DNA of 64,000 nucleotides from Alphaproteobacteria bacterium (GTDB lineage: Bacteria; Pseudomonadota; Alphaproteobacteria; Bin95): positions 224,001-288,000 of the forward strand of contig OZ219786.1 in assembly GCA_964291285.2 (NCBI GenBank), in the 5' to 3' direction. Of this stretch, positions 1 through 64,000 are shown piece after piece; the first letter of the stretch is position 1; every line of letters starts with the position of its first letter. Both the position numbers and the translations under genes were made by a program. Under the pieces are notes generated by a model. The model made no database searches. It worked only from the letters and a program-made list of their open reading frames with translations, and was not told the DNA's origin.

Positions 1-516
1 CACCAGGATACCCCGCCAGGTCTTGTGTCACGCATATGCTGCGACCGGGCGTGACACTGAACCTGCTTTACCGGCCGGTGACCGCCGCAGGCATATATTT
101 GACACAAATCACTCCGCAATGCAGACATCCCCGAAACACAAATTAAACATAAGATATCAAGACGATCTGCGCATCATCAGACATAATTCAGGCGTAATTT
201 TGCACTAAATATGACATAACCATCGTCGCCGGGTTCCACCGCCCGACCCTGCCATCGCCGGCCGCCCTCACGACCCGCGCAACACAAGGCAACCACATAG
301 CTTTTGATATGAAACACATGTTCGATACATCAACGCAGCATCGATGCTCATATAGCGCTTTTTGCTCCAGACGCCTCTATATCCCCTGATATATGGCCAA
401 CATCCTGTATTACAATAAAATCCCCAATTCGTTACTGAAATGCCGCATTCGTCCCAATATCCTACAAGCAGGATCATGACACAAGGTGCTTGCATTTACC
501 TTCATGATCCCCTATC

Positions 517-777
517 ATGAGCCACTTTTCGAGGAAAGCAGCGCTTCGTTCAACAGGGTGTTCCTATAGCCAGGAATTCGGCTGTCCTTGGCACACCATC
601 GGCAGGCCGCGCCGGGACGAGACGCGCACCCTCTCGCTCTCCGTGCACAACCGCGCCGTCACCGTGCTCGGCTTCAGCCCCCGCCTCTCGCTCATCCGCG
701 AGGAGCGCGATACCAACGCCCAGGCCCTCGACTACAAACGAAACCGCGCCGAACTCTCCTTCGTGCGACAGTTCTGA
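517..777 (+). pseudogene. 3' fragment of an outer-membrane beta-barrel protein (DUF560/Slam-like C-terminus)
   Basis: Last ~55 aa (RRDETRTLSLSVHNRAVTVLGFSPRLSLIREERDTNAQALDYKRNRAELSFVRQF) have alternating beta-strand pattern and a terminal Phe. The first ~25 aa lie in lower-GC DNA and look unrelated. Confidence 0.5.
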
Positions 778-882
778 CCGGACACGCCGATAGCAGGGAA
801 CCTCACCGTCACCGGGTGCGGCGCAGGAAGAAGACCGGCGCCATTCGCTCATGAAGAAGCGGGCCGGTCGCGGCCGCCCCGG

Positions 883-2028
883 TCATGTCTCCATGATGGC
901 GCTCATGGCCTGCCCGACGCGTTCCGCGGCGGCCTCGATGTCGCGGTCGGCAAGATGGGCGTAGCGCAGCGTCATGCGCACACTGGAATGGCCGAGCAGG
1001 CGGGAGACCACCGGGACGGGCACGCCGTTCATCACCGCATGGCTGGCCATGGTATGGCGCAGGTCATGAAGGCGGACATCCCCGATGCCGGCTTCGCGTC
1101 TGACGCGGTACCAGAGCGGCAGGTCCGGGCTGCGCGGGCGGGCGGGGTCGCACGGCGAGGGAAACACGAACGCGCTGCCCGCGCGCGTCTGCCGGTCGAG
1201 AATGGCGCGGGCCTGTCTGTTGAGTGGAACCGTCCTCGGTCCGGTCTTGGCATCGGTGAGCGCCAGCCCGTCCTCGCGGACTTCCGACCAGCCGAGGCCC
1301 GTGATCTCGCTTCTGCGGCAGCCGGTCAGCAGCAGGAGGCGGACGATGTCGGCCTGTTGCCGCGCGCTCTTCCGGGTCTGCGCGTCCAGGGCGGCATGGA
1401 GGCGTGCGAGTTCCTCCCGGGACAGGAACCGCGTGAGCGCCGTGCGGCGGTTCGGGGCGATGCGCCCGACGGGATTGACCTCGATGTGGCCGCAGGCGAG
1501 GGCGAAGTTGAGTATCTGCCGCAGACGGGCAAGGCAGTGATTGGCGTTGCCCGGCGCGGTGCGGCTGTATCGCTCGAACCAGCGCCGGATGGCGGCCTCG
1601 CCGATGCGGTCCAGCGGCTTCGATCCGAATGCCGGCAGGAGCTGGCCCGCAAGCTGATAGCGGGCGGTCCTCTGCGTCGAGGGCTTGTAGCCGTCGAAAT
1701 GCGCCTCCTTCCACGGGCCCGCGACGAAATCCCGGAACAGCGGGACCGGCCCCGCGCGCACGGCCCTTGCGCCGGGCTCGGGGTTCGCCTTGCGGGCATG
1801 GCATTCCCTGCGCACCTCCTCCAGGCTCTTCACGCCGACCGGGCCGAGCGAGACGCGCTTCGTGCGCCCGCCGCTGTCGAGCAGCAGCACCCAGCTGCGC
1901 CCGCCGGTGGGCCGCACCCGGACGCCGAGACCGGCGATGCGCGTGTCCCGGACCGTATATTCCCGCTCGCGGGGGCGGAGACGGGCGACGGCGGCGTCGG
2001 TGAGTTTCATCCGTTCCCTGCCCGCCAT
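883..2028 (-). CDS. int: Tyrosine recombinase/integrase with N-terminal arm-binding domain
   Basis: KLTDAAV...VRDTRIAGLGVRV arm domain; catalytic R (TGCRRSE), K (KTG), HDLRH, LGH, Y (RYAH). Confidence 0.95.
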   Translation of the reverse strand: MAGRERMKLTDAAVARLRPREREYTVRDTRIAGLGVRVRPTGGRSWVLLLDSGGRTKRVSLGPVGVKSLEEVRRECHARKANPEPGARAVRAGPVPLFRDFVAGPWKEAHFDGYKPSTQRTARYQLAGQLLPAFGSKPLDRIGEAAIRRWFERYSRTAPGNANHCLARLRQILNFALACGHIEVNPVGRIAPNRRTALTRFLSREELARLHAALDAQTRKSARQQADIVRLLLLTGCRRSEITGLGWSEVREDGLALTDAKTGPRTVPLNRQARAILDRQTRAGSAFVFPSPCDPARPRSPDLPLWYRVRREAGIGDVRLHDLRHTMASHAVMNGVPVPVVSRLLGHSSVRMTLRYAHLADRDIEAAAERVGQAMSAIMET

Positions 2029-3032
2029 CAGCCTGCCTCCAGCACGGCGCCGACCGTCTCGGCGGCGTCCTGCATCATGGCGTCGGCGACATGGGTGTAT
2101 TTCAGCGTGGTCTCCGGCCTGCGGTGGCCCAGCAACCGGCCGATGGCGAGCACCGTCTCGCCCTGCCTGAGGGCAAGGCTCGCATGCGTATGGCGCAAGT
2201 CGTGAAGGCGGGCGTCTTCGAGTTCCGCCCCGGCGCGGACCCTGTGCCAGAAGTGGTCCAGCCAGCTTCCGCCCCGGGGTCGCCCGCTATCCGGGGCCGG
2301 GAACACATGGCGGCCTTTCCGCTCAAGGCCGTCGAGAACCGTCCGGGCCGGTTCGGAGAGCCAGACCGTCCGGGGGCCCGTTTTGGAGTCGCGGAGAAAC
2401 AGGCGGCCTTCGCGGTAGTCGGACCATTGCAGGGTGAGGATCTCGCCCTTGCGGCAGCCGGTCAGCAGCAGCAGGCGGATGATGGCGACCTGCTGCGGCC
2501 AGCAATTCTCATGCGCCCTGAGCCTCGCGGACAGGCGGCGGATTTCCTCGTCCGGGAGGAACCGCTCGCGGCCCTTGCGGCGGTAGCGCCTGATCCCCCG
2601 GCAGGGGTTGGACCCTTCCGGGCGCAGGCCCATGGCCTCCGCCTCCCTCATGATGACGGACAGCACCGGCATGGAGCGGTCCGCTGCCACCGGCACCGCG
2701 CGCAGGCGGGCGAACCAGTTCCTTACCTCCCACGCGATCGCCGCCGGCCTGAGGCCGGCCTCGAAGGCGGCAAGGATCGGCTTTTCCTGCCCCTGCGTCA
2801 CCGGCGCGGGCCTGGCGTGCACCCTTCCTCCGGATGTCTTGCCGGCCTGCCGCCCGCGCCTGCGGGCTTCGGCTGTTGCCGTTTCGCCCTGCCGGTCGAG
2901 GTCCGCGTCGTCGAGATGGCGGAGCAAACGGTCGAGGCTCCCGCCGCGCTTTCCCGTTCCGCCGCCCGGGCGCGCCGTCCTTCCTGCGCGTTGCCCCACC
3001 TTCGCGGCCCTTCCTGTCACCGGTGAGCGCAT
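2028..3032 (-). CDS. Second tyrosine integrase, catalytic domain intact, N-terminus missing or degenerate (possible pseudogene)
   Basis: TGCRKGE, KTG, HDLRH, LGH, KYTH present. Integrase-like sequence starts only near 2780 and the upstream part is low-complexity. Its stop overlaps the next integrase start (TGATG at 2026-2030). Confidence 0.8.
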   Translation of the reverse strand: MRSPVTGRAAKVGQRAGRTARPGGGTGKRGGSLDRLLRHLDDADLDRQGETATAEARRRGRQAGKTSGGRVHARPAPVTQGQEKPILAAFEAGLRPAAIAWEVRNWFARLRAVPVAADRSMPVLSVIMREAEAMGLRPEGSNPCRGIRRYRRKGRERFLPDEEIRRLSARLRAHENCWPQQVAIIRLLLLTGCRKGEILTLQWSDYREGRLFLRDSKTGPRTVWLSEPARTVLDGLERKGRHVFPAPDSGRPRGGSWLDHFWHRVRAGAELEDARLHDLRHTHASLALRQGETVLAIGRLLGHRRPETTLKYTHVADAMMQDAAETVGAVLEAG

Positions 3033-3264
3033 CGCGTGTGCGCTGGTCGATTGCAGCCCGAACGTGCCGGTGTGGCCATGGCCGGGGTGCTCTCCAGCTA
3101 CCGGTCACCCGTGCCGCCGGCCCGCCGCCCGCCGTCGGGAACACCGCCTCCCCCGCTCCGCGCCGGCAGGAGGGAAGGTCTGGCCGTGAGCGGGGCGGCG
3201 GTCGGCGCACCGGAGGGCGGGGCGCTGCCGCCGGGTTCCACCACGACACGATGGAGACGGCAGC

Positions 3265-3597
3265 ATGACGACAGCAAGGATGGCGATGCCCGGCAATACG
3301 GCGAGCACGTTCCTGGTCCACTATTTCGGCGGCGGCCTCGACGGCGACGACCGCTTCGTGGTCGAGCGGTTCCGCGCCCTGGCCTGCGGCGACATTCGTC
3401 CGGTCCGGGACGGCGAGGAGAACGCGAAGGGGCGGCGCAAGGTCAGGCGCACCGTGGTCTCGCGCAAGGAGGCCGAGGCGATGCGCCCGGAGCGCACCGA
3501 GATCATCATCTGCACCGGCCTTCGCACCCGCGGGGGGAAACAGGCCTGGGGTTCGGTTGCGGCGGGCCTCCTGTGCGACCGCAAGCAGCGCGGCTGA
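3265..3597 (+). CDS. Small hypothetical protein, paralog of 24251-24565
   Basis: GGAG RBS; shares FLVHxFGxGLxxDxxxVVERxR...GDIR...RPxRxEIxICxG...GxQxWGS with 24251-24565. Confidence 0.7.
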   Translation: MTTARMAMPGNTASTFLVHYFGGGLDGDDRFVVERFRALACGDIRPVRDGEENAKGRRKVRRTVVSRKEAEAMRPERTEIIICTGLRTRGGKQAWGSVAAGLLCDRKQRG

Positions 3598-3684
3598 GCG
3601 CTTTCCCGAGGGACGTCCCGCCGGCCCGGCCGGGTCGGCGGGACGATCCTCTTCCGTTTTCCCCACGGCAAGGAGAACGCTCCC

Positions 3685-4743
3685 ATGTGCGAGCAGCAGG
3701 ACATCGGGGCCCGGCGCGCGCGGAACCTGGAGCGCTGGCATCGTCGGGTTGCCGACCGGCGTGCGCGCGGCAAGTGCATCGGGTGCGGCAAGCGCGAACC
3801 CGAGCCCGCGCGGACCCTGTGCGGCAAGCGCGAACCCGAGCCCGCGCGGACCCTGTGCGCGCCCTGCGGCGAGAAGCGGAACCGGGCGAGCCGGGCCAGG
3901 GACGCAAGGCTGCGCACCGCCGGCCTCCCCCGGAGAGACCCCGACAAGGCCCGCGCCCAGGAGCGCGACCGGTCCCGCCGCGAGGCTGAAATGCGCCGCA
4001 ACGCCGGGCTCTGCATCCGGTGCGGCAAGCAGCCGGCCGCCGATGGCCGCGCGTCCTGCGAGCCGTGCCTGGAGAAGCGCCGGGCAGCCGACCGCGCGAA
4101 ATACGCCGCCGGGAAAGCCGCCGGCCTCAAGTATGGCGGGGCCGATGCCGAAGCCAAAAGGCGCGCCGCCCGGGCGAAGAGCAAGCGCCGCCAGAAAGCC
4201 CGGATCGAGACGGGACTCTGTATCCGCTGCGGCAGGCAGCCCCCTGCCGGGGGCGGAACCACCTGCCAGCCCTGCCGCGACAGGAGGCAGGCGGCGGAAC
4301 GGCGGCAATACCGGGACCGGCGCCGGGCCGGGCTCTGCACCCGGTGCGGCGCCGCCGTCCATGACGGTCTGTCGCGCTGCGCTGCGTGTGCCGCCATCGA
4401 GGAGGCCAGCCACGACCCGGAGCGCAAGAACGCGCGCTCGCGGCAGTTGTACGCCCGGCGCCGGGCCGCCGGCCTGTGCACGGCCTGCGGGGCGCCGTCA
4501 CAGGGGGCGGCGCGCTGTGCGCCCTGTGCCGGGAGGTCGTATCACGGCTCGGCGCATTTCAGGGGCATCCCGGTCCACGATCCGGTCTGGACCGTGATCG
4601 AACTGGAGACCGGCCGCGAGCACGGTCCGTTCGACGATCCGGCCGATGTCGCCCTCTGCCTCGCCTTCGGGAAGCTCGACCGCAACCGCGTCGAGATCGT
4701 CGCCGACGCCCCCGTCACCGCCTCCTTCACCGCCTGGACCTGA
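3685..4743 (+). CDS. Tandem C4 zinc-finger-like repeat protein (5 units) with conserved C-terminal domain
   Basis: AGGAG RBS; five GxCxxCG-x8-10-CxxC units, each followed by an Arg-rich helix; C-terminus homologous to that of 24701-25996. Confidence 0.8.
   Translation: MCEQQDIGARRARNLERWHRRVADRRARGKCIGCGKREPEPARTLCGKREPEPARTLCAPCGEKRNRASRARDARLRTAGLPRRDPDKARAQERDRSRREAEMRRNAGLCIRCGKQPAADGRASCEPCLEKRRAADRAKYAAGKAAGLKYGGADAEAKRRAARAKSKRRQKARIETGLCIRCGRQPPAGGGTTCQPCRDRRQAAERRQYRDRRRAGLCTRCGAAVHDGLSRCAACAAIEEASHDPERKNARSRQLYARRRAAGLCTACGAPSQGAARCAPCAGRSYHGSAHFRGIPVHDPVWTVIELETGREHGPFDDPADVALCLAFGKLDRNRVEIVADAPVTASFTAWT
3784..3855 (+). repeat. Perfect 36-bp in-frame tandem duplication (CGKREPEPARTL x2)
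   Basis: tgcggcaagcgcgaacccgagcccgcgcggaccctg at 3784 and 3820. Confidence 0.95.
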
Positions 4744-4937
4744 CATGCTGTCCCGGGCGGCGATGGCGGCGCTCGCCTGGCCGCGATCCGCCGCACCGTC
4801 CCTGTGTCGTGGAGAGGAGTGAAGCACCTGCCGGGCGAGTGTCCGGCAGGGCGGAGGAGAGGAACTCCCCGCGCCGATGCCGGACCGGTGTCCGGCACAG
4901 GTCGCCGGGCAGGGCAACGGCAAAGGAGACCCCGCCC

Positions 4938-5183
4938 ATGTTCCATCCCGATACATCCCTCGACCTCCCGCTCGGCTGCGACCTGCTCGCCGAACTCGGC
5001 GTCGACCGCCGCACCGTCCGCGAGATCGCCGGGGACGAGCGCGCCATCCGCTGCCCCGACAGGGGCGCGGCCTGTCCGGTGCACGGCTTCGCGAGCCTCT
5101 TCCCGGAACCGGCGTTCGGGATGTCCCTCCAGGACCCGGCGGCGTCGCTCCCTCCGGCGAACCGGAGGTGGAGGAGGGCCTGA
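4938..5183 (+). CDS. Small hypothetical protein (81 aa)
   Basis: AAGGAG RBS before ATG (MFHPDTSLDLPLGCDLL...); lies between the Zn-repeat gene and ssb. Confidence 0.55.
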   Translation: MFHPDTSLDLPLGCDLLAELGVDRRTVREIAGDERAIRCPDRGAACPVHGFASLFPEPAFGMSLQDPAASLPPANRRWRRA

Positions 5184-5275
5184 AGAGATTGAACGGGCGG
5201 GGGTTCGGGGGAGTGACCCCGGCCCCGTCCGTTCGCAACCCATCGTCATCAACACGAACCTGAAGGAGTATCGCA

Positions 5276-5725
5276 ATGAGCTTCGGATTGAACAAGGTGC
5301 AGATCATCGGCCGCCTCGGCGCGGACGTCACCGTCAACCACCTCACCTCGGGCGGGCGCGTCGCCAACCTGAGCATCGCGACCGACGAGTCGTTCATCAA
5401 CAAGCAGACCGGCGAGAAGGTCGACAGGACCGAGTGGCACCGGGTCGTGACCTTCCAGGACGGGCTGATCGACATGCTCGCCAGGCACGCCATGAAGGGC
5501 CGGCTGGTCTACATCGACGGCAAGCTCCAGACCCGGCGCTGGTCCAGGCCGGGCGAGGACGGCGACCGTTTCTCCACCGAGATCCTGCTGGTCCCGGGTG
5601 GGCGCGTGCAGTTCCTCGACAAGGCGAACGGCAACGCCGCGCAGCCCGGCCCGGACGCGACGAGCGACGCCGGCCCCGTGCCGGCCGGCGGCGACCCGAT
5701 GGACGGGGACCATATCCCGTTCCAG
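5276..5725 (+). CDS. ssb: Single-stranded DNA-binding protein; expected stop appears lost, ORF reads on to 6352
   Basis: LNKVQIIGRLGAD...ATDE...TEWHRVV...GKLQTRRW OB fold; tail DGDHIPF is followed by CAG (5723-5725) where a stop would be expected. Confidence 0.9.
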
Positions 5726-5749
5726 AGCTTCCCGTTCTTCCTTCCCCAC

Positions 5750-5781
5750 AGGGCCGGCGCCTCGCGCGTCGGCCCTTTCTT
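5750..5781 (+). terminator. Putative intrinsic terminator after ssb
   Basis: agggccggcgc-ctc-gcgcgtcggccct hairpin followed by ttctt. Confidence 0.5.
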
Positions 5782-5906
5782 CATGCAGGCAGGTTCGAGT
5801 CTCGCCGCGGCGCATACGGAGTGGGAGCGAGGCTGGAAAGCGGGTGAACCGCGCGAGGAGGAGAGGGAGCCCGCTCGCGCACCCGTCACGCGACCCGGAG
5901 AACCCG

Positions 5907-6134
5907 ATGAGCACCATCTCCTTCCGCCGCATCGCCCCCGACGAATCCCGCATCTACCGGGACGGCGACCATGTCGGCGACATCCACGCCTTCGACGACA
6001 GCATCCGGCCGGGGCGCAGGGTGTTCGCCATACATCTCGACGAGGACCCGCGCGGCCCCGTCTATCTCCACGACCGCACCCGCATCCGCGAGACCGCCCG
6101 GCAGCGGGTCGACTCCCATCCCCTGTGGGGTTGA
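5907..6134 (+). CDS. Small hypothetical protein (75 aa)
   Basis: GGAG RBS; MSTISFRRIAPDESRIYRDGDHVGDIH..., with normal protein-like composition. Confidence 0.65.
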   Translation: MSTISFRRIAPDESRIYRDGDHVGDIHAFDDSIRPGRRVFAIHLDEDPRGPVYLHDRTRIRETARQRVDSHPLWG

Positions 6135-6548
6135 CGCAAGGGCGGGCAACGGCGCCTCCCGCTCCGGCGCCGTGCCGGCCGAACCGACGATGGGGTCCGT
6201 GCAGGGCCAGAGAAATACGCCACCCCGCTGTACTGTCCCATTGTGCCACACGTGCTCTCTCCAGCAACCCCTTCGGGGTCCTCCGGTCGCTGCGCTCCCT
6301 GCGGCCCGGGCAAGAAGCTCCAGGGGCGGACCGTGAAAGCCGGCGACCGTGAAGATCGCGTGTCAGAGGCCGAGCACGCCTGGCATCGGCGGTGCGAACG
6401 CGATCTTCCGCACCACTCGCCGACTTTCCGCACCACTCCGCCCCAAGAGCTTCCAGGCCCGGGTGCTTCCGTTGCGCGCGCGTGACCCAACAGGACATCA
6501 CGTCGGGGATCGGCCCCGAACCTGCAACCCGATCGCAAGGAGATCGTC

Positions 6549-7475
6549 ATGACCTTCCATACCGACACCGTCGAGACCGCCGGACAGTCCGCAACCGCGA
6601 CCGTCTGCGAACACGCCGCCCTCTACGGCGCCACCCCCGAGCGCGACGAGCTCGACCCCCGCGAGGTCTGGGACGAGGACGATGCGCTGACCGCAATCGG
6701 CGAGGCCTTCCGCATCCTCGCCGAAGGCGCCTGCCCCGACGGCACCCAGCTCGCCGACGAACGCGAGAGCCTGCTGTGGGGCTTCGTCAACATGCTCCAC
6801 GCCCAGAGCCGCCGCCTCGACCGCAGCGTCGACCGGCTCAGCCCGGACCTGCGCGACCTCCAGCGCGAGCAGGACGGCTCCGAGATCAAGTCCCGCGACC
6901 TGGAGCTCGTCACCGACCGCGCGCAGAACCTCGGAGACCGGCGCGACGCCTTCGAGAAGATGCGCAACACCGCCGCGCACGCCTACCGCGAAGAGACCGG
7001 CGACATGTGGCGGCCCCGGCACGGCAGCCACGCCAGCCAGACCGGACATCTGACCTCCGCCGCCATCGACGCCCGCGACTTCGTCCGCGCCCGAAAGGAC
7101 CGCAAGACACAGGCTCATCTGCCCCAGGGAACCCTCGTCGCCATCGCCGGCGGCAAGGACATCGCAAACCCGGCGGCCGTCATCGAGCGCCTCGACAAGG
7201 TCCGCGCCAGGTATGCCGACCTCGTCCTCGTCCACGGCGGCGGCCCCGGCGTCGAGAAGATCGCCGCAAGCTGGGCAGAGCGCAACGGCGTCCACCAGGT
7301 CGTCTGCAAACCGGACTGGGACAGGCACGGACGCGCCGCTCCGTTCCGCCGCAACGACGAACTGCTCAACCTCCTGCCCAAGGGCGTCATCGCCTTCCCC
7401 GGCTCCGGCATCACCGACAACCTCGTGGACAAGGCCCGCAGCCTCGGCATCCCGGTCATGCGCTGCCCCGCCTGA
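6549..7475 (+). CDS. DUF2493 / YspA-SLOG family protein
   Basis: C-terminal VAIAGG...LVLVHGG...GVEKIAASWA...AAPFRRN...IAFPGSGIT...ARSLGIPV SLOG motifs; AGGAG RBS. Confidence 0.85.
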   Translation: MTFHTDTVETAGQSATATVCEHAALYGATPERDELDPREVWDEDDALTAIGEAFRILAEGACPDGTQLADERESLLWGFVNMLHAQSRRLDRSVDRLSPDLRDLQREQDGSEIKSRDLELVTDRAQNLGDRRDAFEKMRNTAAHAYREETGDMWRPRHGSHASQTGHLTSAAIDARDFVRARKDRKTQAHLPQGTLVAIAGGKDIANPAAVIERLDKVRARYADLVLVHGGGPGVEKIAASWAERNGVHQVVCKPDWDRHGRAAPFRRNDELLNLLPKGVIAFPGSGITDNLVDKARSLGIPVMRCPA

Positions 7476-7479
7476 CACG

Positions 7480-8120
7480 CAGCACCCACGGGCCGCGTCG
7501 TCTCCGCTCCGGCGGCGGCGCGGTCCGTTTCCGTATGCGCACACCCGTCGCGCGACAGCTACGCCTCGCGCGCGCTTCGCGCCGCGCCCGTGCGGCGCCT
7601 GCCCCGGACTGCGGTCCGGGGCTGCCGCATCACGCGCCGCTGCACCATGCTTCGCATGGGTGCATCGCGGGCTGCGCCGAGCCCGGCGCAGGGCCGCCGG
7701 CACTGCTGACCCGCCCACTGCCGGCGCTGCTGCCGGACCGGCACGACACCGTGCTTCGCACCGCTGCCCGCAGTCCTGCAGGCGCCGCCGTCGGCGCCTC
7801 CGATCGCAACGGCTATCGCAACCGTCACCGCACCCGCGCGGCTGACGCCGCGGTAACGGGTGCGCCATCCCCGTCTGCGTCTGCGGCAATGTGTGAGCAG
7901 CACGCGATCACCCTGAACAGCCCCGCTTTCGTCCAGCACGCCTGTATCGCGGTAACATGTGCGCGGCGCCCTTCGGCTCCGCGGAACATGTGCGGCGGCG
8001 CCCGTGTCGCCGAGGTAACGCCGCCGGCTCCGGTGCGCCATGTGTGAAGACTGCCCTCCGCCGTTTGCACGCCGCGCCGCGTTCTGTTACCTCTGCGACC
8101 GGACGACAACGCGGAACGCG
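7480..8120. promoter_or_regulatory. Hairpin-rich non-coding region (candidate ssDNA signals / oriT vicinity)
   Basis: Many short stems with cttcg/ctacg/ctgcg loops (catg-cttcg-catg, ccccggac-tgcg-gtccgggg, gtg-cttcg-cac) and repeated cgcgg(t)aacatgtgcg; no convincing ORF. Confidence 0.4.
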
Positions 8121-8661
8121 CCCGAAGATCGTGGACCGGTCGTCTCGCTCAATCGCCGCGACGGCTCCTGTCCCTTGTGACGCCGGCGTTTCAGGCGATG
8201 GTGGTGTGCAGGGCAACCTCGCCCGATCTCGACTCCGTTCGGAGTTTTACCGTCACACCCGACGCATCCTTGATGCAGGCGTTGCCATGGCTGCCCGTGT
8301 CCGCTGCTGGCCGCCCATGCCGCGGGCGAGCGCAGGTCTGTCCGCTCCTGTCACGCCGGGAAAGGTCGCACCGGATTGGTAGCTCCCGTGTTTGCCGCAA
8401 ACACATGCGCGATATCAGGAGGTTGGGCGCCGCCTCGCCGGACTCCACCGGACATGGCGGCCCCTTCCGCCCCCGCTGGATATGGACTTGCTCCTGCGAA
8501 ACTACCAGTCTGGTATCGCCCTCGCATACGCTGCACCATGACAGCTACCGGTCCGGCAGCTGTCCGGAGGCCGCGTTCGTCCGCGAGTTCGGCCCGCCAC
8601 GCCAAACGACCGGGGGCGGCGCGGCCCCGGGGATCTGAAAGAACCGGAACTCTCCCGAATC

Positions 8662-8785
8662 GTAAGCGTTCGGTCACGAGGTGATTGGGGCGATGACAGC
8701 ACTGAGCGAATGCAGACGAGCCCCGGGGCAATGCGTCGTTGCCACTGTCACCCTCATCATCGTCACCCTTTGACCGAACGCTTAC
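8662..8785. repeat. Inverted repeat with 15-bp perfect arms upstream of RHH gene
   Basis: gtaagcgttcggtca (8662-8676) / tgaccgaacgcttac (8771-8785), with imperfect pairing extending inward. Confidence 0.85.
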
Positions 8786-8818
8786 TCCGAATCCATACGC
8801 AAGAACGGGCAAAATCGC

Positions 8819-9205
8819 ATGACATCGTCACTCCAGAAGAACATCCGGGTCACCGCAGACCAATGGAAGCGTATCGAAACGGCGGCCAGGGAGCGGCAGG
8901 TTTCGCCCAATCGGCTCGTCGTCGAGCTCGCCATCGAGGCCCTCGACCGGCGCGAATGGCCCGGCACAGGGGCCGAAATCAAGGGGCGGGCCTCCTTCTT
9001 CGCCGCTCAGGCCATCGCCCGGGACCTCATTGCCGACGGACGAGAGAATGAAATCGAGGAGATTCTACAGTTCGCCTCGGCGCTGGTGTCCGAGACCACC
9101 AAGCATATCGGTGAACAGGACCGGCGTACCCGGTTTGCTTCTTTGCCGTCGCCGGGCAGAGAAAATTCCCTTCGACAGCCTGGCCTCGTGCAGAGCCTTG
9201 CATGA
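8819..9205 (+). CDS. Ribbon-helix-helix DNA-binding protein (TrwA-like relaxosome accessory candidate)
   Basis: QKNIRVTADQWKRIETAARERQVSPNRLVVELAIEAL fits the RHH beta-alpha-alpha pattern. Confidence 0.55.
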   Translation: MTSSLQKNIRVTADQWKRIETAARERQVSPNRLVVELAIEALDRREWPGTGAEIKGRASFFAAQAIARDLIADGRENEIEEILQFASALVSETTKHIGEQDRRTRFASLPSPGRENSLRQPGLVQSLA

Positions 9206-9249
9206 TGTGATGTGGCGCGCCGCCGACGCTTTCGCGGGTTAAACCGGTG

Positions 9250-11328
9250 CAGGGCGAATTAATTGTCTGCCTGTGGGCCATGTTGAGGTGGGGTCCGGGG
9301 TGGCCATTTTTTTCTTGATATGTCAGTGTGCCGGTCATGGCGAGGTTTCTGTTTGCGGGTGTTTGGGTTGATCTTCGCGCGGTCACGGTGCGCCCGACCT
9401 GGGGGGCACGGGAGCACCGGCGCTGGGACGATTTGGTAGCGGCGCACCACTATCTGCGGTTCCACGGCATCATCGGCAAGGGTCTGCGCCATGTCGCGGT
9501 TCATGGCGAGGCCTGGCTTGCCCTGGTTGGCTGGCAGCCTGGAGCGTTCAAGGTGGGAGCGCGGGACCGCTGGATCGGGTGGTCGGCGGAGCAGCAGTTC
9601 CGTCGCCTGCATCTGGTTGCCAACAACTCGCGCTTTGTCATCCTGACGCCTGAGCGGGTTCCCAACCTTGCCTCGCGGGTGCTGGGGCTGAGCGTGCGGC
9701 GGCTGTCGCAGGACCTGCGGGCGGCGCATGGCTATCCGGCTGTTGTGGCGGAGACGTTTGTGGACGTCTCGCGCTTCGCCGGCACCTGCTACCGCGCGGC
9801 CAACTGGCGCTCTCTGGGTCTGACGCGCGGCTTTGCCCGCGAGCCCGGAGGGGTGGCGCGCTGGCGTCACCACGGCCAGCCCAAGGAGGTCTTCGTGTTC
9901 GAACTGACACACGGCGCCCCCGAGGCGCTGAGCCATCCCGAGATACCGGCAGACTGGAACGCTGAGCAGCACACCGAGCCGATGGCGGCGCCCCGGCTGC
10001 GCAGCCTGTTCGAGTGTTTGGGCGAGGTGCCCGAATACCGCCATGCCCGGGGCAAGCGCTATGCGCTCACCACCATTCTGACGCTGGCCGTTGCCGCCCG
10101 GCTTGCCGGATACCGGGGTGTGAACGCCTTCGCCCAGTTCGCCGCCCTGCTCTCCCAGAAGCAACTCAAGGCGGTGGGCGCCTTCTGGAGCCCATCCAGG
10201 CAGTGCTACACGCCGCCGGCGGTCACCACCTTCCACAACATCCTCGCCGCCCTGCCGCCACAGACCCTGGACAATGCCATCGGCCAGTGGGCCGGACAGC
10301 ACAGCAGTGCGCACGCGCCTGTGGCCATGGACGGAAAGGATTTGCGCGGTGCCTCGAAGCAGAGCGAAGACCGGCGCAGGAGGATGGTCGCTGCGGTGGC
10401 GCATGACACCGGCGTGGTCCTCGGGCAGGTCGAAGTCAGCTCCAAAAGCAACGAAATCCCGGCCGTGCGCGAACTTTCCAGCGGTCTCGACCTCACAGGC
10501 CGGATCGTCACCATCGATGCGATGCACGCCCAGCACGAGACCGCGCGTTGCCTGCTCGAACGCCGTGCCGACTACGTGGTCAGCGCGGTGAAGGGCAACC
10601 AGCAGACCATCCTCGAAGACCTCAAGGCGATCGACTTCAGCGATGCGCCCTGGCACGAAACCGTCGACAAGGGCCATGGTCGCATTGAGCGCCGACGCTG
10701 CGCCGTCGTCGACCTCTGCGCTGCCGAGTGGGACGGCTACGCCCACCTTCACGGGCGCCGCCAGGCAATGCGCATGGAACGCGAGCGCAAGATGCTCAAA
10801 ACCGGCAAGCGCAGCATCGAGGTCACCTGGAGCCTGACGTCGCTTGGCGCAGAGCGAGCCGGCCCCAAGGAGCTTCTCGATCTGGTGCGCAACCACTGGC
10901 ACATCGAGAACCGTGTGCACTATGTGCGTGACTTCACCTATGACGAAGACCGTTGCCGGGCATATGTGCGCCACCTGCCCGGAAATCTGGCCTGCTTGAG
11001 CAACGCGGCCATCGCTATCGTGCGCTGCGACGGACGCTTCCGATATGTACCCGAGGCCAACCGGCACTACGCCGCCCGCGCCCAAGAGGCCCTCGACGCG
11101 ATTATGATCGCGCCCAGCGGCTGATACCCCACCCCCCACCGCAATACAGGCTCGGGCCGAAGAACGGCGCAGCAAAACAACTGCGCCCGTCGAGGACGAA
11201 AACACTGGACCGCGGCATCAAGAAACCACCATGACGGCGGCCAGAAACGTCTGGGGTTCCCCAAAACACCGGCAGCCAGACCGAAATCACTCAGACAAAG
11301 CCCGCGGTTCGACTAAAAATTTTCCCTG
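9250..11328 (+). mobile_element. Complete ISAs1-family insertion sequence
   Basis: Imperfect terminal IRs CAGGGCGAATTAATTGTC.../...GACTAAAAATTTTCCCTG; 10-bp TSD taaaccggtg at 9240-9249 and 11329-11338. Confidence 0.92.
9328..11124 (+). CDS. ISAs1 transposase fused to N-terminal DUF4338-like domain
   Basis: AMDGKDLRG, KSNEIPA, VTIDAMHAQ, VKGNQ, HGRIERR, RNHWHIENRVHYVRD motifs; N-terminal HHYL...NNSRF...PNLASRVL...ETFVD...GTCYRAANW. Confidence 0.92.
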   Translation: MPVMARFLFAGVWVDLRAVTVRPTWGAREHRRWDDLVAAHHYLRFHGIIGKGLRHVAVHGEAWLALVGWQPGAFKVGARDRWIGWSAEQQFRRLHLVANNSRFVILTPERVPNLASRVLGLSVRRLSQDLRAAHGYPAVVAETFVDVSRFAGTCYRAANWRSLGLTRGFAREPGGVARWRHHGQPKEVFVFELTHGAPEALSHPEIPADWNAEQHTEPMAAPRLRSLFECLGEVPEYRHARGKRYALTTILTLAVAARLAGYRGVNAFAQFAALLSQKQLKAVGAFWSPSRQCYTPPAVTTFHNILAALPPQTLDNAIGQWAGQHSSAHAPVAMDGKDLRGASKQSEDRRRRMVAAVAHDTGVVLGQVEVSSKSNEIPAVRELSSGLDLTGRIVTIDAMHAQHETARCLLERRADYVVSAVKGNQQTILEDLKAIDFSDAPWHETVDKGHGRIERRRCAVVDLCAAEWDGYAHLHGRRQAMRMERERKMLKTGKRSIEVTWSLTSLGAERAGPKELLDLVRNHWHIENRVHYVRDFTYDEDRCRAYVRHLPGNLACLSNAAIAIVRCDGRFRYVPEANRHYAARAQEALDAIMIAPSG

Positions 11329-11331
11329 TAA

Positions 11332-11637
<306 letters not shown>

Positions 11638-11655
11638 GATCGGCGGTCGGCTCCA

Positions 11656-12105
11656 ATGCGCTATTTCGACACCAGTTTCCTCGTTCCCCTCATCCTCCCC
11701 GAGGCTGCCAGCGAATCGGTCGCGGCGTTCTTCGCGGTTTTGCCGCAGGACGAACTGGCGGTGAGCCATTGGACGCGGGTCGAGTTCGCCTCGCTGCTTG
11801 CCCGTGAGGCGCGCATGGGCCATCTGAACGCCGCGAGCGTACGGAAGGCGGGGACGCGATTCGAGGCGTTGGTCGAAGAGTCCTTCATCGTCGTGCTGCC
11901 GAACCGTGACGACTTCGATCGGGCCAGGGACTGGCTCGGCCGTTTCGAGACCGGGCTGAGGGCCGGAGATGCACTGCACCTTGCCGTTGCGGGCAACCGC
12001 GGGGCGGCAGCAATCCACAGCCTGGACAAGCGCATGGTCGCGGCGGGGAAGGCGCTGGGTCTGCCGACGAGCGCCGCAATCCATCTTCCGGGTCATGGCG
12101 ATTGA
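11656..12105 (+). CDS. vapC: VapC PIN-domain toxin
   Basis: YFDTSFLV...E...LRAGDALHLA...SLDKR PIN acidic residues. Confidence 0.92.
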   Translation: MRYFDTSFLVPLILPEAASESVAAFFAVLPQDELAVSHWTRVEFASLLAREARMGHLNAASVRKAGTRFEALVEESFIVVLPNRDDFDRARDWLGRFETGLRAGDALHLAVAGNRGAAAIHSLDKRMVAAGKALGLPTSAAIHLPGHGD

Positions 12106-15100
12106 CAGTCTCGATGAGCGACCCGCCCCCCATTCGCGACGGACAGATTCTGACCGGCGCCCTGTTCAGCGAACCGATGCGGGTCGAGACCGTGCGTGCG
12201 AACGGCGCCGGTTCCTGGGTTGCGGGCCTGGTCGGAACGCGGACGGAGCGCTTCCGCAGTGTCGCTCTCACCACCGACGATATCGCCAGCCTCACAATTT
12301 CGGGCTCTGCGATGTCCTACGATGGCGACGGCCGCCTGCTCCGGCTCGGTCTGAAGGCCCACGCGCTCGGCATTGCCCACGAGTTCGATCCGTATTTCGG
12401 CCTTTCGATCTCCCGCGTGGACCCGCTGCCGCACCAGCTCGAAGCCGTCTACGAGCACCTGCTCAAGCTGTCGACCGTCCGGTTCCTGCTCGCCGACGAC
12501 GCCGGCGCAGGCAAGACGATCATGGCCGGCCTGCTGGTGCGCGAGCTCAAGCTGCGCGGTCTGGCGGAGCGCATTCTCGTCGTCTGCCCGGCAAACCTGA
12601 CCTTCCAGTGGCAGCGGGAACTGCGGGAGAAGTTCGACGAGAAGTTCCTGGTGCTCAAGGGCGGCGATATCCGCGACCAGTTCGGCGTCAACCAGTGGCT
12701 GGAGCAGCCACAGGTCCTCACCTCCCTCGACCTTGCGAAACGGAACGACATCCTGCCCGGTTTGCGCCAGGTGCATTGGGATCTGGTGATCGTCGACGAG
12801 GCGCACCGCATGTCCTGGTCGCCGCCGGCCGGGAAGACCGCACGCTACGCCCTCGGTGAACTGCTCCGCGACCGTGCCGACCACATCCTCCTGCTGACCG
12901 CGACGCCGCACAAGGGCGACCCGCAGAACTTCACCCGGTTCCTGCAACTTCTCGACCGCGACGCCTATGCCGACGTCAAGTCCATTCGCGAGGCGATGGC
13001 CCGGCGCCGGGCGCCCTTCTACCTGCGGCGCACCAAGGAGGCGATGGTCTATTTTCCGGAGCGCCAGTCGAACGGCGAATGGCAGGCGCGGCCGGTGTTC
13101 ACCCGGCGCATTCCCCGCACGGTCGGGTTCGCGATCGACGATGCCGAACTGGAATTGTACAAGGAGATCACCCGCTTCGTGAAGCGGCAGAGCAGGAAGG
13201 CGGCGGACCATGGGGATGATCCGCGGGCCCGTGCCGTCGGCTTCCTGATGGCGCTCTACCAGAGGCGCCTCGCCTCCAGCACCTGCGCGATGCGCCGCTC
13301 GCTCGAGAATCGGGCGAGACGCCTGGAAGAAGGGTTGAAGCGGGCGCAGACCATGGCGCAATCGGCGCCGCCCGGCCTCCCTGACCCGGAAGAGATCGAG
13401 GAAATGGAGGAGGCGGAGCGCGAGCGCCTCGAAGCCCTGCTCGACGCGGTCACCCTGGCCGGCAACGCCGAACAGGTGCGCGCCGAGATCGCCGAGCTGA
13501 AACAGTTTGCGGAAAGCGCGCGAGCGGTCGAGCAGGCCGGCAACGAGGCCAAGTTGGCCCGGCTCAAGGACATCCTGCTGAAGGAGGGGTTCTTCGACCG
13601 CCCGGACCAGCGCCTGCTCCTGTTCACGGAGTTCAGGGACACGCTCGACTACCTCATGGACCGCCTCACGGCCTGGGGCTTCCGGGTCGGCTGCATCCAT
13701 GGCGGCATGAAGCCCGGTTCCCGGGACGAGCCGAACAGCCGCCTGCACACCGAACAGCAGTTCCGGGAAGGCAACATCCAGATCCTCGTCGCCACCGAGG
13801 CGGCGGGCGAGGGCATCAACCTCCAGTGCTGCCACATCCTGTTCAACTACGACATCCCCTGGAACCCCAACCGCCTCGAACAGCGCATGGGCCGCATCCA
13901 CCGCTACGGCCAGCGCGAAGACTGCCTGATCTTCAACTTCGTCGCGACGAACACCATCGAAGGGCGTGTGCTCGAACGGCTGATGACCAAGCTGCAGGAG
14001 ATCCGCGACGCGCTGGACGACGACGCCGTGTTCAACGTGGTCGGAGAAGTCCTGCCGGCCGCACAGGTCGAGCGCGTGCTGCGGGACTATTACGCCGGCA
14101 GGCTGGGGTACGCCGATCTCGAAGATCGCATATTGAGGGATGTGGACGAGGGCCGGTTCCGGGCGATCTGCCAGACGGCTCTCGAAGGCCTCGCCACGAG
14201 GAAGCTCAACCTCGACATGCTGGTCGAGCGCCAGGCGAAAGCGCAGGAACAGCGTGTCGTGCCGGAGGACATTGCGCGTTTCATGCAGGAATGCGCCAGG
14301 GACGCTGCCCTGACGCTGAAGCCTGTGGGAGGTCTGGCCCATGCGTTCGATCCGGGACGGACGCCGCCGGCCCTGAGGAAATACGAGCGCGCCGCCGACT
14401 GGAAGCTCCCGCAACTCACGGCGCGCTACCCGCGCCTGTCAACGGACAGGGAGACGGCCGATGCGAACAACCTCGAATGGGTCACGCCCGGTCATCCGCT
14501 GTTCGAGGCGCTGCGCCGGCGCGGCCTCGAAGCCGCAGAAGGCGTCTTTGCCCGAGGCGCTTGTTTCCATTCCCTGAACCACGAGGCGCCGGCACGGTTC
14601 GATGTCTACCGGGCGAAAGCCGTGGACGGCCTGGGCCGTAGCGTACATGAGCGGCTGTTCGCGGTCGAACTGGCGGCTGACGGCGAGGCGCGGCTGCGGG
14701 AGCCGCAGTTCCTCGGCGACCTGACCCCCGCTGCCGTTCCGCAGGCACTTCCCGCCGCGGCATCTCTGCCGGAGGCCAGAGATTGGCTTTACGAAGCCGC
14801 GCTTGTGCCGTTTCTCGAAGAGGTCCGGTCGGAACGCGCGGCCGAGGTCACGCGCGTCGCCGAGCATGTCGAGCTGTCCCTCACCGAGGTACTGCTCCGC
14901 GCCGACGAAGAGATCGGCCGTGCCGCCGAAGACGCAAAGGAAGGCGTTGCCGGCGCCGAAGGGCGCCTTGCCCAAGCCGAAGCGCGCCATGCCGAGGCGC
15001 TGGAACGCCGTGACCGGCGCCGCGACGAGCTCGAGCGGGAACGCGCCGTGACATTGCAGGGTGTTGAACGGCTGGCAAGCGCCCTGATCCTGCCCCACCC

Positions 15101-15551
15101 CGAGCGCGAGTCGGCGGAAGTCCGGCGGCTGCGCCCCGATCCGGAAACCGAGATGACCGCGATGCGCGCGGTCATGGAGTTCGAAACGGCGCGGGGATGT
15201 CGGGTCGACGATGTGCATGAGCAGAATCTCGGCTACGACATCACCAGCCTCGACCTGCAATCCGGCGAGCTTCGCCTGATCGAGATCAAGGGGCTCGCCG
15301 GAACGACCGGCAGCATCCTGCTGACCCCGAACGAGCGCCGGGTCGCCGAAGACCGGCGCGACTGCTACTGGCTCTATGTGGTCACCGATTGCGCCGGAGA
15401 ACCCCGGCTTCAGGAGCCGATCCCGGACCCGGCCCGGTTCCCGTGGCGCAAGGTCACCGAGGTGCAGCACTACTGGCTTGACGTGGATGCGATGACCGAA
15501 CCCATGACGCTGCGGGAGGAAGCAGCGCCGTATGGGGGATCGGGCGGATGA
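12102..15551 (+). CDS. SNF2-family helicase with C-terminal DUF3883-like PD-(D/E)xK nuclease
   Basis: LLADDAGAGKT, DEAH, TATPH, EGINLQ, QRMGRIHRYGQ; C-terminal GYDITS...RLIEIKG...LTPNE...YWLYVV. Confidence 0.92.
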   Translation: MTVSMSDPPPIRDGQILTGALFSEPMRVETVRANGAGSWVAGLVGTRTERFRSVALTTDDIASLTISGSAMSYDGDGRLLRLGLKAHALGIAHEFDPYFGLSISRVDPLPHQLEAVYEHLLKLSTVRFLLADDAGAGKTIMAGLLVRELKLRGLAERILVVCPANLTFQWQRELREKFDEKFLVLKGGDIRDQFGVNQWLEQPQVLTSLDLAKRNDILPGLRQVHWDLVIVDEAHRMSWSPPAGKTARYALGELLRDRADHILLLTATPHKGDPQNFTRFLQLLDRDAYADVKSIREAMARRRAPFYLRRTKEAMVYFPERQSNGEWQARPVFTRRIPRTVGFAIDDAELELYKEITRFVKRQSRKAADHGDDPRARAVGFLMALYQRRLASSTCAMRRSLENRARRLEEGLKRAQTMAQSAPPGLPDPEEIEEMEEAERERLEALLDAVTLAGNAEQVRAEIAELKQFAESARAVEQAGNEAKLARLKDILLKEGFFDRPDQRLLLFTEFRDTLDYLMDRLTAWGFRVGCIHGGMKPGSRDEPNSRLHTEQQFREGNIQILVATEAAGEGINLQCCHILFNYDIPWNPNRLEQRMGRIHRYGQREDCLIFNFVATNTIEGRVLERLMTKLQEIRDALDDDAVFNVVGEVLPAAQVERVLRDYYAGRLGYADLEDRILRDVDEGRFRAICQTALEGLATRKLNLDMLVERQAKAQEQRVVPEDIARFMQECARDAALTLKPVGGLAHAFDPGRTPPALRKYERAADWKLPQLTARYPRLSTDRETADANNLEWVTPGHPLFEALRRRGLEAAEGVFARGACFHSLNHEAPARFDVYRAKAVDGLGRSVHERLFAVELAADGEARLREPQFLGDLTPAAVPQALPAAASLPEARDWLYEAALVPFLEEVRSERAAEVTRVAEHVELSLTEVLLRADEEIGRAAEDAKEGVAGAEGRLAQAEARHAEALERRDRRRDELERERAVTLQGVERLASALILPHPERESAEVRRLRPDPETEMTAMRAVMEFETARGCRVDDVHEQNLGYDITSLDLQSGELRLIEIKGLAGTTGSILLTPNERRVAEDRRDCYWLYVVTDCAGEPRLQEPIPDPARFPWRKVTEVQHYWLDVDAMTEPMTLREEAAPYGGSGG

Positions 15552-18514
15552 TCCCCCGGGGATGCAAGCGTCTGGCTGAGGTGGATTTTCCGATCGCGGC
15601 GGTGTCGCGCCATGCGGTGCGCGAGAAGTCGATCCGCCACGGCCATCCCTCGACGCTGCATCTGTGGTGGGCGCGGCGGCCTCTGGCCTCCTCGCGGGCC
15701 ATGCTCCTGGCGCTCCTGTTCCCGGACCCCTGCGATCCCGAATGTCCGGACGACTTCAAGGAAGCGGCGCGCAAGGCTCTGCCGGCGGTCGGTTGCGGGC
15801 ACGGCGAAACCGACACGGATATCCGGCGCGGCCTGCTGAAGTTCATCGCAGACTTTGCCAACTGGGACCTCAGCACAAAGCTACCTTGGCTGGAGGCGGG
15901 CCGAGCGCTCGTCAGGGCCGCCCATGGAGAAGAACCGCCCCTGGTGGTGGATCCGTTTGCCGGCGGCGGGTCAATCCCGCTGGAGGCGCTGCGGCTCGGC
16001 TGCGAGGCGTTCGCGAGCGATCTCAACCCCGTGGCCTGCCTCATCCTCAAGGCGATGCTGGAGGACATTCCGCGCCACGGCCCGGGACTGGCCGACGAGT
16101 TACGCGAGGCTGGCGCGGAAATCAGGCGGCAGGCCGAACGGGAACTGTCCGACCTGTATCCGGCCGACCCCGACGGCGCGACGCCCATCGCCTATCTGTG
16201 GGCGCGCACGGTGCGCTGCGAGGCGCCGGACTGCGGCGCCGAAATCCCGCTCATGCGTTCCTTCTGGCTGTGCCGGAAGGCGAAGCGCAAGCGCGCCTTG
16301 CGCCATGCCGTCGAACGGGTCGAGGGAGCGCCGCCGCGGGTGGCGTTCGAAGTGTTCGAACCCGTGGCCGAAAGCGAGGTACGCGGCGGCACGGTGACGC
16401 GCGCCAGGGCGACCTGCCTGTGCTGCGGCGCGGTCCTGCCGCCGGAGCGCGTGCGCGCGCAACTCGCCGCCCGGCGCGGCGGCGCGGATGTGGTTTTCGA
16501 CGAGGGGGGCAACCGGGTCGGCGGGGCGCGGATGACGGCGGTGGTGACCCTCCGGCCGGACGAAGCGGGCCGGCACTATCGTCTGCCGACGGAGGCCGAC
16601 TACGCCGCGGTGCGGGCAGCGCAGGCGCGGGTCGTCGGAATCCTGGAAGACTGGGAGCGCGGCGGCAAGCAGGGGTTGTGTCCCATACCGGATGAACCCC
16701 TGCCGCCCATAGGCACGTTGGGCTTCCGCGTCCAGCGCTACGGGATGCTCCAGTGGGGCGACCTGTTCACCGCACGGCAGAAGGCGGCGCTGGTGGAGTT
16801 GGCACGCCTTGCGTGCATTCATAACAAAGTGAATGTCAAACGAGGCCTCGCATTGGCAATATCGAAACTGTCTGAACTATCCAATTCACTCTGCACATGG
16901 GAGCCACTAGCTGAATGCCCAAGGCATGTGTTTGGACGGCAAGCACTCCCTATAGCTTGGGATTTCGCGGAGGGTGTTTCCAGCTCTGAGTCCAGTGGCA
17001 GTTATACTATTTCTGTGAGGCACGTCGCTTCGGGATCTGATTCTCTGGGTCCAGTTTCTAAGTCTATATCCCTTCAACTTGCCGACGCCAACGAGCATCC
17101 ACTCCCGGACCAGTCCGCTAGCGTCTGGTTCACCGATCCACCCTATTACGACGCGGTTCCATATGCTGATCTCTCCGACTTTTTCCTTGTCTGGCTGAAA
17201 CGCAGTCTACCCGATCACTTTCTTCTTCGGGACCCCTTCGATCCTGAAAATCTCCTCTCACCCAAGACACGCGAGGCGGTGCAGGACGAAACGAAGGAGA
17301 GCGACGGCCGCTCCAAGGACCGCGAATGGTTCGAAGACACGATGGGGAAGGCCTTCGCCGAGGGGCGGCGCGTTCTCGCCGAGGACGGCATCGGATCGGT
17401 CGTGTTCGCCCACAAGACCACCGAAGGCTGGGAAGCCCTGCTCTCCGGCATGATCCGGGGCGGCTGGACCATCACGGGTTCCTGGCCGATCGCAACGGAA
17501 ATGGGGTCTCGCCTCCGCGCCCGGGACTCCGCTGCCCTCGCTACCAGCGTCCATCTCGTCTGCCGCCCGCGCCCGGCGGATGCCCCGGTTGGCGAGTGGG
17601 CCGAGGTGCTCAAGGAACTGCCCTTGCGGGTTGCCGACTGGATGGCGCGCCTGCAGGGCGAGGGTGTGCGCGGCGCCGATCTCGTATTCGCCTGCATCGG
17701 CCCCGCCCTGGAGATCTTCAGCCGCTGCCGCACCGTCGAGACGGCGGAGGGCCAAACGGTCAGCCTGTCGACATATCTGGAGAAGGTCTGGGAAGTGGTA
17801 GGCCGCGCCGCCCTCGAACAGGTGCTCGGCACGGCGGAAGCCGCCGCCCGCAACGGCATGGCCGGCGCGCTGGAGGAAGACGCCCGCCTGTCCGCCCTCT
17901 TCCTGTGGGCTTTTCAGGGCACGAACGAATTGCGGGACAGCGGCCCGGACGATGCCGCGGCCTCCGAAGCGGACGACGCCCTCGAAGAAGAGGTCGCCAA
18001 GGCGACCGCCGGGGGATTCCGCTTGCCGTTCGATGTCGTGCGGCGCTTCTCCCAGCCCATGGGCATCGACCTCGACCGTTGGACAGGGCGGGTGATTGCC
18101 CAGGAGAAAGGCATCGTCCGCCTGCTTCCGGTTGCGGAACGCGCGAAGACGCTGCTCGGCGCCGACGGTGCCCGCAGCGTCCCCGAATGGATCGAGGCCG
18201 GCGCAAGTGCGGACGCGCAGCCAACGCTGTTCTCCGAGCTTGACCCGGTGCCGGACGCCTCGCGGCCCGAGCGCAACGGTTTCGACCCGGATTCCGACCT
18301 GCAATCGCCGGATTCGACCGTCCTGGACCGGGTTCATACGGCGATGCTGCTCCAGACGGGCGGGCATTCGAACGCCTTGCGTCGATTGATCGTTTCCGAA
18401 CAGGAGCGCGGACCGGACTTCCTGCGCCTCGCCAACGCGCTTTCCGCCCTCTACCCGCGCGGCAGCCGCGAGAAGCGGGTTCTGGACGCCATGCTGCTTG
18501 CGGCGCCGAGGTGA
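15548..18514 (+). CDS. DUF1156 amino-DNA methyltransferase
   Basis: LHLWWARRPL DUF1156 motif, DPFAGGGSI (SAM binding), TDPPY (catalytic), internal Zn-ribbon; ATGA overlap with helicase. Confidence 0.92.
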   Translation: MIPRGCKRLAEVDFPIAAVSRHAVREKSIRHGHPSTLHLWWARRPLASSRAMLLALLFPDPCDPECPDDFKEAARKALPAVGCGHGETDTDIRRGLLKFIADFANWDLSTKLPWLEAGRALVRAAHGEEPPLVVDPFAGGGSIPLEALRLGCEAFASDLNPVACLILKAMLEDIPRHGPGLADELREAGAEIRRQAERELSDLYPADPDGATPIAYLWARTVRCEAPDCGAEIPLMRSFWLCRKAKRKRALRHAVERVEGAPPRVAFEVFEPVAESEVRGGTVTRARATCLCCGAVLPPERVRAQLAARRGGADVVFDEGGNRVGGARMTAVVTLRPDEAGRHYRLPTEADYAAVRAAQARVVGILEDWERGGKQGLCPIPDEPLPPIGTLGFRVQRYGMLQWGDLFTARQKAALVELARLACIHNKVNVKRGLALAISKLSELSNSLCTWEPLAECPRHVFGRQALPIAWDFAEGVSSSESSGSYTISVRHVASGSDSLGPVSKSISLQLADANEHPLPDQSASVWFTDPPYYDAVPYADLSDFFLVWLKRSLPDHFLLRDPFDPENLLSPKTREAVQDETKESDGRSKDREWFEDTMGKAFAEGRRVLAEDGIGSVVFAHKTTEGWEALLSGMIRGGWTITGSWPIATEMGSRLRARDSAALATSVHLVCRPRPADAPVGEWAEVLKELPLRVADWMARLQGEGVRGADLVFACIGPALEIFSRCRTVETAEGQTVSLSTYLEKVWEVVGRAALEQVLGTAEAAARNGMAGALEEDARLSALFLWAFQGTNELRDSGPDDAAASEADDALEEEVAKATAGGFRLPFDVVRRFSQPMGIDLDRWTGRVIAQEKGIVRLLPVAERAKTLLGADGARSVPEWIEAGASADAQPTLFSELDPVPDASRPERNGFDPDSDLQSPDSTVLDRVHTAMLLQTGGHSNALRRLIVSEQERGPDFLRLANALSALYPRGSREKRVLDAMLLAAPR

Positions 18515-18640
18515 CGCCATGAAGCCCCGGATCGCCGAACGACAATCCCCGGGCCTGTCGGCGCCCCGAGACCGGGCCGGCGGCGGGCTTCATCCGGCGG
18601 GGACAGGAACCGGAGAACGTGATCGAAGGAGGACAGGATC

Positions 18641-18898
18641 ATGACGGAAGAAACCGAACTGCTGGACCGTATCACCGTGCGGGCCGATATCTTCGGCGGC
18701 AAGCCGATAATCCGCGACATGCGCATCGCGGTGGAGCATGTTCTGGGCAAGCTGGCGGCGGGAGACAGTGCGGAAACCATCCTCGGCGAGTATCCGTTTC
18801 TCGAGCCCGAGGATATCCGGGCCTGCCTGGTCTTCGCCCATCGTTCCCTGGCCGGCGAGCGTGTCCATGACCGCATTTCCCTGCGACAGGCTTCGTGA
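18641..18898 (+). CDS. DUF433 antitoxin
   Basis: RITVRADIFGGKPIIRDMRIAVEHVL...YPFLEPEDIRACL. Confidence 0.9.
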   Translation: MTEETELLDRITVRADIFGGKPIIRDMRIAVEHVLGKLAAGDSAETILGEYPFLEPEDIRACLVFAHRSLAGERVHDRISLRQAS

Positions 18899-19269
18899 AG
18901 TTTCTTCTCGATGTCTGCGTGGCGTCGCGCATCCTGCACCGGACCCTGATCGATCTCGGGCACGATGTGCTGTCCGCCCGCGACGGACATGCGAACGCTT
19001 CGGACGAGGCGCTGCTCGCCATCGCCTGCCGCGAAGACCGGGTGCTGGTCACCGAGGACAAGGACTTCGGCGAGCTTGTCTTTCTGCGCGGCCTGCCGCA
19101 TCCGTGTATCGTTCGTCTCGACGGGTTGACGGCCATGGAGGAAGCGGCAGTCATGCGGGACCTGATCGAGCGCCAGGGCGCTGCAATGCGCAAGGGTGCC
19201 ATTATCGTGGTCACCGGAAGGCGCGTGCGGATACGGCCGGCGGGAAATGTCGAAGGCGGCAATGACTAG
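18895..19269 (+). CDS. DUF5615 (VapC45-like) PIN toxin
   Basis: MKFLLDVC...GHDV...SDEALL...RVLVTEDKDFGEL; overlaps both neighbouring genes. Confidence 0.9.
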   Translation: MKFLLDVCVASRILHRTLIDLGHDVLSARDGHANASDEALLAIACREDRVLVTEDKDFGELVFLRGLPHPCIVRLDGLTAMEEAAVMRDLIERQGAAMRKGAIIVVTGRRVRIRPAGNVEGGND

Positions 19270-22042
19270 GCATCCCTGGCACAAGGTCGTCACGCCCCGG
19301 CAGGAGGTGCGGGAAGGTCGCTCCTTCAGCCCGGACGAATTCGCCATCGCGCTGGAACAGGTGGTCGCCGGCACGGCGCCGCCCGACTACCGCGACCCGG
19401 CGCAGTTCTTCTCGCGCACCTGCTTCACCCGTGCGCTGACAGACCATGCCGGCATGGTGCTGCGCCGCCTCGCCGGCGAAACGCAGAACACTTCGCCGGT
19501 GCTCACCCTCGTCACCCAGTTCGGCGGCGGCAAGACCCATACCTTGACGGCGCTCTACCATCTCGCCAACGCCGGCGACGGGGTTGCAAGCCTGCCGGGC
19601 GTGTCCGGTCTGCTGGCGGCGGCAGGCGTTTCAAGCCTTCCCGAAGCGCGGGTCGGGGTGTTCGTGGGCAATGCCTGGGATCCCTCCGAAGGCCGCGAGA
19701 CCCCGTGGATCGACTTGGCCCGCCAGCTTGCCGGAGACCGGGGCGTCGCCGCCCTCGGAACGGCGGCGAAGACCACGCCGCCCGGGACCGAGGCTCTCGC
19801 CCGGGTGTTCGCCGTCGCAGAGGCGCCCGTGCTGCTGCTATTCGACGAGGTCCTGAACTTCGTCAACCGCCATCGCGACCGGGCCGAGAGCTTCCACGCC
19901 TTCATCCAGAATCTGACGGTCGCCGTCACCGGGGCCGCCGGGGCGGCGGCGGTCATCAGCCTGCCGCGCAGCCAGGTGGAAATGACGGACTGGGACCGCC
20001 AATGGCAGGACCGCATCACCAAGGTGGTGCGCCGCGTCGCCCGCGACCTGATCGCCAATGACGAAGCCGAGATCGGCGACGTGGTGCGCCGGCGGCTGTT
20101 CGAGGACCTCGGCGACGAGCGGATACGCAAGCGAGTTTCGAAGACCTGCGCGGACTGGTGTTTCGAGAGAACCGCCCGCCTGCCTTCAGAATGGATGTCC
20201 GTGGACAGCGCGACCACAGAGACCAGGGCGCGCGAGTTTCTCAGGCGCCGGTTCGAGGCCTGCTATCCCTTCCACCCTTCGACGCTCTCCGTCTTCCGGA
20301 GGAAATGGAGCGCGCTTCCCCAGTTCCAGCAGACCCGCGGTACGCTTGCCATGCTGGCCCAGTGGATCTCCTGGGCGGCGCGCCAGCACTTCCGGCAGGC
20401 GCGGACGGAGCCGTTGATCACGCTCGGTTCGGCGCCGCTGCATGTGCCGGAGTTCCGCGCGGTCGTGCTCGGCCAGTTGGGCGAACAGCGGCTCGATGTG
20501 GCGATAGCCGCCGATCTCGTGGGCGACACGGCCCATGCCCGCGCGCTGGATGCCGACACGAGGGGAGCGCTGCGCGACATTCACCGCCGGGTCGGCGCGG
20601 CCATCCTGTTCGAGTCTTCCGGCGGGCAGGTGGAGAAGGTGGCGCACCTTCCCGAATTGCGCTTCGCCCTGGGTGAACCCGAAGTCGACACCACGTCCGT
20701 CGACAATGCGGCCGGGGCGCTGGAAACAGCGGGGTTCTTCATCCGCAAGATCGGTACGGACGGTTTCCGCATCCATCACCAGGCGACCCTGAAGAAGGTC
20801 GTCAGCGACCGCCGCGCCGCGCTCGACGAAGAAACGGAAATCCGGCCGGCGATCCGCAAGCTGGTGAAGGAAGAATTCGACCGGGGCGCCAGCCTGCCGG
20901 TCGTCCCCTTTCCGGAAGACGGCGCCGCTGTTCCAGACACGCCGCGCCTTGCGCTGGTCGTCGTCGATCCGGAGGCGGAATGGCAGCCCGGACAGCGGAC
21001 AGCGGAGCGGATTGCGCTATGGACAAGGCAGCGGGGCGCTTCGCCGCGGCTTTATCCCGCCTCCCTGGTCTGGTGCGTCAGGAAGCCGGGGCGCGAACTC
21101 AGGGAGCGCGCGGAGCTGTGGCTCGCCTGGCAGCGGGTCTCCCGCGAGGTGGCCGAAGGCGTGCTCGGCACGGAGTTCGACCGGGCGGATCGGGACGAGG
21201 TGCAGGCCAAGGTCAGGGACGCGGAAAACGCGGCGCGGGACGAGGTGTGGGGCGGCTACCGCTTCGTGGCGCTCGCCGACGCCAGGGCCGAGACAGGACT
21301 CAAGACAATCGATCTCGGCGCGGGGCACAGCAGCGCCAGCGAGACGCTCTGCGGCCGCGTGATCACGGCGCTCAGGACCGAAGCACTGCTCAACGAATCC
21401 GTAGGCGCGGGCTATCTCGACCGCCACTGGCCGCCGGCCTTGAGGGAAAGCGGGGCCTGGCCGCTTACCGGCCTGCGCCAGAGCTTTCTCGACGGGTCGC
21501 TGACCCGGCTCGTCGATCCGGATGCCGTCCTGCGCCGCAAGATCGTCGAATTTGTTGCGAACGGCGACTTCGGCCTCGCATCGGGCACGATGGCGGACGG
21601 CGGGTACGGACGGATCTGGCACGCCGAGCCGGTCGGGGCGGAGGAAGTTGCGTTCGAACCGGACGTGTTCCTGTTGACCAGGGCCCGCAGCGAGGAGATT
21701 CGGGCGGTGGAAGCGCCCGGGCTGCAAACGGCGCCAGACGCCGATACACCGACGCCTCCCAAACCCGGCCCCGACGCCGTGCAGGAGCTCGGGACTGAAA
21801 ACGAACCGCGCGGAAACACCGCACCGGTCCGATTGCGCCTGGCTGGAGTCGTACCGCCGGAAGTCTGGAACCGTCTCGGCACGAAGGTCGTTCCCAGGCT
21901 GCGGGCCGGCAAGGGGCTTGTCGTGGAGGTGAAGTTCGAAGCCGAGATTCCAGCAAACGCTCTCGCCGCCATGGAAGACGACCTCCGGCGAACACTGGAA
22001 GACCTGGACCTGGGGGATACAGTCCGTATCGAACGGCTATAG
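19262..22042 (+). CDS. DUF499 AAA+ ATPase
   Basis: PWHKVVTPR N-terminus, TQFGGGKTH Walker A, LLLFDE Walker B, YPFHP, FQQTRG. Confidence 0.9.
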   Translation: MTRHPWHKVVTPRQEVREGRSFSPDEFAIALEQVVAGTAPPDYRDPAQFFSRTCFTRALTDHAGMVLRRLAGETQNTSPVLTLVTQFGGGKTHTLTALYHLANAGDGVASLPGVSGLLAAAGVSSLPEARVGVFVGNAWDPSEGRETPWIDLARQLAGDRGVAALGTAAKTTPPGTEALARVFAVAEAPVLLLFDEVLNFVNRHRDRAESFHAFIQNLTVAVTGAAGAAAVISLPRSQVEMTDWDRQWQDRITKVVRRVARDLIANDEAEIGDVVRRRLFEDLGDERIRKRVSKTCADWCFERTARLPSEWMSVDSATTETRAREFLRRRFEACYPFHPSTLSVFRRKWSALPQFQQTRGTLAMLAQWISWAARQHFRQARTEPLITLGSAPLHVPEFRAVVLGQLGEQRLDVAIAADLVGDTAHARALDADTRGALRDIHRRVGAAILFESSGGQVEKVAHLPELRFALGEPEVDTTSVDNAAGALETAGFFIRKIGTDGFRIHHQATLKKVVSDRRAALDEETEIRPAIRKLVKEEFDRGASLPVVPFPEDGAAVPDTPRLALVVVDPEAEWQPGQRTAERIALWTRQRGASPRLYPASLVWCVRKPGRELRERAELWLAWQRVSREVAEGVLGTEFDRADRDEVQAKVRDAENAARDEVWGGYRFVALADARAETGLKTIDLGAGHSSASETLCGRVITALRTEALLNESVGAGYLDRHWPPALRESGAWPLTGLRQSFLDGSLTRLVDPDAVLRRKIVEFVANGDFGLASGTMADGGYGRIWHAEPVGAEEVAFEPDVFLLTRARSEEIRAVEAPGLQTAPDADTPTPPKPGPDAVQELGTENEPRGNTAPVRLRLAGVVPPEVWNRLGTKVVPRLRAGKGLVVEVKFEAEIPANALAAMEDDLRRTLEDLDLGDTVRIERL

Positions 22043-22111
22043 GCGCTGGCGGGTGGAAACGGTCGCTCGGGGAATATCGCCGTCCTGCAAGCTCTCCGGC
22101 GAGGAAACAGT

Positions 22112-22882
22112 TCAACCCGCAACACCGGAAACATAGGATGGCTTTCTGGCATCCACGATTCGCATAAGGTGGTTCGCCAGCATGATGACTTCCATGGCCT
22201 CCTGCGGATCGTTCATGTGAACGTCGCGATGGGAATTCGGGTTCTTGTATGCGCCGATCGCCCCAGAGAAAAGCTGCATTCGTGCTGCCTTTTCATCCTT
22301 TCCCATATCCATGTCGGTCAGAACCCCTCCCTCGGGTTTGAATGCTTCCTGCATGAGAACGCGGCCGATACAAGTATCAGGGAGGCGGGTGGCTTCCCGG
22401 ACGAAAACTTCGACGCCCTTCATGGCTTGAAATACGGCGACATCGAAGTCACCACGGACGAATGCACACCACACCTTGTCCGCAATCCGGGGATGGAGAA
22501 CCTCTTTTGGGAGAATTCGCGCAACTCTGGAGTTTGCAAATTCCGTTTCATCTTCGTATTGATGTGCCCGTCGACTCAGGATGCGGAAACCGTGTTGACC
22601 ATTCCTGTCAGGGCTCGGGATGAGCATCCCCTGCGCCTCCAGCCATGCCCAAGCCTCACAAATGGCGACCTTTATCTCTTCTTCGTGTTCCTCGACAGAC
22701 CAAAAATCGGATACGCGGTTTCCAGTTACTGTCATGCCGTTCAAGAAATTGCCAAGATGCACCGACTTGTCGCCTTTCTTGATCCGTTGACGCAGCACAA
22801 ACAACAGCTTCGCGCCGAGTTCCTCCGGTTCCAGGGCCAGAAACTGTTCAGTATCTGGTATTCTTTCCGCGAGTTCCCGCAT
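22112..22882 (-). CDS. TIGR02391 (Ymh-like) family protein
   Basis: LHPRI...AVFQAMKGVEVFVR...LFSGAIGAYKNPNSH; AAGGAAG RBS; GC clearly lower than its flanks. Confidence 0.8.
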   Translation of the reverse strand: MRELAERIPDTEQFLALEPEELGAKLLFVLRQRIKKGDKSVHLGNFLNGMTVTGNRVSDFWSVEEHEEEIKVAICEAWAWLEAQGMLIPSPDRNGQHGFRILSRRAHQYEDETEFANSRVARILPKEVLHPRIADKVWCAFVRGDFDVAVFQAMKGVEVFVREATRLPDTCIGRVLMQEAFKPEGGVLTDMDMGKDEKAARMQLFSGAIGAYKNPNSHRDVHMNDPQEAMEVIMLANHLMRIVDARKPSYVSGVAG

Positions 22883-22960
22883 TGCTCTTCCTTTTTTCAA
22901 CGAAGAGGCGGTTGCGTTGCTCTGCCGGCTGTTCGCGCCCGAAGACTCGGGAGAGGCGCC

Positions 22961-23407
22961 GTGAGGCGCCCGCGCTCCGGGGTGAAGAAGATCGTGCGGT
23001 CCTTTTCCTGCACGGACCTGCAGCGCGACGAGATCGCCACGCGCGCGGCCGCGGCCGGCATGAACCTCTCGCCCTACGTGATCGAGTGCGGCCTGACGGT
23101 CGAACTCGACGCTGCCGAAGACGGGGCCGGCCCGTTGCCGTCGCTTGCCCTCGGCCGGGAGGAACAGCGCCGGCTGCACGACCGCGTCGCCGGGATCGCG
23201 GAACGCTGGCTGGGTCCGGCCGCGCCCGATCCGGCGGGCATGGCGGACCTGCCGGCGGTGCTCGGCGTGCTGCTCGAACGGCTCATGACCGACATGGTCG
23301 AGATGGGGCATGAAGAGCGGATGCGCCGCCTGCTGCTGGATGCCTTCGGCGAGGCCCGGGGCTCGGAGCTTGCCCGCCGGTATGCGGACAAGGCGCGCCG
23401 CCGCTGA
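22961..23407 (+). CDS. RHH protein, MobC/NikA-like
   Basis: VRSFSCTDLQRDEIATRAAAAGMNLSPYVIECGL pattern; GGAGAGG RBS before GTG. Confidence 0.6.
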   Translation: MRRPRSGVKKIVRSFSCTDLQRDEIATRAAAAGMNLSPYVIECGLTVELDAAEDGAGPLPSLALGREEQRRLHDRVAGIAERWLGPAAPDPAGMADLPAVLGVLLERLMTDMVEMGHEERMRRLLLDAFGEARGSELARRYADKARRR

Positions 23408-23618
23408 GCCTCGCACGGACATGCGAAAGGAAGGCGGCGGACGGGAAACGGGACGGCGCCCCCGGTGGCGCCCGCGCGGATTTCCCCGCAATGAAGACAG
23501 GCGCGGGACCGGGTACAAGAATAAACGCCCCGGACCGGAGTCGGGGCGACGTGCTGAACGTACAAAGGAAAAGCCCCGGAACCCGCAGGCCCCGGGGCGT
23601 AGTGGCGATGACGATGCC

Positions 23619-24032
23619 TCAGGCGGCGAGGTCCATCTCGTATGCTTCCGGGGGCGGCGCCGGCGGCCGGTTGTCGGCCCGCTCCGGCCTGGGGTCGAGG
23701 AAGTTGATTGCGCCGCGCGGGCCGACCAGGATCTCGGTGGTATAGCGGTCGTTGCCGTCGCGGTCCTTCCACTTCCGGGTGCGCAGCTTGCCGGTGACGT
23801 GCGCCTGGCGGCCCTTGGCGGCGTGCTTGCGCAGCATGGCCACCAGGCCCTCCTGGAAGACGGTGACCCGGTGCCACTCGGTCTGCTGCCTGTATTCCCC
23901 GGACTGCCTGTCCCGGTAGCCTTCGTTGGTGGCGATGCTGAAATTGGCGACTTCGCCGCCGCCGGGGAGGCTGCGGAACTCGGGGTCCGCGCCCAGATTG
24001 CCGATGAGGTCGACGCGATTGAGACCGTTCAT
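23619..24032 (-). CDS. ssb: Single-stranded DNA-binding protein (2nd copy)
   Basis: MNGLNRVDLIGNLGADPE...ATNE...TEWHRV...GKLRTRKW...YTTEI; AGGAG RBS; lacks the IPF tip. Confidence 0.92.
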   Translation of the reverse strand: MNGLNRVDLIGNLGADPEFRSLPGGGEVANFSIATNEGYRDRQSGEYRQQTEWHRVTVFQEGLVAMLRKHAAKGRQAHVTGKLRTRKWKDRDGNDRYTTEILVGPRGAINFLDPRPERADNRPPAPPPEAYEMDLAA

Positions 24033-24075
24033 GATGCTTGCTCCTTGCAAGGGTTTGATTGCGAGCCGTTGCAAC

Positions 24076-24105
24076 TCACCCCGAACAACCCTTTCCCGAC
24101 CTTCG
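24076..24105 (-). promoter_or_regulatory. Conserved upstream motif, copy before ssb
   Basis: tcaccccgaacaaccctttcccgaccttcg, 28/30 identical to 26061-26090. Confidence 0.75.
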
Positions 24106-24250
24106 CGGCGTCGATGCCAGCGCAGGCCGGGGCAGGGAAAGCGGGGAGCGGGATGCCGGGCGAAGGACGCTGCGGAACTCACCCGGCGGGCGGGGCGAAG
24201 GGGGCGCGGACGGAGCGATGCCGCCCGCACCCGGGTCCCCGCCATTGCCG

Positions 24251-24565
24251 TCAGCGGGGGAACCGGCTCCGCTCCAGCATATGGCCCCAGATTGCGGAAC
24301 TGCCCCAATATTGCACCCCCGAGTCGGCCCTCTTCTCGCCCTTGCAGATCAGGATCTCGTTGCGCGCGGGGCGCAGCTCGCGGACGGTCTCCAGCGACAG
24401 GGTCAGCGGACGGCCCTTGCCGCCCGGCAGCCGGCGGATGTCACCGTCGATGCCGGTGCGGTACCGCTCGACCACATAGTGGTCGTCCTGCAGGCCGCGT
24501 CCGAACACGTGGACCAGAAAGCTGTTCGCACCGGGGCGGAAGGCGGACGCATTGGTGGCGGGCAT
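24251..24565 (-). CDS. Small hypothetical protein, paralog of 3265-3597
   Basis: SFLVHVFGRGLQDDHYVVERYR...GDIR...RPARNEILICKG...QYWGS; AGGAG RBS. Confidence 0.7.
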   Translation of the reverse strand: MPATNASAFRPGANSFLVHVFGRGLQDDHYVVERYRTGIDGDIRRLPGGKGRPLTLSLETVRELRPARNEILICKGEKRADSGVQYWGSSAIWGHMLERSRFPR

Positions 24566-24636
24566 GTCGATAGTCTCCTGTTGGAGGAAGGGGAGCGGGA
24601 GCCGGCCGCCCGGCCACCCGCAGGGATCGCATCGAA

Positions 24637-24688
24637 AACCCTTTCCCCACCTTCTTCCGGCGTCGATACCGCCAGGGTGGGGAAAGGG
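24637..24688 (-). promoter_or_regulatory. Conserved upstream motif within a 13-bp perfect hairpin
   Basis: aaccctttccccaccttc shared with 26072-26089; ccctttccccacc (24639-24651) pairs with ggtggggaaaggg (24676-24688). Confidence 0.75.
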
Positions 24689-24700
24689 AAAACGAGAGCG

Positions 24701-25996
24701 TCAGCGGCCGGCGAATACGGCCGGGCCGGCGTCGGTGACGATCTCGACGTCGTCGAGCGAGAGCTTCGCAAAGGCGAGCGCGGCGGCTACCTCCATTGGA
24801 GTCTCCCAGGTGCCGTGATCAGAGTTGTCGGCAATCCCGATCACGGTGTATCGCGTCGGCAGGTCGGGCATGCCGCGATACGCGTAGCTGCGCTGCCGGT
24901 CGCGGCAGGGGCCGCACTCCCGCATGAGGGGCTCGGGCTCGCGGACGCCGCAGCGGGGACAGAGCCCGGCAGACTGGCGCTCGCGGGTTACCGCATGGTA
25001 GCGGCGGCGGTCGGTGGCAAGGCGCGCCTCGCGGCAGTCCGAGCAGGAATGGGACCCGGGGTCGGGAGGCCGCCTCGTGCAGTGGACACAGACGCCTCGC
25101 GCTTGGGCCTCGGCGATTCTGCGATGCCATCTCGCGCGCTCGGCGGCGCGGCGCTCGTTCCGGCAAGGCGCACATACGGTCGACCCCTCGGCGGGGGAGG
25201 TCTTGCCGCAGCGGATACAAAGCCCTTGGGAGATCCGGGCGAGGGTCCTGCGGTTGTACCGGTCCAGTTCGACGGCCAGACAGGCGTCGCAGGCCAGGCG
25301 CCCGGGCGCGGCGGGTTCCCGGCCGCAATCCACACACAATCCGACGGAGCGGCGGGCATCCCGGCGGCGTCTGGCGGCCTCCCGGTCGCGTTTGGCGGGC
25401 AGCGGCCCGCAGTCCGGGCAGCGGCGGCTGCCGGGAACCGGCGGGGCCTTGCCGCACTCGATGCAGAGCGAGCGGTCGGCCTGCCGGCGGCGGCGGTCGA
25501 TCCGGGCGCGGTAGGTCCGGCGGCGCGCGGCGAGGCAGTCGTCGCAGCACGCATTGCCTTCGGCGGGTGCCCTGTTTCCGCACTGTACGCAGAGGCCGGC
25601 CTGGCGCCGTTCCTCCTTGCGCTCCTGCAGGCGCCGGCGGCTGAGCGCGAGATGTTTCCCGTTGCAGGCGTCGCAAAGCCGTCGGCGGGGTTTCTCGGGC
25701 GTGACGCCGCATTCCTGGCAGAGGCCCCGGTTGCTTCGCAGCAGCCGGCGTTTGCGGGCGGCCTTCCGGTCGCTGGCGCGGCGGTGCTCCTGGCATTCCG
25801 GGCAGTATTTGGCCCCGTCGGGCGGGGAAACCTTGCCGCAGTTGAGGCAAAGGCCGCACGCGGCAAGCCGGTCCCGGGCGCGCGAGGCATTGGACCGCCG
25901 GGCGGGCGCGGCCCCGGTGGCGTTGCCGGAACTGGCCCTGAAGCAATGGAAGCCCGCTGCTTCGGGAGGCGGATGACGGGGGGCAGAAGCCGGCAT
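24701..25996 (-). CDS. Tandem C4 zinc-finger-like repeat protein (8 units) with conserved C-terminal domain
   Basis: Eight GLCxxCG-x10-CxxC-like units with an Arg-rich helix, ~39-43 aa period; C-terminus TVI...HGxxxxPxxVAxxLAFxKLxxxxVEIVxDA shared with 3685-4743. Confidence 0.85.
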   Translation of the reverse strand: MPASAPRHPPPEAAGFHCFRASSGNATGAAPARRSNASRARDRLAACGLCLNCGKVSPPDGAKYCPECQEHRRASDRKAARKRRLLRSNRGLCQECGVTPEKPRRRLCDACNGKHLALSRRRLQERKEERRQAGLCVQCGNRAPAEGNACCDDCLAARRRTYRARIDRRRRQADRSLCIECGKAPPVPGSRRCPDCGPLPAKRDREAARRRRDARRSVGLCVDCGREPAAPGRLACDACLAVELDRYNRRTLARISQGLCIRCGKTSPAEGSTVCAPCRNERRAAERARWHRRIAEAQARGVCVHCTRRPPDPGSHSCSDCREARLATDRRRYHAVTRERQSAGLCPRCGVREPEPLMRECGPCRDRQRSYAYRGMPDLPTRYTVIGIADNSDHGTWETPMEVAAALAFAKLSLDDVEIVTDAGPAVFAGR

Positions 25997-26060
25997 GGGC
26001 GACATCTCCTGCTGGCGGAACGGGCGCGGGGGCCGGTCGCACGGACGCCCCCCGCGAAAA

Positions 26061-26090
26061 TCACCCCGACCAACCCTTTCCCCACCTTCG
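26061..26090 (-). promoter_or_regulatory. Conserved upstream motif, copy before Zn-repeat gene
   Basis: tcaccccgaccaaccctttccccaccttcg. Confidence 0.75.
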
Positions 26091-26379
26091 GACGGACAGG
26101 CCGGACGGCGGCGTTCGCCGGGAACGGCCGGCGGCGACGCCCGGCCGGCCGCGCGGGAGAGAACCGCTGCGGTCCGGATGGGGCGCGGATCGGGACGCCG
26201 GAAGTCGGCCCGCCGCCGTTTCGGCTGCCCCGGCGGCCGGCGCTCCGGGCCGCCGTACCGGGAACCGCCGGCGGGCCTTCCCCCGGAGTCGTGGACGGAG
26301 GGGCGGAAACGGCGTCGGCGGAGAACCGCCTCGGCGTCGTCGATCCGGTTACCGGGTTACCGCTCGGCCTGCCCTGTGC

Positions 26380-26525
26380 GGTCGCGCGGGCGGCGAAGCG
26401 GGGCCGGGGGCGGGCATGAACGCCTCGCCCTTCGTCATCGGATGCGGGCCGACGGCCGGCCCCGACCGGCCGGGAAGAGCGCGTGCGCCGTCTGCTGCCG
26501 GACGCTTTCGGCGAGCCCGCCGCCG
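26380..26525 (+). pseudogene. Degenerate, internally deleted copy of the RHH gene at 22961-23407
   Basis: ggcatgaacgcctcgcccttcgtcatcgg..tgcgg resembles 23057-23095; gaagagcg.gtgcgccgtctgctgccggacgctttcggcgag resembles 23312-23353. Confidence 0.65.
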
Positions 26526-26532
26526 CCGGGCC

Positions 26533-29500
26533 TCACACCGAGATGCCGCCGCCCGGGCCGATATCGCGGGAGAGGCCCTGCTGCCGGGCCGGGTCGCGGA
26601 CGCGGAGGTGGATCTCGAGCCTCCGGCGGGCGCCGGGGTCCAGTTCGGGACGGTCCAGCATCCGCTTTGCCTCCTCGACCACCTGCCTCAGCTCCGGGAC
26701 GTTCAGGCGGGAGTTCTCGAGCCGGGGCGCGAACGCGGTCCAGGCCGCGTCGGTCTCCAGCGCCCGGGCGAGCCTTCCGCTGTCCCGCCCGATGTCCCCG
26801 CGCGCGCCCTCGATACGGTCCAGGTGGGGCGCGTAGCGCGTCCCGGCGAGGACCCGGTCCGCCCTCCCGCAGAGCCGCGCGGCTTCGTCCGCCCAGGCCC
26901 TGTAGCCCGTCCCCTCTTCCGTCACGCTCCGGCGCTGCTCCGCGGCGAGGTCCGACAGCTGCCGGCGCAGGTCCAGCGAGAAGCGGAGTTCCACGACGAG
27001 GTTCTCCACCTCCGCCTTCGCCGCCGCCGCCGCGTCATGCTGCGCGACCAGCCGCTCCAGCAGGGCGCGGGCCTCGGCGTCGAGGTCCGGCTCGGCCGCG
27101 AGCAGCCGCATGCTCCAGACGACCTCCTCATTGCCCTCGCGGTAGAACAGCGGCGTGCCGGTATCCCGCGTCACGACCTTCCGCCTCTTCCGCAGGCAGG
27201 CGGCATGGCGCCGGTCGAGGGAGACCGCGCCTTGCAGCGACTTGCGGTCCCGGGCAATGCCGTCGCGCAGCTCGGGCAGGGCGCCGGCATGGGCGAACGA
27301 GCCGTCTTCGTCCGGAAGGCCCCGCGCCTCCTCCAGAAGCCCGCCGGCCTCCTCCCGCCAGGCCTCCAGTGCAGGAAGCACGGAATAGACCGCCCTGTTC
27401 TCTCCGGCCCCGTCGATCAGGCGCTCGCGCTTTTCCACGCACTCCCGCAGCTTCGCGGCGAGCGGTTCGGCCGCGGCCTTCGCGGCGGCGATGGCGTCGC
27501 GCTCAGCGATCAGGTCCGACAGCTTTCGGCGGAGCGCCGCGTCGAGATGCGCCAACTCCAGCACCCCGGCCATGCGCAGCAGGACCCCGTCGCGGTCTTC
27601 GGCATGGAACCAGTGCGTGCCGGCCTCGTCGGCGCGCGCCTCCAGCTCCTCCCACTCGTCCAGGACGGCGAACGCGGCATCGTCGGCGTCGAGGACGGCG
27701 TGCAGTTCCGCGCCCGCCCCGGCGATCCCGTCGCGGAGCGCGGGCGCGGCGTCCAGATGGGGACGGTAGCGCTCCTCCTCCGCCGCGATCCCGTCCGCCT
27801 CCCTGCGAAGCCGGGATGCATCGTCCCGCCAGATGCGGTAGTTGCCGGCTCCCTCGCCGGCCGGATCGAACTGGATGCGCCGCACCGCGAGCGCCGTGCG
27901 CATCCCGTCATCCAGCCCGTCGAGCGTGGCGCGCGCCTTTCCCGCCGCCTCATGCGCCTCCGCCGCGCGCTCCGCCTCGGCCGCGACGCCCGCCGCCACC
28001 CCGGGGGTCCGGCCCAGTTCCGCGAGCTGCTCGACCGCGTCCGCGCATCCCTCCACATAGAACGGGATCGTGTTCTGCCGCCGCGCCTCTTCCTCCAGCG
28101 CGCGCCAGGCCGAGAGGTCCGGCCACAGCGCCTCGCGCGCCGGGATCGGCAGGGGCGCCGGCGGGGCGATCTCCTCGCCCACCGCCTCCAGCGCCGTCAT
28201 GGCCGTGCCCGCATGCGCCTCCAGCGCCTCGACAAGGTCCTCGCGGTTGTCGGTCAGCACCACCGCATTGTCCCGCGCCCGGCTGATCCCGACATAGAAT
28301 GCCGCCCGGTCCACGGGCAGGCCATGGCCGGAGTCCAGCACCACGATCGCATTGTCGCGGGTCGTGCCCTGCGCCGCATGCAGGGTCGCGCTCCAGGCAT
28401 GGTCCACATGGCGCAGCTGCGGATCGTCCCTGCGCATGGACAGGGTGCGGCCGTCCTCGATACCGATCTTTACCAGCCGGGAGCCGATGGCGAGTACCGC
28501 CGCGTCGCCGCCATTGAAAAGGCCGCGCGCCCTGTCGTTGCGCGTCCAGCGGATGCGGTCGCCCGCCTGGAGGCGGATCGGGCGCGTCTCGTAGGCCTCG
28601 TAGCGGTAGCGGACCGGCTTCGACGGGTCGATCCGGCGCGGGCGCCCGTCGGGATGCTCCAGCAGCACTCGGCCGCCCTCGGCTCCCGTCACCGTGCAGG
28701 CGTCGTCCGCCTTCACCCGGAACCGGTAGAGGTCGTTGTGGAACACCAGCACGTCGCCGGGGCGGTAGTTGGCGACATCCGCCTTCTGCGCGCGCGTCAG
28801 CCCGAGGCCGACAAGCCGGTCGATCTCCAGCACCCGCCCGTGCAGCAGGCCTTCGTCGCGCAGCCCCTCGCGCACCGCCTCGTTGATGTCCTCCCGGAGC
28901 GCATGCGTCGGCGCCATTATCGCCGTCCGGGCGCGCGCCTCCGGGTGCAGCGAGAGCCAGAGCCGGGCGGCCGCCTCGCCGAGCTCGTCCGACTCAGCCT
29001 CGTGGACATTGCCGCCGAGCCGCTCCATGGCCTCGGCAGGCTCGCCCTCCCGGATGGCCGTTACCGCCTCGCGCAGGTCGAGGTCGCGCTGGCGCAACAC
29101 CTCGTCCATGCGCGCCGTCGCCATGCCCGCCTGCTGGAGCTGCCGGAACGGCTGCCCGGCCTCCACCGAACGCAGCTGCCCGGTGTCGCCGACCAGCGCC
29201 AGGCGCGCGATGCCGATCCGCTCGGCGATCCGCATCAGCTGGCGCATCTGCGCCGAACTCACCATCGAGGCCTCGTCCACCGCCAGCACCGCGCCGCCGA
29301 ACGCAAGCCGCGCCTCGGCCAGCCGTTCCGGCCCCGCAATCCGGTCGCCGATGTCCCGGTGGCGCGCGAGGAACCACTGCAGCGTCCGCGCCGGGATGCC
29401 CGCCTCCCGCTCCAGCGCCCGCACCGCCGCCATCGACGGCGCCAGCCCCACCACCTTGCGCTCTCCGGCAAGCCGGGCCGTCTCGCGCAGCATGACCGTC

Positions 29501-30870
29501 TTGCCCGTGCCCGCATGGCCCTGCACGCCCACCACCCTGTCCTGCGTGAGTAAAATCGTGCGCACCGCCTCGCGCTGGCCCTCCGTCAGCGGACCGGCGG
29601 CCAGCTCCCTCTCCACCGCCGCCCCGTCCGCCGCCGGCGCCCCCGCCCCGGCGCCGTCGCGCATCCAGGCGATATTGCCGCGCTCCGCCCGGAGCGCCCG
29701 CTCGGTGACGAACGCCCGCTCCGCGCCGCGCAGGGACGCCGCAACCAGATGCCCGTCGCGCCGCAACTCCTCCACCGCCGTCTCGACCTCGCGCAGCGAA
29801 TACCGCCCGGGCGCCTGGCCGAGCGCATGCGCCGCGATGTCGCCGGCCGCGAACACCGAAGACCGCTCCTCAAGATGCGCCACCGCCCGCCAGACCGCTT
29901 CATGGACCGGCAGGACGGGGCGCGCCTCCGCCTGCCTCTCCACGCGCCGTTCGCGCCGCGCCCGCGCCGCCGCCTCGCGGGACGGCAGGCCCGCCTCCCT
30001 GGCGCGGCGCCGCCATATCCGCCGCAGCTCGTCCATGGCCGGCTCTGCCTTGCGACGGCGCGTGTAGAGCGCCGCCTGCTGCGCCCGGGCCGCGCTGTAG
30101 GCCCCGCCCCGTCGCCTGATGTCCTCCAGGATGTCCCGCCGACGGGTCGAGAACGCCTCGCGTACCTCCCGGTCGTAGCCCTCCAGCTCGAAACCCGGCA
30201 CCGGCCCGATCATCACCGGCACGATCCCATAGCCGAGCGCCTCCAGCCGCCGCGCCAGCTCGTTGCGGTAATGCGCCCCGATCAGCTTCTTGTGGCGGCG
30301 GATCGCCGTCGCCTCGATGCTCCGCCACTCGCCCGCCCCGTTCCGGGTCATGTTCGCCACCACGCAGTGCGTGTGCAGCTGCGGGTCCAGATTGCGGCTC
30401 GCAAGGTGCCGGAAGGTCGCCGCCGCCATGCCGTGCGCCTTCACACGCGGGCGCCTGCGGGTCTCCGGGTCCCAGCCCCGCGTCTGCAGAAGCTCCGCCT
30501 CCACCCGGTCCAGCGCCGCGCGCACCGCCTCGTCATGCGCGCGGACCACCCGCCTGTCGCCGTGCAGCAGCGCCGCCAGCGATACCGACTTCGGCGCCGA
30601 AAGCGTGATGTCCACCCCCGGACGGTGCTGGTGCTCGCCGTCGCGCAGGCGGCCCAGCCGGATATCCGTGCCCGGCACGCAGCCCTGGAGGATCGCATGG
30701 AACTTCTTCGGCGAGACATGCCGGCCCAGGCCCAGCGCCCGCGCCGCCTCGCCGTGCCAGAAGCTCGCCCGGCGGTGCTCCGGGTCGCCCTTCGCGTAGT
30801 AGCCGTCCTGCTCGAAATAGTGGACCGTCGAACTCGCCGACCCCAGGGCAATCGCTTTTGGGCCTGTCAT
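26533..30870 (-). CDS. trwC: MOBF (TrwC/TraI-like) relaxase-helicase with long helical C-terminal extension; first codons IS-derived
   Basis: YFEQDGYY catalytic Tyr, DITLSAPKSVS, HxxSRNLDPQLHTH HUH motif, QGHAGTGKT, DEASM, GDTGQL, HAAQG, YVGISRAR. Confidence 0.93.
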   Translation of the reverse strand: MTGPKAIALGSASSTVHYFEQDGYYAKGDPEHRRASFWHGEAARALGLGRHVSPKKFHAILQGCVPGTDIRLGRLRDGEHQHRPGVDITLSAPKSVSLAALLHGDRRVVRAHDEAVRAALDRVEAELLQTRGWDPETRRRPRVKAHGMAAATFRHLASRNLDPQLHTHCVVANMTRNGAGEWRSIEATAIRRHKKLIGAHYRNELARRLEALGYGIVPVMIGPVPGFELEGYDREVREAFSTRRRDILEDIRRRGGAYSAARAQQAALYTRRRKAEPAMDELRRIWRRRAREAGLPSREAAARARRERRVERQAEARPVLPVHEAVWRAVAHLEERSSVFAAGDIAAHALGQAPGRYSLREVETAVEELRRDGHLVAASLRGAERAFVTERALRAERGNIAWMRDGAGAGAPAADGAAVERELAAGPLTEGQREAVRTILLTQDRVVGVQGHAGTGKTVMLRETARLAGERKVVGLAPSMAAVRALEREAGIPARTLQWFLARHRDIGDRIAGPERLAEARLAFGGAVLAVDEASMVSSAQMRQLMRIAERIGIARLALVGDTGQLRSVEAGQPFRQLQQAGMATARMDEVLRQRDLDLREAVTAIREGEPAEAMERLGGNVHEAESDELGEAAARLWLSLHPEARARTAIMAPTHALREDINEAVREGLRDEGLLHGRVLEIDRLVGLGLTRAQKADVANYRPGDVLVFHNDLYRFRVKADDACTVTGAEGGRVLLEHPDGRPRRIDPSKPVRYRYEAYETRPIRLQAGDRIRWTRNDRARGLFNGGDAAVLAIGSRLVKIGIEDGRTLSMRRDDPQLRHVDHAWSATLHAAQGTTRDNAIVVLDSGHGLPVDRAAFYVGISRARDNAVVLTDNREDLVEALEAHAGTAMTALEAVGEEIAPPAPLPIPAREALWPDLSAWRALEEEARRQNTIPFYVEGCADAVEQLAELGRTPGVAAGVAAEAERAAEAHEAAGKARATLDGLDDGMRTALAVRRIQFDPAGEGAGNYRIWRDDASRLRREADGIAAEEERYRPHLDAAPALRDGIAGAGAELHAVLDADDAAFAVLDEWEELEARADEAGTHWFHAEDRDGVLLRMAGVLELAHLDAALRRKLSDLIAERDAIAAAKAAAEPLAAKLRECVEKRERLIDGAGENRAVYSVLPALEAWREEAGGLLEEARGLPDEDGSFAHAGALPELRDGIARDRKSLQGAVSLDRRHAACLRKRRKVVTRDTGTPLFYREGNEEVVWSMRLLAAEPDLDAEARALLERLVAQHDAAAAAKAEVENLVVELRFSLDLRRQLSDLAAEQRRSVTEEGTGYRAWADEAARLCGRADRVLAGTRYAPHLDRIEGARGDIGRDSGRLARALETDAAWTAFAPRLENSRLNVPELRQVVEEAKRMLDRPELDPGARRRLEIHLRVRDPARQQGLSRDIGPGGGISV

Positions 30871-31108
30871 GCTGCGGCCCGGATCAAGTTGAGGAGCAAG
30901 TCGTCGTTCCAGGCGGCGCGCTTGAGTTTTCCGCGCATGGCGTCTTTTGTGGGTTCGCGGCGTGCGATGTTGAGGGCGAGGCGTCGGATCAGGGCGAGGT
31001 TTTCGGGTCCGTGGTCCTTGCGGTTTCGCTGTCGGTCCTCGTTCATGGTCACGTCGAGCACCCAGTGCAGGCAGTTTTCGATGGTCCAATGGGCGCGCGC
31101 GGCGTGCT
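30844..31108 (-). mobile_element. ISAs1 remnant (3' end of transposase plus right terminal IR)
   Basis: RAHWTIENCLHWVLDVTMNED...ENLALIRRLALNI...KLKRAAWND; terminus ...gcgattgccctg at 30844-30855. Confidence 0.85.
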
Positions 31109-33047
31109 GAGGCGTGTGCGCTGTTTGGAAGTGCTTTCTGAGCAAGGCATTGCGGAGGGTCTGGATTTTTCTTACCCCGTCAGGATGGCTGATTTCCGGG
31201 GTTTTTGCGGTTTGAAGGGAAAGGTTTTGTGGATTTCCACCCCATGGCCGTGCGCGGGCTGGTTTTCGGGCGCGTCGCGTTGAGGCGCGGGACTGAGTAG
31301 AAGGTGTCGCCATCGGGCCTGCGGCCCTTGTTCCATCCACCGGCGCTGGTTGGGAGAACGTGATGGCGACAGCGGAGAAGTTAGCCTTTTCGTGGTGGTC
31401 TGTGGAGGGCCTTGCGGACCTTGAGCGTCTGCGTGTGGTGCTCGACACGCTTCCCGACGAGAAGGTTGTGGCTGCGCTTGAGGCGGGTCGAGGCCGGGGT
31501 CGCAACGACTACCCGGTGCGGGCGATGTGGCGGGCTCTGATCGCGGGGATCGTGTTCCAGCATGCCTCGATGCAGTCGCTGCTGCGTGAGCTGGGCCGCA
31601 ACCCGGCATTGCTTGAGATTTGCGGGTTCGAGGCGCTGCCCTTGCAGGGTGCGCCGGTGGTGGCGCTTTGCGCAGGGCGCGCGGTGAGGCGTCCGGCGCC
31701 GTTGCGCTCGACGGTGCCGGGCGCCTGGAACTTCTCGCGGTTCCTGGGGCGCGTGGTGCGCCTTGAGGACGAGCGCGGCCTTGTGTCGGGGATGATCGGG
31801 CGTCTGCGCGCCTCGCTGTTCGAGGAGTTGCCGGACTTCGGTCGCCATCTCGGCTACGACGGCAAGGCGGTGGCGAGCCACTCGACGGGCCGGGTTGCCG
31901 GGGCCAGGGGGCAGACCTCGGACCCCGATGCGGACTGGGGCAGGCACGAGACGGGCGGGGTGAACGCGAAGACCGGCGCGGTGTGGAAGAAGGTGAAGTC
32001 GTGGTTCGGCTACGGGCTGCACCTGATCGCCGACACGGACCACGAGGTTCCTGTGGCCTTCGAGGTGACGCGGGCGTCGGCATCGGAACCCGGGGTGCTG
32101 TCCGGGATGCTGGAGGAGTTGTTCGCCGAGGCGCCGGAGATGGCCGGGCGCTGCGCCGATTTCAGCGCCGACCGCGGTCTCGACAACGCCCGCCTGAAGG
32201 CGCGGTTGTGGGACAGGTGGCATATCCGCCCGCTGATCGACACGCGCCTGATGTGGCGGGTCGAGAAGAAGGAGCCGGGCCATGACCCGGCCCGGCCGAT
32301 CACGCGACCGCTGTTCCCCGGGCGCGCCGACGTCATCGTTCATGACGAACGCGGCCGGGTGTCCTGCGTGTGCCCGCAGACCGGCGAGGTCCGCGCCATG
32401 GCCTTCCAGGGGTTCGAGGTCGGGCGCGGCGTCTGCGGCACGCTCAAATACCGCTGCCCCGCAGCCGCCTTCGGCTTCGAGTGCAAGGGACGCCGGGCCT
32501 GCCATCGGGCGGGTGGGGTGAAGTCCGGCGAATACGGCCGCATCCTGCGCGTCGACCTCGACAGCCATGACCGGCGTATCTTCACGCCCACGCCCTGGGG
32601 CAGCCCGTCATGGCGGCGCGGATACAACCGGCGCACCGCCATGGAGCGGATCAACGCCCGCCTCGACCGCAGCTTCAACTTCGAGACCCATTACATCCGC
32701 GGACGCGCGAAGATGAAGACCCGCATCGGGCTGGCCCTGGCGGTCATGATGGCCATGGCGCTTGCACAGGCCCGCGCCGGACGCGTCGCACGCATGCGCT
32801 CCCTGGTCGGCCCGGCGCCATACCTCGATACCGGCTGACCCCTCAGCCGACTGCCGACAACGCTGACCCAACCCGCCGGACCCCGGCATACGGACAAACG
32901 CGACCGAAGGCCGGCGATGCTGCCGGGCTGGGCCGCTCAAGTTCGAAAAGCAACCGCGGCGACCGCCTCGAACGCCGGAACAAACAACATCAACACCCGG
33001 ACCCAACGTCCCATCCGACCGGAAAAACCCCACAGCGCAAATTTCTC
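31109..33047 (+). mobile_element. Insertion sequence (IS5/IS1182-like DDE), no target duplication
   Basis: Imperfect 16-bp IRs gaggcgtgtgcgctgt / acagcgcaaatttctc; the flanks are unrelated truncated genes. Confidence 0.75.
31360..32838 (+). CDS. DDE transposase (IS1182/IS5-like)
   Basis: GRNDYPVRAMW, YDGK, WFGYGLHLIAD, ADRGLD, YNRRTAMERIN. Confidence 0.9.
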   Translation: MMATAEKLAFSWWSVEGLADLERLRVVLDTLPDEKVVAALEAGRGRGRNDYPVRAMWRALIAGIVFQHASMQSLLRELGRNPALLEICGFEALPLQGAPVVALCAGRAVRRPAPLRSTVPGAWNFSRFLGRVVRLEDERGLVSGMIGRLRASLFEELPDFGRHLGYDGKAVASHSTGRVAGARGQTSDPDADWGRHETGGVNAKTGAVWKKVKSWFGYGLHLIADTDHEVPVAFEVTRASASEPGVLSGMLEELFAEAPEMAGRCADFSADRGLDNARLKARLWDRWHIRPLIDTRLMWRVEKKEPGHDPARPITRPLFPGRADVIVHDERGRVSCVCPQTGEVRAMAFQGFEVGRGVCGTLKYRCPAAAFGFECKGRRACHRAGGVKSGEYGRILRVDLDSHDRRIFTPTPWGSPSWRRGYNRRTAMERINARLDRSFNFETHYIRGRAKMKTRIGLALAVMMAMALAQARAGRVARMRSLVGPAPYLDTG

Positions 33048-34785
33048 TCTCCTTGACCAGGCCGCGGCTTTCGCCGACGGTGACCTTGTTGGCCGAGAAC
33101 AGGACGGAGCGGCCCATCGGCGTCCCGGAGGATGTCTGGGTATGGCCCTCGAAGGTGCCGTGTCCGATGGCCTTGGACATCTCCTCCGCGCCGGCCGCAT
33201 CCGCGCGCGACCAGCCGAGGATCTGCACGACTTCGGAGAGATCGATCAGTTCCTGCCGGCGCTGCTTGCCCCAGCTGCCGTCGATCCCGGAGAGGGCCTG
33301 CGCGAAGGCCCAGAAGTGGACGCCGCGGCCCGCGCCGAGCCGCCATGCGTCCATGACGGGTTCGAGATATCCGATGGCCGGCATCTCGTCCATGACGATC
33401 AGCAGGTCCTTCTTCAGGGACCGCCGGGCCGCGACGGCGAACGGGATCGTGATCCACAACCTCAGCCACGGACGAGCCGCCTTCAGAACTTCTTCCGGCA
33501 CCACCACGAACAGGTCCATGTTCCCGTCCGCCAGCTCGTGCGGATCGAAACTGCTCGTCGCGGTCTGCGCCTGGATCTCCGGGTGCGCCAGGAACTGGAG
33601 CTGGTTGGCGATCGTCGTGTAGTTGGACCCCGACTCCTGCGAGCTCGTCGCCAGTTCGGACTCGATGGCGCGGTGCGCAAGGCCACCGGCAAAGGGCTCG
33701 CTGTCCAGAATTTGCGTGCCCAGGACCTTGCGGTTGTCCGGACCCATCGACAGGTTCTCGAACACATGCGCCAGGTTCCTGTTCTCGTCCCTGGCCCGAT
33801 ACGCCGCCCAGGCGATATGTCCGGAGACCAGCCGCCTAGCACTTTCATGGAAATGACGGCTGTTGCTGGCGTCGCTTGTCGGAGGCGTCAACAGCGCCTG
33901 GACAAGCGTGTCGATGTCCTGGACCGCCTTCTCCTCGCCTCTCAGGAAATCCAGCGGGTTGTAGGTGTGCCTCTTGACCTCCCGGGGCAGATGGCAGTGC
34001 GGATGCTGTTCGCGATGGCGGTCGGTCACGCCATAGGGGTCGAGCAACACGACCTTCCGCCCGAGCTCCCGCCGCCGGCGCGCAACAATGCAATAGAGCT
34101 CGCCCCGCGGATCGATCGACACGGTCGATCCTTGCCACCCCCGTTCCCCCGGCGCGAGCATGTTGGCGGCGATCAGCGCGCCCTTGCCGGTTCGGGGCGG
34201 CGCGATGGTGACGGCATGGCCCTCGAGCGGCCAGACGGCGAGCGGGCCGTTGTTGCCGGATGCGGTCTGTCCGAGGAGTATACCTTCCCTTCGGCGGGCC
34301 AGGTTCCTGAGGTGACGCCGTCCCATGAGCTTCGAGGCGCCGTGGAGTTCCGATTTCGAGCGCCGGCGTTTCGAGAGGCGGCCCGCCCCGGTCAGCCCGG
34401 TCAGCATGGCCGTGAGCCACAACAGGGCGAATACGGGCGCCGCGGGAATCGGCGCCACGAGGCGGAACTTGTCCACCGCCGTCCCTTCGTCGACCAGTGC
34501 CGTGAACCCGGCCAGGTCGCGGGCCAGGATGAACGCCATGTGATCGAGCAGGAGGGTCATGCCCGCCACCGCCGCGGTCGGTCCCCAGACGCCGATCTTC
34601 CAGCCGAGCCCGCCGCGCTTCAGGTCCGTGAACATGAGCACCGCGAAGGAGGCGGCGACCATGCCGGCGAGCACCCAGCCCCGGATCTCCGGATCGGGCC
34701 GTTCGGTCCAGAGCCAGTATACGGCCGCCCAACCCGGAATCCCGGTTCCGAGCGCCAGCCCCAGATGGGTCATGAATCCGTGCAT
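33048..34785 (-). pseudogene. virD4: VirD4/TraG type IV coupling protein, 3'-truncated by IS (ORF continues into IS to 32608)
   Basis: N-terminal TM helices, LHGAS, IAPPRTGKG, IDPRGE, YNPLD, MDEMPAIG, FAQ; homology breaks at LVKER at the IS end. Confidence 0.85.
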
Positions 34786-35277
34786 TGCCTTCGTCCTTTC
34801 GTCAGGGGCTCACGCGTCTTGCGGGCCGTCTCCGGGCTCCCGGCGTCTCGTGCCGCGCTGCATTTGCCGGAATGCGCGCCTCGCCAGGGCGGCGCCGGTC
34901 CCGATGCTCCCGATGCCGGAGGGCCATGCCGCCATGCCGCAGGCCAGCGCCATCCGGATGCGCTCGCAGGGATCGTCCGGCGCCGGCCCCATGCAGTCGA
35001 CCGGCCGGAACTCGACGAGGCCGGTGTCGCTCCGCCCCGACGGAGGCAGCCGGTCGGATCGTTCGCTCATCGGGCCTCTCCCGTGAATTTCCCTCTCCGC
35101 CAGCGGTTGCGGGCGGCGCGCGCCCGCGTGAGGGCAAGATGGCGCGGGCACATCGAACAGCCGCGCACGGCCGGTTCCGCGCATCCGGTGCATTGGCTCC
35201 GGCGTCTCCGGCGCCAGTACCGGCCCCGTTCCTGCCCGGCGGTGCGCCTGTCGGGCATGGCGGCGGCGCTCCCTTCC

Positions 35278-37551
35278 CTACGGTCCGTCGTCCGCGGGCG
35301 CGCCGCGCCCGCCCGGCAGGCCGGGGCCTCGCCTTCCCTGGCCGACGCGCATCGGCCCGATCCGCCCGAACGCGCCGGCGATCCCGCCGCCGATCCGGTC
35401 GGCGTCGCCGTCGCGCCCGTCGCGCCCGCCGATCCAGTCCATGGCGATCGCGGGCAGATGGTCGATCAGCTTGAAGCAGCCGTTCATGAGGCCGTAGACG
35501 GTCATCAGGTAGATGGCGAGCATGGCGAGCCAGCCGAGCACGCCGATCCCGTCCGAGGCGCCGGCGTCGAAGACGAGGCCCCGGAAGATGTCGTTGAAGG
35601 TGTCCATGATCGTGACGAACAGGAGGTAGCCGGTGACGAGGCCGAACAGCATCAGCACCGGGCGCAGCAGCAGGCCGGGCAGGAAGAGCCATCCCTGGCG
35701 CGTCGCCGGGGTGACGAGGCCCTCGCCGCGGACCGTGTGCCCGGCGAGCCAGACCGGCATGGCGAAGACGGCCGCGACGACAGCGGTCAGCCAGGCCAGC
35801 AGGCCGAACAGGAAGCGCAGGAACGGCAGCACGGGAACCAGGTAGGCGAGCACCAGGCCGGCGAGGATCATGAGGCCCAGGATGGTGGACACGAAGCTGT
35901 CCATGACCTGCCAGGCGGCCTCGAACGCATCCAGCCCGCCGCCGATGAGCGGTATCGAGTTCAGCAGGTTCGAGCCGGTGGCGACGCCGCCGAGCACCAG
36001 GATCGAGCCGATCCCCTTGGCGACCAGGCTGTGGCCGAGCGAGACGAGGTCGAGGACCGGGTTGCCGCTGTCGACCAGTTGTATGTCCTCGATGTCGAGC
36101 CAGTCGAACCAGCCGCGCCCGATCCCGCCGCCGCCGCCGGGCCCGGGCGCGGGATCGGCGCCGGCGCCGAGCACGGCGGGATATTCGCGCGAGGCGGCGA
36201 GCTGCCCGGCCGCGGCCGCGACGGCCGCGCGCGCCTGGGGGACCCATTCCCCGAGGCGCGCGGACGGTCCGGCAACCCCCGGAATGCTCCCGGCGCCCAG
36301 CTGGTATTCGCCGACATGGCGGGTGATGGTCATGAACAGCGAGGCGGCGAGGGTCCAGGGGGTGTTCCTCGCCTCGTCCGCGAGCGCCGCCCTGAGCGCG
36401 GTCGTGGCCTCGTCCCGGGTCGCATCGGCCGCGGCGCCGACGGTCGCCAGCCATGTCCCGAGCGGATCGGCCGCGACCAGCATCGCCTCGATATCCGGCA
36501 GCGGGCCGTCCCTGCGGGCGGTTCCGGGCGGGGCCGCGAACCAGAGCGCCACTTCGTCCGCAATCCCGGCCAGCGCCGGGCGGACGGCGTCGAAGGCATC
36601 GCCCTGCGCCGCGGCCATCCTGCCCCCGGGGGTGGCGCCGCCGTCGAGGCCGGCGATCCGCACGCTGCCGCACATGCCCTTCGGCATGCCGCCGGCATTG
36701 CCGTCATAGCCGATGGTGCGGACCCCCCGGCCCCTGTAGGCCCGCCGCCTCTGTTGCAGCGCGGTGTGCCTCTGCGTCTCCCTCACCGCGACATAGGCCG
36801 CATCGCCTGCTTCCCGGGCCGCCAGGTTCGCGGTGCGCGCGCAGAGTTCCGCCAGGAAGACGCCGGCGATGGCGGCCCGGAGCGGGCGCCGGTGCGGCGC
36901 CGGCGCCACCATGTTGCCGTCGCCGAGCACGTCCTCGGAGAACCCGGCCCAGACGAGCTGCGCGATGTCGCCGCCGGTGCGCGCGAGCGAGAGCGCCAGG
37001 TGCTGGCCTCCCGACAGGCCTCCGGGGAGCGGCACCATGAGCAGGAACGCGGCGGCGATCCGGAGCGTCTCCTTTCCCGTGAACCCCCAGCGTCCCCGGC
37101 TGGCGGTGTCGACGGTCCCGGCGGCGGTCCACCAGACGAGCAGCACGCCGGCGAGCACCAGGAAGGCGCCGTTGTAGACCGTCAGCATCCCGGAGAGCGC
37201 GGTGTTGTTGCCGGTATCGAGATCGGCGAGGAAGGCGAGCAGCGCGCGGCCTGCCCGGTCCGGCTCGCCCGAGAGGTCCGGAACCGGCGCCGTCTGCGCC
37301 GCCGCCGGCGCGGTCCCGGCCGCCATCTCGATCGCCCCCAGGACGATCCATGCCAGTCCCGCCAGCGCCATGCCGGCGCCGAGCCAGCCGGGCAGCCCGC
37401 GGGGGCGTTGCAGTCTTCCCCTGCCCGGAGGCCGCTCCAGGGCGCCGGACGCGGCGCGCAGCACACGGGCGCCGTCGCCGAGAGCGCGGGCCGCCGGACC
37501 CGCCAGGTCCGGCAGCAGGATATAGCGCAGGAGGGAGGGACGGCGCGCCAT
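35278..37551 (-). CDS. dotA: DotA/TraY family inner-membrane protein
   Basis: GTVDTASRGRWG, AYLVPVLPFLRF, PVWLAGH, LRPVLMLFG, FKLIDHLPAIAMDWIGG. Confidence 0.9.
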   Translation of the reverse strand: MARRPSLLRYILLPDLAGPAARALGDGARVLRAASGALERPPGRGRLQRPRGLPGWLGAGMALAGLAWIVLGAIEMAAGTAPAAAQTAPVPDLSGEPDRAGRALLAFLADLDTGNNTALSGMLTVYNGAFLVLAGVLLVWWTAAGTVDTASRGRWGFTGKETLRIAAAFLLMVPLPGGLSGGQHLALSLARTGGDIAQLVWAGFSEDVLGDGNMVAPAPHRRPLRAAIAGVFLAELCARTANLAAREAGDAAYVAVRETQRHTALQQRRRAYRGRGVRTIGYDGNAGGMPKGMCGSVRIAGLDGGATPGGRMAAAQGDAFDAVRPALAGIADEVALWFAAPPGTARRDGPLPDIEAMLVAADPLGTWLATVGAAADATRDEATTALRAALADEARNTPWTLAASLFMTITRHVGEYQLGAGSIPGVAGPSARLGEWVPQARAAVAAAAGQLAASREYPAVLGAGADPAPGPGGGGGIGRGWFDWLDIEDIQLVDSGNPVLDLVSLGHSLVAKGIGSILVLGGVATGSNLLNSIPLIGGGLDAFEAAWQVMDSFVSTILGLMILAGLVLAYLVPVLPFLRFLFGLLAWLTAVVAAVFAMPVWLAGHTVRGEGLVTPATRQGWLFLPGLLLRPVLMLFGLVTGYLLFVTIMDTFNDIFRGLVFDAGASDGIGVLGWLAMLAIYLMTVYGLMNGCFKLIDHLPAIAMDWIGGRDGRDGDADRIGGGIAGAFGRIGPMRVGQGRRGPGLPGGRGAPADDGP

Positions 37552-37557
37552 GGCCGG

Positions 37558-38700
37558 TCAGTTCGCGCCCGCCCGCCCGGCGAGCGCGCGGTCGCGGTCG
37601 ATGCGCGCCGCGAGCGCGGCCGCCTCCAGCGCCAGGCGGCGCTGCTCGATGCGGAAGCGCTCCCGGTCGAGCAGCAGCGAGGCGGCGAGCAGGGAGGCGG
37701 TCTCGCGCAGCAGCGCTTCCCCGCCCATCGACTGGAGTTCGGCCCACCAGGCGGTGCGCTCGAACCGCTTCGCCGCCATGAGGTCGATGAGCTCCAGGCG
37801 GCTGACGGCGGCGTCCGGATTGCGCCCCGGGTCGATGGCGGCCGCCCAGCGCCCGAGTTCCGGGCCGGGCGCGCGCAGGGCGCGCAGATGGCCGAGCGCC
37901 TCCGCTGCCAGGGCCCGCCTTGCGGCCGCCGCGCGCGACGCCATGACCCTGCCGCGCTCGCTTGCCGAGTCGACCGCGCCGAGCGGTTCCGGGTCCTCGA
38001 CCGCCGGCACCGTCAGGTTGCGGGAGAGGTCGATCGCCGCCTGGAGCTCCGTCTCCGAAGCGAAGGTCCCGACCGCGAACAGGCTGTCGGGGCGAAGGTC
38101 CGCGCCGTGGTCCTCGGGGGCGCCGGAGCAGGCCGCGCTCTGCAGCGGCGCGCGGTCCGGACTGCACCAGCGCTCCAGGACGCGGCGGTAGCGCTCGGCG
38201 CTGTCGGTCGCCGCCGCCGGCGCCGAGCCGGTGGCGCGGTCGCCCGCGATCCGGCCGGTCTCGGAGACGGCCGCCGCGCGCCCGGCGACCGTGCTGGCGA
38301 TCCGGGCCTGCGCCAGGCCGCGCGCGCCGGTGGCGACGGCGCAGGCGGACCGCGACGGACGCCGGGCGACCTGCGCGCGCACCTCGGCCGCATCGCGCTC
38401 CGTCTGCGCGCGTATGGCAGCGTGGCTGTCGAGCGCCGTCGTGACGGCCTTCGCGCTCTGCGCCGCATATCCTGTCTGCTGGCCGGTCTGCTTCACCAGG
38501 GCGTCGTGGATCGTCCGCTCCATGGTCTCGATGCGGGCGTTCACGCTGGAGATGACGCGGCTTGCCTCGCTGACCGTCTTCGGAACCGGGGTGCAGCCCT
38601 TCCCGCCGCCGCCGAACAGCGCCGCCGCCGGAGCGGGCGCGAGCAGGTGAGCGGCAAGAACGGCGGCCCCGAACGCCGCAACCGGGAGCGCCCGCCTCAT
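37558..38700 (-). CDS. Exported conjugation-associated protein (TraW/IcmX-like position)
   Basis: Signal peptide, several Cys, located between icmB-region genes and dotA. Confidence 0.55.
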   Translation of the reverse strand: MRRALPVAAFGAAVLAAHLLAPAPAAALFGGGGKGCTPVPKTVSEASRVISSVNARIETMERTIHDALVKQTGQQTGYAAQSAKAVTTALDSHAAIRAQTERDAAEVRAQVARRPSRSACAVATGARGLAQARIASTVAGRAAAVSETGRIAGDRATGSAPAAATDSAERYRRVLERWCSPDRAPLQSAACSGAPEDHGADLRPDSLFAVGTFASETELQAAIDLSRNLTVPAVEDPEPLGAVDSASERGRVMASRAAAARRALAAEALGHLRALRAPGPELGRWAAAIDPGRNPDAAVSRLELIDLMAAKRFERTAWWAELQSMGGEALLRETASLLAASLLLDRERFRIEQRRLALEAAALAARIDRDRALAGRAGAN

Positions 38701-39221
38701 TGCGGCGCTCCGCCGAACAGCCGTCTGAAGCGCTCGCGCCCGATGCCCGCATCGCCGAGCGCATTGCCGTGGATCGATCCGGTCCCGGCGCCCGGCACGT
38801 CCTGCACGGGACCGGCGAACACGGCGGCATCCAGGCTCCGCCCCACATGCCGGCCGTAGACATCCGACGCTTCCGAACAGACACGGTCCCGCGCCAGGTC
38901 GAGGATCCGGTCCAGCGCGTCACCGGGGCGGTAGAGGATGTCCATGCCGCGATAGTCGAACATGTCCCACACGCAGCTGGGGTCGAGGATCGAGTCCGGT
39001 TTCCGGATCCCCTGGCCGGCATGGCGGATCACGGCGAGATCGGCCTTCACCCCCGCCTCGGCCGCCTTCGCCAGCGCCTCCGCCACCTCCGGATCGCAAT
39101 CCGGGAGCTCCGTCCCTGCCGCCGCACCCGTCGTTCCCTGCCCCGATGCAGGCTCCGGAAGGACCGGCAGCGATACCGCGACCGCCGCCAGGACCGCCAG
39201 ACCGCCCCGCCATGCCTTCAT
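38697..39221 (-). CDS. Exported hypothetical protein
   Basis: Signal peptide; ATGA overlaps on both sides. Confidence 0.65.
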   Translation of the reverse strand: MKAWRGGLAVLAAVAVSLPVLPEPASGQGTTGAAAGTELPDCDPEVAEALAKAAEAGVKADLAVIRHAGQGIRKPDSILDPSCVWDMFDYRGMDILYRPGDALDRILDLARDRVCSEASDVYGRHVGRSLDAAVFAGPVQDVPGAGTGSIHGNALGDAGIGRERFRRLFGGAPQ

Positions 39222-42200
39222 CCGTCAGCTCCCTTTCCCGCCTGCATGTCGACAAGCCTGTCCGCAATGCCGCCGAGCACTTCCCTGACCGACGCCCGCG
39301 AGCGCGCGCCGCGCTCCTCGAGCGCCGCCACCGCATCGCGCACCCGCGCCTCGGCCGATCCCGCCGGGAAGGCGCGGGCAAGCACGCGCCGCGCTTCGGC
39401 CGGTCCGAGCCGCGCCTGGACCCGCCGGCGCAGCGCCGCGTCGATCGGGCGGGTGTTCAGCGACCAGAGTTCCTGCGGTCCCGGCGCATTGACCACGAGC
39501 TGCTCGATCCGCCCCCGTTCGCCTTCGGCCATGAGCAGCGCCGGCGCCCCGCCGGCGTCCGGCCCCCGAAGCTCGAAGCGCACCGTGTCGCGCAGCGTCT
39601 TCGAGAGCCCGAACACCTCCCCGAGCTCCGTCACCTCGCTCGCCTTGCTCCCGGAGCCCAGAACCCAGAACTGCGTCCCCAGGGTCACCAGCTCCCTGTC
39701 GAAATCCCCGAGGCTCTGGCTGGACAGCGCGAGCCGCACGCCGAGCTTCCTCGCCTCCCGGACGTCCCGCTCCACCTGGGCGCGCACCGCCGGCGCGCCG
39801 CCGGTCCTGTGGTATTCGTCGTAGCAGAGCCGCTTCGGCGTTTCCCTCATCTCCCGGCAGCGCTGCGCATGCCACTCCCGGTAGCGCTCCGGCACGCCGG
39901 CCAGGTCCTCCTCGGCCAGCCACCAGTCGCGCGTCAGCGCGTGCCTCGCCAGCATGTAGAACGCGGCCGCCTGCAGGTCCGCCTCCGGACTGCCCGTCGG
40001 CGCGACCTCGCCCAGGTCGATCGCCGACAGGCGCGCGTTGCCGATGTCGAAGGAGGTCTCCGCGAACATGTTCGGCCAGGCCGCGCTCAGGCCGGTGAGG
40101 ATCCTCCGGAACGCTCCTGTCACCGTCTCTCCGCCCGGGCCGTGGCGCACATCGCGGACGAGGCCCTGCACCGCCTCCGACTGCACCGCCGTCGTCAGCA
40201 GGGAAAAGGTCGGGACCGCATGACGCTGCGCGCGCACCGCCGCCTCCACCGCGCCCGCGTCGAACAGGGCGTCCACCACGTCCCACTGCAGCGTGTCCGG
40301 CCCGGTCGCGACGCCGTGAAGATCCACCGCCGCATCCACTTCTTCGTCCTCGCCGCGCTCGTAACGCTTCGCCTCGTTCAGCGAGCCCGTGTCCGAGCGC
40401 AGCTCGTACGCCTCCCGGATCGTCGCCCCGACGAGCTCGCGCATGCCGTCCGACATCCCCGCGCTTCCCGCCGGCGTCACCATCAGCGACAGCAGGTTCA
40501 CCAGGAATGCGCGCTCCACCGGCAGCGGGAACCGGCAGCCCAGCTGGGTGTCCATCGGGTTCACGGCATGGGCGGAGTCCATCCGCCAGCGCCAGCGGCC
40601 GGCCTCGTGGCGCCGGCCCGCCGGCAGCGCATCGCGGACCAGATCGACCAGCCCGGCCGCCGACGGCCCTATGTCCACCACCGCCTGCAGCGGCATGCGG
40701 GACTGGCCCCCCTGCAACGCGAACGCCAGCCCGAGCGTGTTCAGCAGCACGCTCTTGCCCCTGCCGGGAATGCCGAAGATCAGGTCGAACCCGTGCTCCG
40801 CGCCCTCGAACCCGAAGGGAAGCGCCTTGCCGTCGCGCGACACGAACATGTGCGAGACGGCGCCGCTGCCGCCGCTGCGCACGAGCGGCGCAGGCCGCGA
40901 CACCGGCAGCATCGCCAGCGCCTCCCCGAGCGGCGCCAGGCCGGCCGCGGCCGTCGATCCGCACGCGAATCCCGGAACCGACGCCGCCAGCGCCTCCAGC
41001 GGGTCGCCGGTGACCGGCGTCACGCCGATCTCTCCCCAGCCTTCGACGAGCTGCTGCAGGCGGCTCACCCGCCGCGCCAGCTCCTCCCGCCGGCTGTCCG
41101 GGAGACCCGCGCCCTCCACCCAGGTCAGGAACTGCACCCGCAGCCTGACCACCGCCCGGCCCGCCGCCGCATGCGCCGCCAGCCCCTCCGCGGCGTTCCG
41201 CACCGCCAGGCTGTCCGACGACGAAAAGGCCAGGAACGGGGCCGCCGCATGGCGCATCATCGCGCCCGCGCGCCGCATCCCCCCGCCTTCCAGCAGGAAG
41301 GCCACCCGGACCGGCAGGTTCCCGGCCGCCGCGAGCCGCTCCATCAGTTCCGAAAACGGCCTCGCCCGCCGCGGGCCGAGCTCCATGTCGAGCGGCGCCC
41401 AGATCCGCGATCCCAGCAGCACCGCGCTGCGGCCGAGGACCTCCGGCTCCCGCACCACGACCTGGGGCGCGAGCGGCGGCGGCCAGGCGCCGAGCTCCAC
41501 CGGCTCCGGATCGCGCGCCGGCGCCTCTCCGGCCGCCGTTGCGGGCTGCCATCCCTCGCCGACGCTCTCCGGCCCGGCCAGCCACCACCTGAGCGCCCTG
41601 ACCGCGTCGCCGGCATCCAGAACCCGCGACACGACGCCCGTCTCGTCCAGCACAGCCTGCACGGACTCGACAAACGCCAGGTGGCGCGCGCCCAGCACGC
41701 CCTCGGCCGCAAACGGACACTGCGATTCCTCATCGCCCGGCGCCCAGTCCTTCTTCCGCTCCCTGACCGCGCGCTTCTCCCTGCGCTCCCGGTCGCGCGC
41801 CAGAACCGCCGGACCGCTCCAGCAGGCAATCGTCAGGCGTTCCCCCGACAGTCGCGGCGACAGCCGCTCCACCCGCTCCGCGATCGTCGCCTCCAGGTCG
41901 ATCCCGAGACGCTCGCAGCTTCTCCGCTGCCGGTCGCCCGCGCGCTCGAGCAGCCGCCGCCCCTCCTCCGGCGCGCGCTCGAACACGACGTGCAGCGCAT
42001 GGCCCTTGCCGAGGAACGCCGTGTTCAGACGGCGCTCCACCGTCTCCACGAAGAGACCGAGCTCATCCTCGCCCATCATGCTGCGCGAGCCGTGGACATC
42101 GATGCAGGACGCCAGCGAGTTGTCGCTCCCGACCAGCACCCCGACCCCGTCCTGCCCGGCCGCCGCGCGGACCAGCATGAAGCTCTCCAGAGGCTTGCGC

Positions 42201-42262
42201 CGCTCCCGCCACCACCAGCGCAGCAGGTCTTCCAGGGCGTCTGCGGGACGGCGCCCGGCCAC
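39218..42262 (-). CDS. icmB: IcmB/DotO/TraU VirB4-like ATPase
   Basis: GIPGRGKS, VDIGPS, VNPMDTQLGCRFP, YDEYHRT, VREARK, LSSQ. Confidence 0.92.
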   Translation of the reverse strand: MAGRRPADALEDLLRWWWRERRKPLESFMLVRAAAGQDGVGVLVGSDNSLASCIDVHGSRSMMGEDELGLFVETVERRLNTAFLGKGHALHVVFERAPEEGRRLLERAGDRQRRSCERLGIDLEATIAERVERLSPRLSGERLTIACWSGPAVLARDRERREKRAVRERKKDWAPGDEESQCPFAAEGVLGARHLAFVESVQAVLDETGVVSRVLDAGDAVRALRWWLAGPESVGEGWQPATAAGEAPARDPEPVELGAWPPPLAPQVVVREPEVLGRSAVLLGSRIWAPLDMELGPRRARPFSELMERLAAAGNLPVRVAFLLEGGGMRRAGAMMRHAAAPFLAFSSSDSLAVRNAAEGLAAHAAAGRAVVRLRVQFLTWVEGAGLPDSRREELARRVSRLQQLVEGWGEIGVTPVTGDPLEALAASVPGFACGSTAAAGLAPLGEALAMLPVSRPAPLVRSGGSGAVSHMFVSRDGKALPFGFEGAEHGFDLIFGIPGRGKSVLLNTLGLAFALQGGQSRMPLQAVVDIGPSAAGLVDLVRDALPAGRRHEAGRWRWRMDSAHAVNPMDTQLGCRFPLPVERAFLVNLLSLMVTPAGSAGMSDGMRELVGATIREAYELRSDTGSLNEAKRYERGEDEEVDAAVDLHGVATGPDTLQWDVVDALFDAGAVEAAVRAQRHAVPTFSLLTTAVQSEAVQGLVRDVRHGPGGETVTGAFRRILTGLSAAWPNMFAETSFDIGNARLSAIDLGEVAPTGSPEADLQAAAFYMLARHALTRDWWLAEEDLAGVPERYREWHAQRCREMRETPKRLCYDEYHRTGGAPAVRAQVERDVREARKLGVRLALSSQSLGDFDRELVTLGTQFWVLGSGSKASEVTELGEVFGLSKTLRDTVRFELRGPDAGGAPALLMAEGERGRIEQLVVNAPGPQELWSLNTRPIDAALRRRVQARLGPAEARRVLARAFPAGSAEARVRDAVAALEERGARSRASVREVLGGIADRLVDMQAGKGADG

Positions 42263-42265
42263 GAT

Positions 42266-42643
42266 CTAGAACCTCGGCCTTTGAAGCGTCTGGTCCTGGT
42301 CGAGCTGGAAGCTCTCCACGGCCCGCTCCAGAAGCGTCGGACCCGCCGCCAGCGCGATCGCGACGATGAACACCACGACCGGGACCGTCAGCCCGCCGCG
42401 CTGCGGATTGTCGACATGGCCCTTCACCTTGAGCGCCGCATAGCCGAAGCAGAAGGCCGCCAGCAGGTAGAAGACCCAGGCCAGCAGGGTCATCAGCAGC
42501 CCCAGCTCCGTTTCGGCTGCCCTGCCCAGGTCGCTCAGCTTCTTCGCCTCCGCCGGCAACACGCCCGCCAGCAGCCCCGCCGCCGCGAACGCGGCAGCAG
42601 CAGGCCGCCGCCAGGCGTTTCTTCCTTTCCGGGCCGTCTTCAT
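42266..42643 (-). CDS. IcmD/DotP (TraR-like) pilin-like membrane protein
   Basis: Signal peptide, two TM helices, KGHVDNPQ motif. Confidence 0.65.
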   Translation of the reverse strand: MKTARKGRNAWRRPAAAAFAAAGLLAGVLPAEAKKLSDLGRAAETELGLLMTLLAWVFYLLAAFCFGYAALKVKGHVDNPQRGGLTVPVVVFIVAIALAAGPTLLERAVESFQLDQDQTLQRPRF

Positions 42644-42678
42644 CGGCCGTCTCCTTCCCTTTCGCGGAACCTCATGCG

Positions 42679-43035
42679 CTACCGGCCCCGCCATTCCGGC
42701 GGGCGCAGCAGCCCGGGCAACCGATCCCCCTCCAGCGCCAGGCCCGCCGCAACCGGCGCCGCTCCGAACGCCATGATCGCGCCCGGGCCGGCCCATGGGA
42801 CCTTTCGCCCGTCCAGGACCAGCCACAGCGCCCGCAGACCCCCTGCGCCCGCGAGCACCGCCCCCGGGACCCACAACAGCTTGACCGCAAGGACCGGCAT
42901 TGGCGGGCCGAGCCTCAGAAGCAGGTCCTGCGCCAGCGGCCCCCAAGGCTTCGCCCCTGCCGCCCCGGCGCCGGACGCCGCAAGCAGGACAGCCGCGCAT
43001 GCCCGCACCGCCAATCCGCGCGCCCGCGCCCTCAT
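42679..43035 (-). CDS. Small membrane protein
   Basis: Signal-like N-terminus and hydrophobic segments; ATGA overlap. Confidence 0.5.
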   Translation of the reverse strand: MRARARGLAVRACAAVLLAASGAGAAGAKPWGPLAQDLLLRLGPPMPVLAVKLLWVPGAVLAGAGGLRALWLVLDGRKVPWAGPGAIMAFGAAPVAAGLALEGDRLPGLLRPPEWRGR

Positions 43036-43565
43036 ATCGGCACCGCCTGTATGCCGAGCGTGTTCTGCAGCGCGCGCACGAGCCCGGCCATGTGCCAGCA
43101 CATCACCCCGCCCAGCAGGTAGCAGCCCGCCTGCGTCAGCGTTGCCTGCCCGCGCCCGTCCACCGCATGCTTCAGCACGAAGCATCCCCTGAGGAACGCG
43201 AACAGCCCGATCCATGCCGCGACCGCGAACGCCGCCTGCACCGCCGCGCCGAACCGCTGCCATTCTCCCGAAGCGGGCGGCATCCAGGCCATCGCCGACG
43301 CCGCCTCGCGGTCGGCCCCGAACACCGATTCCCCCGATGCCATCAGCACATCCGGCAACCGCACCAGAACCACCGCCAGCAGGAACACCAGCGCCGTTCC
43401 GGTCCCGGTCCCGGGCCAGTGCCCCCCGGCATGCCTGAGGACACGCAAACACCCGCCCATGAAGCAGAACGCGGCGAGCAGATAGCAGACGGCGCCCATC
43501 AGCATCCGGAGCGCGCCGTCCACGTCCTGCACCAGAGCCCGGAACGCCGCTTCGAGACCGTTCAT
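43032..43565 (-). CDS. IcmC/DotE (TraQ-like) membrane protein
   Basis: Four TM helices; IGLFAFLRG...LLGG...LQNTLG. Confidence 0.7.
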   Translation of the reverse strand: MNGLEAAFRALVQDVDGALRMLMGAVCYLLAAFCFMGGCLRVLRHAGGHWPGTGTGTALVFLLAVVLVRLPDVLMASGESVFGADREAASAMAWMPPASGEWQRFGAAVQAAFAVAAWIGLFAFLRGCFVLKHAVDGRGQATLTQAGCYLLGGVMCWHMAGLVRALQNTLGIQAVPI

Positions 43566-44764
43566 TGCCGCCCCCTCCGGCCGGGCGGTCCGGCGAACGC
43601 GCCCCGGCCGCCGTCGATCCGGGCGGCCGGACCGCCCCGCCGCGGGGACCCGGCCTCCCGCCCCGGGGCTTCGCCGTTCCGGCCCCGCTCCGGCGTCCCG
43701 GTTATGACCAGCACCAGCTCCGTATTCACCGGCACCCGAACCGTCGGCCCCTGCGGCAGCCCCTCGAGCAGCACCTCCCCGGCGCGCCTGGCCGCCGCCG
43801 CCGCGCCGGCGTAAACCTGCTGGCGGTGCGTCGGCGCCCCGCTCTCCACCGTCACCGTCTCTCCGGAAGCGCCCCTGGTGACAAGGCGCGCCGTCTGCGC
43901 CGCCGCCTCGAGGAAGCCGCCCGCAAACGCCACCGCCGACGGCAGCAGCACCCGGTCGAACCAGTGCCGGTCGACCTCGCCCGCAATGCCGTAGCACGCG
44001 CAGCCGGGGTCCACCGCCCAGCCTTCGATGTCCCGGCTCTCCCGGCCCACCGACAACCGGTCGATCCGGATCACCAGCCGGTCCCGCACCCGCTCGAACG
44101 CCCCGGTCGCCACCGCCCCGTCCAGGGGCGGCTCCAGGACCTCCAGGACGACGGGTCCCGGAAAGTCGCTGTTCGCCTCGTACAGCGCCCTCGCATAGAG
44201 GCCCGCGCCCGGCTTCAGCCCGGCCAGGACGGGCGGCAGGGGCGCGCCCCGCCCCTCGAAACCCGGGTCCGCGCCGGACTCCGGCTCCGCCTCCGCCGGA
44301 GCGCGTTCACGGGCCGCCCAGACCATCTTCGCCCGGGGCGCGGCGAGCACGTCCAGGAGCGCATCGAGGGGCGAGGCATCCCTGTCCCGGCTCCCGCCGC
44401 GCTCCGGCAGCCGCTCGCCCGGCCGCGCCGCCGCCGGCCGCTCCGCAGGAGGCGGCTCCGCCGCCGGCTCGGGTTCCTTCGGCCCGGGCGCCGCCGGCAT
44501 CACGGCCGGAGGCGGCCGGTCCGGGCGCGTCGGGCGGTCGAATGTCGGCGAGAAACTCTCTCCCCGTTCCATGGCCTCCTGCCTGCGCCCGGCATCGTCG
44601 CGCCCGATCGCCTCGCGAAAGGCATCCGTAACCGGCTTCTCCGGGTCGAAGACGACACCGCTGCCATCGCCCTCTGCCCATGCCGCAGACGTGAGCAGCA
44701 GCCAGGCCGCGAACCCCGGCGCCGCCCCGCGCCAGGCCCGGCGGCGCTCCCGCGCCGGCGCCAC
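43562..44764 (-). CDS. dotG: IcmE/DotG/TraO (VirB10-like) protein, short form
   Basis: Pro-rich linker, then LYARALYEANSDFPGPVV...GEVDRHWFDR...GPTVRV C-terminal domain. Confidence 0.8.
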   Translation of the reverse strand: MAPARERRRAWRGAAPGFAAWLLLTSAAWAEGDGSGVVFDPEKPVTDAFREAIGRDDAGRRQEAMERGESFSPTFDRPTRPDRPPPAVMPAAPGPKEPEPAAEPPPAERPAAARPGERLPERGGSRDRDASPLDALLDVLAAPRAKMVWAARERAPAEAEPESGADPGFEGRGAPLPPVLAGLKPGAGLYARALYEANSDFPGPVVLEVLEPPLDGAVATGAFERVRDRLVIRIDRLSVGRESRDIEGWAVDPGCACYGIAGEVDRHWFDRVLLPSAVAFAGGFLEAAAQTARLVTRGASGETVTVESGAPTHRQQVYAGAAAAARRAGEVLLEGLPQGPTVRVPVNTELVLVITGTPERGRNGEAPGREAGSPRRGGPAARIDGGRGAFAGPPGRRGRQ

Positions 44765-44793
44765 CGGCGGCGTTCCGCCGCCCCTGTTCCCGC

Positions 44794-45123
44794 TCAGCTC
44801 TCCGCCTCCGGGTTCACGGCCCGCTTCAGCACCGGCGACGGCACGAACCGCACCGCCTTCGACGGCGGCGCGGTTCTCCGCTCGCCCGTGCGCAGATCGC
44901 GGTATTTCCGCTCCCCGCTCTCAGCGACCACGAACGTCCCGAAGCCGCGCAGCACCACCCGGTCGCCGCCCGCGAGCCTGGCCGCGATCTCCCCGACCAC
45001 GGCCCCGACCGCCTGCGAAGCCTTCTCCCGCGGCAACCCGGCCTTCTCCCCGACCGCCTTCACGAGCGCCGTCCGTCCGGCCGCCGCCAGGGACCTTCTG
45101 CCCATCTCCGCCGTCCTCGCCAT
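44794..45123 (-). CDS. HU/IHF family DNA-binding protein
   Basis: GDRVVLRGFGTF...RDLRTGE...VRFVPSPVLKRAVN. Confidence 0.88.
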   Translation of the reverse strand: MARTAEMGRRSLAAAGRTALVKAVGEKAGLPREKASQAVGAVVGEIAARLAGGDRVVLRGFGTFVVAESGERKYRDLRTGERRTAPPSKAVRFVPSPVLKRAVNPEAES

Positions 45124-45124
45124 C

Positions 45125-46114
45125 TCAGTTCTCCCTGTCCGGCTGCGGCATCTCCGTGCGGTCGAGGAAGGACGCCCGCAGCTCGCGGCCCTCCACCGAA
45201 ACCATTGCGTAGGGCACGCCGGGCAGCCTGTAGGCCCAGCGTCCGGACGGGTCCCGCTCCGCCGCCCGCGCGCCCGGGGCGACCAGATACCCCCGCGTCA
45301 CCAGCAGCAGCTCCTCCCCGAGCCGCCAGGCCCGTCCGTCGATGCCTTCCACATCGAGCGGCCGGGCGCCCGCCGGCGCCGCGCCCGACAGCAGCCCGAG
45401 AAGCATGTCCGAGCCCGCATGAAACCCCGCCGCCGCGCCCGCATCGAGCGGATCGGCGTTCGGTCCGTCCTCCGGGAGGCGCACCGCCAGGCTGAAATCG
45501 ACCGCGCCGTCCCCCTCTGCCATCACCAGGATCAGCGGCTCCGCCAGCCCCTCCAGCATCACCGAGGCATTGCCGGTCAGCCACCGCGCATTCGGCTTCA
45601 GGTGAAGCAGGTGCCCGGCATCGGCCGGCGCTCCCTCGCCGCCCGCCGCCACGAAGTTCTCGTTCACCAGCGCGTGCGCGATCGGCCAGGGCGCGCCGGT
45701 CCGGTCGTAGAACCCGACCGACGTCACATAGTCGGCATGCACCGCGACCTCCTGGACCGCCCCCGCCCCGAGGCCGTCGAGGTCGATCCGCCGAACCCGC
45801 CCGGGCGGCGCCGCCCCGCGCGCCCGCGCCGCCGCCCTCTGCGTCTGCTCCAGCAGGCGGCCCAGCAGCGCGATCTGCTCCTGGGTAAAGGGAAGCCGCG
45901 TGCGGCCCGCCGCCGCGGCGTCCCCGTCCGGCATCGCATGCTCCGGCCAGACGTCCGCGTCCCGGTCCTGCCCGGAAGGGGGCGCCTGTCTCCCGGCAGG
46001 CGCCGGCGGCCCCGCCGCCTGCTGGCCCGCCGCCGGCGCCGCCCACGCCAACAGCCCCAGCACCGCCAGCACCGCCAGTTCGGCGCGTCCGCGCCCGATC
46101 CGCAACACTGTCAT
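45125..46114 (-). CDS. dotH: IcmK/DotH/TraN family protein
   Basis: Signal peptide; PFTQEQI, YVTSVGFYDRTGAPWPI, GNASVMLEGLAEP, GPNA. Confidence 0.88.
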   Translation of the reverse strand: MTVLRIGRGRAELAVLAVLGLLAWAAPAAGQQAAGPPAPAGRQAPPSGQDRDADVWPEHAMPDGDAAAAGRTRLPFTQEQIALLGRLLEQTQRAAARARGAAPPGRVRRIDLDGLGAGAVQEVAVHADYVTSVGFYDRTGAPWPIAHALVNENFVAAGGEGAPADAGHLLHLKPNARWLTGNASVMLEGLAEPLILVMAEGDGAVDFSLAVRLPEDGPNADPLDAGAAAGFHAGSDMLLGLLSGAAPAGARPLDVEGIDGRAWRLGEELLLVTRGYLVAPGARAAERDPSGRWAYRLPGVPYAMVSVEGRELRASFLDRTEMPQPDREN

Positions 46115-46740
46115 GGTCCCGCCGCTCCCCTCCTGCCCAGCAGAAAATCCGCGATCGCCAGCCCGGACATCCGCTCCGGGCGCGGCGCCCGCACGACCAG
46201 GAGGCGCGCCGCCAGCTTCGCATCCGCCCGCGCGCCCTCGCCGGCGTAGAAGGTCAGCAACAGCGGCACCTCGACCTCGTATCCGAAGCGCCCGCTTCCC
46301 ATCTTCCGCACCCGCATCACCACCGCCGCGCCCTGCGCCACGGCCGACACCACCTGCCGCTGCTTGCGCAGGCGCTCCAGCACCAGGCTGTCCTCGAGCA
46401 CCGCCCGGTAGCTCCCGAAACCGGCCGCGGTGAACCGGTCCCTCATCGCCTCGATGCGTCCTTCCCGGTCGTCGAAGCCGATATCGAGAGCCTGCGTCAC
46501 CGTGGCGACGGTCCAGGCCAGCATCGCGTCGATCGCGATGTCCGCTTCGGAATCCTCCGCCGCCCAGACCGCCTCCGGCTCGCCGCGGCCATCCATCGCG
46601 AACGCCGCGTGGGCCCTCTCCTGCCACTGCATCGCCGCCAGCAGTCCGCCGGCCGTCAGCGCCTGCGCGGCAACCGCCGCCAGGGTCAGGCCGGGCCATA
46701 TCCCGTGCCTGCGCATCCCCCGAGCCGACGCCGGCCTCAT
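46111..46740 (-). CDS. IcmL/DotI/TraM family protein (copy 2)
   Basis: LAWTVATVTQALDIGF...FTAAGFGSY...VVSAVAQGA...GLAI. Confidence 0.85.
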   Translation of the reverse strand: MRPASARGMRRHGIWPGLTLAAVAAQALTAGGLLAAMQWQERAHAAFAMDGRGEPEAVWAAEDSEADIAIDAMLAWTVATVTQALDIGFDDREGRIEAMRDRFTAAGFGSYRAVLEDSLVLERLRKQRQVVSAVAQGAAVVMRVRKMGSGRFGYEVEVPLLLTFYAGEGARADAKLAARLLVVRAPRPERMSGLAIADFLLGRRGAAGP

Positions 46741-47450
46741 CGCCGCAGTCCCTCCGCCCTCGAAAACCGGAACTGTTCGATCGCCAGGCCGGACAGCCGC
46801 TCGGTGCGCGCCATGCGCACCACGAGCGCCTCGGCAACCAGGTCCTCGACCACCCTCTCGTCCGCCCTGGCGTAGAAGGTCAGCGACATCGGGAACTTCA
46901 CCTGGTAACCCACGGCGCCGTCCGCGAATGTCCGGACCCGCTCCAGGACCGGCGCGCCCCGCGCCACGGCCGACACCACCTGGCCCAGCTCGCCGATCCG
47001 CTGGAACACCAGGCTGTCCTCCAGCACCCGCTGGTAGCTGTCGAACCCCTCGTCGGTGAAACGGTCCCGCACCCCCTCGATGCGCCCGCGATAGTCGTGG
47101 AAGCCCATGGTGAAGGCCTCGGTCACCGACCCCACCGTCCAGGTGAGCACCATGCCGATCTCCTCCTCGCCTTCGACCCCCGCCGCCGACACGATCGGCA
47201 GGGTGCGCCCCGACATGTCCGTGGCGACCGCGATGTAGACCGTGTCCCTGGACTCCATCCACGCCGCGAGCGCGCCGATCGTCAGCGTCTGGCCGACCAC
47301 CGCGGCGACCGCCACCCGGCGCCAGGCGCGGTGCTGGGCAATGTGGTAAGCCTGCGACCCCGACACGGCCGCCATGACCTCGCTCAGCCGCGAGCTGCCC
47401 GACGCACGCTCGCGCACCGATCCCGGGTCCCGGCGCCAGGGCAGCCTCAT
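46737..47450 (-). CDS. icmL: IcmL/DotI/TraM family protein (copy 1)
   Basis: LTWTVGSVTEAFTMGFHDY...FTDEGFDSY...GLAIEQF. Confidence 0.88.
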   Translation of the reverse strand: MRLPWRRDPGSVRERASGSSRLSEVMAAVSGSQAYHIAQHRAWRRVAVAAVVGQTLTIGALAAWMESRDTVYIAVATDMSGRTLPIVSAAGVEGEEEIGMVLTWTVGSVTEAFTMGFHDYRGRIEGVRDRFTDEGFDSYQRVLEDSLVFQRIGELGQVVSAVARGAPVLERVRTFADGAVGYQVKFPMSLTFYARADERVVEDLVAEALVVRMARTERLSGLAIEQFRFSRAEGLRR

Positions 47451-48316
47451 CGCGTGGCGCCTCCGGACCGGAAGCCCGGTTCCGGACGCCCCGCATGAAC
47501 CCGGATTGCGCCCGCGTCGTCCCGCCACGCAAGGAAGGGCACGACCTCCGCGCCGAATGCCCGCCAGAGCGCATGGTTCGCCTCCAGCCGGTCCGTCCCT
47601 TCCGCCGCCGCGGCAGCCGGGCCGGACCCGAACCATGCCAGCGCCGGGTTCCCGGCCGCCGCGATCCCCGCCGCCTGCGCGACCGAGTCCTCTCCCAGCA
47701 GCCCCACCGGCACCGCATGCAGGCGGAACTCCCCGTCGAGCGCCCGGCTCCCCTGTTCAGCCGCCGCCTGCCTCGACCAGGGGCAGGCGGGATCGATGAA
47801 CGCCACCACGTCCGGACCCCTCTCGCCCAGCGTGAACGCGGCCGCATCGAGCGCCCGCTCGAACAGCGCCTGCCGTCCCCCCTCCGGAGCCGCAGACCGC
47901 GACGCCAGCGCATACCCGGCCGCCGCCGCCCGGACCGCGTCTTCCACCGGCGAAGGCCCGGGCGCCGCCGCACCCGGGCGCGAGGCGCCGCCGACCGCCT
48001 CTGCGGCCGCTCCCGCCTTCGCCGCCGCCCGCAGCTGCCCGCCGGTCAGCTCCAGCCCGTCCGGGCCGTAAAGCAGGCCCGCCACGGCATGACCGTCCGG
48101 CGCCGCATAGACCGGGAACACGCTTCCGTCCGGCCGGCGCACCAGCCAGCCTTCCAGCAGGCCGGACCGCCCGAGCGGCACGAGCGCCGCCCCGGACCGC
48201 TCCAGCGCCGCCAGCACGGCCGGAAGCCGCTCTTCGGAATGCCCGAGCCTCAGCCCGCCCACGATCAGCAGCACCAGGAGCGCCGAAAACACCGCCACGC
48301 GCACGACCGCCCTCAT
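47447..48316 (-). CDS. DsbG/DsbC-like thioredoxin-fold protein (CPWS)
   Basis: VYAAPDGHAVAGLLY dimerisation segment; FIDPACPWS; VPVGLL; cis-Pro VVPF. Confidence 0.75.
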   Translation of the reverse strand: MRAVVRVAVFSALLVLLIVGGLRLGHSEERLPAVLAALERSGAALVPLGRSGLLEGWLVRRPDGSVFPVYAAPDGHAVAGLLYGPDGLELTGGQLRAAAKAGAAAEAVGGASRPGAAAPGPSPVEDAVRAAAAGYALASRSAAPEGGRQALFERALDAAAFTLGERGPDVVAFIDPACPWSRQAAAEQGSRALDGEFRLHAVPVGLLGEDSVAQAAGIAAAGNPALAWFGSGPAAAAAEGTDRLEANHALWRAFGAEVVPFLAWRDDAGAIRVHAGRPEPGFRSGGATR

Positions 48317-48317
48317 C

Positions 48318-48596
48318 TCAGCCCCGCCCGTAGTCCAGGAACCGCCGCATGCGCCGGCGGTGCAGCGCCCGGCGCTTCCCCGCGAGAGCCGCGCGCATCG
48401 CGCGGACCGCCGCCGGCGGCCGGTAGCCCCGCGCCTCCGCAGCCCTGAACGCCAGCCAGGCGAGCAGCACCGCGCCGCCCGTCCACCAGCCCGGCACGAA
48501 CACCGCCGCGACCGCCAACGGCAGCAGGCGCGCGTCGAACGGCCCCAGCCGAACCGGGCGCATCGAATCCCGCCACGCCCAGCCCTCTCCCTCCAT
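48318..48596 (-). CDS. icmT: IcmT/TraK family protein
   Basis: WRDSMRPVRLGPFDAR signature. Confidence 0.85.
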   Translation of the reverse strand: MEGEGWAWRDSMRPVRLGPFDARLLPLAVAAVFVPGWWTGGAVLLAWLAFRAAEARGYRPPAAVRAMRAALAGKRRALHRRRMRRFLDYGRG

Positions 48597-48608
48597 GAGC
48601 CCGCGCCC

Positions 48609-49757
48609 TCACGCGCCCGCCCGTTCGCCGGCGTCGCGCAGGTCTCCCGACGCCGCCAGCGCCCGGGCCAGGTCCCCGCGCCCGATCCGCCCGGCTTCAT
48701 GGGCCCGCACCCCGGCCTCGCCGAGGCCCCCGCAGCGCTTCCGCACCTCCGCCTGGATCGCCATCGGCCAGTCGCCCCGGGGCAGCTGGAACAGGCGCTG
48801 CTTCAGCGCGCCGTCGAACCGCAGCCACTCCCGGATCGCGGTCCGCCCGCCCTGCGGGTTCGGGACCAGCATCTGCGTCGCGACAAGCGTGAGGCGCTGC
48901 ATCAGCGCCACGGCCCGCTCGTCCCGCTCCGCCGGCGCAAACGCCGACAGCAACCGGCGCATGGTCGCCGACACGCCCACCGTGTGCGTCGTCGAATACA
49001 CCGCCATCCCCTGGTCCGAGGCGTTCAGCACCGCCTCGATCGTCTCCAGGTCGCGCGCCTCGCCCACCATCACCGCCGCCGGACGGCGCCTCACCGCAGA
49101 GCGCAGCGCCTCCGCGAACGTCTCCACATGCGTCGGAACCTCCGTCTGCTCGATCATCGCCAGGTCCGCCTCGATCCGGGACAGGTCGAACTCCACCGGG
49201 TTCTCGAACGTCAGCACCTTGCCCCGGCCGGTCTCCACCAGCCGGCGCATCGCCGCGGCCAGCAATGTCGACTTGCCGGACCCCGGAACCCCCGTGACCA
49301 GGCAAATCCCCTCGCCGAGCTGCAGCGCCGCCGCGATCTCCTCCTCGACCCCGAGCGCGTCCAGCTCCGGCGCCTCCTCCGGAAGCACCCTCAGCGCCAC
49401 GCCCATCCCCCAGCGCCCGTCGAACTGCTTCGGCAGCATGTTCACCCTGAAACGCCGCCGGCGCCGGTCCGGCCCGACCGCCGTGTGGCTGCAGTCGATC
49501 GCCCCGCCGCCGCGAAGCTCCGTCTCGGCCCGCTCCCGGCTCACATGCAGACCGCCGGCAACACGCCCCATCGCAGGGCCGTCCAGCCGCGCCCGCGTCG
49601 CCCGGCGCAACTGCCCGTCCACCTCGATGAACGCCGGAAGGCCCGTCGAGAAGGCGATATCCGCCGCCCCCAGGTCCGCCGCCCACAACAGGAACTCGTC
49701 AAGCCGGTCGGTCGGAAACGACCGCGCCGCGGGCTCCCACATGCCGGGCCCGCTCAC
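48609..49757 (-). CDS. dotB: DotB/TraJ PilT-like ATPase
   Basis: GVPGSGKST, FENPVE, RRRPAAVMVGEARD, YSTTH, GRTAIREWL. Confidence 0.9.
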   Translation of the reverse strand: MSGPGMWEPAARSFPTDRLDEFLLWAADLGAADIAFSTGLPAFIEVDGQLRRATRARLDGPAMGRVAGGLHVSRERAETELRGGGAIDCSHTAVGPDRRRRRFRVNMLPKQFDGRWGMGVALRVLPEEAPELDALGVEEEIAAALQLGEGICLVTGVPGSGKSTLLAAAMRRLVETGRGKVLTFENPVEFDLSRIEADLAMIEQTEVPTHVETFAEALRSAVRRRPAAVMVGEARDLETIEAVLNASDQGMAVYSTTHTVGVSATMRRLLSAFAPAERDERAVALMQRLTLVATQMLVPNPQGGRTAIREWLRFDGALKQRLFQLPRGDWPMAIQAEVRKRCGGLGEAGVRAHEAGRIGRGDLARALAASGDLRDAGERAGA

Positions 49758-50194
49758 GGCCCCTCTCCCTTCGCCGGAACGCGCCGCCAGTGCGCCCGGA
49801 CGAGGACACGGCGCTCGGCCCCCACCCACTCCGGCTCGTCGCCGGGCCCGGCGTTCCGCAGCGAGTCCAGGCGGTTCAGCCAGGCCCGCGCGCCGGCCAG
49901 CACCACCAGCGCAACACGCCCGGAACGGTCACCGCCGCCAAGCTCCCGGTATTCGAGACGCCCCATCACCTGCAGCGCCGCGCCCTTCACCACCAGCCGG
50001 CGCGCAAGGTCGGCCTGCGCGCCGACCGCGCGCACATGGTGCCACTCGACATGCTCCTCATAATCACCGCCGCGCCGGTAGCGCCGGAGATTGGTCGCCA
50101 GCGAGAAGTCCGCGACCTCCGTCCCGCCTGCCTGCCGGACCTCCGCGTCCTTGCCCGCATGGCCCACAAGGTGCACGTCCGAAAGGTTCAGCAC
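49754..50194 (-). CDS. ssb: SSB-like protein (3rd copy) inside the transfer operon
   Basis: VHLVGHAGKDAE...FSLATN...VEWHHV...KGAALQVMGRL; AAGGAGG RBS. Confidence 0.8.
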   Translation of the reverse strand: MLNLSDVHLVGHAGKDAEVRQAGGTEVADFSLATNLRRYRRGGDYEEHVEWHHVRAVGAQADLARRLVVKGAALQVMGRLEYRELGGGDRSGRVALVVLAGARAWLNRLDSLRNAGPGDEPEWVGAERRVLVRAHWRRVPAKGEGP

Positions 50195-50228
50195 CGCGCT
50201 GCCTCCTTCGCCTTCCGCAACATCCGGA

Positions 50229-51107
50229 TCACCGTCCGCTCCCCCATCCGCCGCCCGGCGCCACACGCTCCGGCAGCGGGCGCCACTCCCGCGGCGCCAG
50301 GTTGAACCGCGCCCGCCCGTCGAGGCGCACCACCCGCTCCCCGATCCGCATCAGGCTCTCGTGTCCCGAGACCGCCGTCTCCTCGAACCGCGTCTCGAGC
50401 GGGGTCACCATCCGCGCCGCGCGAAGCCGGTGCCAGCGCACGACACCCCGGAACACCGCGACCAGACGCTCCAGGTCCGAGGCATGGATGTCGTCCGCCA
50501 GCCCGACACCGCGCGCCCATCCCTCCTCCAGCCAGCCGTCCCAGCGCGCGCGCTCCGCCGCCCCGCGCGGGAACAGCACCGGCGAGGGCCGGCGCGCCGG
50601 CTCCCAGTCCCGCTCCAGCCACGCGCGCCAGGTCGGCGCCGCCCCCACGATCCGCTCCCCGGCCGCGATCCGCAGCACCTGCCGGGCGCCCGCCGCCATG
50701 TCGTCCTCGATCCGCACCGCATCCCGCGTCTCCGCCAGAACCGGCGGCATCACCAGGAACCCGCCCCGGGCCACCAGCAGCGCGCCGAAATCGAATACCG
50801 CCGAGAGATGCTCCGCCTGTTCCTCGAGAAGCGCCGCGATCTCCCGGCCCCGATGCGCAAGCCCCGCCTGCGAGGCCCAGGCGAGCGCCGCAAGCCGCTG
50901 CGCCTCGCCCCGGCGCTCCGCCGCGCGCGCCGCCGCGCCGCCCGCCTCCCCGGCCGGCGTCGTCTCCTTCAGCGCCTGAAGGTCCGGCAGCGGCGCCGCG
51001 CCCGGCCCCGCCGGAGACGACGCATGAACCGGCGCCGCCGCCAGCAGCAGCAGCGCCGCAAGCGCGGATACCCCGTGCCGCCGGCGAACCCCGGAGCCGG
51101 CGGTCAT
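50229..51107 (-). CDS. dotC: DotC/TraI family protein
   Basis: QAGL, LSAVFDF, MPPVL, PTWRAWL, GWARG. Confidence 0.88.
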   Translation of the reverse strand: MTAGSGVRRRHGVSALAALLLLAAAPVHASSPAGPGAAPLPDLQALKETTPAGEAGGAAARAAERRGEAQRLAALAWASQAGLAHRGREIAALLEEQAEHLSAVFDFGALLVARGGFLVMPPVLAETRDAVRIEDDMAAGARQVLRIAAGERIVGAAPTWRAWLERDWEPARRPSPVLFPRGAAERARWDGWLEEGWARGVGLADDIHASDLERLVAVFRGVVRWHRLRAARMVTPLETRFEETAVSGHESLMRIGERVVRLDGRARFNLAPREWRPLPERVAPGGGWGSGR

Positions 51108-51730
51108 TGCCCCCTCCCTGTTGCGGGTCCGCGATGGCGCACCGCCAGCGTCCTGCCGTCCGCGCCGAGCGCCGCGACAGGCGCGGGGTCCAGCCCGGAA
51201 AGGGACCGCGACACGGCCGCCACGGCTTCCGCAAAGGTCCCCCGGAAGCGGCGCGCCTCGCCCAGCCGGTAGCTCCGGTCCGTCAGCCAGACGAGCTCGA
51301 CGCCCGCCATCGCGCTCCAGCGCGCCAGCGCCTGGCGCAGCGTCTCGCCGCGCGCCACGCTCCAGTCCGCAACGCCCCGGCCCGCGGTCGCCAGCTCGAC
51401 CTCGCCGGGCGGCAGCCCCGCGGGGCGCACATGAACCTCGCCGCCATGGCGCTCCCAGGCGAGCCCGAAATCCCACAGAAGCACCCGCCAGTCCGTGTAG
51501 ACCGCCCGCGCCCGGCGCCCGGTGTCCACGCGCCGGTCCCAGCGCAGCCTCGCGCCCGCCGGAACCAGCCGCGCCGCAACCTCCGCGATCCCCAGACGGT
51601 CCGGCGGCCCGTGGATGAACATCGAACGGTCCGACTCCACGGGCGTCCAGGAGAAGCCCGCCGCCGCCGGCGCCGGCGACAGCGCTGCCAGTGCCGCCAG
51701 CACGGCCAGCACCCTCGGCAACGCCGTCAC
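51104..51730 (-). CDS. PilL/TcpQ-domain exported protein
   Basis: WSVARGETLRQALARWSAMAGVELVW...FRGTF. Confidence 0.75.
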   Translation of the reverse strand: MTALPRVLAVLAALAALSPAPAAAGFSWTPVESDRSMFIHGPPDRLGIAEVAARLVPAGARLRWDRRVDTGRRARAVYTDWRVLLWDFGLAWERHGGEVHVRPAGLPPGEVELATAGRGVADWSVARGETLRQALARWSAMAGVELVWLTDRSYRLGEARRFRGTFAEAVAAVSRSLSGLDPAPVAALGADGRTLAVRHRGPATGRGQ

Positions 51731-52260
51731 GACCCCTCCCCGCCGGGAGCCGGCGCATCCGCCGCCTCCGGCCCGATCCAGTCCAGCCGCACGGCCATCC
51801 GCCCGGCATCCGTCGTCAGCAGCGCCCGCCCCCCGGCCTGGAGACCGATATCGCGAAGCACGAAGATCACCGGCTCGTCCTCGACATCGACCGAGACCAT
51901 CACCGGCGCCGGCGGGCGCGGACCGGCGACCACGAAGTCGTAGCCGATCTCCGCCGCAAGCCGCTCCGCCACCCGCTCCAGCGGACCCAGCCAGTCCAGC
52001 GTCACCCGCGTCTGCAGCTCCGGCGTCACCAGGCGCGGCACATCGACCGCAGGCGGCGCGCCGGCCGCGCGGACCTCCGCCAGCCGCGTCAGCGCCTCCT
52101 GCGCCAGAACCATCGCCTCGGCTATCCGCATCTCCGCCGGGTCGCCCGCGACCGCCGCCGCCGCGGACCGGTCCGGCGCCCGGCCGGGATCGAGCGACTG
52201 GCAGCCGGCAAGCGCCAGCGCCCCGGCCACCATCCCGCCAAGCGCCGCGCCCACGCTCAT
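51727..52260 (-). CDS. dotD: DotD/TraH lipoprotein
   Basis: LAGC lipobox; VTLDWLGP, LRDIGLQAG. Confidence 0.88.
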   Translation of the reverse strand: MSVGAALGGMVAGALALAGCQSLDPGRAPDRSAAAAVAGDPAEMRIAEAMVLAQEALTRLAEVRAAGAPPAVDVPRLVTPELQTRVTLDWLGPLERVAERLAAEIGYDFVVAGPRPPAPVMVSVDVEDEPVIFVLRDIGLQAGGRALLTTDAGRMAVRLDWIGPEAADAPAPGGEGS

Positions 52261-53246
52261 GGCGCCGCGCTCCCGATATCGCGCACCACAAGCCACCTGT
52301 TCGGATAGGCCGTCGCCGTCAGCGTCCGGCGCATCGGCCGGATCGCCAGCAGCGCGTCCGCCGCCGCCAGGAACCCCTCCTCCTCCGTCTCGCCCGCCGG
52401 AAACGACGCCGCCGCGCCCACCGCATAACGCCGCGCGCTCCGCCAGGCCACCTGCCAGCCAGCGCGCGCCGCCCAGGCCCGCAGCACCTCCTCCACCGTA
52501 CCGTGCTCGTCCGGCGCCACTTCCCAGGCCGGCGGCGGCGCCGGCGCCGCCTCCTCCGGCGCCGCCCCGTCCTGTCCCTCCAGCGCCGCAGCAGCAGCGG
52601 GAGCCGCCGGCGGCGCGTCCGCAGCCCCGGTCCCGACCGGCGCCGCGTCCGCCCCGGCGGACCGGGCGGCCTCCGCCTCGTTCTCCGCAACCGCAGCCAG
52701 GACGCCGACCGCAACGCCCGCAGGCAGTTGCTGCGCCGCGCGCTGCTCCCGATCCGCATAGCGCCGGAAAACCAGCCGCCCGTCCTCCCAGCCCCAGTCG
52801 TAGCCCGACAGCCGGGCGACCTCGTCGAGCACCTCCGCCACCGGTCCCGTCATCGACAGGCCGAACGGCACCGGGTCGTTCAGCGCCACATCCCCGTCCA
52901 GAACCCGCCCCGGGCGCTCCCGGATCGAGGCCTCCACGCCGGCCAGGGCCGCAACCAGACCCGCCAGTTCCCGGAAGGGCAGAGGGGTCAGCTGCCTGAC
53001 CTCGATTTCAAGGTCGGAGACTTCGACGGGGAGATCCCTCGACGGCGCCGCGACCGTCACCGTCGCCGCCAGGGGGGCCGCACCCGGCGCGCCCGCCTGC
53101 GACGCCGACGACAGCAGGGCAAGCGACACCGCCATGACGAACGCCATCAGCAGCAGAAGCTCCGCGCCCGTGCGCCCGGCCCGCCTGTGGCGCGCTGTCG
53201 GACCCGACGACGGCATCCGGAGCCGCATGGTCTCCATACCCCGCAT
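52257..53246 (-). CDS. TcpQ/PilL-domain exported protein
   Basis: Signal/TM segment; TVEEVLRAWAARAGWQVAW...Y C-terminal domain. Confidence 0.7.
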   Translation of the reverse strand: MRGMETMRLRMPSSGPTARHRRAGRTGAELLLLMAFVMAVSLALLSSASQAGAPGAAPLAATVTVAAPSRDLPVEVSDLEIEVRQLTPLPFRELAGLVAALAGVEASIRERPGRVLDGDVALNDPVPFGLSMTGPVAEVLDEVARLSGYDWGWEDGRLVFRRYADREQRAAQQLPAGVAVGVLAAVAENEAEAARSAGADAAPVGTGAADAPPAAPAAAAALEGQDGAAPEEAAPAPPPAWEVAPDEHGTVEEVLRAWAARAGWQVAWRSARRYAVGAAASFPAGETEEEGFLAAADALLAIRPMRRTLTATAYPNRWLVVRDIGSAAP

Positions 53247-54421
53247 CACTCGCCCGCTCCCGCACAGCGGCGCAGCGCTGCCCGGGCCTCCCGGTTCTCC
53301 TGCACCCCGATCCGGTTCCAGACCGAGTTGTGCCCGTTGCTCACCAGCGCACCGGTCACGAAGGCCGCATCCATGAACCGCAACACATCCTCCCTGTCCG
53401 TGAACAACGGATCGTGGAAGCCGGCCGCCGCGCCGCCGCCGCGCGTCACCGGGCCGAACCGCTCCACAGGCCCGCCCGGAACCCCGGCCGCCGCCTGCAC
53501 CCGCTTGCCGCGCGGCACCGTCCCGAAGGACAGCAGCGCCTCCAGCCGCCCGTCCGCCCGCTCGCATGTCACCGCGAACCCGATGCGCAGCCCCGCGCCG
53601 GCGCCCGGCAGCCGCTCCGCCACCCCGAACGCCAGCACCGGCCCTTCAGCCACGCGAAGCGCGAACGACCGCGCCTCGGGCGTCTCCACCGGCGCCTCGG
53701 CCGCAGCGCCGGACAAACTCGCCAGCCCCAGCGTCGCTGCCGCCGTCAGCGCGACCATCGCCATCGCCAGCCAGAGCCCCGGACCCGACCGGTCGGCCGG
53801 CACAGCCGGCCGCCCCCTCAGCAGCCCCTGCCGGCGCGCCAGGTCCCGTCCGGCCAGCTCCCGCCGGTCCTGCAGCGCACCCCGCCCGCACAACACCCGC
53901 CACGGGCCCACCCCGTGCCGGGCGCCCAACGCGCCCAGGACCAGCCAGTCCGACACGCCCGACAGCAGGCAGAACACAACCCCGGAAACCACGACCAGCG
54001 CGATCCAGAACGCCGCCTTCGCCCCGATCTGCCGGAACCCCTCCTCCACCGCTGCGGCGATCTCCGCCTTCGTCGCCGCCGGATCCCCCAGCGCCGACAG
54101 GGGCTCCAGCAGCACGGACATGAACTCCGCAAACACGTTCAGGAGCGCGAGGGCCATCAATGGAAACAGGACGAACCTGAGGTCCCACTCGCAGGTCCAG
54201 GCAAGAACACGGCGCAGGCGGCGGCCGGGGCCGGGCGCCCCATCCATCCTGAGCGCGGCCCAGGCCAGCGCCGCCCCGGCGGCGTAAGCCGGAACGAACC
54301 AGTACGGGCCGGCCGCGGCCGCCGCCGGCGGCATGAACAACAGCATCCCGGCAAGGGACGCCCTGACCGTGCGCCTTGCCTCCCGGATCTCCCAGACTTC
54401 CAGGCCGAGGCCCCCGCTCAT
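53246..54421 (-). CDS. Membrane protein (array member) fused to a putative periplasmic domain
   Basis: Multiple TM helices, WLVLGALGARHGVG motif, then a TM helix and a soluble domain with two Cys. Confidence 0.6.
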   Translation of the reverse strand: MSGGLGLEVWEIREARRTVRASLAGMLLFMPPAAAAAGPYWFVPAYAAGAALAWAALRMDGAPGPGRRLRRVLAWTCEWDLRFVLFPLMALALLNVFAEFMSVLLEPLSALGDPAATKAEIAAAVEEGFRQIGAKAAFWIALVVVSGVVFCLLSGVSDWLVLGALGARHGVGPWRVLCGRGALQDRRELAGRDLARRQGLLRGRPAVPADRSGPGLWLAMAMVALTAAATLGLASLSGAAAEAPVETPEARSFALRVAEGPVLAFGVAERLPGAGAGLRIGFAVTCERADGRLEALLSFGTVPRGKRVQAAAGVPGGPVERFGPVTRGGGAAAGFHDPLFTDREDVLRFMDAAFVTGALVSNGHNSVWNRIGVQENREARAALRRCAGAGE

Positions 54422-54824
54422 CGCGCCGCCCTCCCGCGATGGCGGCCCTCCGGGCCGAAGGCCGCGGCGAGCGACTGCCGGGGCGTCATGCCCGTGCGCG
54501 CCGCCAGCACCGCCAGCCACACGCCCGCGGCAGCCCCGCAGAGGCAGAGCGCCCCGCCGGCGGTCAACAGGGCGGCAGAGGCGCTCCCCGACAGCAGGAC
54601 GGCTACCGCCGAGCCGAGCACCGGCAGCGACAGGCCCGCCAGCAGGAAAGCGCGGAACACAGGCACGGTCTCCGCGCGCCCCACCGCATCCCCCGGGCCG
54701 CTCATCGCGCCGCCCTCCCGCGATGGCGGCCTTTCAGACCGAAGACCGCGGCGAGCGACTGCCGGAGCGTCATGCCCGTGCGCGCCGCCAGCACCGCCAG
54801 CCACGCGCCCGCGGCAGCCCCGCA
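54414..54824. repeat. 127-bp direct repeat (54414-54540 and 54698-54824)
   Basis: Near-identical 3' ends of two adjacent genes, including stop, RBS and next start codon. Confidence 0.92.
54418..54705 (-). CDS. Small membrane protein (array member)
   Basis: CGAAAGVWLAVLAARTGM; ATGA overlaps. Confidence 0.65.
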   Translation of the reverse strand: MSGPGDAVGRAETVPVFRAFLLAGLSLPVLGSAVAVLLSGSASAALLTAGGALCLCGAAAGVWLAVLAARTGMTPRQSLAAAFGPEGRHRGRAAR

Positions 54825-55187
54825 AAAGGCGAGCGCGAAGCCCGTCACCAGCAGGCCGGGGGCCGCGTGTCCCGACAGGAGAAGAGCCGGCGCCGCCGCA
54901 AGCAGCGCCAGCACGGCCTGCGTCATGTCCATCGGGGCGCCCAGGCGGTTGCTCCGGAACCGGAACAGCACGTGGAAGATCGTCACGAAGACAGGCCACA
55001 GCAGGCAGACAAGGCCCGCGAACGGCGCCACGACGGGACCGCAGACCACCGTGGCCGCCACGAGAATCAGGACCGGCACGGTTGCCTGCATCAGGGAGCG
55101 GCTCACATGCGCGATCTCCGCGCCCCCGGCGCCTGTCCCGGCGTCTCCGCCGCCGCCGCGCCCGACTGCATCTTCCGGCCGGTTCAT
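54702..55187 (-). CDS. Membrane protein (array member)
   Basis: About 4 TM helices; CGAAAGAWLAVLAARTGM; GAGGAGG RBS. Confidence 0.7.
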   Translation of the reverse strand: MNRPEDAVGRGGGGDAGTGAGGAEIAHVSRSLMQATVPVLILVAATVVCGPVVAPFAGLVCLLWPVFVTIFHVLFRFRSNRLGAPMDMTQAVLALLAAAPALLLSGHAAPGLLVTGFALAFCGAAAGAWLAVLAARTGMTLRQSLAAVFGLKGRHRGRAAR

Positions 55188-55197
55188 CGCACCCTCC

Positions 55198-55785
55198 TCA
55201 TCCGAACCCGATATCGGCCAGGCCGAGGGGCGGGGCCGCGAGCGCCGCACCCGCGCCCGCCGCCATGCCCGGCCCGAGCGGCGCATGGCCGCGCCGCCAG
55301 GACCGTCCGCGCCGGCGCTGCACGCAGGCATGGCGGGCCAGCGCGCAGGCCGCGCCGACCGGCAGCGCCCAGACCAGGCCCCGGGGGCCGAGCAGGCAGC
55401 CGAGCGCGGCGAACAGCAGCGCATCGCCGGGCTGCAACGGCCAGCGCCGCCCGAGCGCCTCCGCCGCGGCGACCGGGACCGCGCCGGCGAGGAACCCGGC
55501 GCCCGCGCCCGCCAGCGCCCGCCACAGGCCCTGCGCCGCATCGGGGCCGAACGGCGCCGCCTGCCACAGCACGCCCGCGCCGGCGAGCAGGCACAGCCAC
55601 AACGGGTCGATCCGCAGGCGCCGCGCATCGATGCGCCCCAGCTGAACGAGCGCGCCGCAGGCCCAGGCCAGCGCCACGGCGTCAAGGACCGCGACGGCAG
55701 GCGCGCCGGCCGTCAGCGCCGCCGCCGCGGGCGCCAGGCAGGCCGCCATGAACAGCAGCACGGTGCGGGCGCGCGCCGGGGTCAT
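55198..55785 (-). CDS. Prepilin peptidase (A24 family)
   Basis: IDARRLRID and QPGD catalytic Asp motifs; C-terminal PLGPGM. Confidence 0.75.
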   Translation of the reverse strand: MTPARARTVLLFMAACLAPAAAALTAGAPAVAVLDAVALAWACGALVQLGRIDARRLRIDPLWLCLLAGAGVLWQAAPFGPDAAQGLWRALAGAGAGFLAGAVPVAAAEALGRRWPLQPGDALLFAALGCLLGPRGLVWALPVGAACALARHACVQRRRGRSWRRGHAPLGPGMAAGAGAALAAPPLGLADIGFG

Positions 55786-56309
55786 CGCGGCCGGCCCTCC
55801 GCCGCGCCGACCGCGGCCTGCCAGGAATGCCGTTTCGCCTCCCGGCCCAGGCGCGGCAGCGCACGAAGCGCCTCCAGGAACCCCGTGCGCCGGGCCGCCG
55901 CAATCACGGCCAGGCCGCCGCCCAGCGACGCTCCGCAGCAGAGCGCCGCGGCCGCGGCCGCGAACAGCGCCAGCCTCTGCAACTCCGGATCGCCGGAGCC
56001 GAGAAGCAGCCATGCCGCAACGACGAGTCCGAGCCCGGTATCGCCGAGCCGCGGCGGCGCGCCGAGACGGGGACCGGCCCGCCCGTGGACGGCGCAGGAA
56101 AGCGCCGCCGCCGCCGGATACAGGACGACGGCCGCCGCCGCCCAGGCGAGCCCCCGGGAAACCGGGATGACTTCAAGCGCAGCGAAGAACGTCCCCAGGG
56201 CCAGCCCGCTCACCCTCACGCAGACCACCGCATGGAATATCTCACGGAGATGTCCGCCTGCCTCCGGGCCGCCGGCAGGCCTCTCGCGGCAGGAACAGGG
56301 CGCCGTCAC
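55782..56309 (-). CDS. Membrane protein (array member)
   Basis: About 4 TM helices; CGASLGGGLAVIAAARRTG; GTGA/ATGA overlaps. Confidence 0.6.
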   Translation of the reverse strand: MTAPCSCRERPAGGPEAGGHLREIFHAVVCVRVSGLALGTFFAALEVIPVSRGLAWAAAAVVLYPAAAALSCAVHGRAGPRLGAPPRLGDTGLGLVVAAWLLLGSGDPELQRLALFAAAAAALCCGASLGGGLAVIAAARRTGFLEALRALPRLGREAKRHSWQAAVGAAEGRPR

Positions 56310-56899
56310 CGCCCGTCCCTCCCGAACAGGAACAGCCGGTACCGTTGCTGCGCGGCCCGTTCCCCGGACGCCAGCTCCCGCAGGACGGTCCACAGGCCGA
56401 TCCCGCGGCGCCCGGCGACGAGCGCGACCCACGCCCCGTCCGCCGCGCATCCCAACGCCAGCGCCGACAGGGCGACCCAGCCCGCCAGGCCCGCCGTCGC
56501 CGCCTCTCCCGCCAGGCAGAAGACGAGGGCCATGACCGCAAGCGCGAACCGCCCTCCGCCGGTGCGGTCCAGGATCGGCATCGCCCTGCCGTTCCGGTGG
56601 ACCCGGCGCTCCAGGGCAAAGAACAGCGGAACCCCGGCGGCATAACACACGAGACCGCCAGCCACCTGCCAGGGCCGCACCTGTCCGGGATCGACAAGGC
56701 AGGCGCCCGACAGCACGATCGCCGCAAACGCCGACGCCAGAAGGGAGTGGCTGCAGTGGAGGGTCTCCCGCCCGAAGCCGTCGAAGCCTTCGCCGCGCCG
56801 CGCATCCTCCCGGCTCCTGCCCGGGTCTTCGCGGGATTCCTCTTCGGCCTTGCCCGGTTCGACCGGCCGGCGCCGCGCGAGACGGGCGAGCCAGCGCAT
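56306..56899 (-). CDS. Membrane protein (array member)
   Basis: About 4 TM helices; CAADGAWVALVAGRRGIG. Confidence 0.65.
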   Translation of the reverse strand: MRWLARLARRRPVEPGKAEEESREDPGRSREDARRGEGFDGFGRETLHCSHSLLASAFAAIVLSGACLVDPGQVRPWQVAGGLVCYAAGVPLFFALERRVHRNGRAMPILDRTGGGRFALAVMALVFCLAGEAATAGLAGWVALSALALGCAADGAWVALVAGRRGIGLWTVLRELASGERAAQQRYRLFLFGRDGR

Positions 56900-57336
56900 C
56901 ACGACCCGTCCTCCATGACGCCGAAGGTGGCCGGGAAGAGGCGGCACCAGCGCTGGAGGTCCGCCTCGCGGCAGAGTCCGGGGCGCAGCGTGCGGGCCGG
57001 CGAGCCGAGCGCGGCGCGCTCCAGGTTCCAGGCCATGAGCTGCTGCTGGGCGCGGCGCAGGCGCCGCATGGCGGCCAGGTCGCGGACCAGCGCCTCGCGG
57101 ACCGCCAGGACCTCGCCGCGCGCCGCGGCCCAGCTGTCCGCAGCCGCACTCCGCGCCGGAGCCGCACTCCGCGCCGGAGCCGCACTCCGCGCCGGAGCCG
57201 CATCCCGCGCCGGGACCGCATCCCGCGCCGGAGACGCCTCCTGCGCCGCCGCGCCCGGCGCCAGCACGAGCCAGGCAGCGAGGACTGCGAGGGCCGCGAG
57301 GGCCGCGAGGCCTGCGGGGGAAGCCGGCCTCAGCAT
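56899..57336 (-). CDS. Exported protein with hexapeptide repeat linker
   Basis: Signal peptide ending AAA-Q, PARSAA repeats, two C-terminal Cys. Confidence 0.65.
   Translation of the reverse strand: MLRPASPAGLAALAALAVLAAWLVLAPGAAAQEASPARDAVPARDAAPARSAAPARSAAPARSAAADSWAAARGEVLAVREALVRDLAAMRRLRRAQQQLMAWNLERAALGSPARTLRPGLCREADLQRWCRLFPATFGVMEDGS
57143..57250. repeat. 18-bp tandem repeat, about 6 units
   Basis: gccgcactccgcgccgga x3 perfect plus three diverged units. Confidence 0.9.
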
Positions 57337-58403
57337 CCCGAACAGCTCCCGACATTCAGGAACCCGAACGACCCCGTGCCCGAGACCGAGACGGAGCCGG
57401 AGACAGTGACGCCCGGCGCGGTGAGATTGCCGTCCGCATCGATGCTGTCGGCGGTGACCGCGCCGGCGATATCGGCGCTGCCGGCCTCCAGCGCGCCCGT
57501 GGCCGCGACGCTCGCGGCGCGCACATCGCCGGTGAACGCCGCATCGCCGCGGAAGTCGGCCGTGCCCAGCGCGGTGAAGCTCCCCGTCACCTCCACCGCG
57601 CCCGGCGCGGCGGCCGATCCCACCGACAGCGTCCCGCCGACCCGGAACGCGCCGGCGCGCAGTTCGCGCTCCACCTCCAGTTCGCCCGCCGTCAGCACCT
57701 TCACCCCGACCAGGTCGTTGCCGCCCATGTCGAGGCCGGTCTCCATGCGGGTTGCGTCCGGACAGCCGGGGCGGGCGCGCCGGAAGAGCGCGCCGCCGCA
57801 CACGGCCCCGGCATCGAGCTGGCGGTAGACCGCGAGCGCCATGGCGCGCGGATGGCCGCCGGCAGCGGCCCGGAACGCCGCCAGGTCCTCCTGCACGGTG
57901 GGGCCCCGGAGCAGGCCGGCCGCGTCCACCACGCCGAGCGCCTGGCGCCCGCGGGCCTCGAACGCCGCCTCCGCCGGCCAGCGCGCGTCGCCGTCCGGGA
58001 CCAGCTGCATCGACAGCAGCCGCAGCCGCCCGCCGCCCATCGAGACCGCCCAGGCCGCCGCCGGGCGCTTCATCGCGTCGCCCGCCCGGTCGAACCCCTC
58101 CGGCAGCAGCCTGTCCGTCCTGAGGCGGTCGATATCGATCTCGCGCGCCGCGCCGGCCGGCAGCGCCGCCCAGGTCCCCCAGTCCGCGCGGGCATGGGCT
58201 TCCGCCGCCTGCGCCAGCACGACCAGCTTGCGCGCCGCGCTCACGCCGTGCGCCGCCGCCATGCGGCCCTGCATCCAGAGCGCGAAGGCGAGCGCGATCA
58301 TCAGCATCACCACCACCGCCGCCAGCGCGCCGACCGGCGTCAGCCCGCGCCAGCGCCGCACCCGCAGCCGGCGTGCGAACCCCCGCCTCACCGCGGGCTC
58401 CAT
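57330..58403 (-). CDS. PilV-like minor pilin/adhesin
   Basis: Basic leader RRWRG-LTPVG then hydrophobic helix; LRTDRLLPEGF; LFRRARPGCPDATRMETGLDMGGNDL; Gly-rich beta tail ending CSGC. Confidence 0.75.
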   Translation of the reverse strand: MEPAVRRGFARRLRVRRWRGLTPVGALAAVVVMLMIALAFALWMQGRMAAAHGVSAARKLVVLAQAAEAHARADWGTWAALPAGAAREIDIDRLRTDRLLPEGFDRAGDAMKRPAAAWAVSMGGGRLRLLSMQLVPDGDARWPAEAAFEARGRQALGVVDAAGLLRGPTVQEDLAAFRAAAGGHPRAMALAVYRQLDAGAVCGGALFRRARPGCPDATRMETGLDMGGNDLVGVKVLTAGELEVERELRAGAFRVGGTLSVGSAAAPGAVEVTGSFTALGTADFRGDAAFTGDVRAASVAATGALEAGSADIAGAVTADSIDADGNLTAPGVTVSGSVSVSGTGSFGFLNVGSCSGC

Positions 58404-59581
58404 CCCGACGACCGGCAGCCGGTGCAGCCGCCGGCGGTGACCTCGCCCGGGTCCCGGAACGAGCCGCTGTCCGCGCCCATGGCGTCGGCCTCCACCCGGC
58501 CCGCCCGCGCGGAGGAGCGCGCCGCCAGCCGCCCGGCCGCGTCCATGCGTCCGGCGACCGCCATGCGGGCCGCCGCCGCGCGGCCCTCCACCCTGAGCCC
58601 GCCGCCCACCGACAGCATCCCGCCGATGTCGAACTGCCGGGACGCGCCGCCGCCGAAGCGGAACCCTCCGCTCGCCCCGATGCCGGCGCGCCCGGGGCCG
58701 CTCTCCAGTTCGAGCCGCGCCGCCTGCGCCTCGCCGGCGCTGACCGTCGGCGCCTGCCCGGAGCGGTCGGCCGCCGCATCCAGGCCCGCCGCGCGCCCGG
58801 CATTCCGCAGGTCGTGGCAGCGCCGCGCGGCCGGCGTCGCCGCCGCCCCGCAGTTCTCGCCCGGAACCACCGCCGCCGCGCCGTCGATCTCCGCCGCCGG
58901 CAGCAGCGCCTGCCCGGACGCCCCGGCATTGGGGCCGAACACCAGGTCCGCCTCCATGCGCGCCAGCTCCGGGCGCCCGCCCACCGCGCGCCTGTGCAGC
59001 CGGTCCGCATCGCGCGCCACGCCCCAGTCGCCGGTCGCGAACAGCGAGCCCGCCGGCAGCGGCCCCAGCACCGCCTCGACATCCGCAAGCCGGGCATGCA
59101 TCGCCGTCGCCTCGCCGCCGACCGCGCCCACCAGGTCGAGGCCGCCCATCGCCGCGCCCGCCCGCAGCGCCGGAGACCGGAACGAAAGCTCCGGACCCGT
59201 CAGCGCGCAGGCCGCCATCGGAACCCCGTCCGCCAGCACAACCCCGTAGGAGGCCGACGCCACCCCGCCGCCGACGCGGCCCACCGCGGCCATCCCGGCC
59301 GGCAGCAGCGACCAGCCCTGCAGTTCCGCCGGCGCCACCGCCCGCGCCGCCGCCGCCCGGCGCGACTGCACCGCCCGGTCGAGCGCCGCGCAGGTCATCG
59401 CCCACACGCGCCCCCGCTCGCGGTCCAGTTCCGCCAGACGCAGGCTGTCGCGCTCGCGGCTCCACGCCGCCGCCAGCACCGCCAGCGAGAGCACCGCCAG
59501 CAGCGCGCCCAGCGGCAGCGCCGCCCCGCGACCGGCGCCCCGGCGCAACCGGAAGGACAGCGAAGGGCGCACCCGCCTCAC
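58388..59581 (-). CDS. Second PilV-like minor pilin
   Basis: Basic leader and hydrophobic helix; LHRRAVGGRPELARMEADL motif; tail CTGC. Confidence 0.65.
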   Translation of the reverse strand: MRRVRPSLSFRLRRGAGRGAALPLGALLAVLSLAVLAAAWSRERDSLRLAELDRERGRVWAMTCAALDRAVQSRRAAAARAVAPAELQGWSLLPAGMAAVGRVGGGVASASYGVVLADGVPMAACALTGPELSFRSPALRAGAAMGGLDLVGAVGGEATAMHARLADVEAVLGPLPAGSLFATGDWGVARDADRLHRRAVGGRPELARMEADLVFGPNAGASGQALLPAAEIDGAAAVVPGENCGAAATPAARRCHDLRNAGRAAGLDAAADRSGQAPTVSAGEAQAARLELESGPGRAGIGASGGFRFGGGASRQFDIGGMLSVGGGLRVEGRAAAARMAVAGRMDAAGRLAARSSARAGRVEADAMGADSGSFRDPGEVTAGGCTGCRSSGWSPR

Positions 59582-59585
59582 CCGC

Positions 59586-60122
59586 TCACCCGAACACGAA
59601 GGACAGGTGGTTCGACGCCGCGCCCTCGTCGCAATTGTCGTTCAGCCACGCCAGGTCGCGCGACACCGGCGCGACCGCGCTGACCGTCGCCGGCGCGGCA
59701 GCCGCGACCAGCATCGCCACGATCCCCGAGCCCGAACGCGTGCGCCCCACATAGGCCTCGCCCAGCGCCTTGCAGGTCTCGTCGTCCAGTTCCTCGAAGG
59801 TGATCTGGAACCGCCCGCCATTGCCCCGGATCGACACCGCCGCCCCGAACGGGTGCTCGATCGTCGCAGTGCCACCCGTCCCCTTCCGGGCCCCGTCCGG
59901 AATCCGCCCGAACCCCGCCATCACCGGCACGATGTCGTCGTTGTTCGCCCCGTAGCTCGACTGGCTCGCATAGGTGCTCTCCACGTTCGCGCGCAGCATG
60001 TTCAGCAGGCGGATCGACTCGCCCTCCTTCAGCTTCGAGGTGATGCCGTTGTAGATGGCCACCACCACGACCAGGGCCACCAGGCCCGCGATCACGCTCA
60101 GCAACACTCCGACCGGATTCAT
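59586..60122 (-). CDS. pilS: PilS-like type IVb major pilin (copy 2)
   Basis: Hydrophobic N-terminal helix, YASQSSY, HPFG, disulfide pair; AGGAGG RBS. Confidence 0.8.
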   Translation of the reverse strand: MNPVGVLLSVIAGLVALVVVVAIYNGITSKLKEGESIRLLNMLRANVESTYASQSSYGANNDDIVPVMAGFGRIPDGARKGTGGTATIEHPFGAAVSIRGNGGRFQITFEELDDETCKALGEAYVGRTRSGSGIVAMLVAAAAPATVSAVAPVSRDLAWLNDNCDEGAASNHLSFVFG

Positions 60123-60207
60123 GCCGTCCTCCTCCTTCTCGCCGGGGCCGCGCCGCCGTCCCCGGCAGCCGGCGCCCTGTCCTGAAACCCGTTCACCGAA
60201 AGCCTTC

Positions 60208-60741
60208 TCACCCGAACACGAAGATCAGGTGGTTCGACGCCCCGCCCTCGTCGCAGTTGGCGTTCAGCCACGCCAGATCGCGCACGATCGGGTCTCCCCG
60301 GTGGACCCTGGTCGGCGCGGCCGCGCGCACCCGCATCCGCACGATCCCCGAGCCCGAACGCGTGCGCCCGACATAGGCCTCGCCCAGCGCCTTGCAGGTC
60401 TCGTCGTCCAGCTCCTCGAAGGTGATCTGGAACCGCCCGCCATTGCCCAGGATCGATACCGCCGCCCCGAACGGGTGCTCGATCGTCGCACTGCCGCCCG
60501 TCCCCTTCCGGGCCCCGTCCGGGATCCGACCGAACCCCGCCATCACCGGCACGAGGTCCGTGTCCGTCCCGTAACTGCTCTGGCTCGCATAGGTGGCCTC
60601 CACATTCGCGCGCAGCATGTTCAGCAGGCGGATCGACTCGCCCTCCTTCAGCTTCGAGGTGATGCCGTTGTAGATGGCCACCACCACGACCAGGGCCACC
60701 AGGCCCGCGATCACGCTCAGCAACACTCCGACCGGGTTCAT
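60208..60741 (-). CDS. pilS: PilS-like type IVb major pilin (copy 1)
   Basis: Near-identical to 59586-60122; directly follows pilR. Confidence 0.8.
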   Translation of the reverse strand: MNPVGVLLSVIAGLVALVVVVAIYNGITSKLKEGESIRLLNMLRANVEATYASQSSYGTDTDLVPVMAGFGRIPDGARKGTGGSATIEHPFGAAVSILGNGGRFQITFEELDDETCKALGEAYVGRTRSGSGIVRMRVRAAAPTRVHRGDPIVRDLAWLNANCDEGGASNHLIFVFG

Positions 60742-60753
60742 GCCCCTGCCTCC

Positions 60754-61818
60754 TCAGTAGTTCTGCACCGCGGTCGCGATGTCGAAGCTGACCCAGAAGA
60801 TCCACAGCATCTGCGCCGTGCCGAGCGTCATCAGCACCGTGTTCAGCACCATGGTCTTCGCCCGCATCACCGCCTCCGAGCGCTCGATCCAGCGCTCCAC
60901 GAAGCCCGCCAGCGTCTCCTCCCAGTCCGCCCGGCCCTCCATCGCCGCCGCCACCGCCACCAGCGACTTGTCCGGGAACTCGTGCCCGCTCGCGGCCAGC
61001 GCCGAACCGAACCCCAGACCCTCGTTCAGCATCAGCCCGCTCACACGCCGCATCCGCGAGCGCACATAGGACGACGCCCCGCGCTCGAACTGCGCGAACG
61101 TCGCCGCGTTCAGGTCCACCCCCACCCGCAGGAACTCCACGCACACGAACAGGAACCCCGAACCCGACAGCATCCGGTAGAGCGAGAACGGCGCGAACCG
61201 GTCCGCGAACGCCCGCCCCCGGCCCGTCCAGCGCAGCACCACCAGCCGCCCCGCCAGCACCGCCAGCACCAACAGCAGCCCCGCCTCCAGGTCGTGCGCG
61301 TAAAGACCCTCCGAGGCCCAGGCCAGAACCGCCGAGAACGCGTCCCAGCGCGACGGGTCGCTCACCGCGCGCATCGCCGGGAACACCTCGTAGCCCATGA
61401 ACCACGTCATGCCCGCGCAGCCCAGGAAGATCACCAGCGGCCAGAACAGCGCCATCGCAACCGCCCGCACCTGCTTCGCGCGCATCTCCGCCACCCGCGC
61501 CGCCGCCAGGAACAGCGTCTCCGCCCGCGCCCGGCCCAGGCCGTAGAACACCATCGCCTCCGAAGCCGGAACCCAGCGCGACAGCTCCACCGCGAACGCG
61601 TCGCCGCCCGCGGCCAGCGCCCTGTTCCAGTCCCGCAGCATCTCCACCCGGAACGTCTCGCGCGCCTTCGCACGCATCACCGCCTCGAGCGCCTGCGGCA
61701 TCTCCAGCCCGCCGCGCAGCAGGTCGTGCATCAGGTACCAGATGTCCACCCGCGCGCCCGTCCCGGCCGCCAGGAACCGGCGCGCCCGCAACCGCAACGC
61801 CGCCGCAAGGCGCCTCAT
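60754..61818 (-). CDS. pilR: PilR / GspF-family pilus platform protein
   Basis: WVPASE, PFSLYRMLSGSGFL, SALAASGHEFPD; three TM helices. Confidence 0.85.
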   Translation of the reverse strand: MRRLAAALRLRARRFLAAGTGARVDIWYLMHDLLRGGLEMPQALEAVMRAKARETFRVEMLRDWNRALAAGGDAFAVELSRWVPASEAMVFYGLGRARAETLFLAAARVAEMRAKQVRAVAMALFWPLVIFLGCAGMTWFMGYEVFPAMRAVSDPSRWDAFSAVLAWASEGLYAHDLEAGLLLVLAVLAGRLVVLRWTGRGRAFADRFAPFSLYRMLSGSGFLFVCVEFLRVGVDLNAATFAQFERGASSYVRSRMRRVSGLMLNEGLGFGSALAASGHEFPDKSLVAVAAAMEGRADWEETLAGFVERWIERSEAVMRAKTMVLNTVLMTLGTAQMLWIFWVSFDIATAVQNY

Positions 61819-63440
61819 GCCGCCGCCTCCGCCGCCACCGCCGCCAGACCCCGCAGCGCCTCGGCCGCCTCCGGGATCTCCGCCCCCTTCAGCAGCGCGT
61901 CCGCCGGGTCCACACGCCCCGCCGCCACCGCCCGCCAGATCCGCCGCCCCAGCGGAACCCCGCCCATGACGTCGACCCAGTGGTTCCACGCCCCGATCGC
62001 GTCACGCTTCCCCACTAACCGCAGGTAGCCGTCGTCAGGAACGATCCACTCCGCCACCGCCTGCTGGCCCTCGTAGCCCGCCCACGCCGCCAGAGAGAGC
62101 GCCGACTGGCCCGGACGGCGGCATGCGCCGCAGCCCTGCGGGTCGCGGTAGCGCACCCGCCCCCCCAGCACCGCCTCGAGCCCCTCCGGAAGCGTCCGGC
62201 CCTCCGGCAGGCCCGGACGCGAGCAATGGCGGCACAGCAGCGGCACCAGCGTCTGCTTCATCAGCAGGCGGATGTTGCCCCGCTTCGTCACCTCCGCCTC
62301 CGTCACCCCGAGGTCCATCAGCCGGAACAGGATGCCGTTCGCGCTGTGCACGTGGATCGTCGTCCACACCTGGTGGCCCGAGTCGATGAACTGCAGCACC
62401 TGGCGCGCCCCCGAACGGTCGCGGATCTCGCCCACCATCCCCGAAGCCGGGTGAAGCCGCACGAAATGCATCAGGCCCGCCTGGAAGTGCAGGTCGCGCT
62501 CCTCGCCCGCGCCCCCCGTCGGAACCGCGATCTGGACCGCGCCCTCTATGTCGTATTCGACCGGGTCCTCCAGCGTCACGAGGTTCAGACGGCCCCCGTG
62601 CTCGCGCATCTGCAGCGCCAGGTTCGTCGCCAGCGTCGTCGACTTCCCGTCCCCCGTCGTCCCCCCGATGACGATCCCGCCGTATTTCGACATCCGGATC
62701 TCGCGGAACAGGCTCTCCACCTCCTCCGTGAACCCAAGGTCCGCCAGCGTCCGCGCACTCCCGCCATGGTCGCGGTAGAACAGCCGCGCGAACAGGTGGT
62801 GGCCGTCCGGCTCGTCCGGACCCGCCTGGCAGCGCAGCGCCGCGATCTCCTCCGGCAGCGGAAACGCCTCCGAACGACGGATGCTGAACCCCTGGAAGCT
62901 GCCCCGCTGCAGCGAGGTCTGCCGCGACCCCTCGTCCTTCACGTAGAACAGGAACCCGTAGACCCGGTCCGCGTCGCTCGTCGTCAGAGCCTCGCCCAGC
63001 GCCAGCTTGCGGTCGTTCACGATCGCGAACACCCGGCACCCGTCCGCGCCCTTCTCGAACACCACATCGGAAGCCCGCGCCCGCGCCGCCTCCGTGAAGA
63101 TCCCCGCAACGCTCTCCACGATCGCCGGGTCGACCTCCGGACCCTCCGGACCCGAACCGTGGCCGCGCCACACCGCCGCCACCTCCTGAAGCGACGCCGC
63201 CTCCTCGCGCAACGGACCCCGAACCGCCCCCGAACGCTGCAACTCGACCAGAAGCGCCCGCGCCTCCTCGTCGTTCGCATAGCCCCGCGCGAACATCACC
63301 CGCCCGTCCGACCACACCGCGCAGCGCTCCCGGAACCGCGCGTCCATCCGCCCCCAGCGCACCAGACCCGACGGCAGGACCTCCGGCGCCGGCTCCCGGA
63401 ACAGCGCACGATGCCACAGCGGACGGCGACCGGCCGTCAC
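61815..63440 (-). CDS. pilQ: PilQ / GspE-family assembly ATPase
   Basis: ASDV, GTTGDGKSTT, TLEDPVE, GEIRD, SGHQVWTTIH, CxxC...CxxC. Confidence 0.9.
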   Translation of the reverse strand: MTAGRRPLWHRALFREPAPEVLPSGLVRWGRMDARFRERCAVWSDGRVMFARGYANDEEARALLVELQRSGAVRGPLREEAASLQEVAAVWRGHGSGPEGPEVDPAIVESVAGIFTEAARARASDVVFEKGADGCRVFAIVNDRKLALGEALTTSDADRVYGFLFYVKDEGSRQTSLQRGSFQGFSIRRSEAFPLPEEIAALRCQAGPDEPDGHHLFARLFYRDHGGSARTLADLGFTEEVESLFREIRMSKYGGIVIGGTTGDGKSTTLATNLALQMREHGGRLNLVTLEDPVEYDIEGAVQIAVPTGGAGEERDLHFQAGLMHFVRLHPASGMVGEIRDRSGARQVLQFIDSGHQVWTTIHVHSANGILFRLMDLGVTEAEVTKRGNIRLLMKQTLVPLLCRHCSRPGLPEGRTLPEGLEAVLGGRVRYRDPQGCGACRRPGQSALSLAAWAGYEGQQAVAEWIVPDDGYLRLVGKRDAIGAWNHWVDVMGGVPLGRRIWRAVAAGRVDPADALLKGAEIPEAAEALRGLAAVAAEAAA

Positions 63441-64000
63441 CGCGGGGCCCTCGACCGCCAGGGGAGCCGGTCGGCCCGCCAGCCCGTCACGCGCACCCCC
63501 GGAGGACGCGCCTCGACCGCAACCACCGCAACCCCGCCCGGAAGACTGTCGCCCCCCTCCACGCGCCACACCTTCTCGCCGTCCGTCACCGCCGCGCGCA
63601 GCGCTGCGCCCGATCCCGTCACCGCAAACCAGCCATAGTCCGGGGGCGGCTCCGGAGCCGGCGCCGTCCCGGCCTCCTCCGCACCGTCCGCCTCCTTGCG
63701 CGCCAGTTCCGCCTTTGAGGCCTCCAGCATCGCCTCATGCGCCGCGCGCACCCGCGCGTCCGCCTCGCGGCGCATCGTCTCCCGACGCAGCGCCTCGTCA
63801 GCACGCGCCGACGCCGACGCCCGCAGCGCCGCCGCAAGCTCCCGGTCCGATGCCACGATCTCCGCCAGAAGCGCCTGGCGGTCCCGGCACAGCGCCAGGA
63901 TCTCGCGCTCCAGACCCAGCGCCTCGCTGAACTCCCCCTCCTCCACCGCGGCCGACAGCATCCGCGCGATCGCCGACCGCGGACACTCGAACACACGCAG
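63437..64000 (-). CDS. Pilus accessory protein (PilP-like C-terminus), 5' end outside window
   Basis: VTGSGAALRAAV...VEGGDSLPGGVAVVAV C-terminal pattern; directly upstream of pilQ. Confidence 0.55.
   Translation of the reverse strand: MRVFECPRSAIARMLSAAVEEGEFSEALGLEREILALCRDRQALLAEIVASDRELAAALRASASARADEALRRETMRREADARVRAAHEAMLEASKAELARKEADGAEEAGTAPAPEPPPDYGWFAVTGSGAALRAAVTDGEKVWRVEGGDSLPGGVAVVAVEARPPGVRVTGWRADRLPWRSRAPR

Follow-up and report, generated by a model that had tools for sequence, protein, structure and literature searches.

The window, by which we mean the whole 64-kb stretch of DNA that was analysed (G+C 71%), holds two copies of a gene block in which a cysteine-rich array gene lies beside a small gene of a second unnamed family and an ssb. 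Gene content was taken from a Pfam scan of the GC3-supported frames. The features in and around the block referred to here as copy B are as follows.

23573..23598 (-), terminator-like hairpin with a T-run, directly 3' of ssb copy B
23619..24032 (-), ssb copy B, with an SSB domain and a C-terminus ...EMDLAA as against the usual ...IPF
24251..24565 (-), small gene copy B, 104 aa, second unnamed family
24701..26005 (-), array gene copy B, 434 aa, with eight units of Cys4 knuckle plus helix and a C-terminal domain at residues ~379-431 (beta-beta-alpha-beta)
26533..31089 (-), TrwC-type relaxase/helicase, upstream of the copy B array on the same strand
31297-32838, IS between the relaxase and the type IV coupling protein
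32611..34809 (-), open frame for a type IV coupling protein, lying upstream of the relaxase

The features in and around copy A are the following.

883-2028 and 2028-3032 (-), two adjacent tyrosine recombinase genes, divergent from copy A
3265..3597 (+), small gene copy A, 110 aa, second unnamed family
3685..4743 (+), array gene copy A, 352 aa, with five units and a C-terminal domain as in copy B
3783..3859 (+), tandem duplication of 36 bp within unit 1 of the copy A array, perfect and in 2.1 copies
4938..5183 (+), mini-ORF between array and ssb, 81 aa, conserved, with the motif DxDxP..LLAELG(L/V)D
5276..5722 (+), ssb copy A, ending ...DHIPF, where the next codon is CAG and not a stop and the frame continues to 6352
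5907..6134 (+), small ORF after ssb, of no family, which recurs in the genome within another, near-identical repeat copy
6549..7475 (+), YAcAr/DUF2493 protein with a SLOG domain, whose gene usually closes the block

Read along the minus strand, copy B runs from the type IV coupling protein (T4CP) through the inserted IS, the TrwC relaxase, the array, the small gene and ssb to the hairpin, and its genes form the distal end of a T4CP-relaxase string and do not lie in an obvious leading region. Between copies A and B lie an IS, a Phd/PIN pair and a helicase/DUF1156/DUF499 island, and beyond copy B there are transfer genes similar to DotI/IcmL and TrbI, a third ssb, and genes for HU and type IV pili. 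The window is the landscape of an integrative conjugative element. Scans for inverted repeats and promoters gave nothing convincing as an oriT or promoter in the flanks of the blocks, the flanking intergenic DNA contained no iterons or strong repeats, and a tRNA scan and an Rfam search over the window returned no matches.

Anatomy of the two arrays

A preliminary description of this DNA had placed the copy B array at 24701-25996. The ORF is real, but its first ATG is at 26005, and position 25996 is the fourth codon, which also encodes Met. The protein contains 35 Cys and 78 Arg (18%) and has a net charge of +40. The pattern C-x2-C-x(10-11)-C-x2-C recovers the eight tandem Cys4 units claimed for it, with starts at residues 50/53, 96, 139, 181, 224, 263, 306 and 349 and unit-to-unit distances of 46, 43, 42, 43, 39, 43 and 43 aa. 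Residue shuffles of the array (n=5000) had a mean of 0.098 units and a maximum of 2, and none of them reached 8. Judged by sequence, the units of copy B are old copies; their mean identity to one another is 27% and Tandem Repeats Finder detected no DNA repeat at the ~129-bp unit period across the gene.

Copy A had been described as a paralogue with five units and the same C-terminal domain of ~50 aa. This is borne out by its 352-aa product, which carries a net charge of +39 and aligns with copy B at 32% identity (E 7e-32) over the last units and the common C-terminal domain. The Cys4 pattern detects four of the five units in copy A; unit 1 is missed because the 36-bp duplication lengthens its loop. 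Copy A shows wear, both in this duplication and in the replacement of the ssb stop after ...DHIPF by CAG.

The small proteins of the two copies align at 43% identity (E 2e-18), in agreement with the earlier statement that each array adjoins a member of a second family of ~105 aa. In both copies an SSB domain (Pfam PF00436) follows the array and small gene on the same strand, so that each pair is indeed upstream of an ssb. The order of the genes is small, array, ssb in copy A and array, small, ssb in copy B, a swap that the preliminary description missed.

Search for a known family

No named family had been recognised for the array from its sequence, and none was given by Pfam, NCBIfam, PHROGs, PADLOC, PDB sequences or PDB folds. 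Hmmscan against Pfam at E<=1 produced only sub-threshold rows for the two window arrays (ASFV_p27, DZR and DZR_2); DZR scored 14.1 bits against a gathering cut-off of 27.3 and DZR_2 10 bits against 27, and the arrays are therefore not members of either. The small proteins had no Pfam rows at E<=1. The sole row in NCBIfam, NF047605 (LIC10235 family), was obtained with copy A only and stayed at 25.9 bits against a cut-off of 160. PHROGs contained no match for the window arrays and a single row for the small proteins, a family of unknown function found with small B at E 0.013. PADLOC at E<=0.01 returned no family for any of the five proteins compared (array, small protein, mini-ORF, post-ssb ORF and YAcAr), tblastn with the array found no match in the plasmid collection, and a full-text search of the literature found nothing on the array family. 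We regard the array as an unnamed and undescribed family with a putative function.

Profiles of the repeat and of the C-terminal domain, proposed beforehand as a check, were built from 142 units and from 71 sequences, respectively. The unit profile returned 59 rows among PDB sequences, most of them eL37 zinc fingers, with E values from 1.5e-4, and a profile of the whole array gave eL37, bL32 and GATA rows at E ~0.01 only. The eL37 zinc finger, which is an RNA-binding finger, is thus the only consistent likeness of the array, and it is a weak one that does not amount to membership. By analogy with eL37 the array might be an RNA binder, for example an RNA chaperone or a factor directed at the ribosome or rRNA, and the rank of eL37 as best match of the unit profile, together with the presence of eL37 and bL32 in the whole-protein list, fits such a role. 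These scores are marginal, however, and the constant neighbours of the array (ssb, YAcAr, relaxase and integrases) handle DNA and not translation; we consider an RNA-directed function very unlikely.

Family size and unit number

At E<=1e-3 a search with the array yielded 184 clusters, with an identity of 57% for the best of them, and 'hypothetical protein' was the only name given to them at source. Units were counted in 122 proteins, consisting of 120 listed of these 184 matches and the two window arrays. The earlier claim that repeat number varies holds across this set, which ranges from 4 to 8 units.

4 units, 6 of 122 proteins
5 units, 45 of 122 proteins, mostly 339 aa
6 units, 25 of 122 proteins, ~382 aa
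7 units, 28 of 122 proteins, ~420 aa
8 units, 18 of 122 proteins, 434-478 aa, mostly 463-467

Array lengths are quantised, in steps of ~42 aa. The 71-sequence profile of the C-terminal domain was compared with 1.84 billion representatives and identified 224 proteins at E<=1e-3, 138 of them at E<=1e-10; the domain is at or near the protein C-terminus in most of the matches listed. Apparent fusions of the domain with a helicase C-terminus, a DDE transposase, an integrase, RepC and a group II intron maturase were rejected, since these are neighbouring genes cut short at the junctions of insertions. For the small protein 104 relatives were found, with identities of up to 92%; a search for longer fused forms gave none that was convincing and one partial match (35% coverage).

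The array family is narrow and patchy, because at E<=1e-10 it occurs in 8 of 401 sampled genomes of the class, the window's own included, and in 6 of 307 genera. DNA runs with the label sponge metagenome contain many contigs that are 90-99% alike over the whole stretch, as seen in the three compared, which come from three studies. One RNA library with the label coral metagenome has contigs, 90-95% alike, that cover parts of ssb, the small gene and the array, which is not proof of transcription.

Gene linkage and mobile elements

Gene neighbourhoods were compared in a set with one genome per species, in which 148 relatives were found and 80 loci kept, all of them in metagenome-assembled genomes. 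The genomes are mostly labelled as Alphaproteobacteria, with some Nitrospinota, Poribacteria, Acidobacteriota, Binatia and Gammaproteobacteria, and two of the loci labelled outside Alphaproteobacteria are on megabase chromosomes. Neighbours were counted by tblastn with the proteins of the window.

Small gene within 600 bp on the same strand, 73 of 80 loci
Same-strand ssb no more than 5 kb downstream, 73 of 80 loci
YAcAr within 10 kb, 53 of 80 loci
Integrase, 40 of 80 loci
TrwC relaxase, 33 of 80 loci

The linkage of array, small gene and ssb, which the preliminary description had expected to recur elsewhere, is therefore conserved in other genomes, and the co-occurrence with relaxases that it proposed to look for is seen in the 33 loci with TrwC. 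Thirteen of the 80 loci are without one or both of the neighbours small gene and ssb; several of these adjoin the end of a contig, and three have their small gene 2-4 kb away, beyond an insertion. The order small, array, ssb, YAcAr is found in 44 of the 80 loci, small, array, ssb in nine, array, small, ssb in five and array, small, array, ssb in two, and the remaining loci have minor variants of order. Relatives of the mini-ORF are present between array and ssb in 42 loci; they were identified by ORF clustering, as tblastx of the intergenic DNA was dominated in every frame by low-complexity matches rich in GC.

The window's genome (6.13 Mb) contains 26 array, 29 small, 39 ssb and 27 YAcAr genes. 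An ssb is within 3 kb of 25 of the 26 arrays and a small gene within 1 kb of 22 of them. At four places in this genome the genes stand in a third order, with small gene and ssb followed by array and relaxase. As the genes are found together in three orders (small, array, ssb; array, small, ssb; small, ssb, array), their linkage outlasts rearrangement. A unit of 7.9-10.9 kb that holds the block is present at no fewer than seven places in the same genome with 97-99.7% DNA identity. The ssb linkage could partly mirror the common descent of a single element backbone. The high copy number has a parallel in Orientia, where an integrative element is amplified (PMC10732058).

Predicted structure

The copy B array was modelled with AlphaFold2 from an alignment of 65 rows (pLDDT 85.5, pTM 0.40). 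In the model a short knuckle opens each unit and leads, at the third Cys, into a helix of ~24 residues, and a beta-beta-alpha-beta domain makes up the final ~55 residues of the protein. DSSP assigns helices from residues 69, 112, 155, 240, 279, 322 and 365, that is, one residue after the third Cys. Confidence exceeds 90 over most unit junctions, and the path of the whole chain is predicted with low confidence, as the pTM of only 0.40 shows. The unit had been described as treble-clef-like, and the predicted model, which is without zinc, agrees, with the first Cys pair on the knuckle and the second in the first turn of the helix. Among solved folds, Foldseek found nothing similar to the array at E<=1e-3, and the best Z in a wide VIA-align search was 3.9.

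The small protein, modelled from an alignment of 51 rows (pLDDT 72), is predicted to have a beta-rich domain and a C-terminal helix. It likewise had no Foldseek match among solved folds at E<=1e-3, with a best Z of 3.5 in the wide VIA-align search.

Selection and the helix positions

Among copies within the window's genome, dN/dS is 0.21-0.26 for B-type arrays and 0.32-0.85 for A-type arrays where dS>0.1. These values indicate that array genes are under constraint, which is weaker in the A-type. Equal-length pairs were too few for the small gene and ssb (2 and 4, respectively). Stop codons interrupt one array copy in the window's genome and several in other genomes.

The faster evolution of the A-type copies is what might be expected of an anti-defence or establishment factor in the recipient, which would protect the incoming strand or block a host nuclease and might be delivered with the DNA through the type IV system. 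The linkage to ssb, by analogy with the anti-restriction and SOS-inhibition genes of plasmids, and the type IVB-like transfer genes of the window's element (DotI/IcmL, TrbI) are consistent with such a factor. PADLOC and Pfam, however, gave no likeness to a known defence or anti-defence family, and copy B occupies the far end of the string of T4CP and relaxase genes and not a clear leading region, so that we find this role unlikely.

The preliminary description also compared the arrays with TALE or poly-zinc-finger proteins, in which a constant scaffold carries variable reading residues. The helices do not support this logic. Across the 142 units, seven helix positions have Arg or Lys in more than 50% of units, position +12 has Tyr and four positions have Ala. 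In the 339-aa class (39 proteins with a mean pairwise identity of 71%), an entropy profile places the helices among the best conserved stretches, and the variable spots are mainly in knuckle loops and junctions. Because the 142 units have a common Arg/Lys helix stripe and the 39 orthologues have conserved helices, the units have the look of general binders of the backbone, or of fingers fixed on a target that is conserved, and not of a fast-changing code.

Fingers fixed on a conserved target would suit a sequence-specific binder of double-stranded DNA, such as a regulator of the element or an accessory of the relaxosome or of recombination, that reads an oriT- or att-like site with one unit for each short DNA step. 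The units of copy B differ from one another (27%), yet orthologues of the 339-aa class agree (71%), as would suit a composite target that is conserved, and the copy B array comes directly after the relaxase, while in several loci the array gene is divergent from a relaxase. The helix positions, however, follow a common basic/Ala pattern and are not variable reading positions, the intergenic DNA beside the blocks lacks iterons and strong repeats, and close classes differ freely in unit number, over the range 4-8. In our judgement a sequence-specific reader is possible but rather doubtful.

Interpretation

Our tentative preference is for an array that acts as a non-specific nucleic-acid, probably single-stranded DNA, binding accessory of the element's DNA-processing module, a reading that we find plausible while holding considerable doubt. 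The steady company of ssb, the SLOG protein, relaxases and integrases argues for nucleic-acid binding within such a module, and the extremely basic charge, the likeness of the finger to eL37 and the variation in unit number point the same way. The protein would be a zinc-dependent, strongly basic nucleic-acid binder that serves the single-stranded DNA-handling module of integrative conjugative or mobilisable elements. In each unit of ~43 aa the second Cys pair of the Cys4 knuckle would cap an Arg/Ala helix of ~24 residues, and the units would join as a chain whose common basic stripe contacts the phosphate backbone. The substrate would most likely be single-stranded DNA that is also covered by the neighbouring, element-borne SSB. 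The number of units (4-8) may set the length of the footprint, and the family-specific C-terminal domain may dock the chain to a partner, either the small protein, SSB or the transfer machinery. Weighed against this reading are the lack of a similar solved fold, the weakness of the eL37 likeness, the fast evolution of A-type copies and the stop codons.

We also considered that the array might be an escort in conjugation, a zinc-stitched chain of tunable length that would cover the strand in transfer and accompany it through the type IV system. It would do the job of VirE2 with an unrelated fold, and the ~105-aa protein and the mini-ORF would be its keepers in the donor. Such a role would go with the multiplication of the element in host-associated marine bacteria, whose genomes may each have dozens of copies; we think it improbable.

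Under the preferred reading of a single-stranded DNA-binding accessory, as under any in which the array binds the transferred strand, it would be a new component of conjugative DNA processing and a compact, reusable scaffold of zinc-stabilised basic helices. The array is well conserved, varies in unit number, has no curated family and no solved fold, and is tied to ssb on integrative elements. The module is also useful for tracing gene flow in these communities, because there are 26 copies in one 6.1-Mb genome and the bins that carry it are labelled as several phyla.

Comparison with known systems

The eL37 finger resembles the array unit in its C-x2-C-x11-C-x2-C knuckle, whose spacing agrees with that of the array, in the 'LC.RCG' start and in the basic stretch that follows, which is a likeness only. 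The eL37 model of Pfam is absent from the sub-threshold rows of the array at E<=1. Unlike the single finger of a ribosomal protein, the array has 4-8 fingers, each with a long helix, as well as a private C-terminal domain, and it is found on mobile elements.

TraR/DksA proteins also place a single C4 finger beside a helix and occur on plasmids and phages. They are not tandem arrays, and they act on RNA polymerase. PHROG 54 ('DksA-like zinc-finger') matches one array homologue only (P0053, E 0.0019), PDB TraR stands at E 0.75 against the unit profile, and the window arrays, in contrast to this family, have no Pfam or PHROGs match.

The C-terminus of bacterial topoisomerase I has several C4 zinc modules in a row, and the protein holds single-stranded DNA. 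Those modules are four-stranded ribbons without a long basic helix and are attached to a catalytic domain. Both they and the array are serial C4 modules, but Pfam gave no sequence match between them.

In type IV transfer, the DNA-binding protein VirE2 is encoded beside the gene for a small partner, the chaperone VirE1. The array has a small partner gene in common with this pair, but no likeness in sequence or fold was found. Accessory genes such as ardC and psiB stand next to ssb on conjugative plasmids. They share with the array a place beside an element-borne ssb, but there is no homology, and the position of the array relative to the relaxase differs between copies. ArdC is the subject of PMC7213743.

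With the poly-zinc-finger and TALE arrays of eukaryotes, the array has in common that tandem modules are present in varying number, and it differs from them in being without hypervariable reading positions. Tandem zinc-finger arrays are common in eukaryotes, and in bacteria they are rare and little studied.

Amplification of the block in its own genome

In the whole genome from which the window is taken, we counted 26 array genes (encoding the basic zinc-knuckle protein), 29 genes of the small partner family, 39 ssb genes, 27 genes for the SLOG protein YAcAr and 71 integrase matches. The block of small, array and ssb genes, often accompanied by YAcAr, is carried on a repeated unit of 7.9-10.9 kb that is found in at least 7 places in this genome at 97-99.7% identity, and window 2727-6359 is one of these block-bearing copies. 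The block-bearing mobile module is amplified in this genome well past the customary one or two copies.

The repeat copy in the window, which holds copy A, is irregular at two points. Most other A-type arrays of the genome have five regular units when the same Cys pattern is applied; within the first zinc unit of the copy A array lies a perfect tandem duplication (36 bp, 2.1 copies, 3783-3859), by which the knuckle loop gains 12 residues, one of them Cys. In the copy A ssb, ...DHIPF is followed by CAG rather than a stop, and the frame continues for approximately 210 further codons (window 5720-6352); at L091, where the genome has another, nearly identical copy of the repeat, the ssb reads ...DEDHIPF and then stops. 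The copy A ssb, with its CAG read-through, is possibly a decaying copy.

Gene order and spread

A conserved mini-ORF (window 4938-5183) lies between array and ssb and is found in 42 of the 80 loci kept from other genomes, at a size of 45-90 aa. Its N-terminus carries a DxDxP..LLAELGLD motif, the short versions are strongly acidic, and it has a family match in neither Pfam nor PADLOC; copy B is without it. At two loci (L007 and L010) a single small gene stands between two array genes (array>small>array>ssb), an order that may be an intermediate linking the two gene orders of the window.

Besides Alphaproteobacteria, block-bearing genome bins are labelled Poribacteria, Nitrospinota, Gammaproteobacteria, Binatia and Acidobacteriota (L005, L013, L020, L038, L047, L065 and L067). 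Two of them, L047 and L065, lie on chromosomes measuring 4.1 Mb and 2.9 Mb, respectively, and so binning error cannot explain every one of these loci.

Other genes in the window

The island between copies A and B (11332-23518) is defence-like and contains the following:

Phd/PIN pair
11910-15551, SNF2-type helicase with NOV_C domain
15482-18514, DUF1156 protein
18623-19266, DUF433/DUF5615 pair
19196-22042, DUF499 protein
22112-23518, open frame of a Hypoth_Ymh protein, the domain close to the C-terminus

At 9319-11124, a DruA (Druantia) domain shares a single open frame with DDE_Tnp_1_assoc and a DDE transposase domain. Several large frames at 35281-42265 have no Pfam match. Further genes lie within 43565-64000:

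type IVB-like transfer genes (TrbI-like, DotI/IcmL-like, T2SSE ATPase)
HU gene
type IV pilus set (bundlin-like, T2SSF, T2SSE)
49757-50350, third ssb

The SSB of copy B (23619-24032) ends in ...EAYEMDLAA and is without the usual acidic ...IPF tail, whereas the copy A SSB and its relatives retain it.
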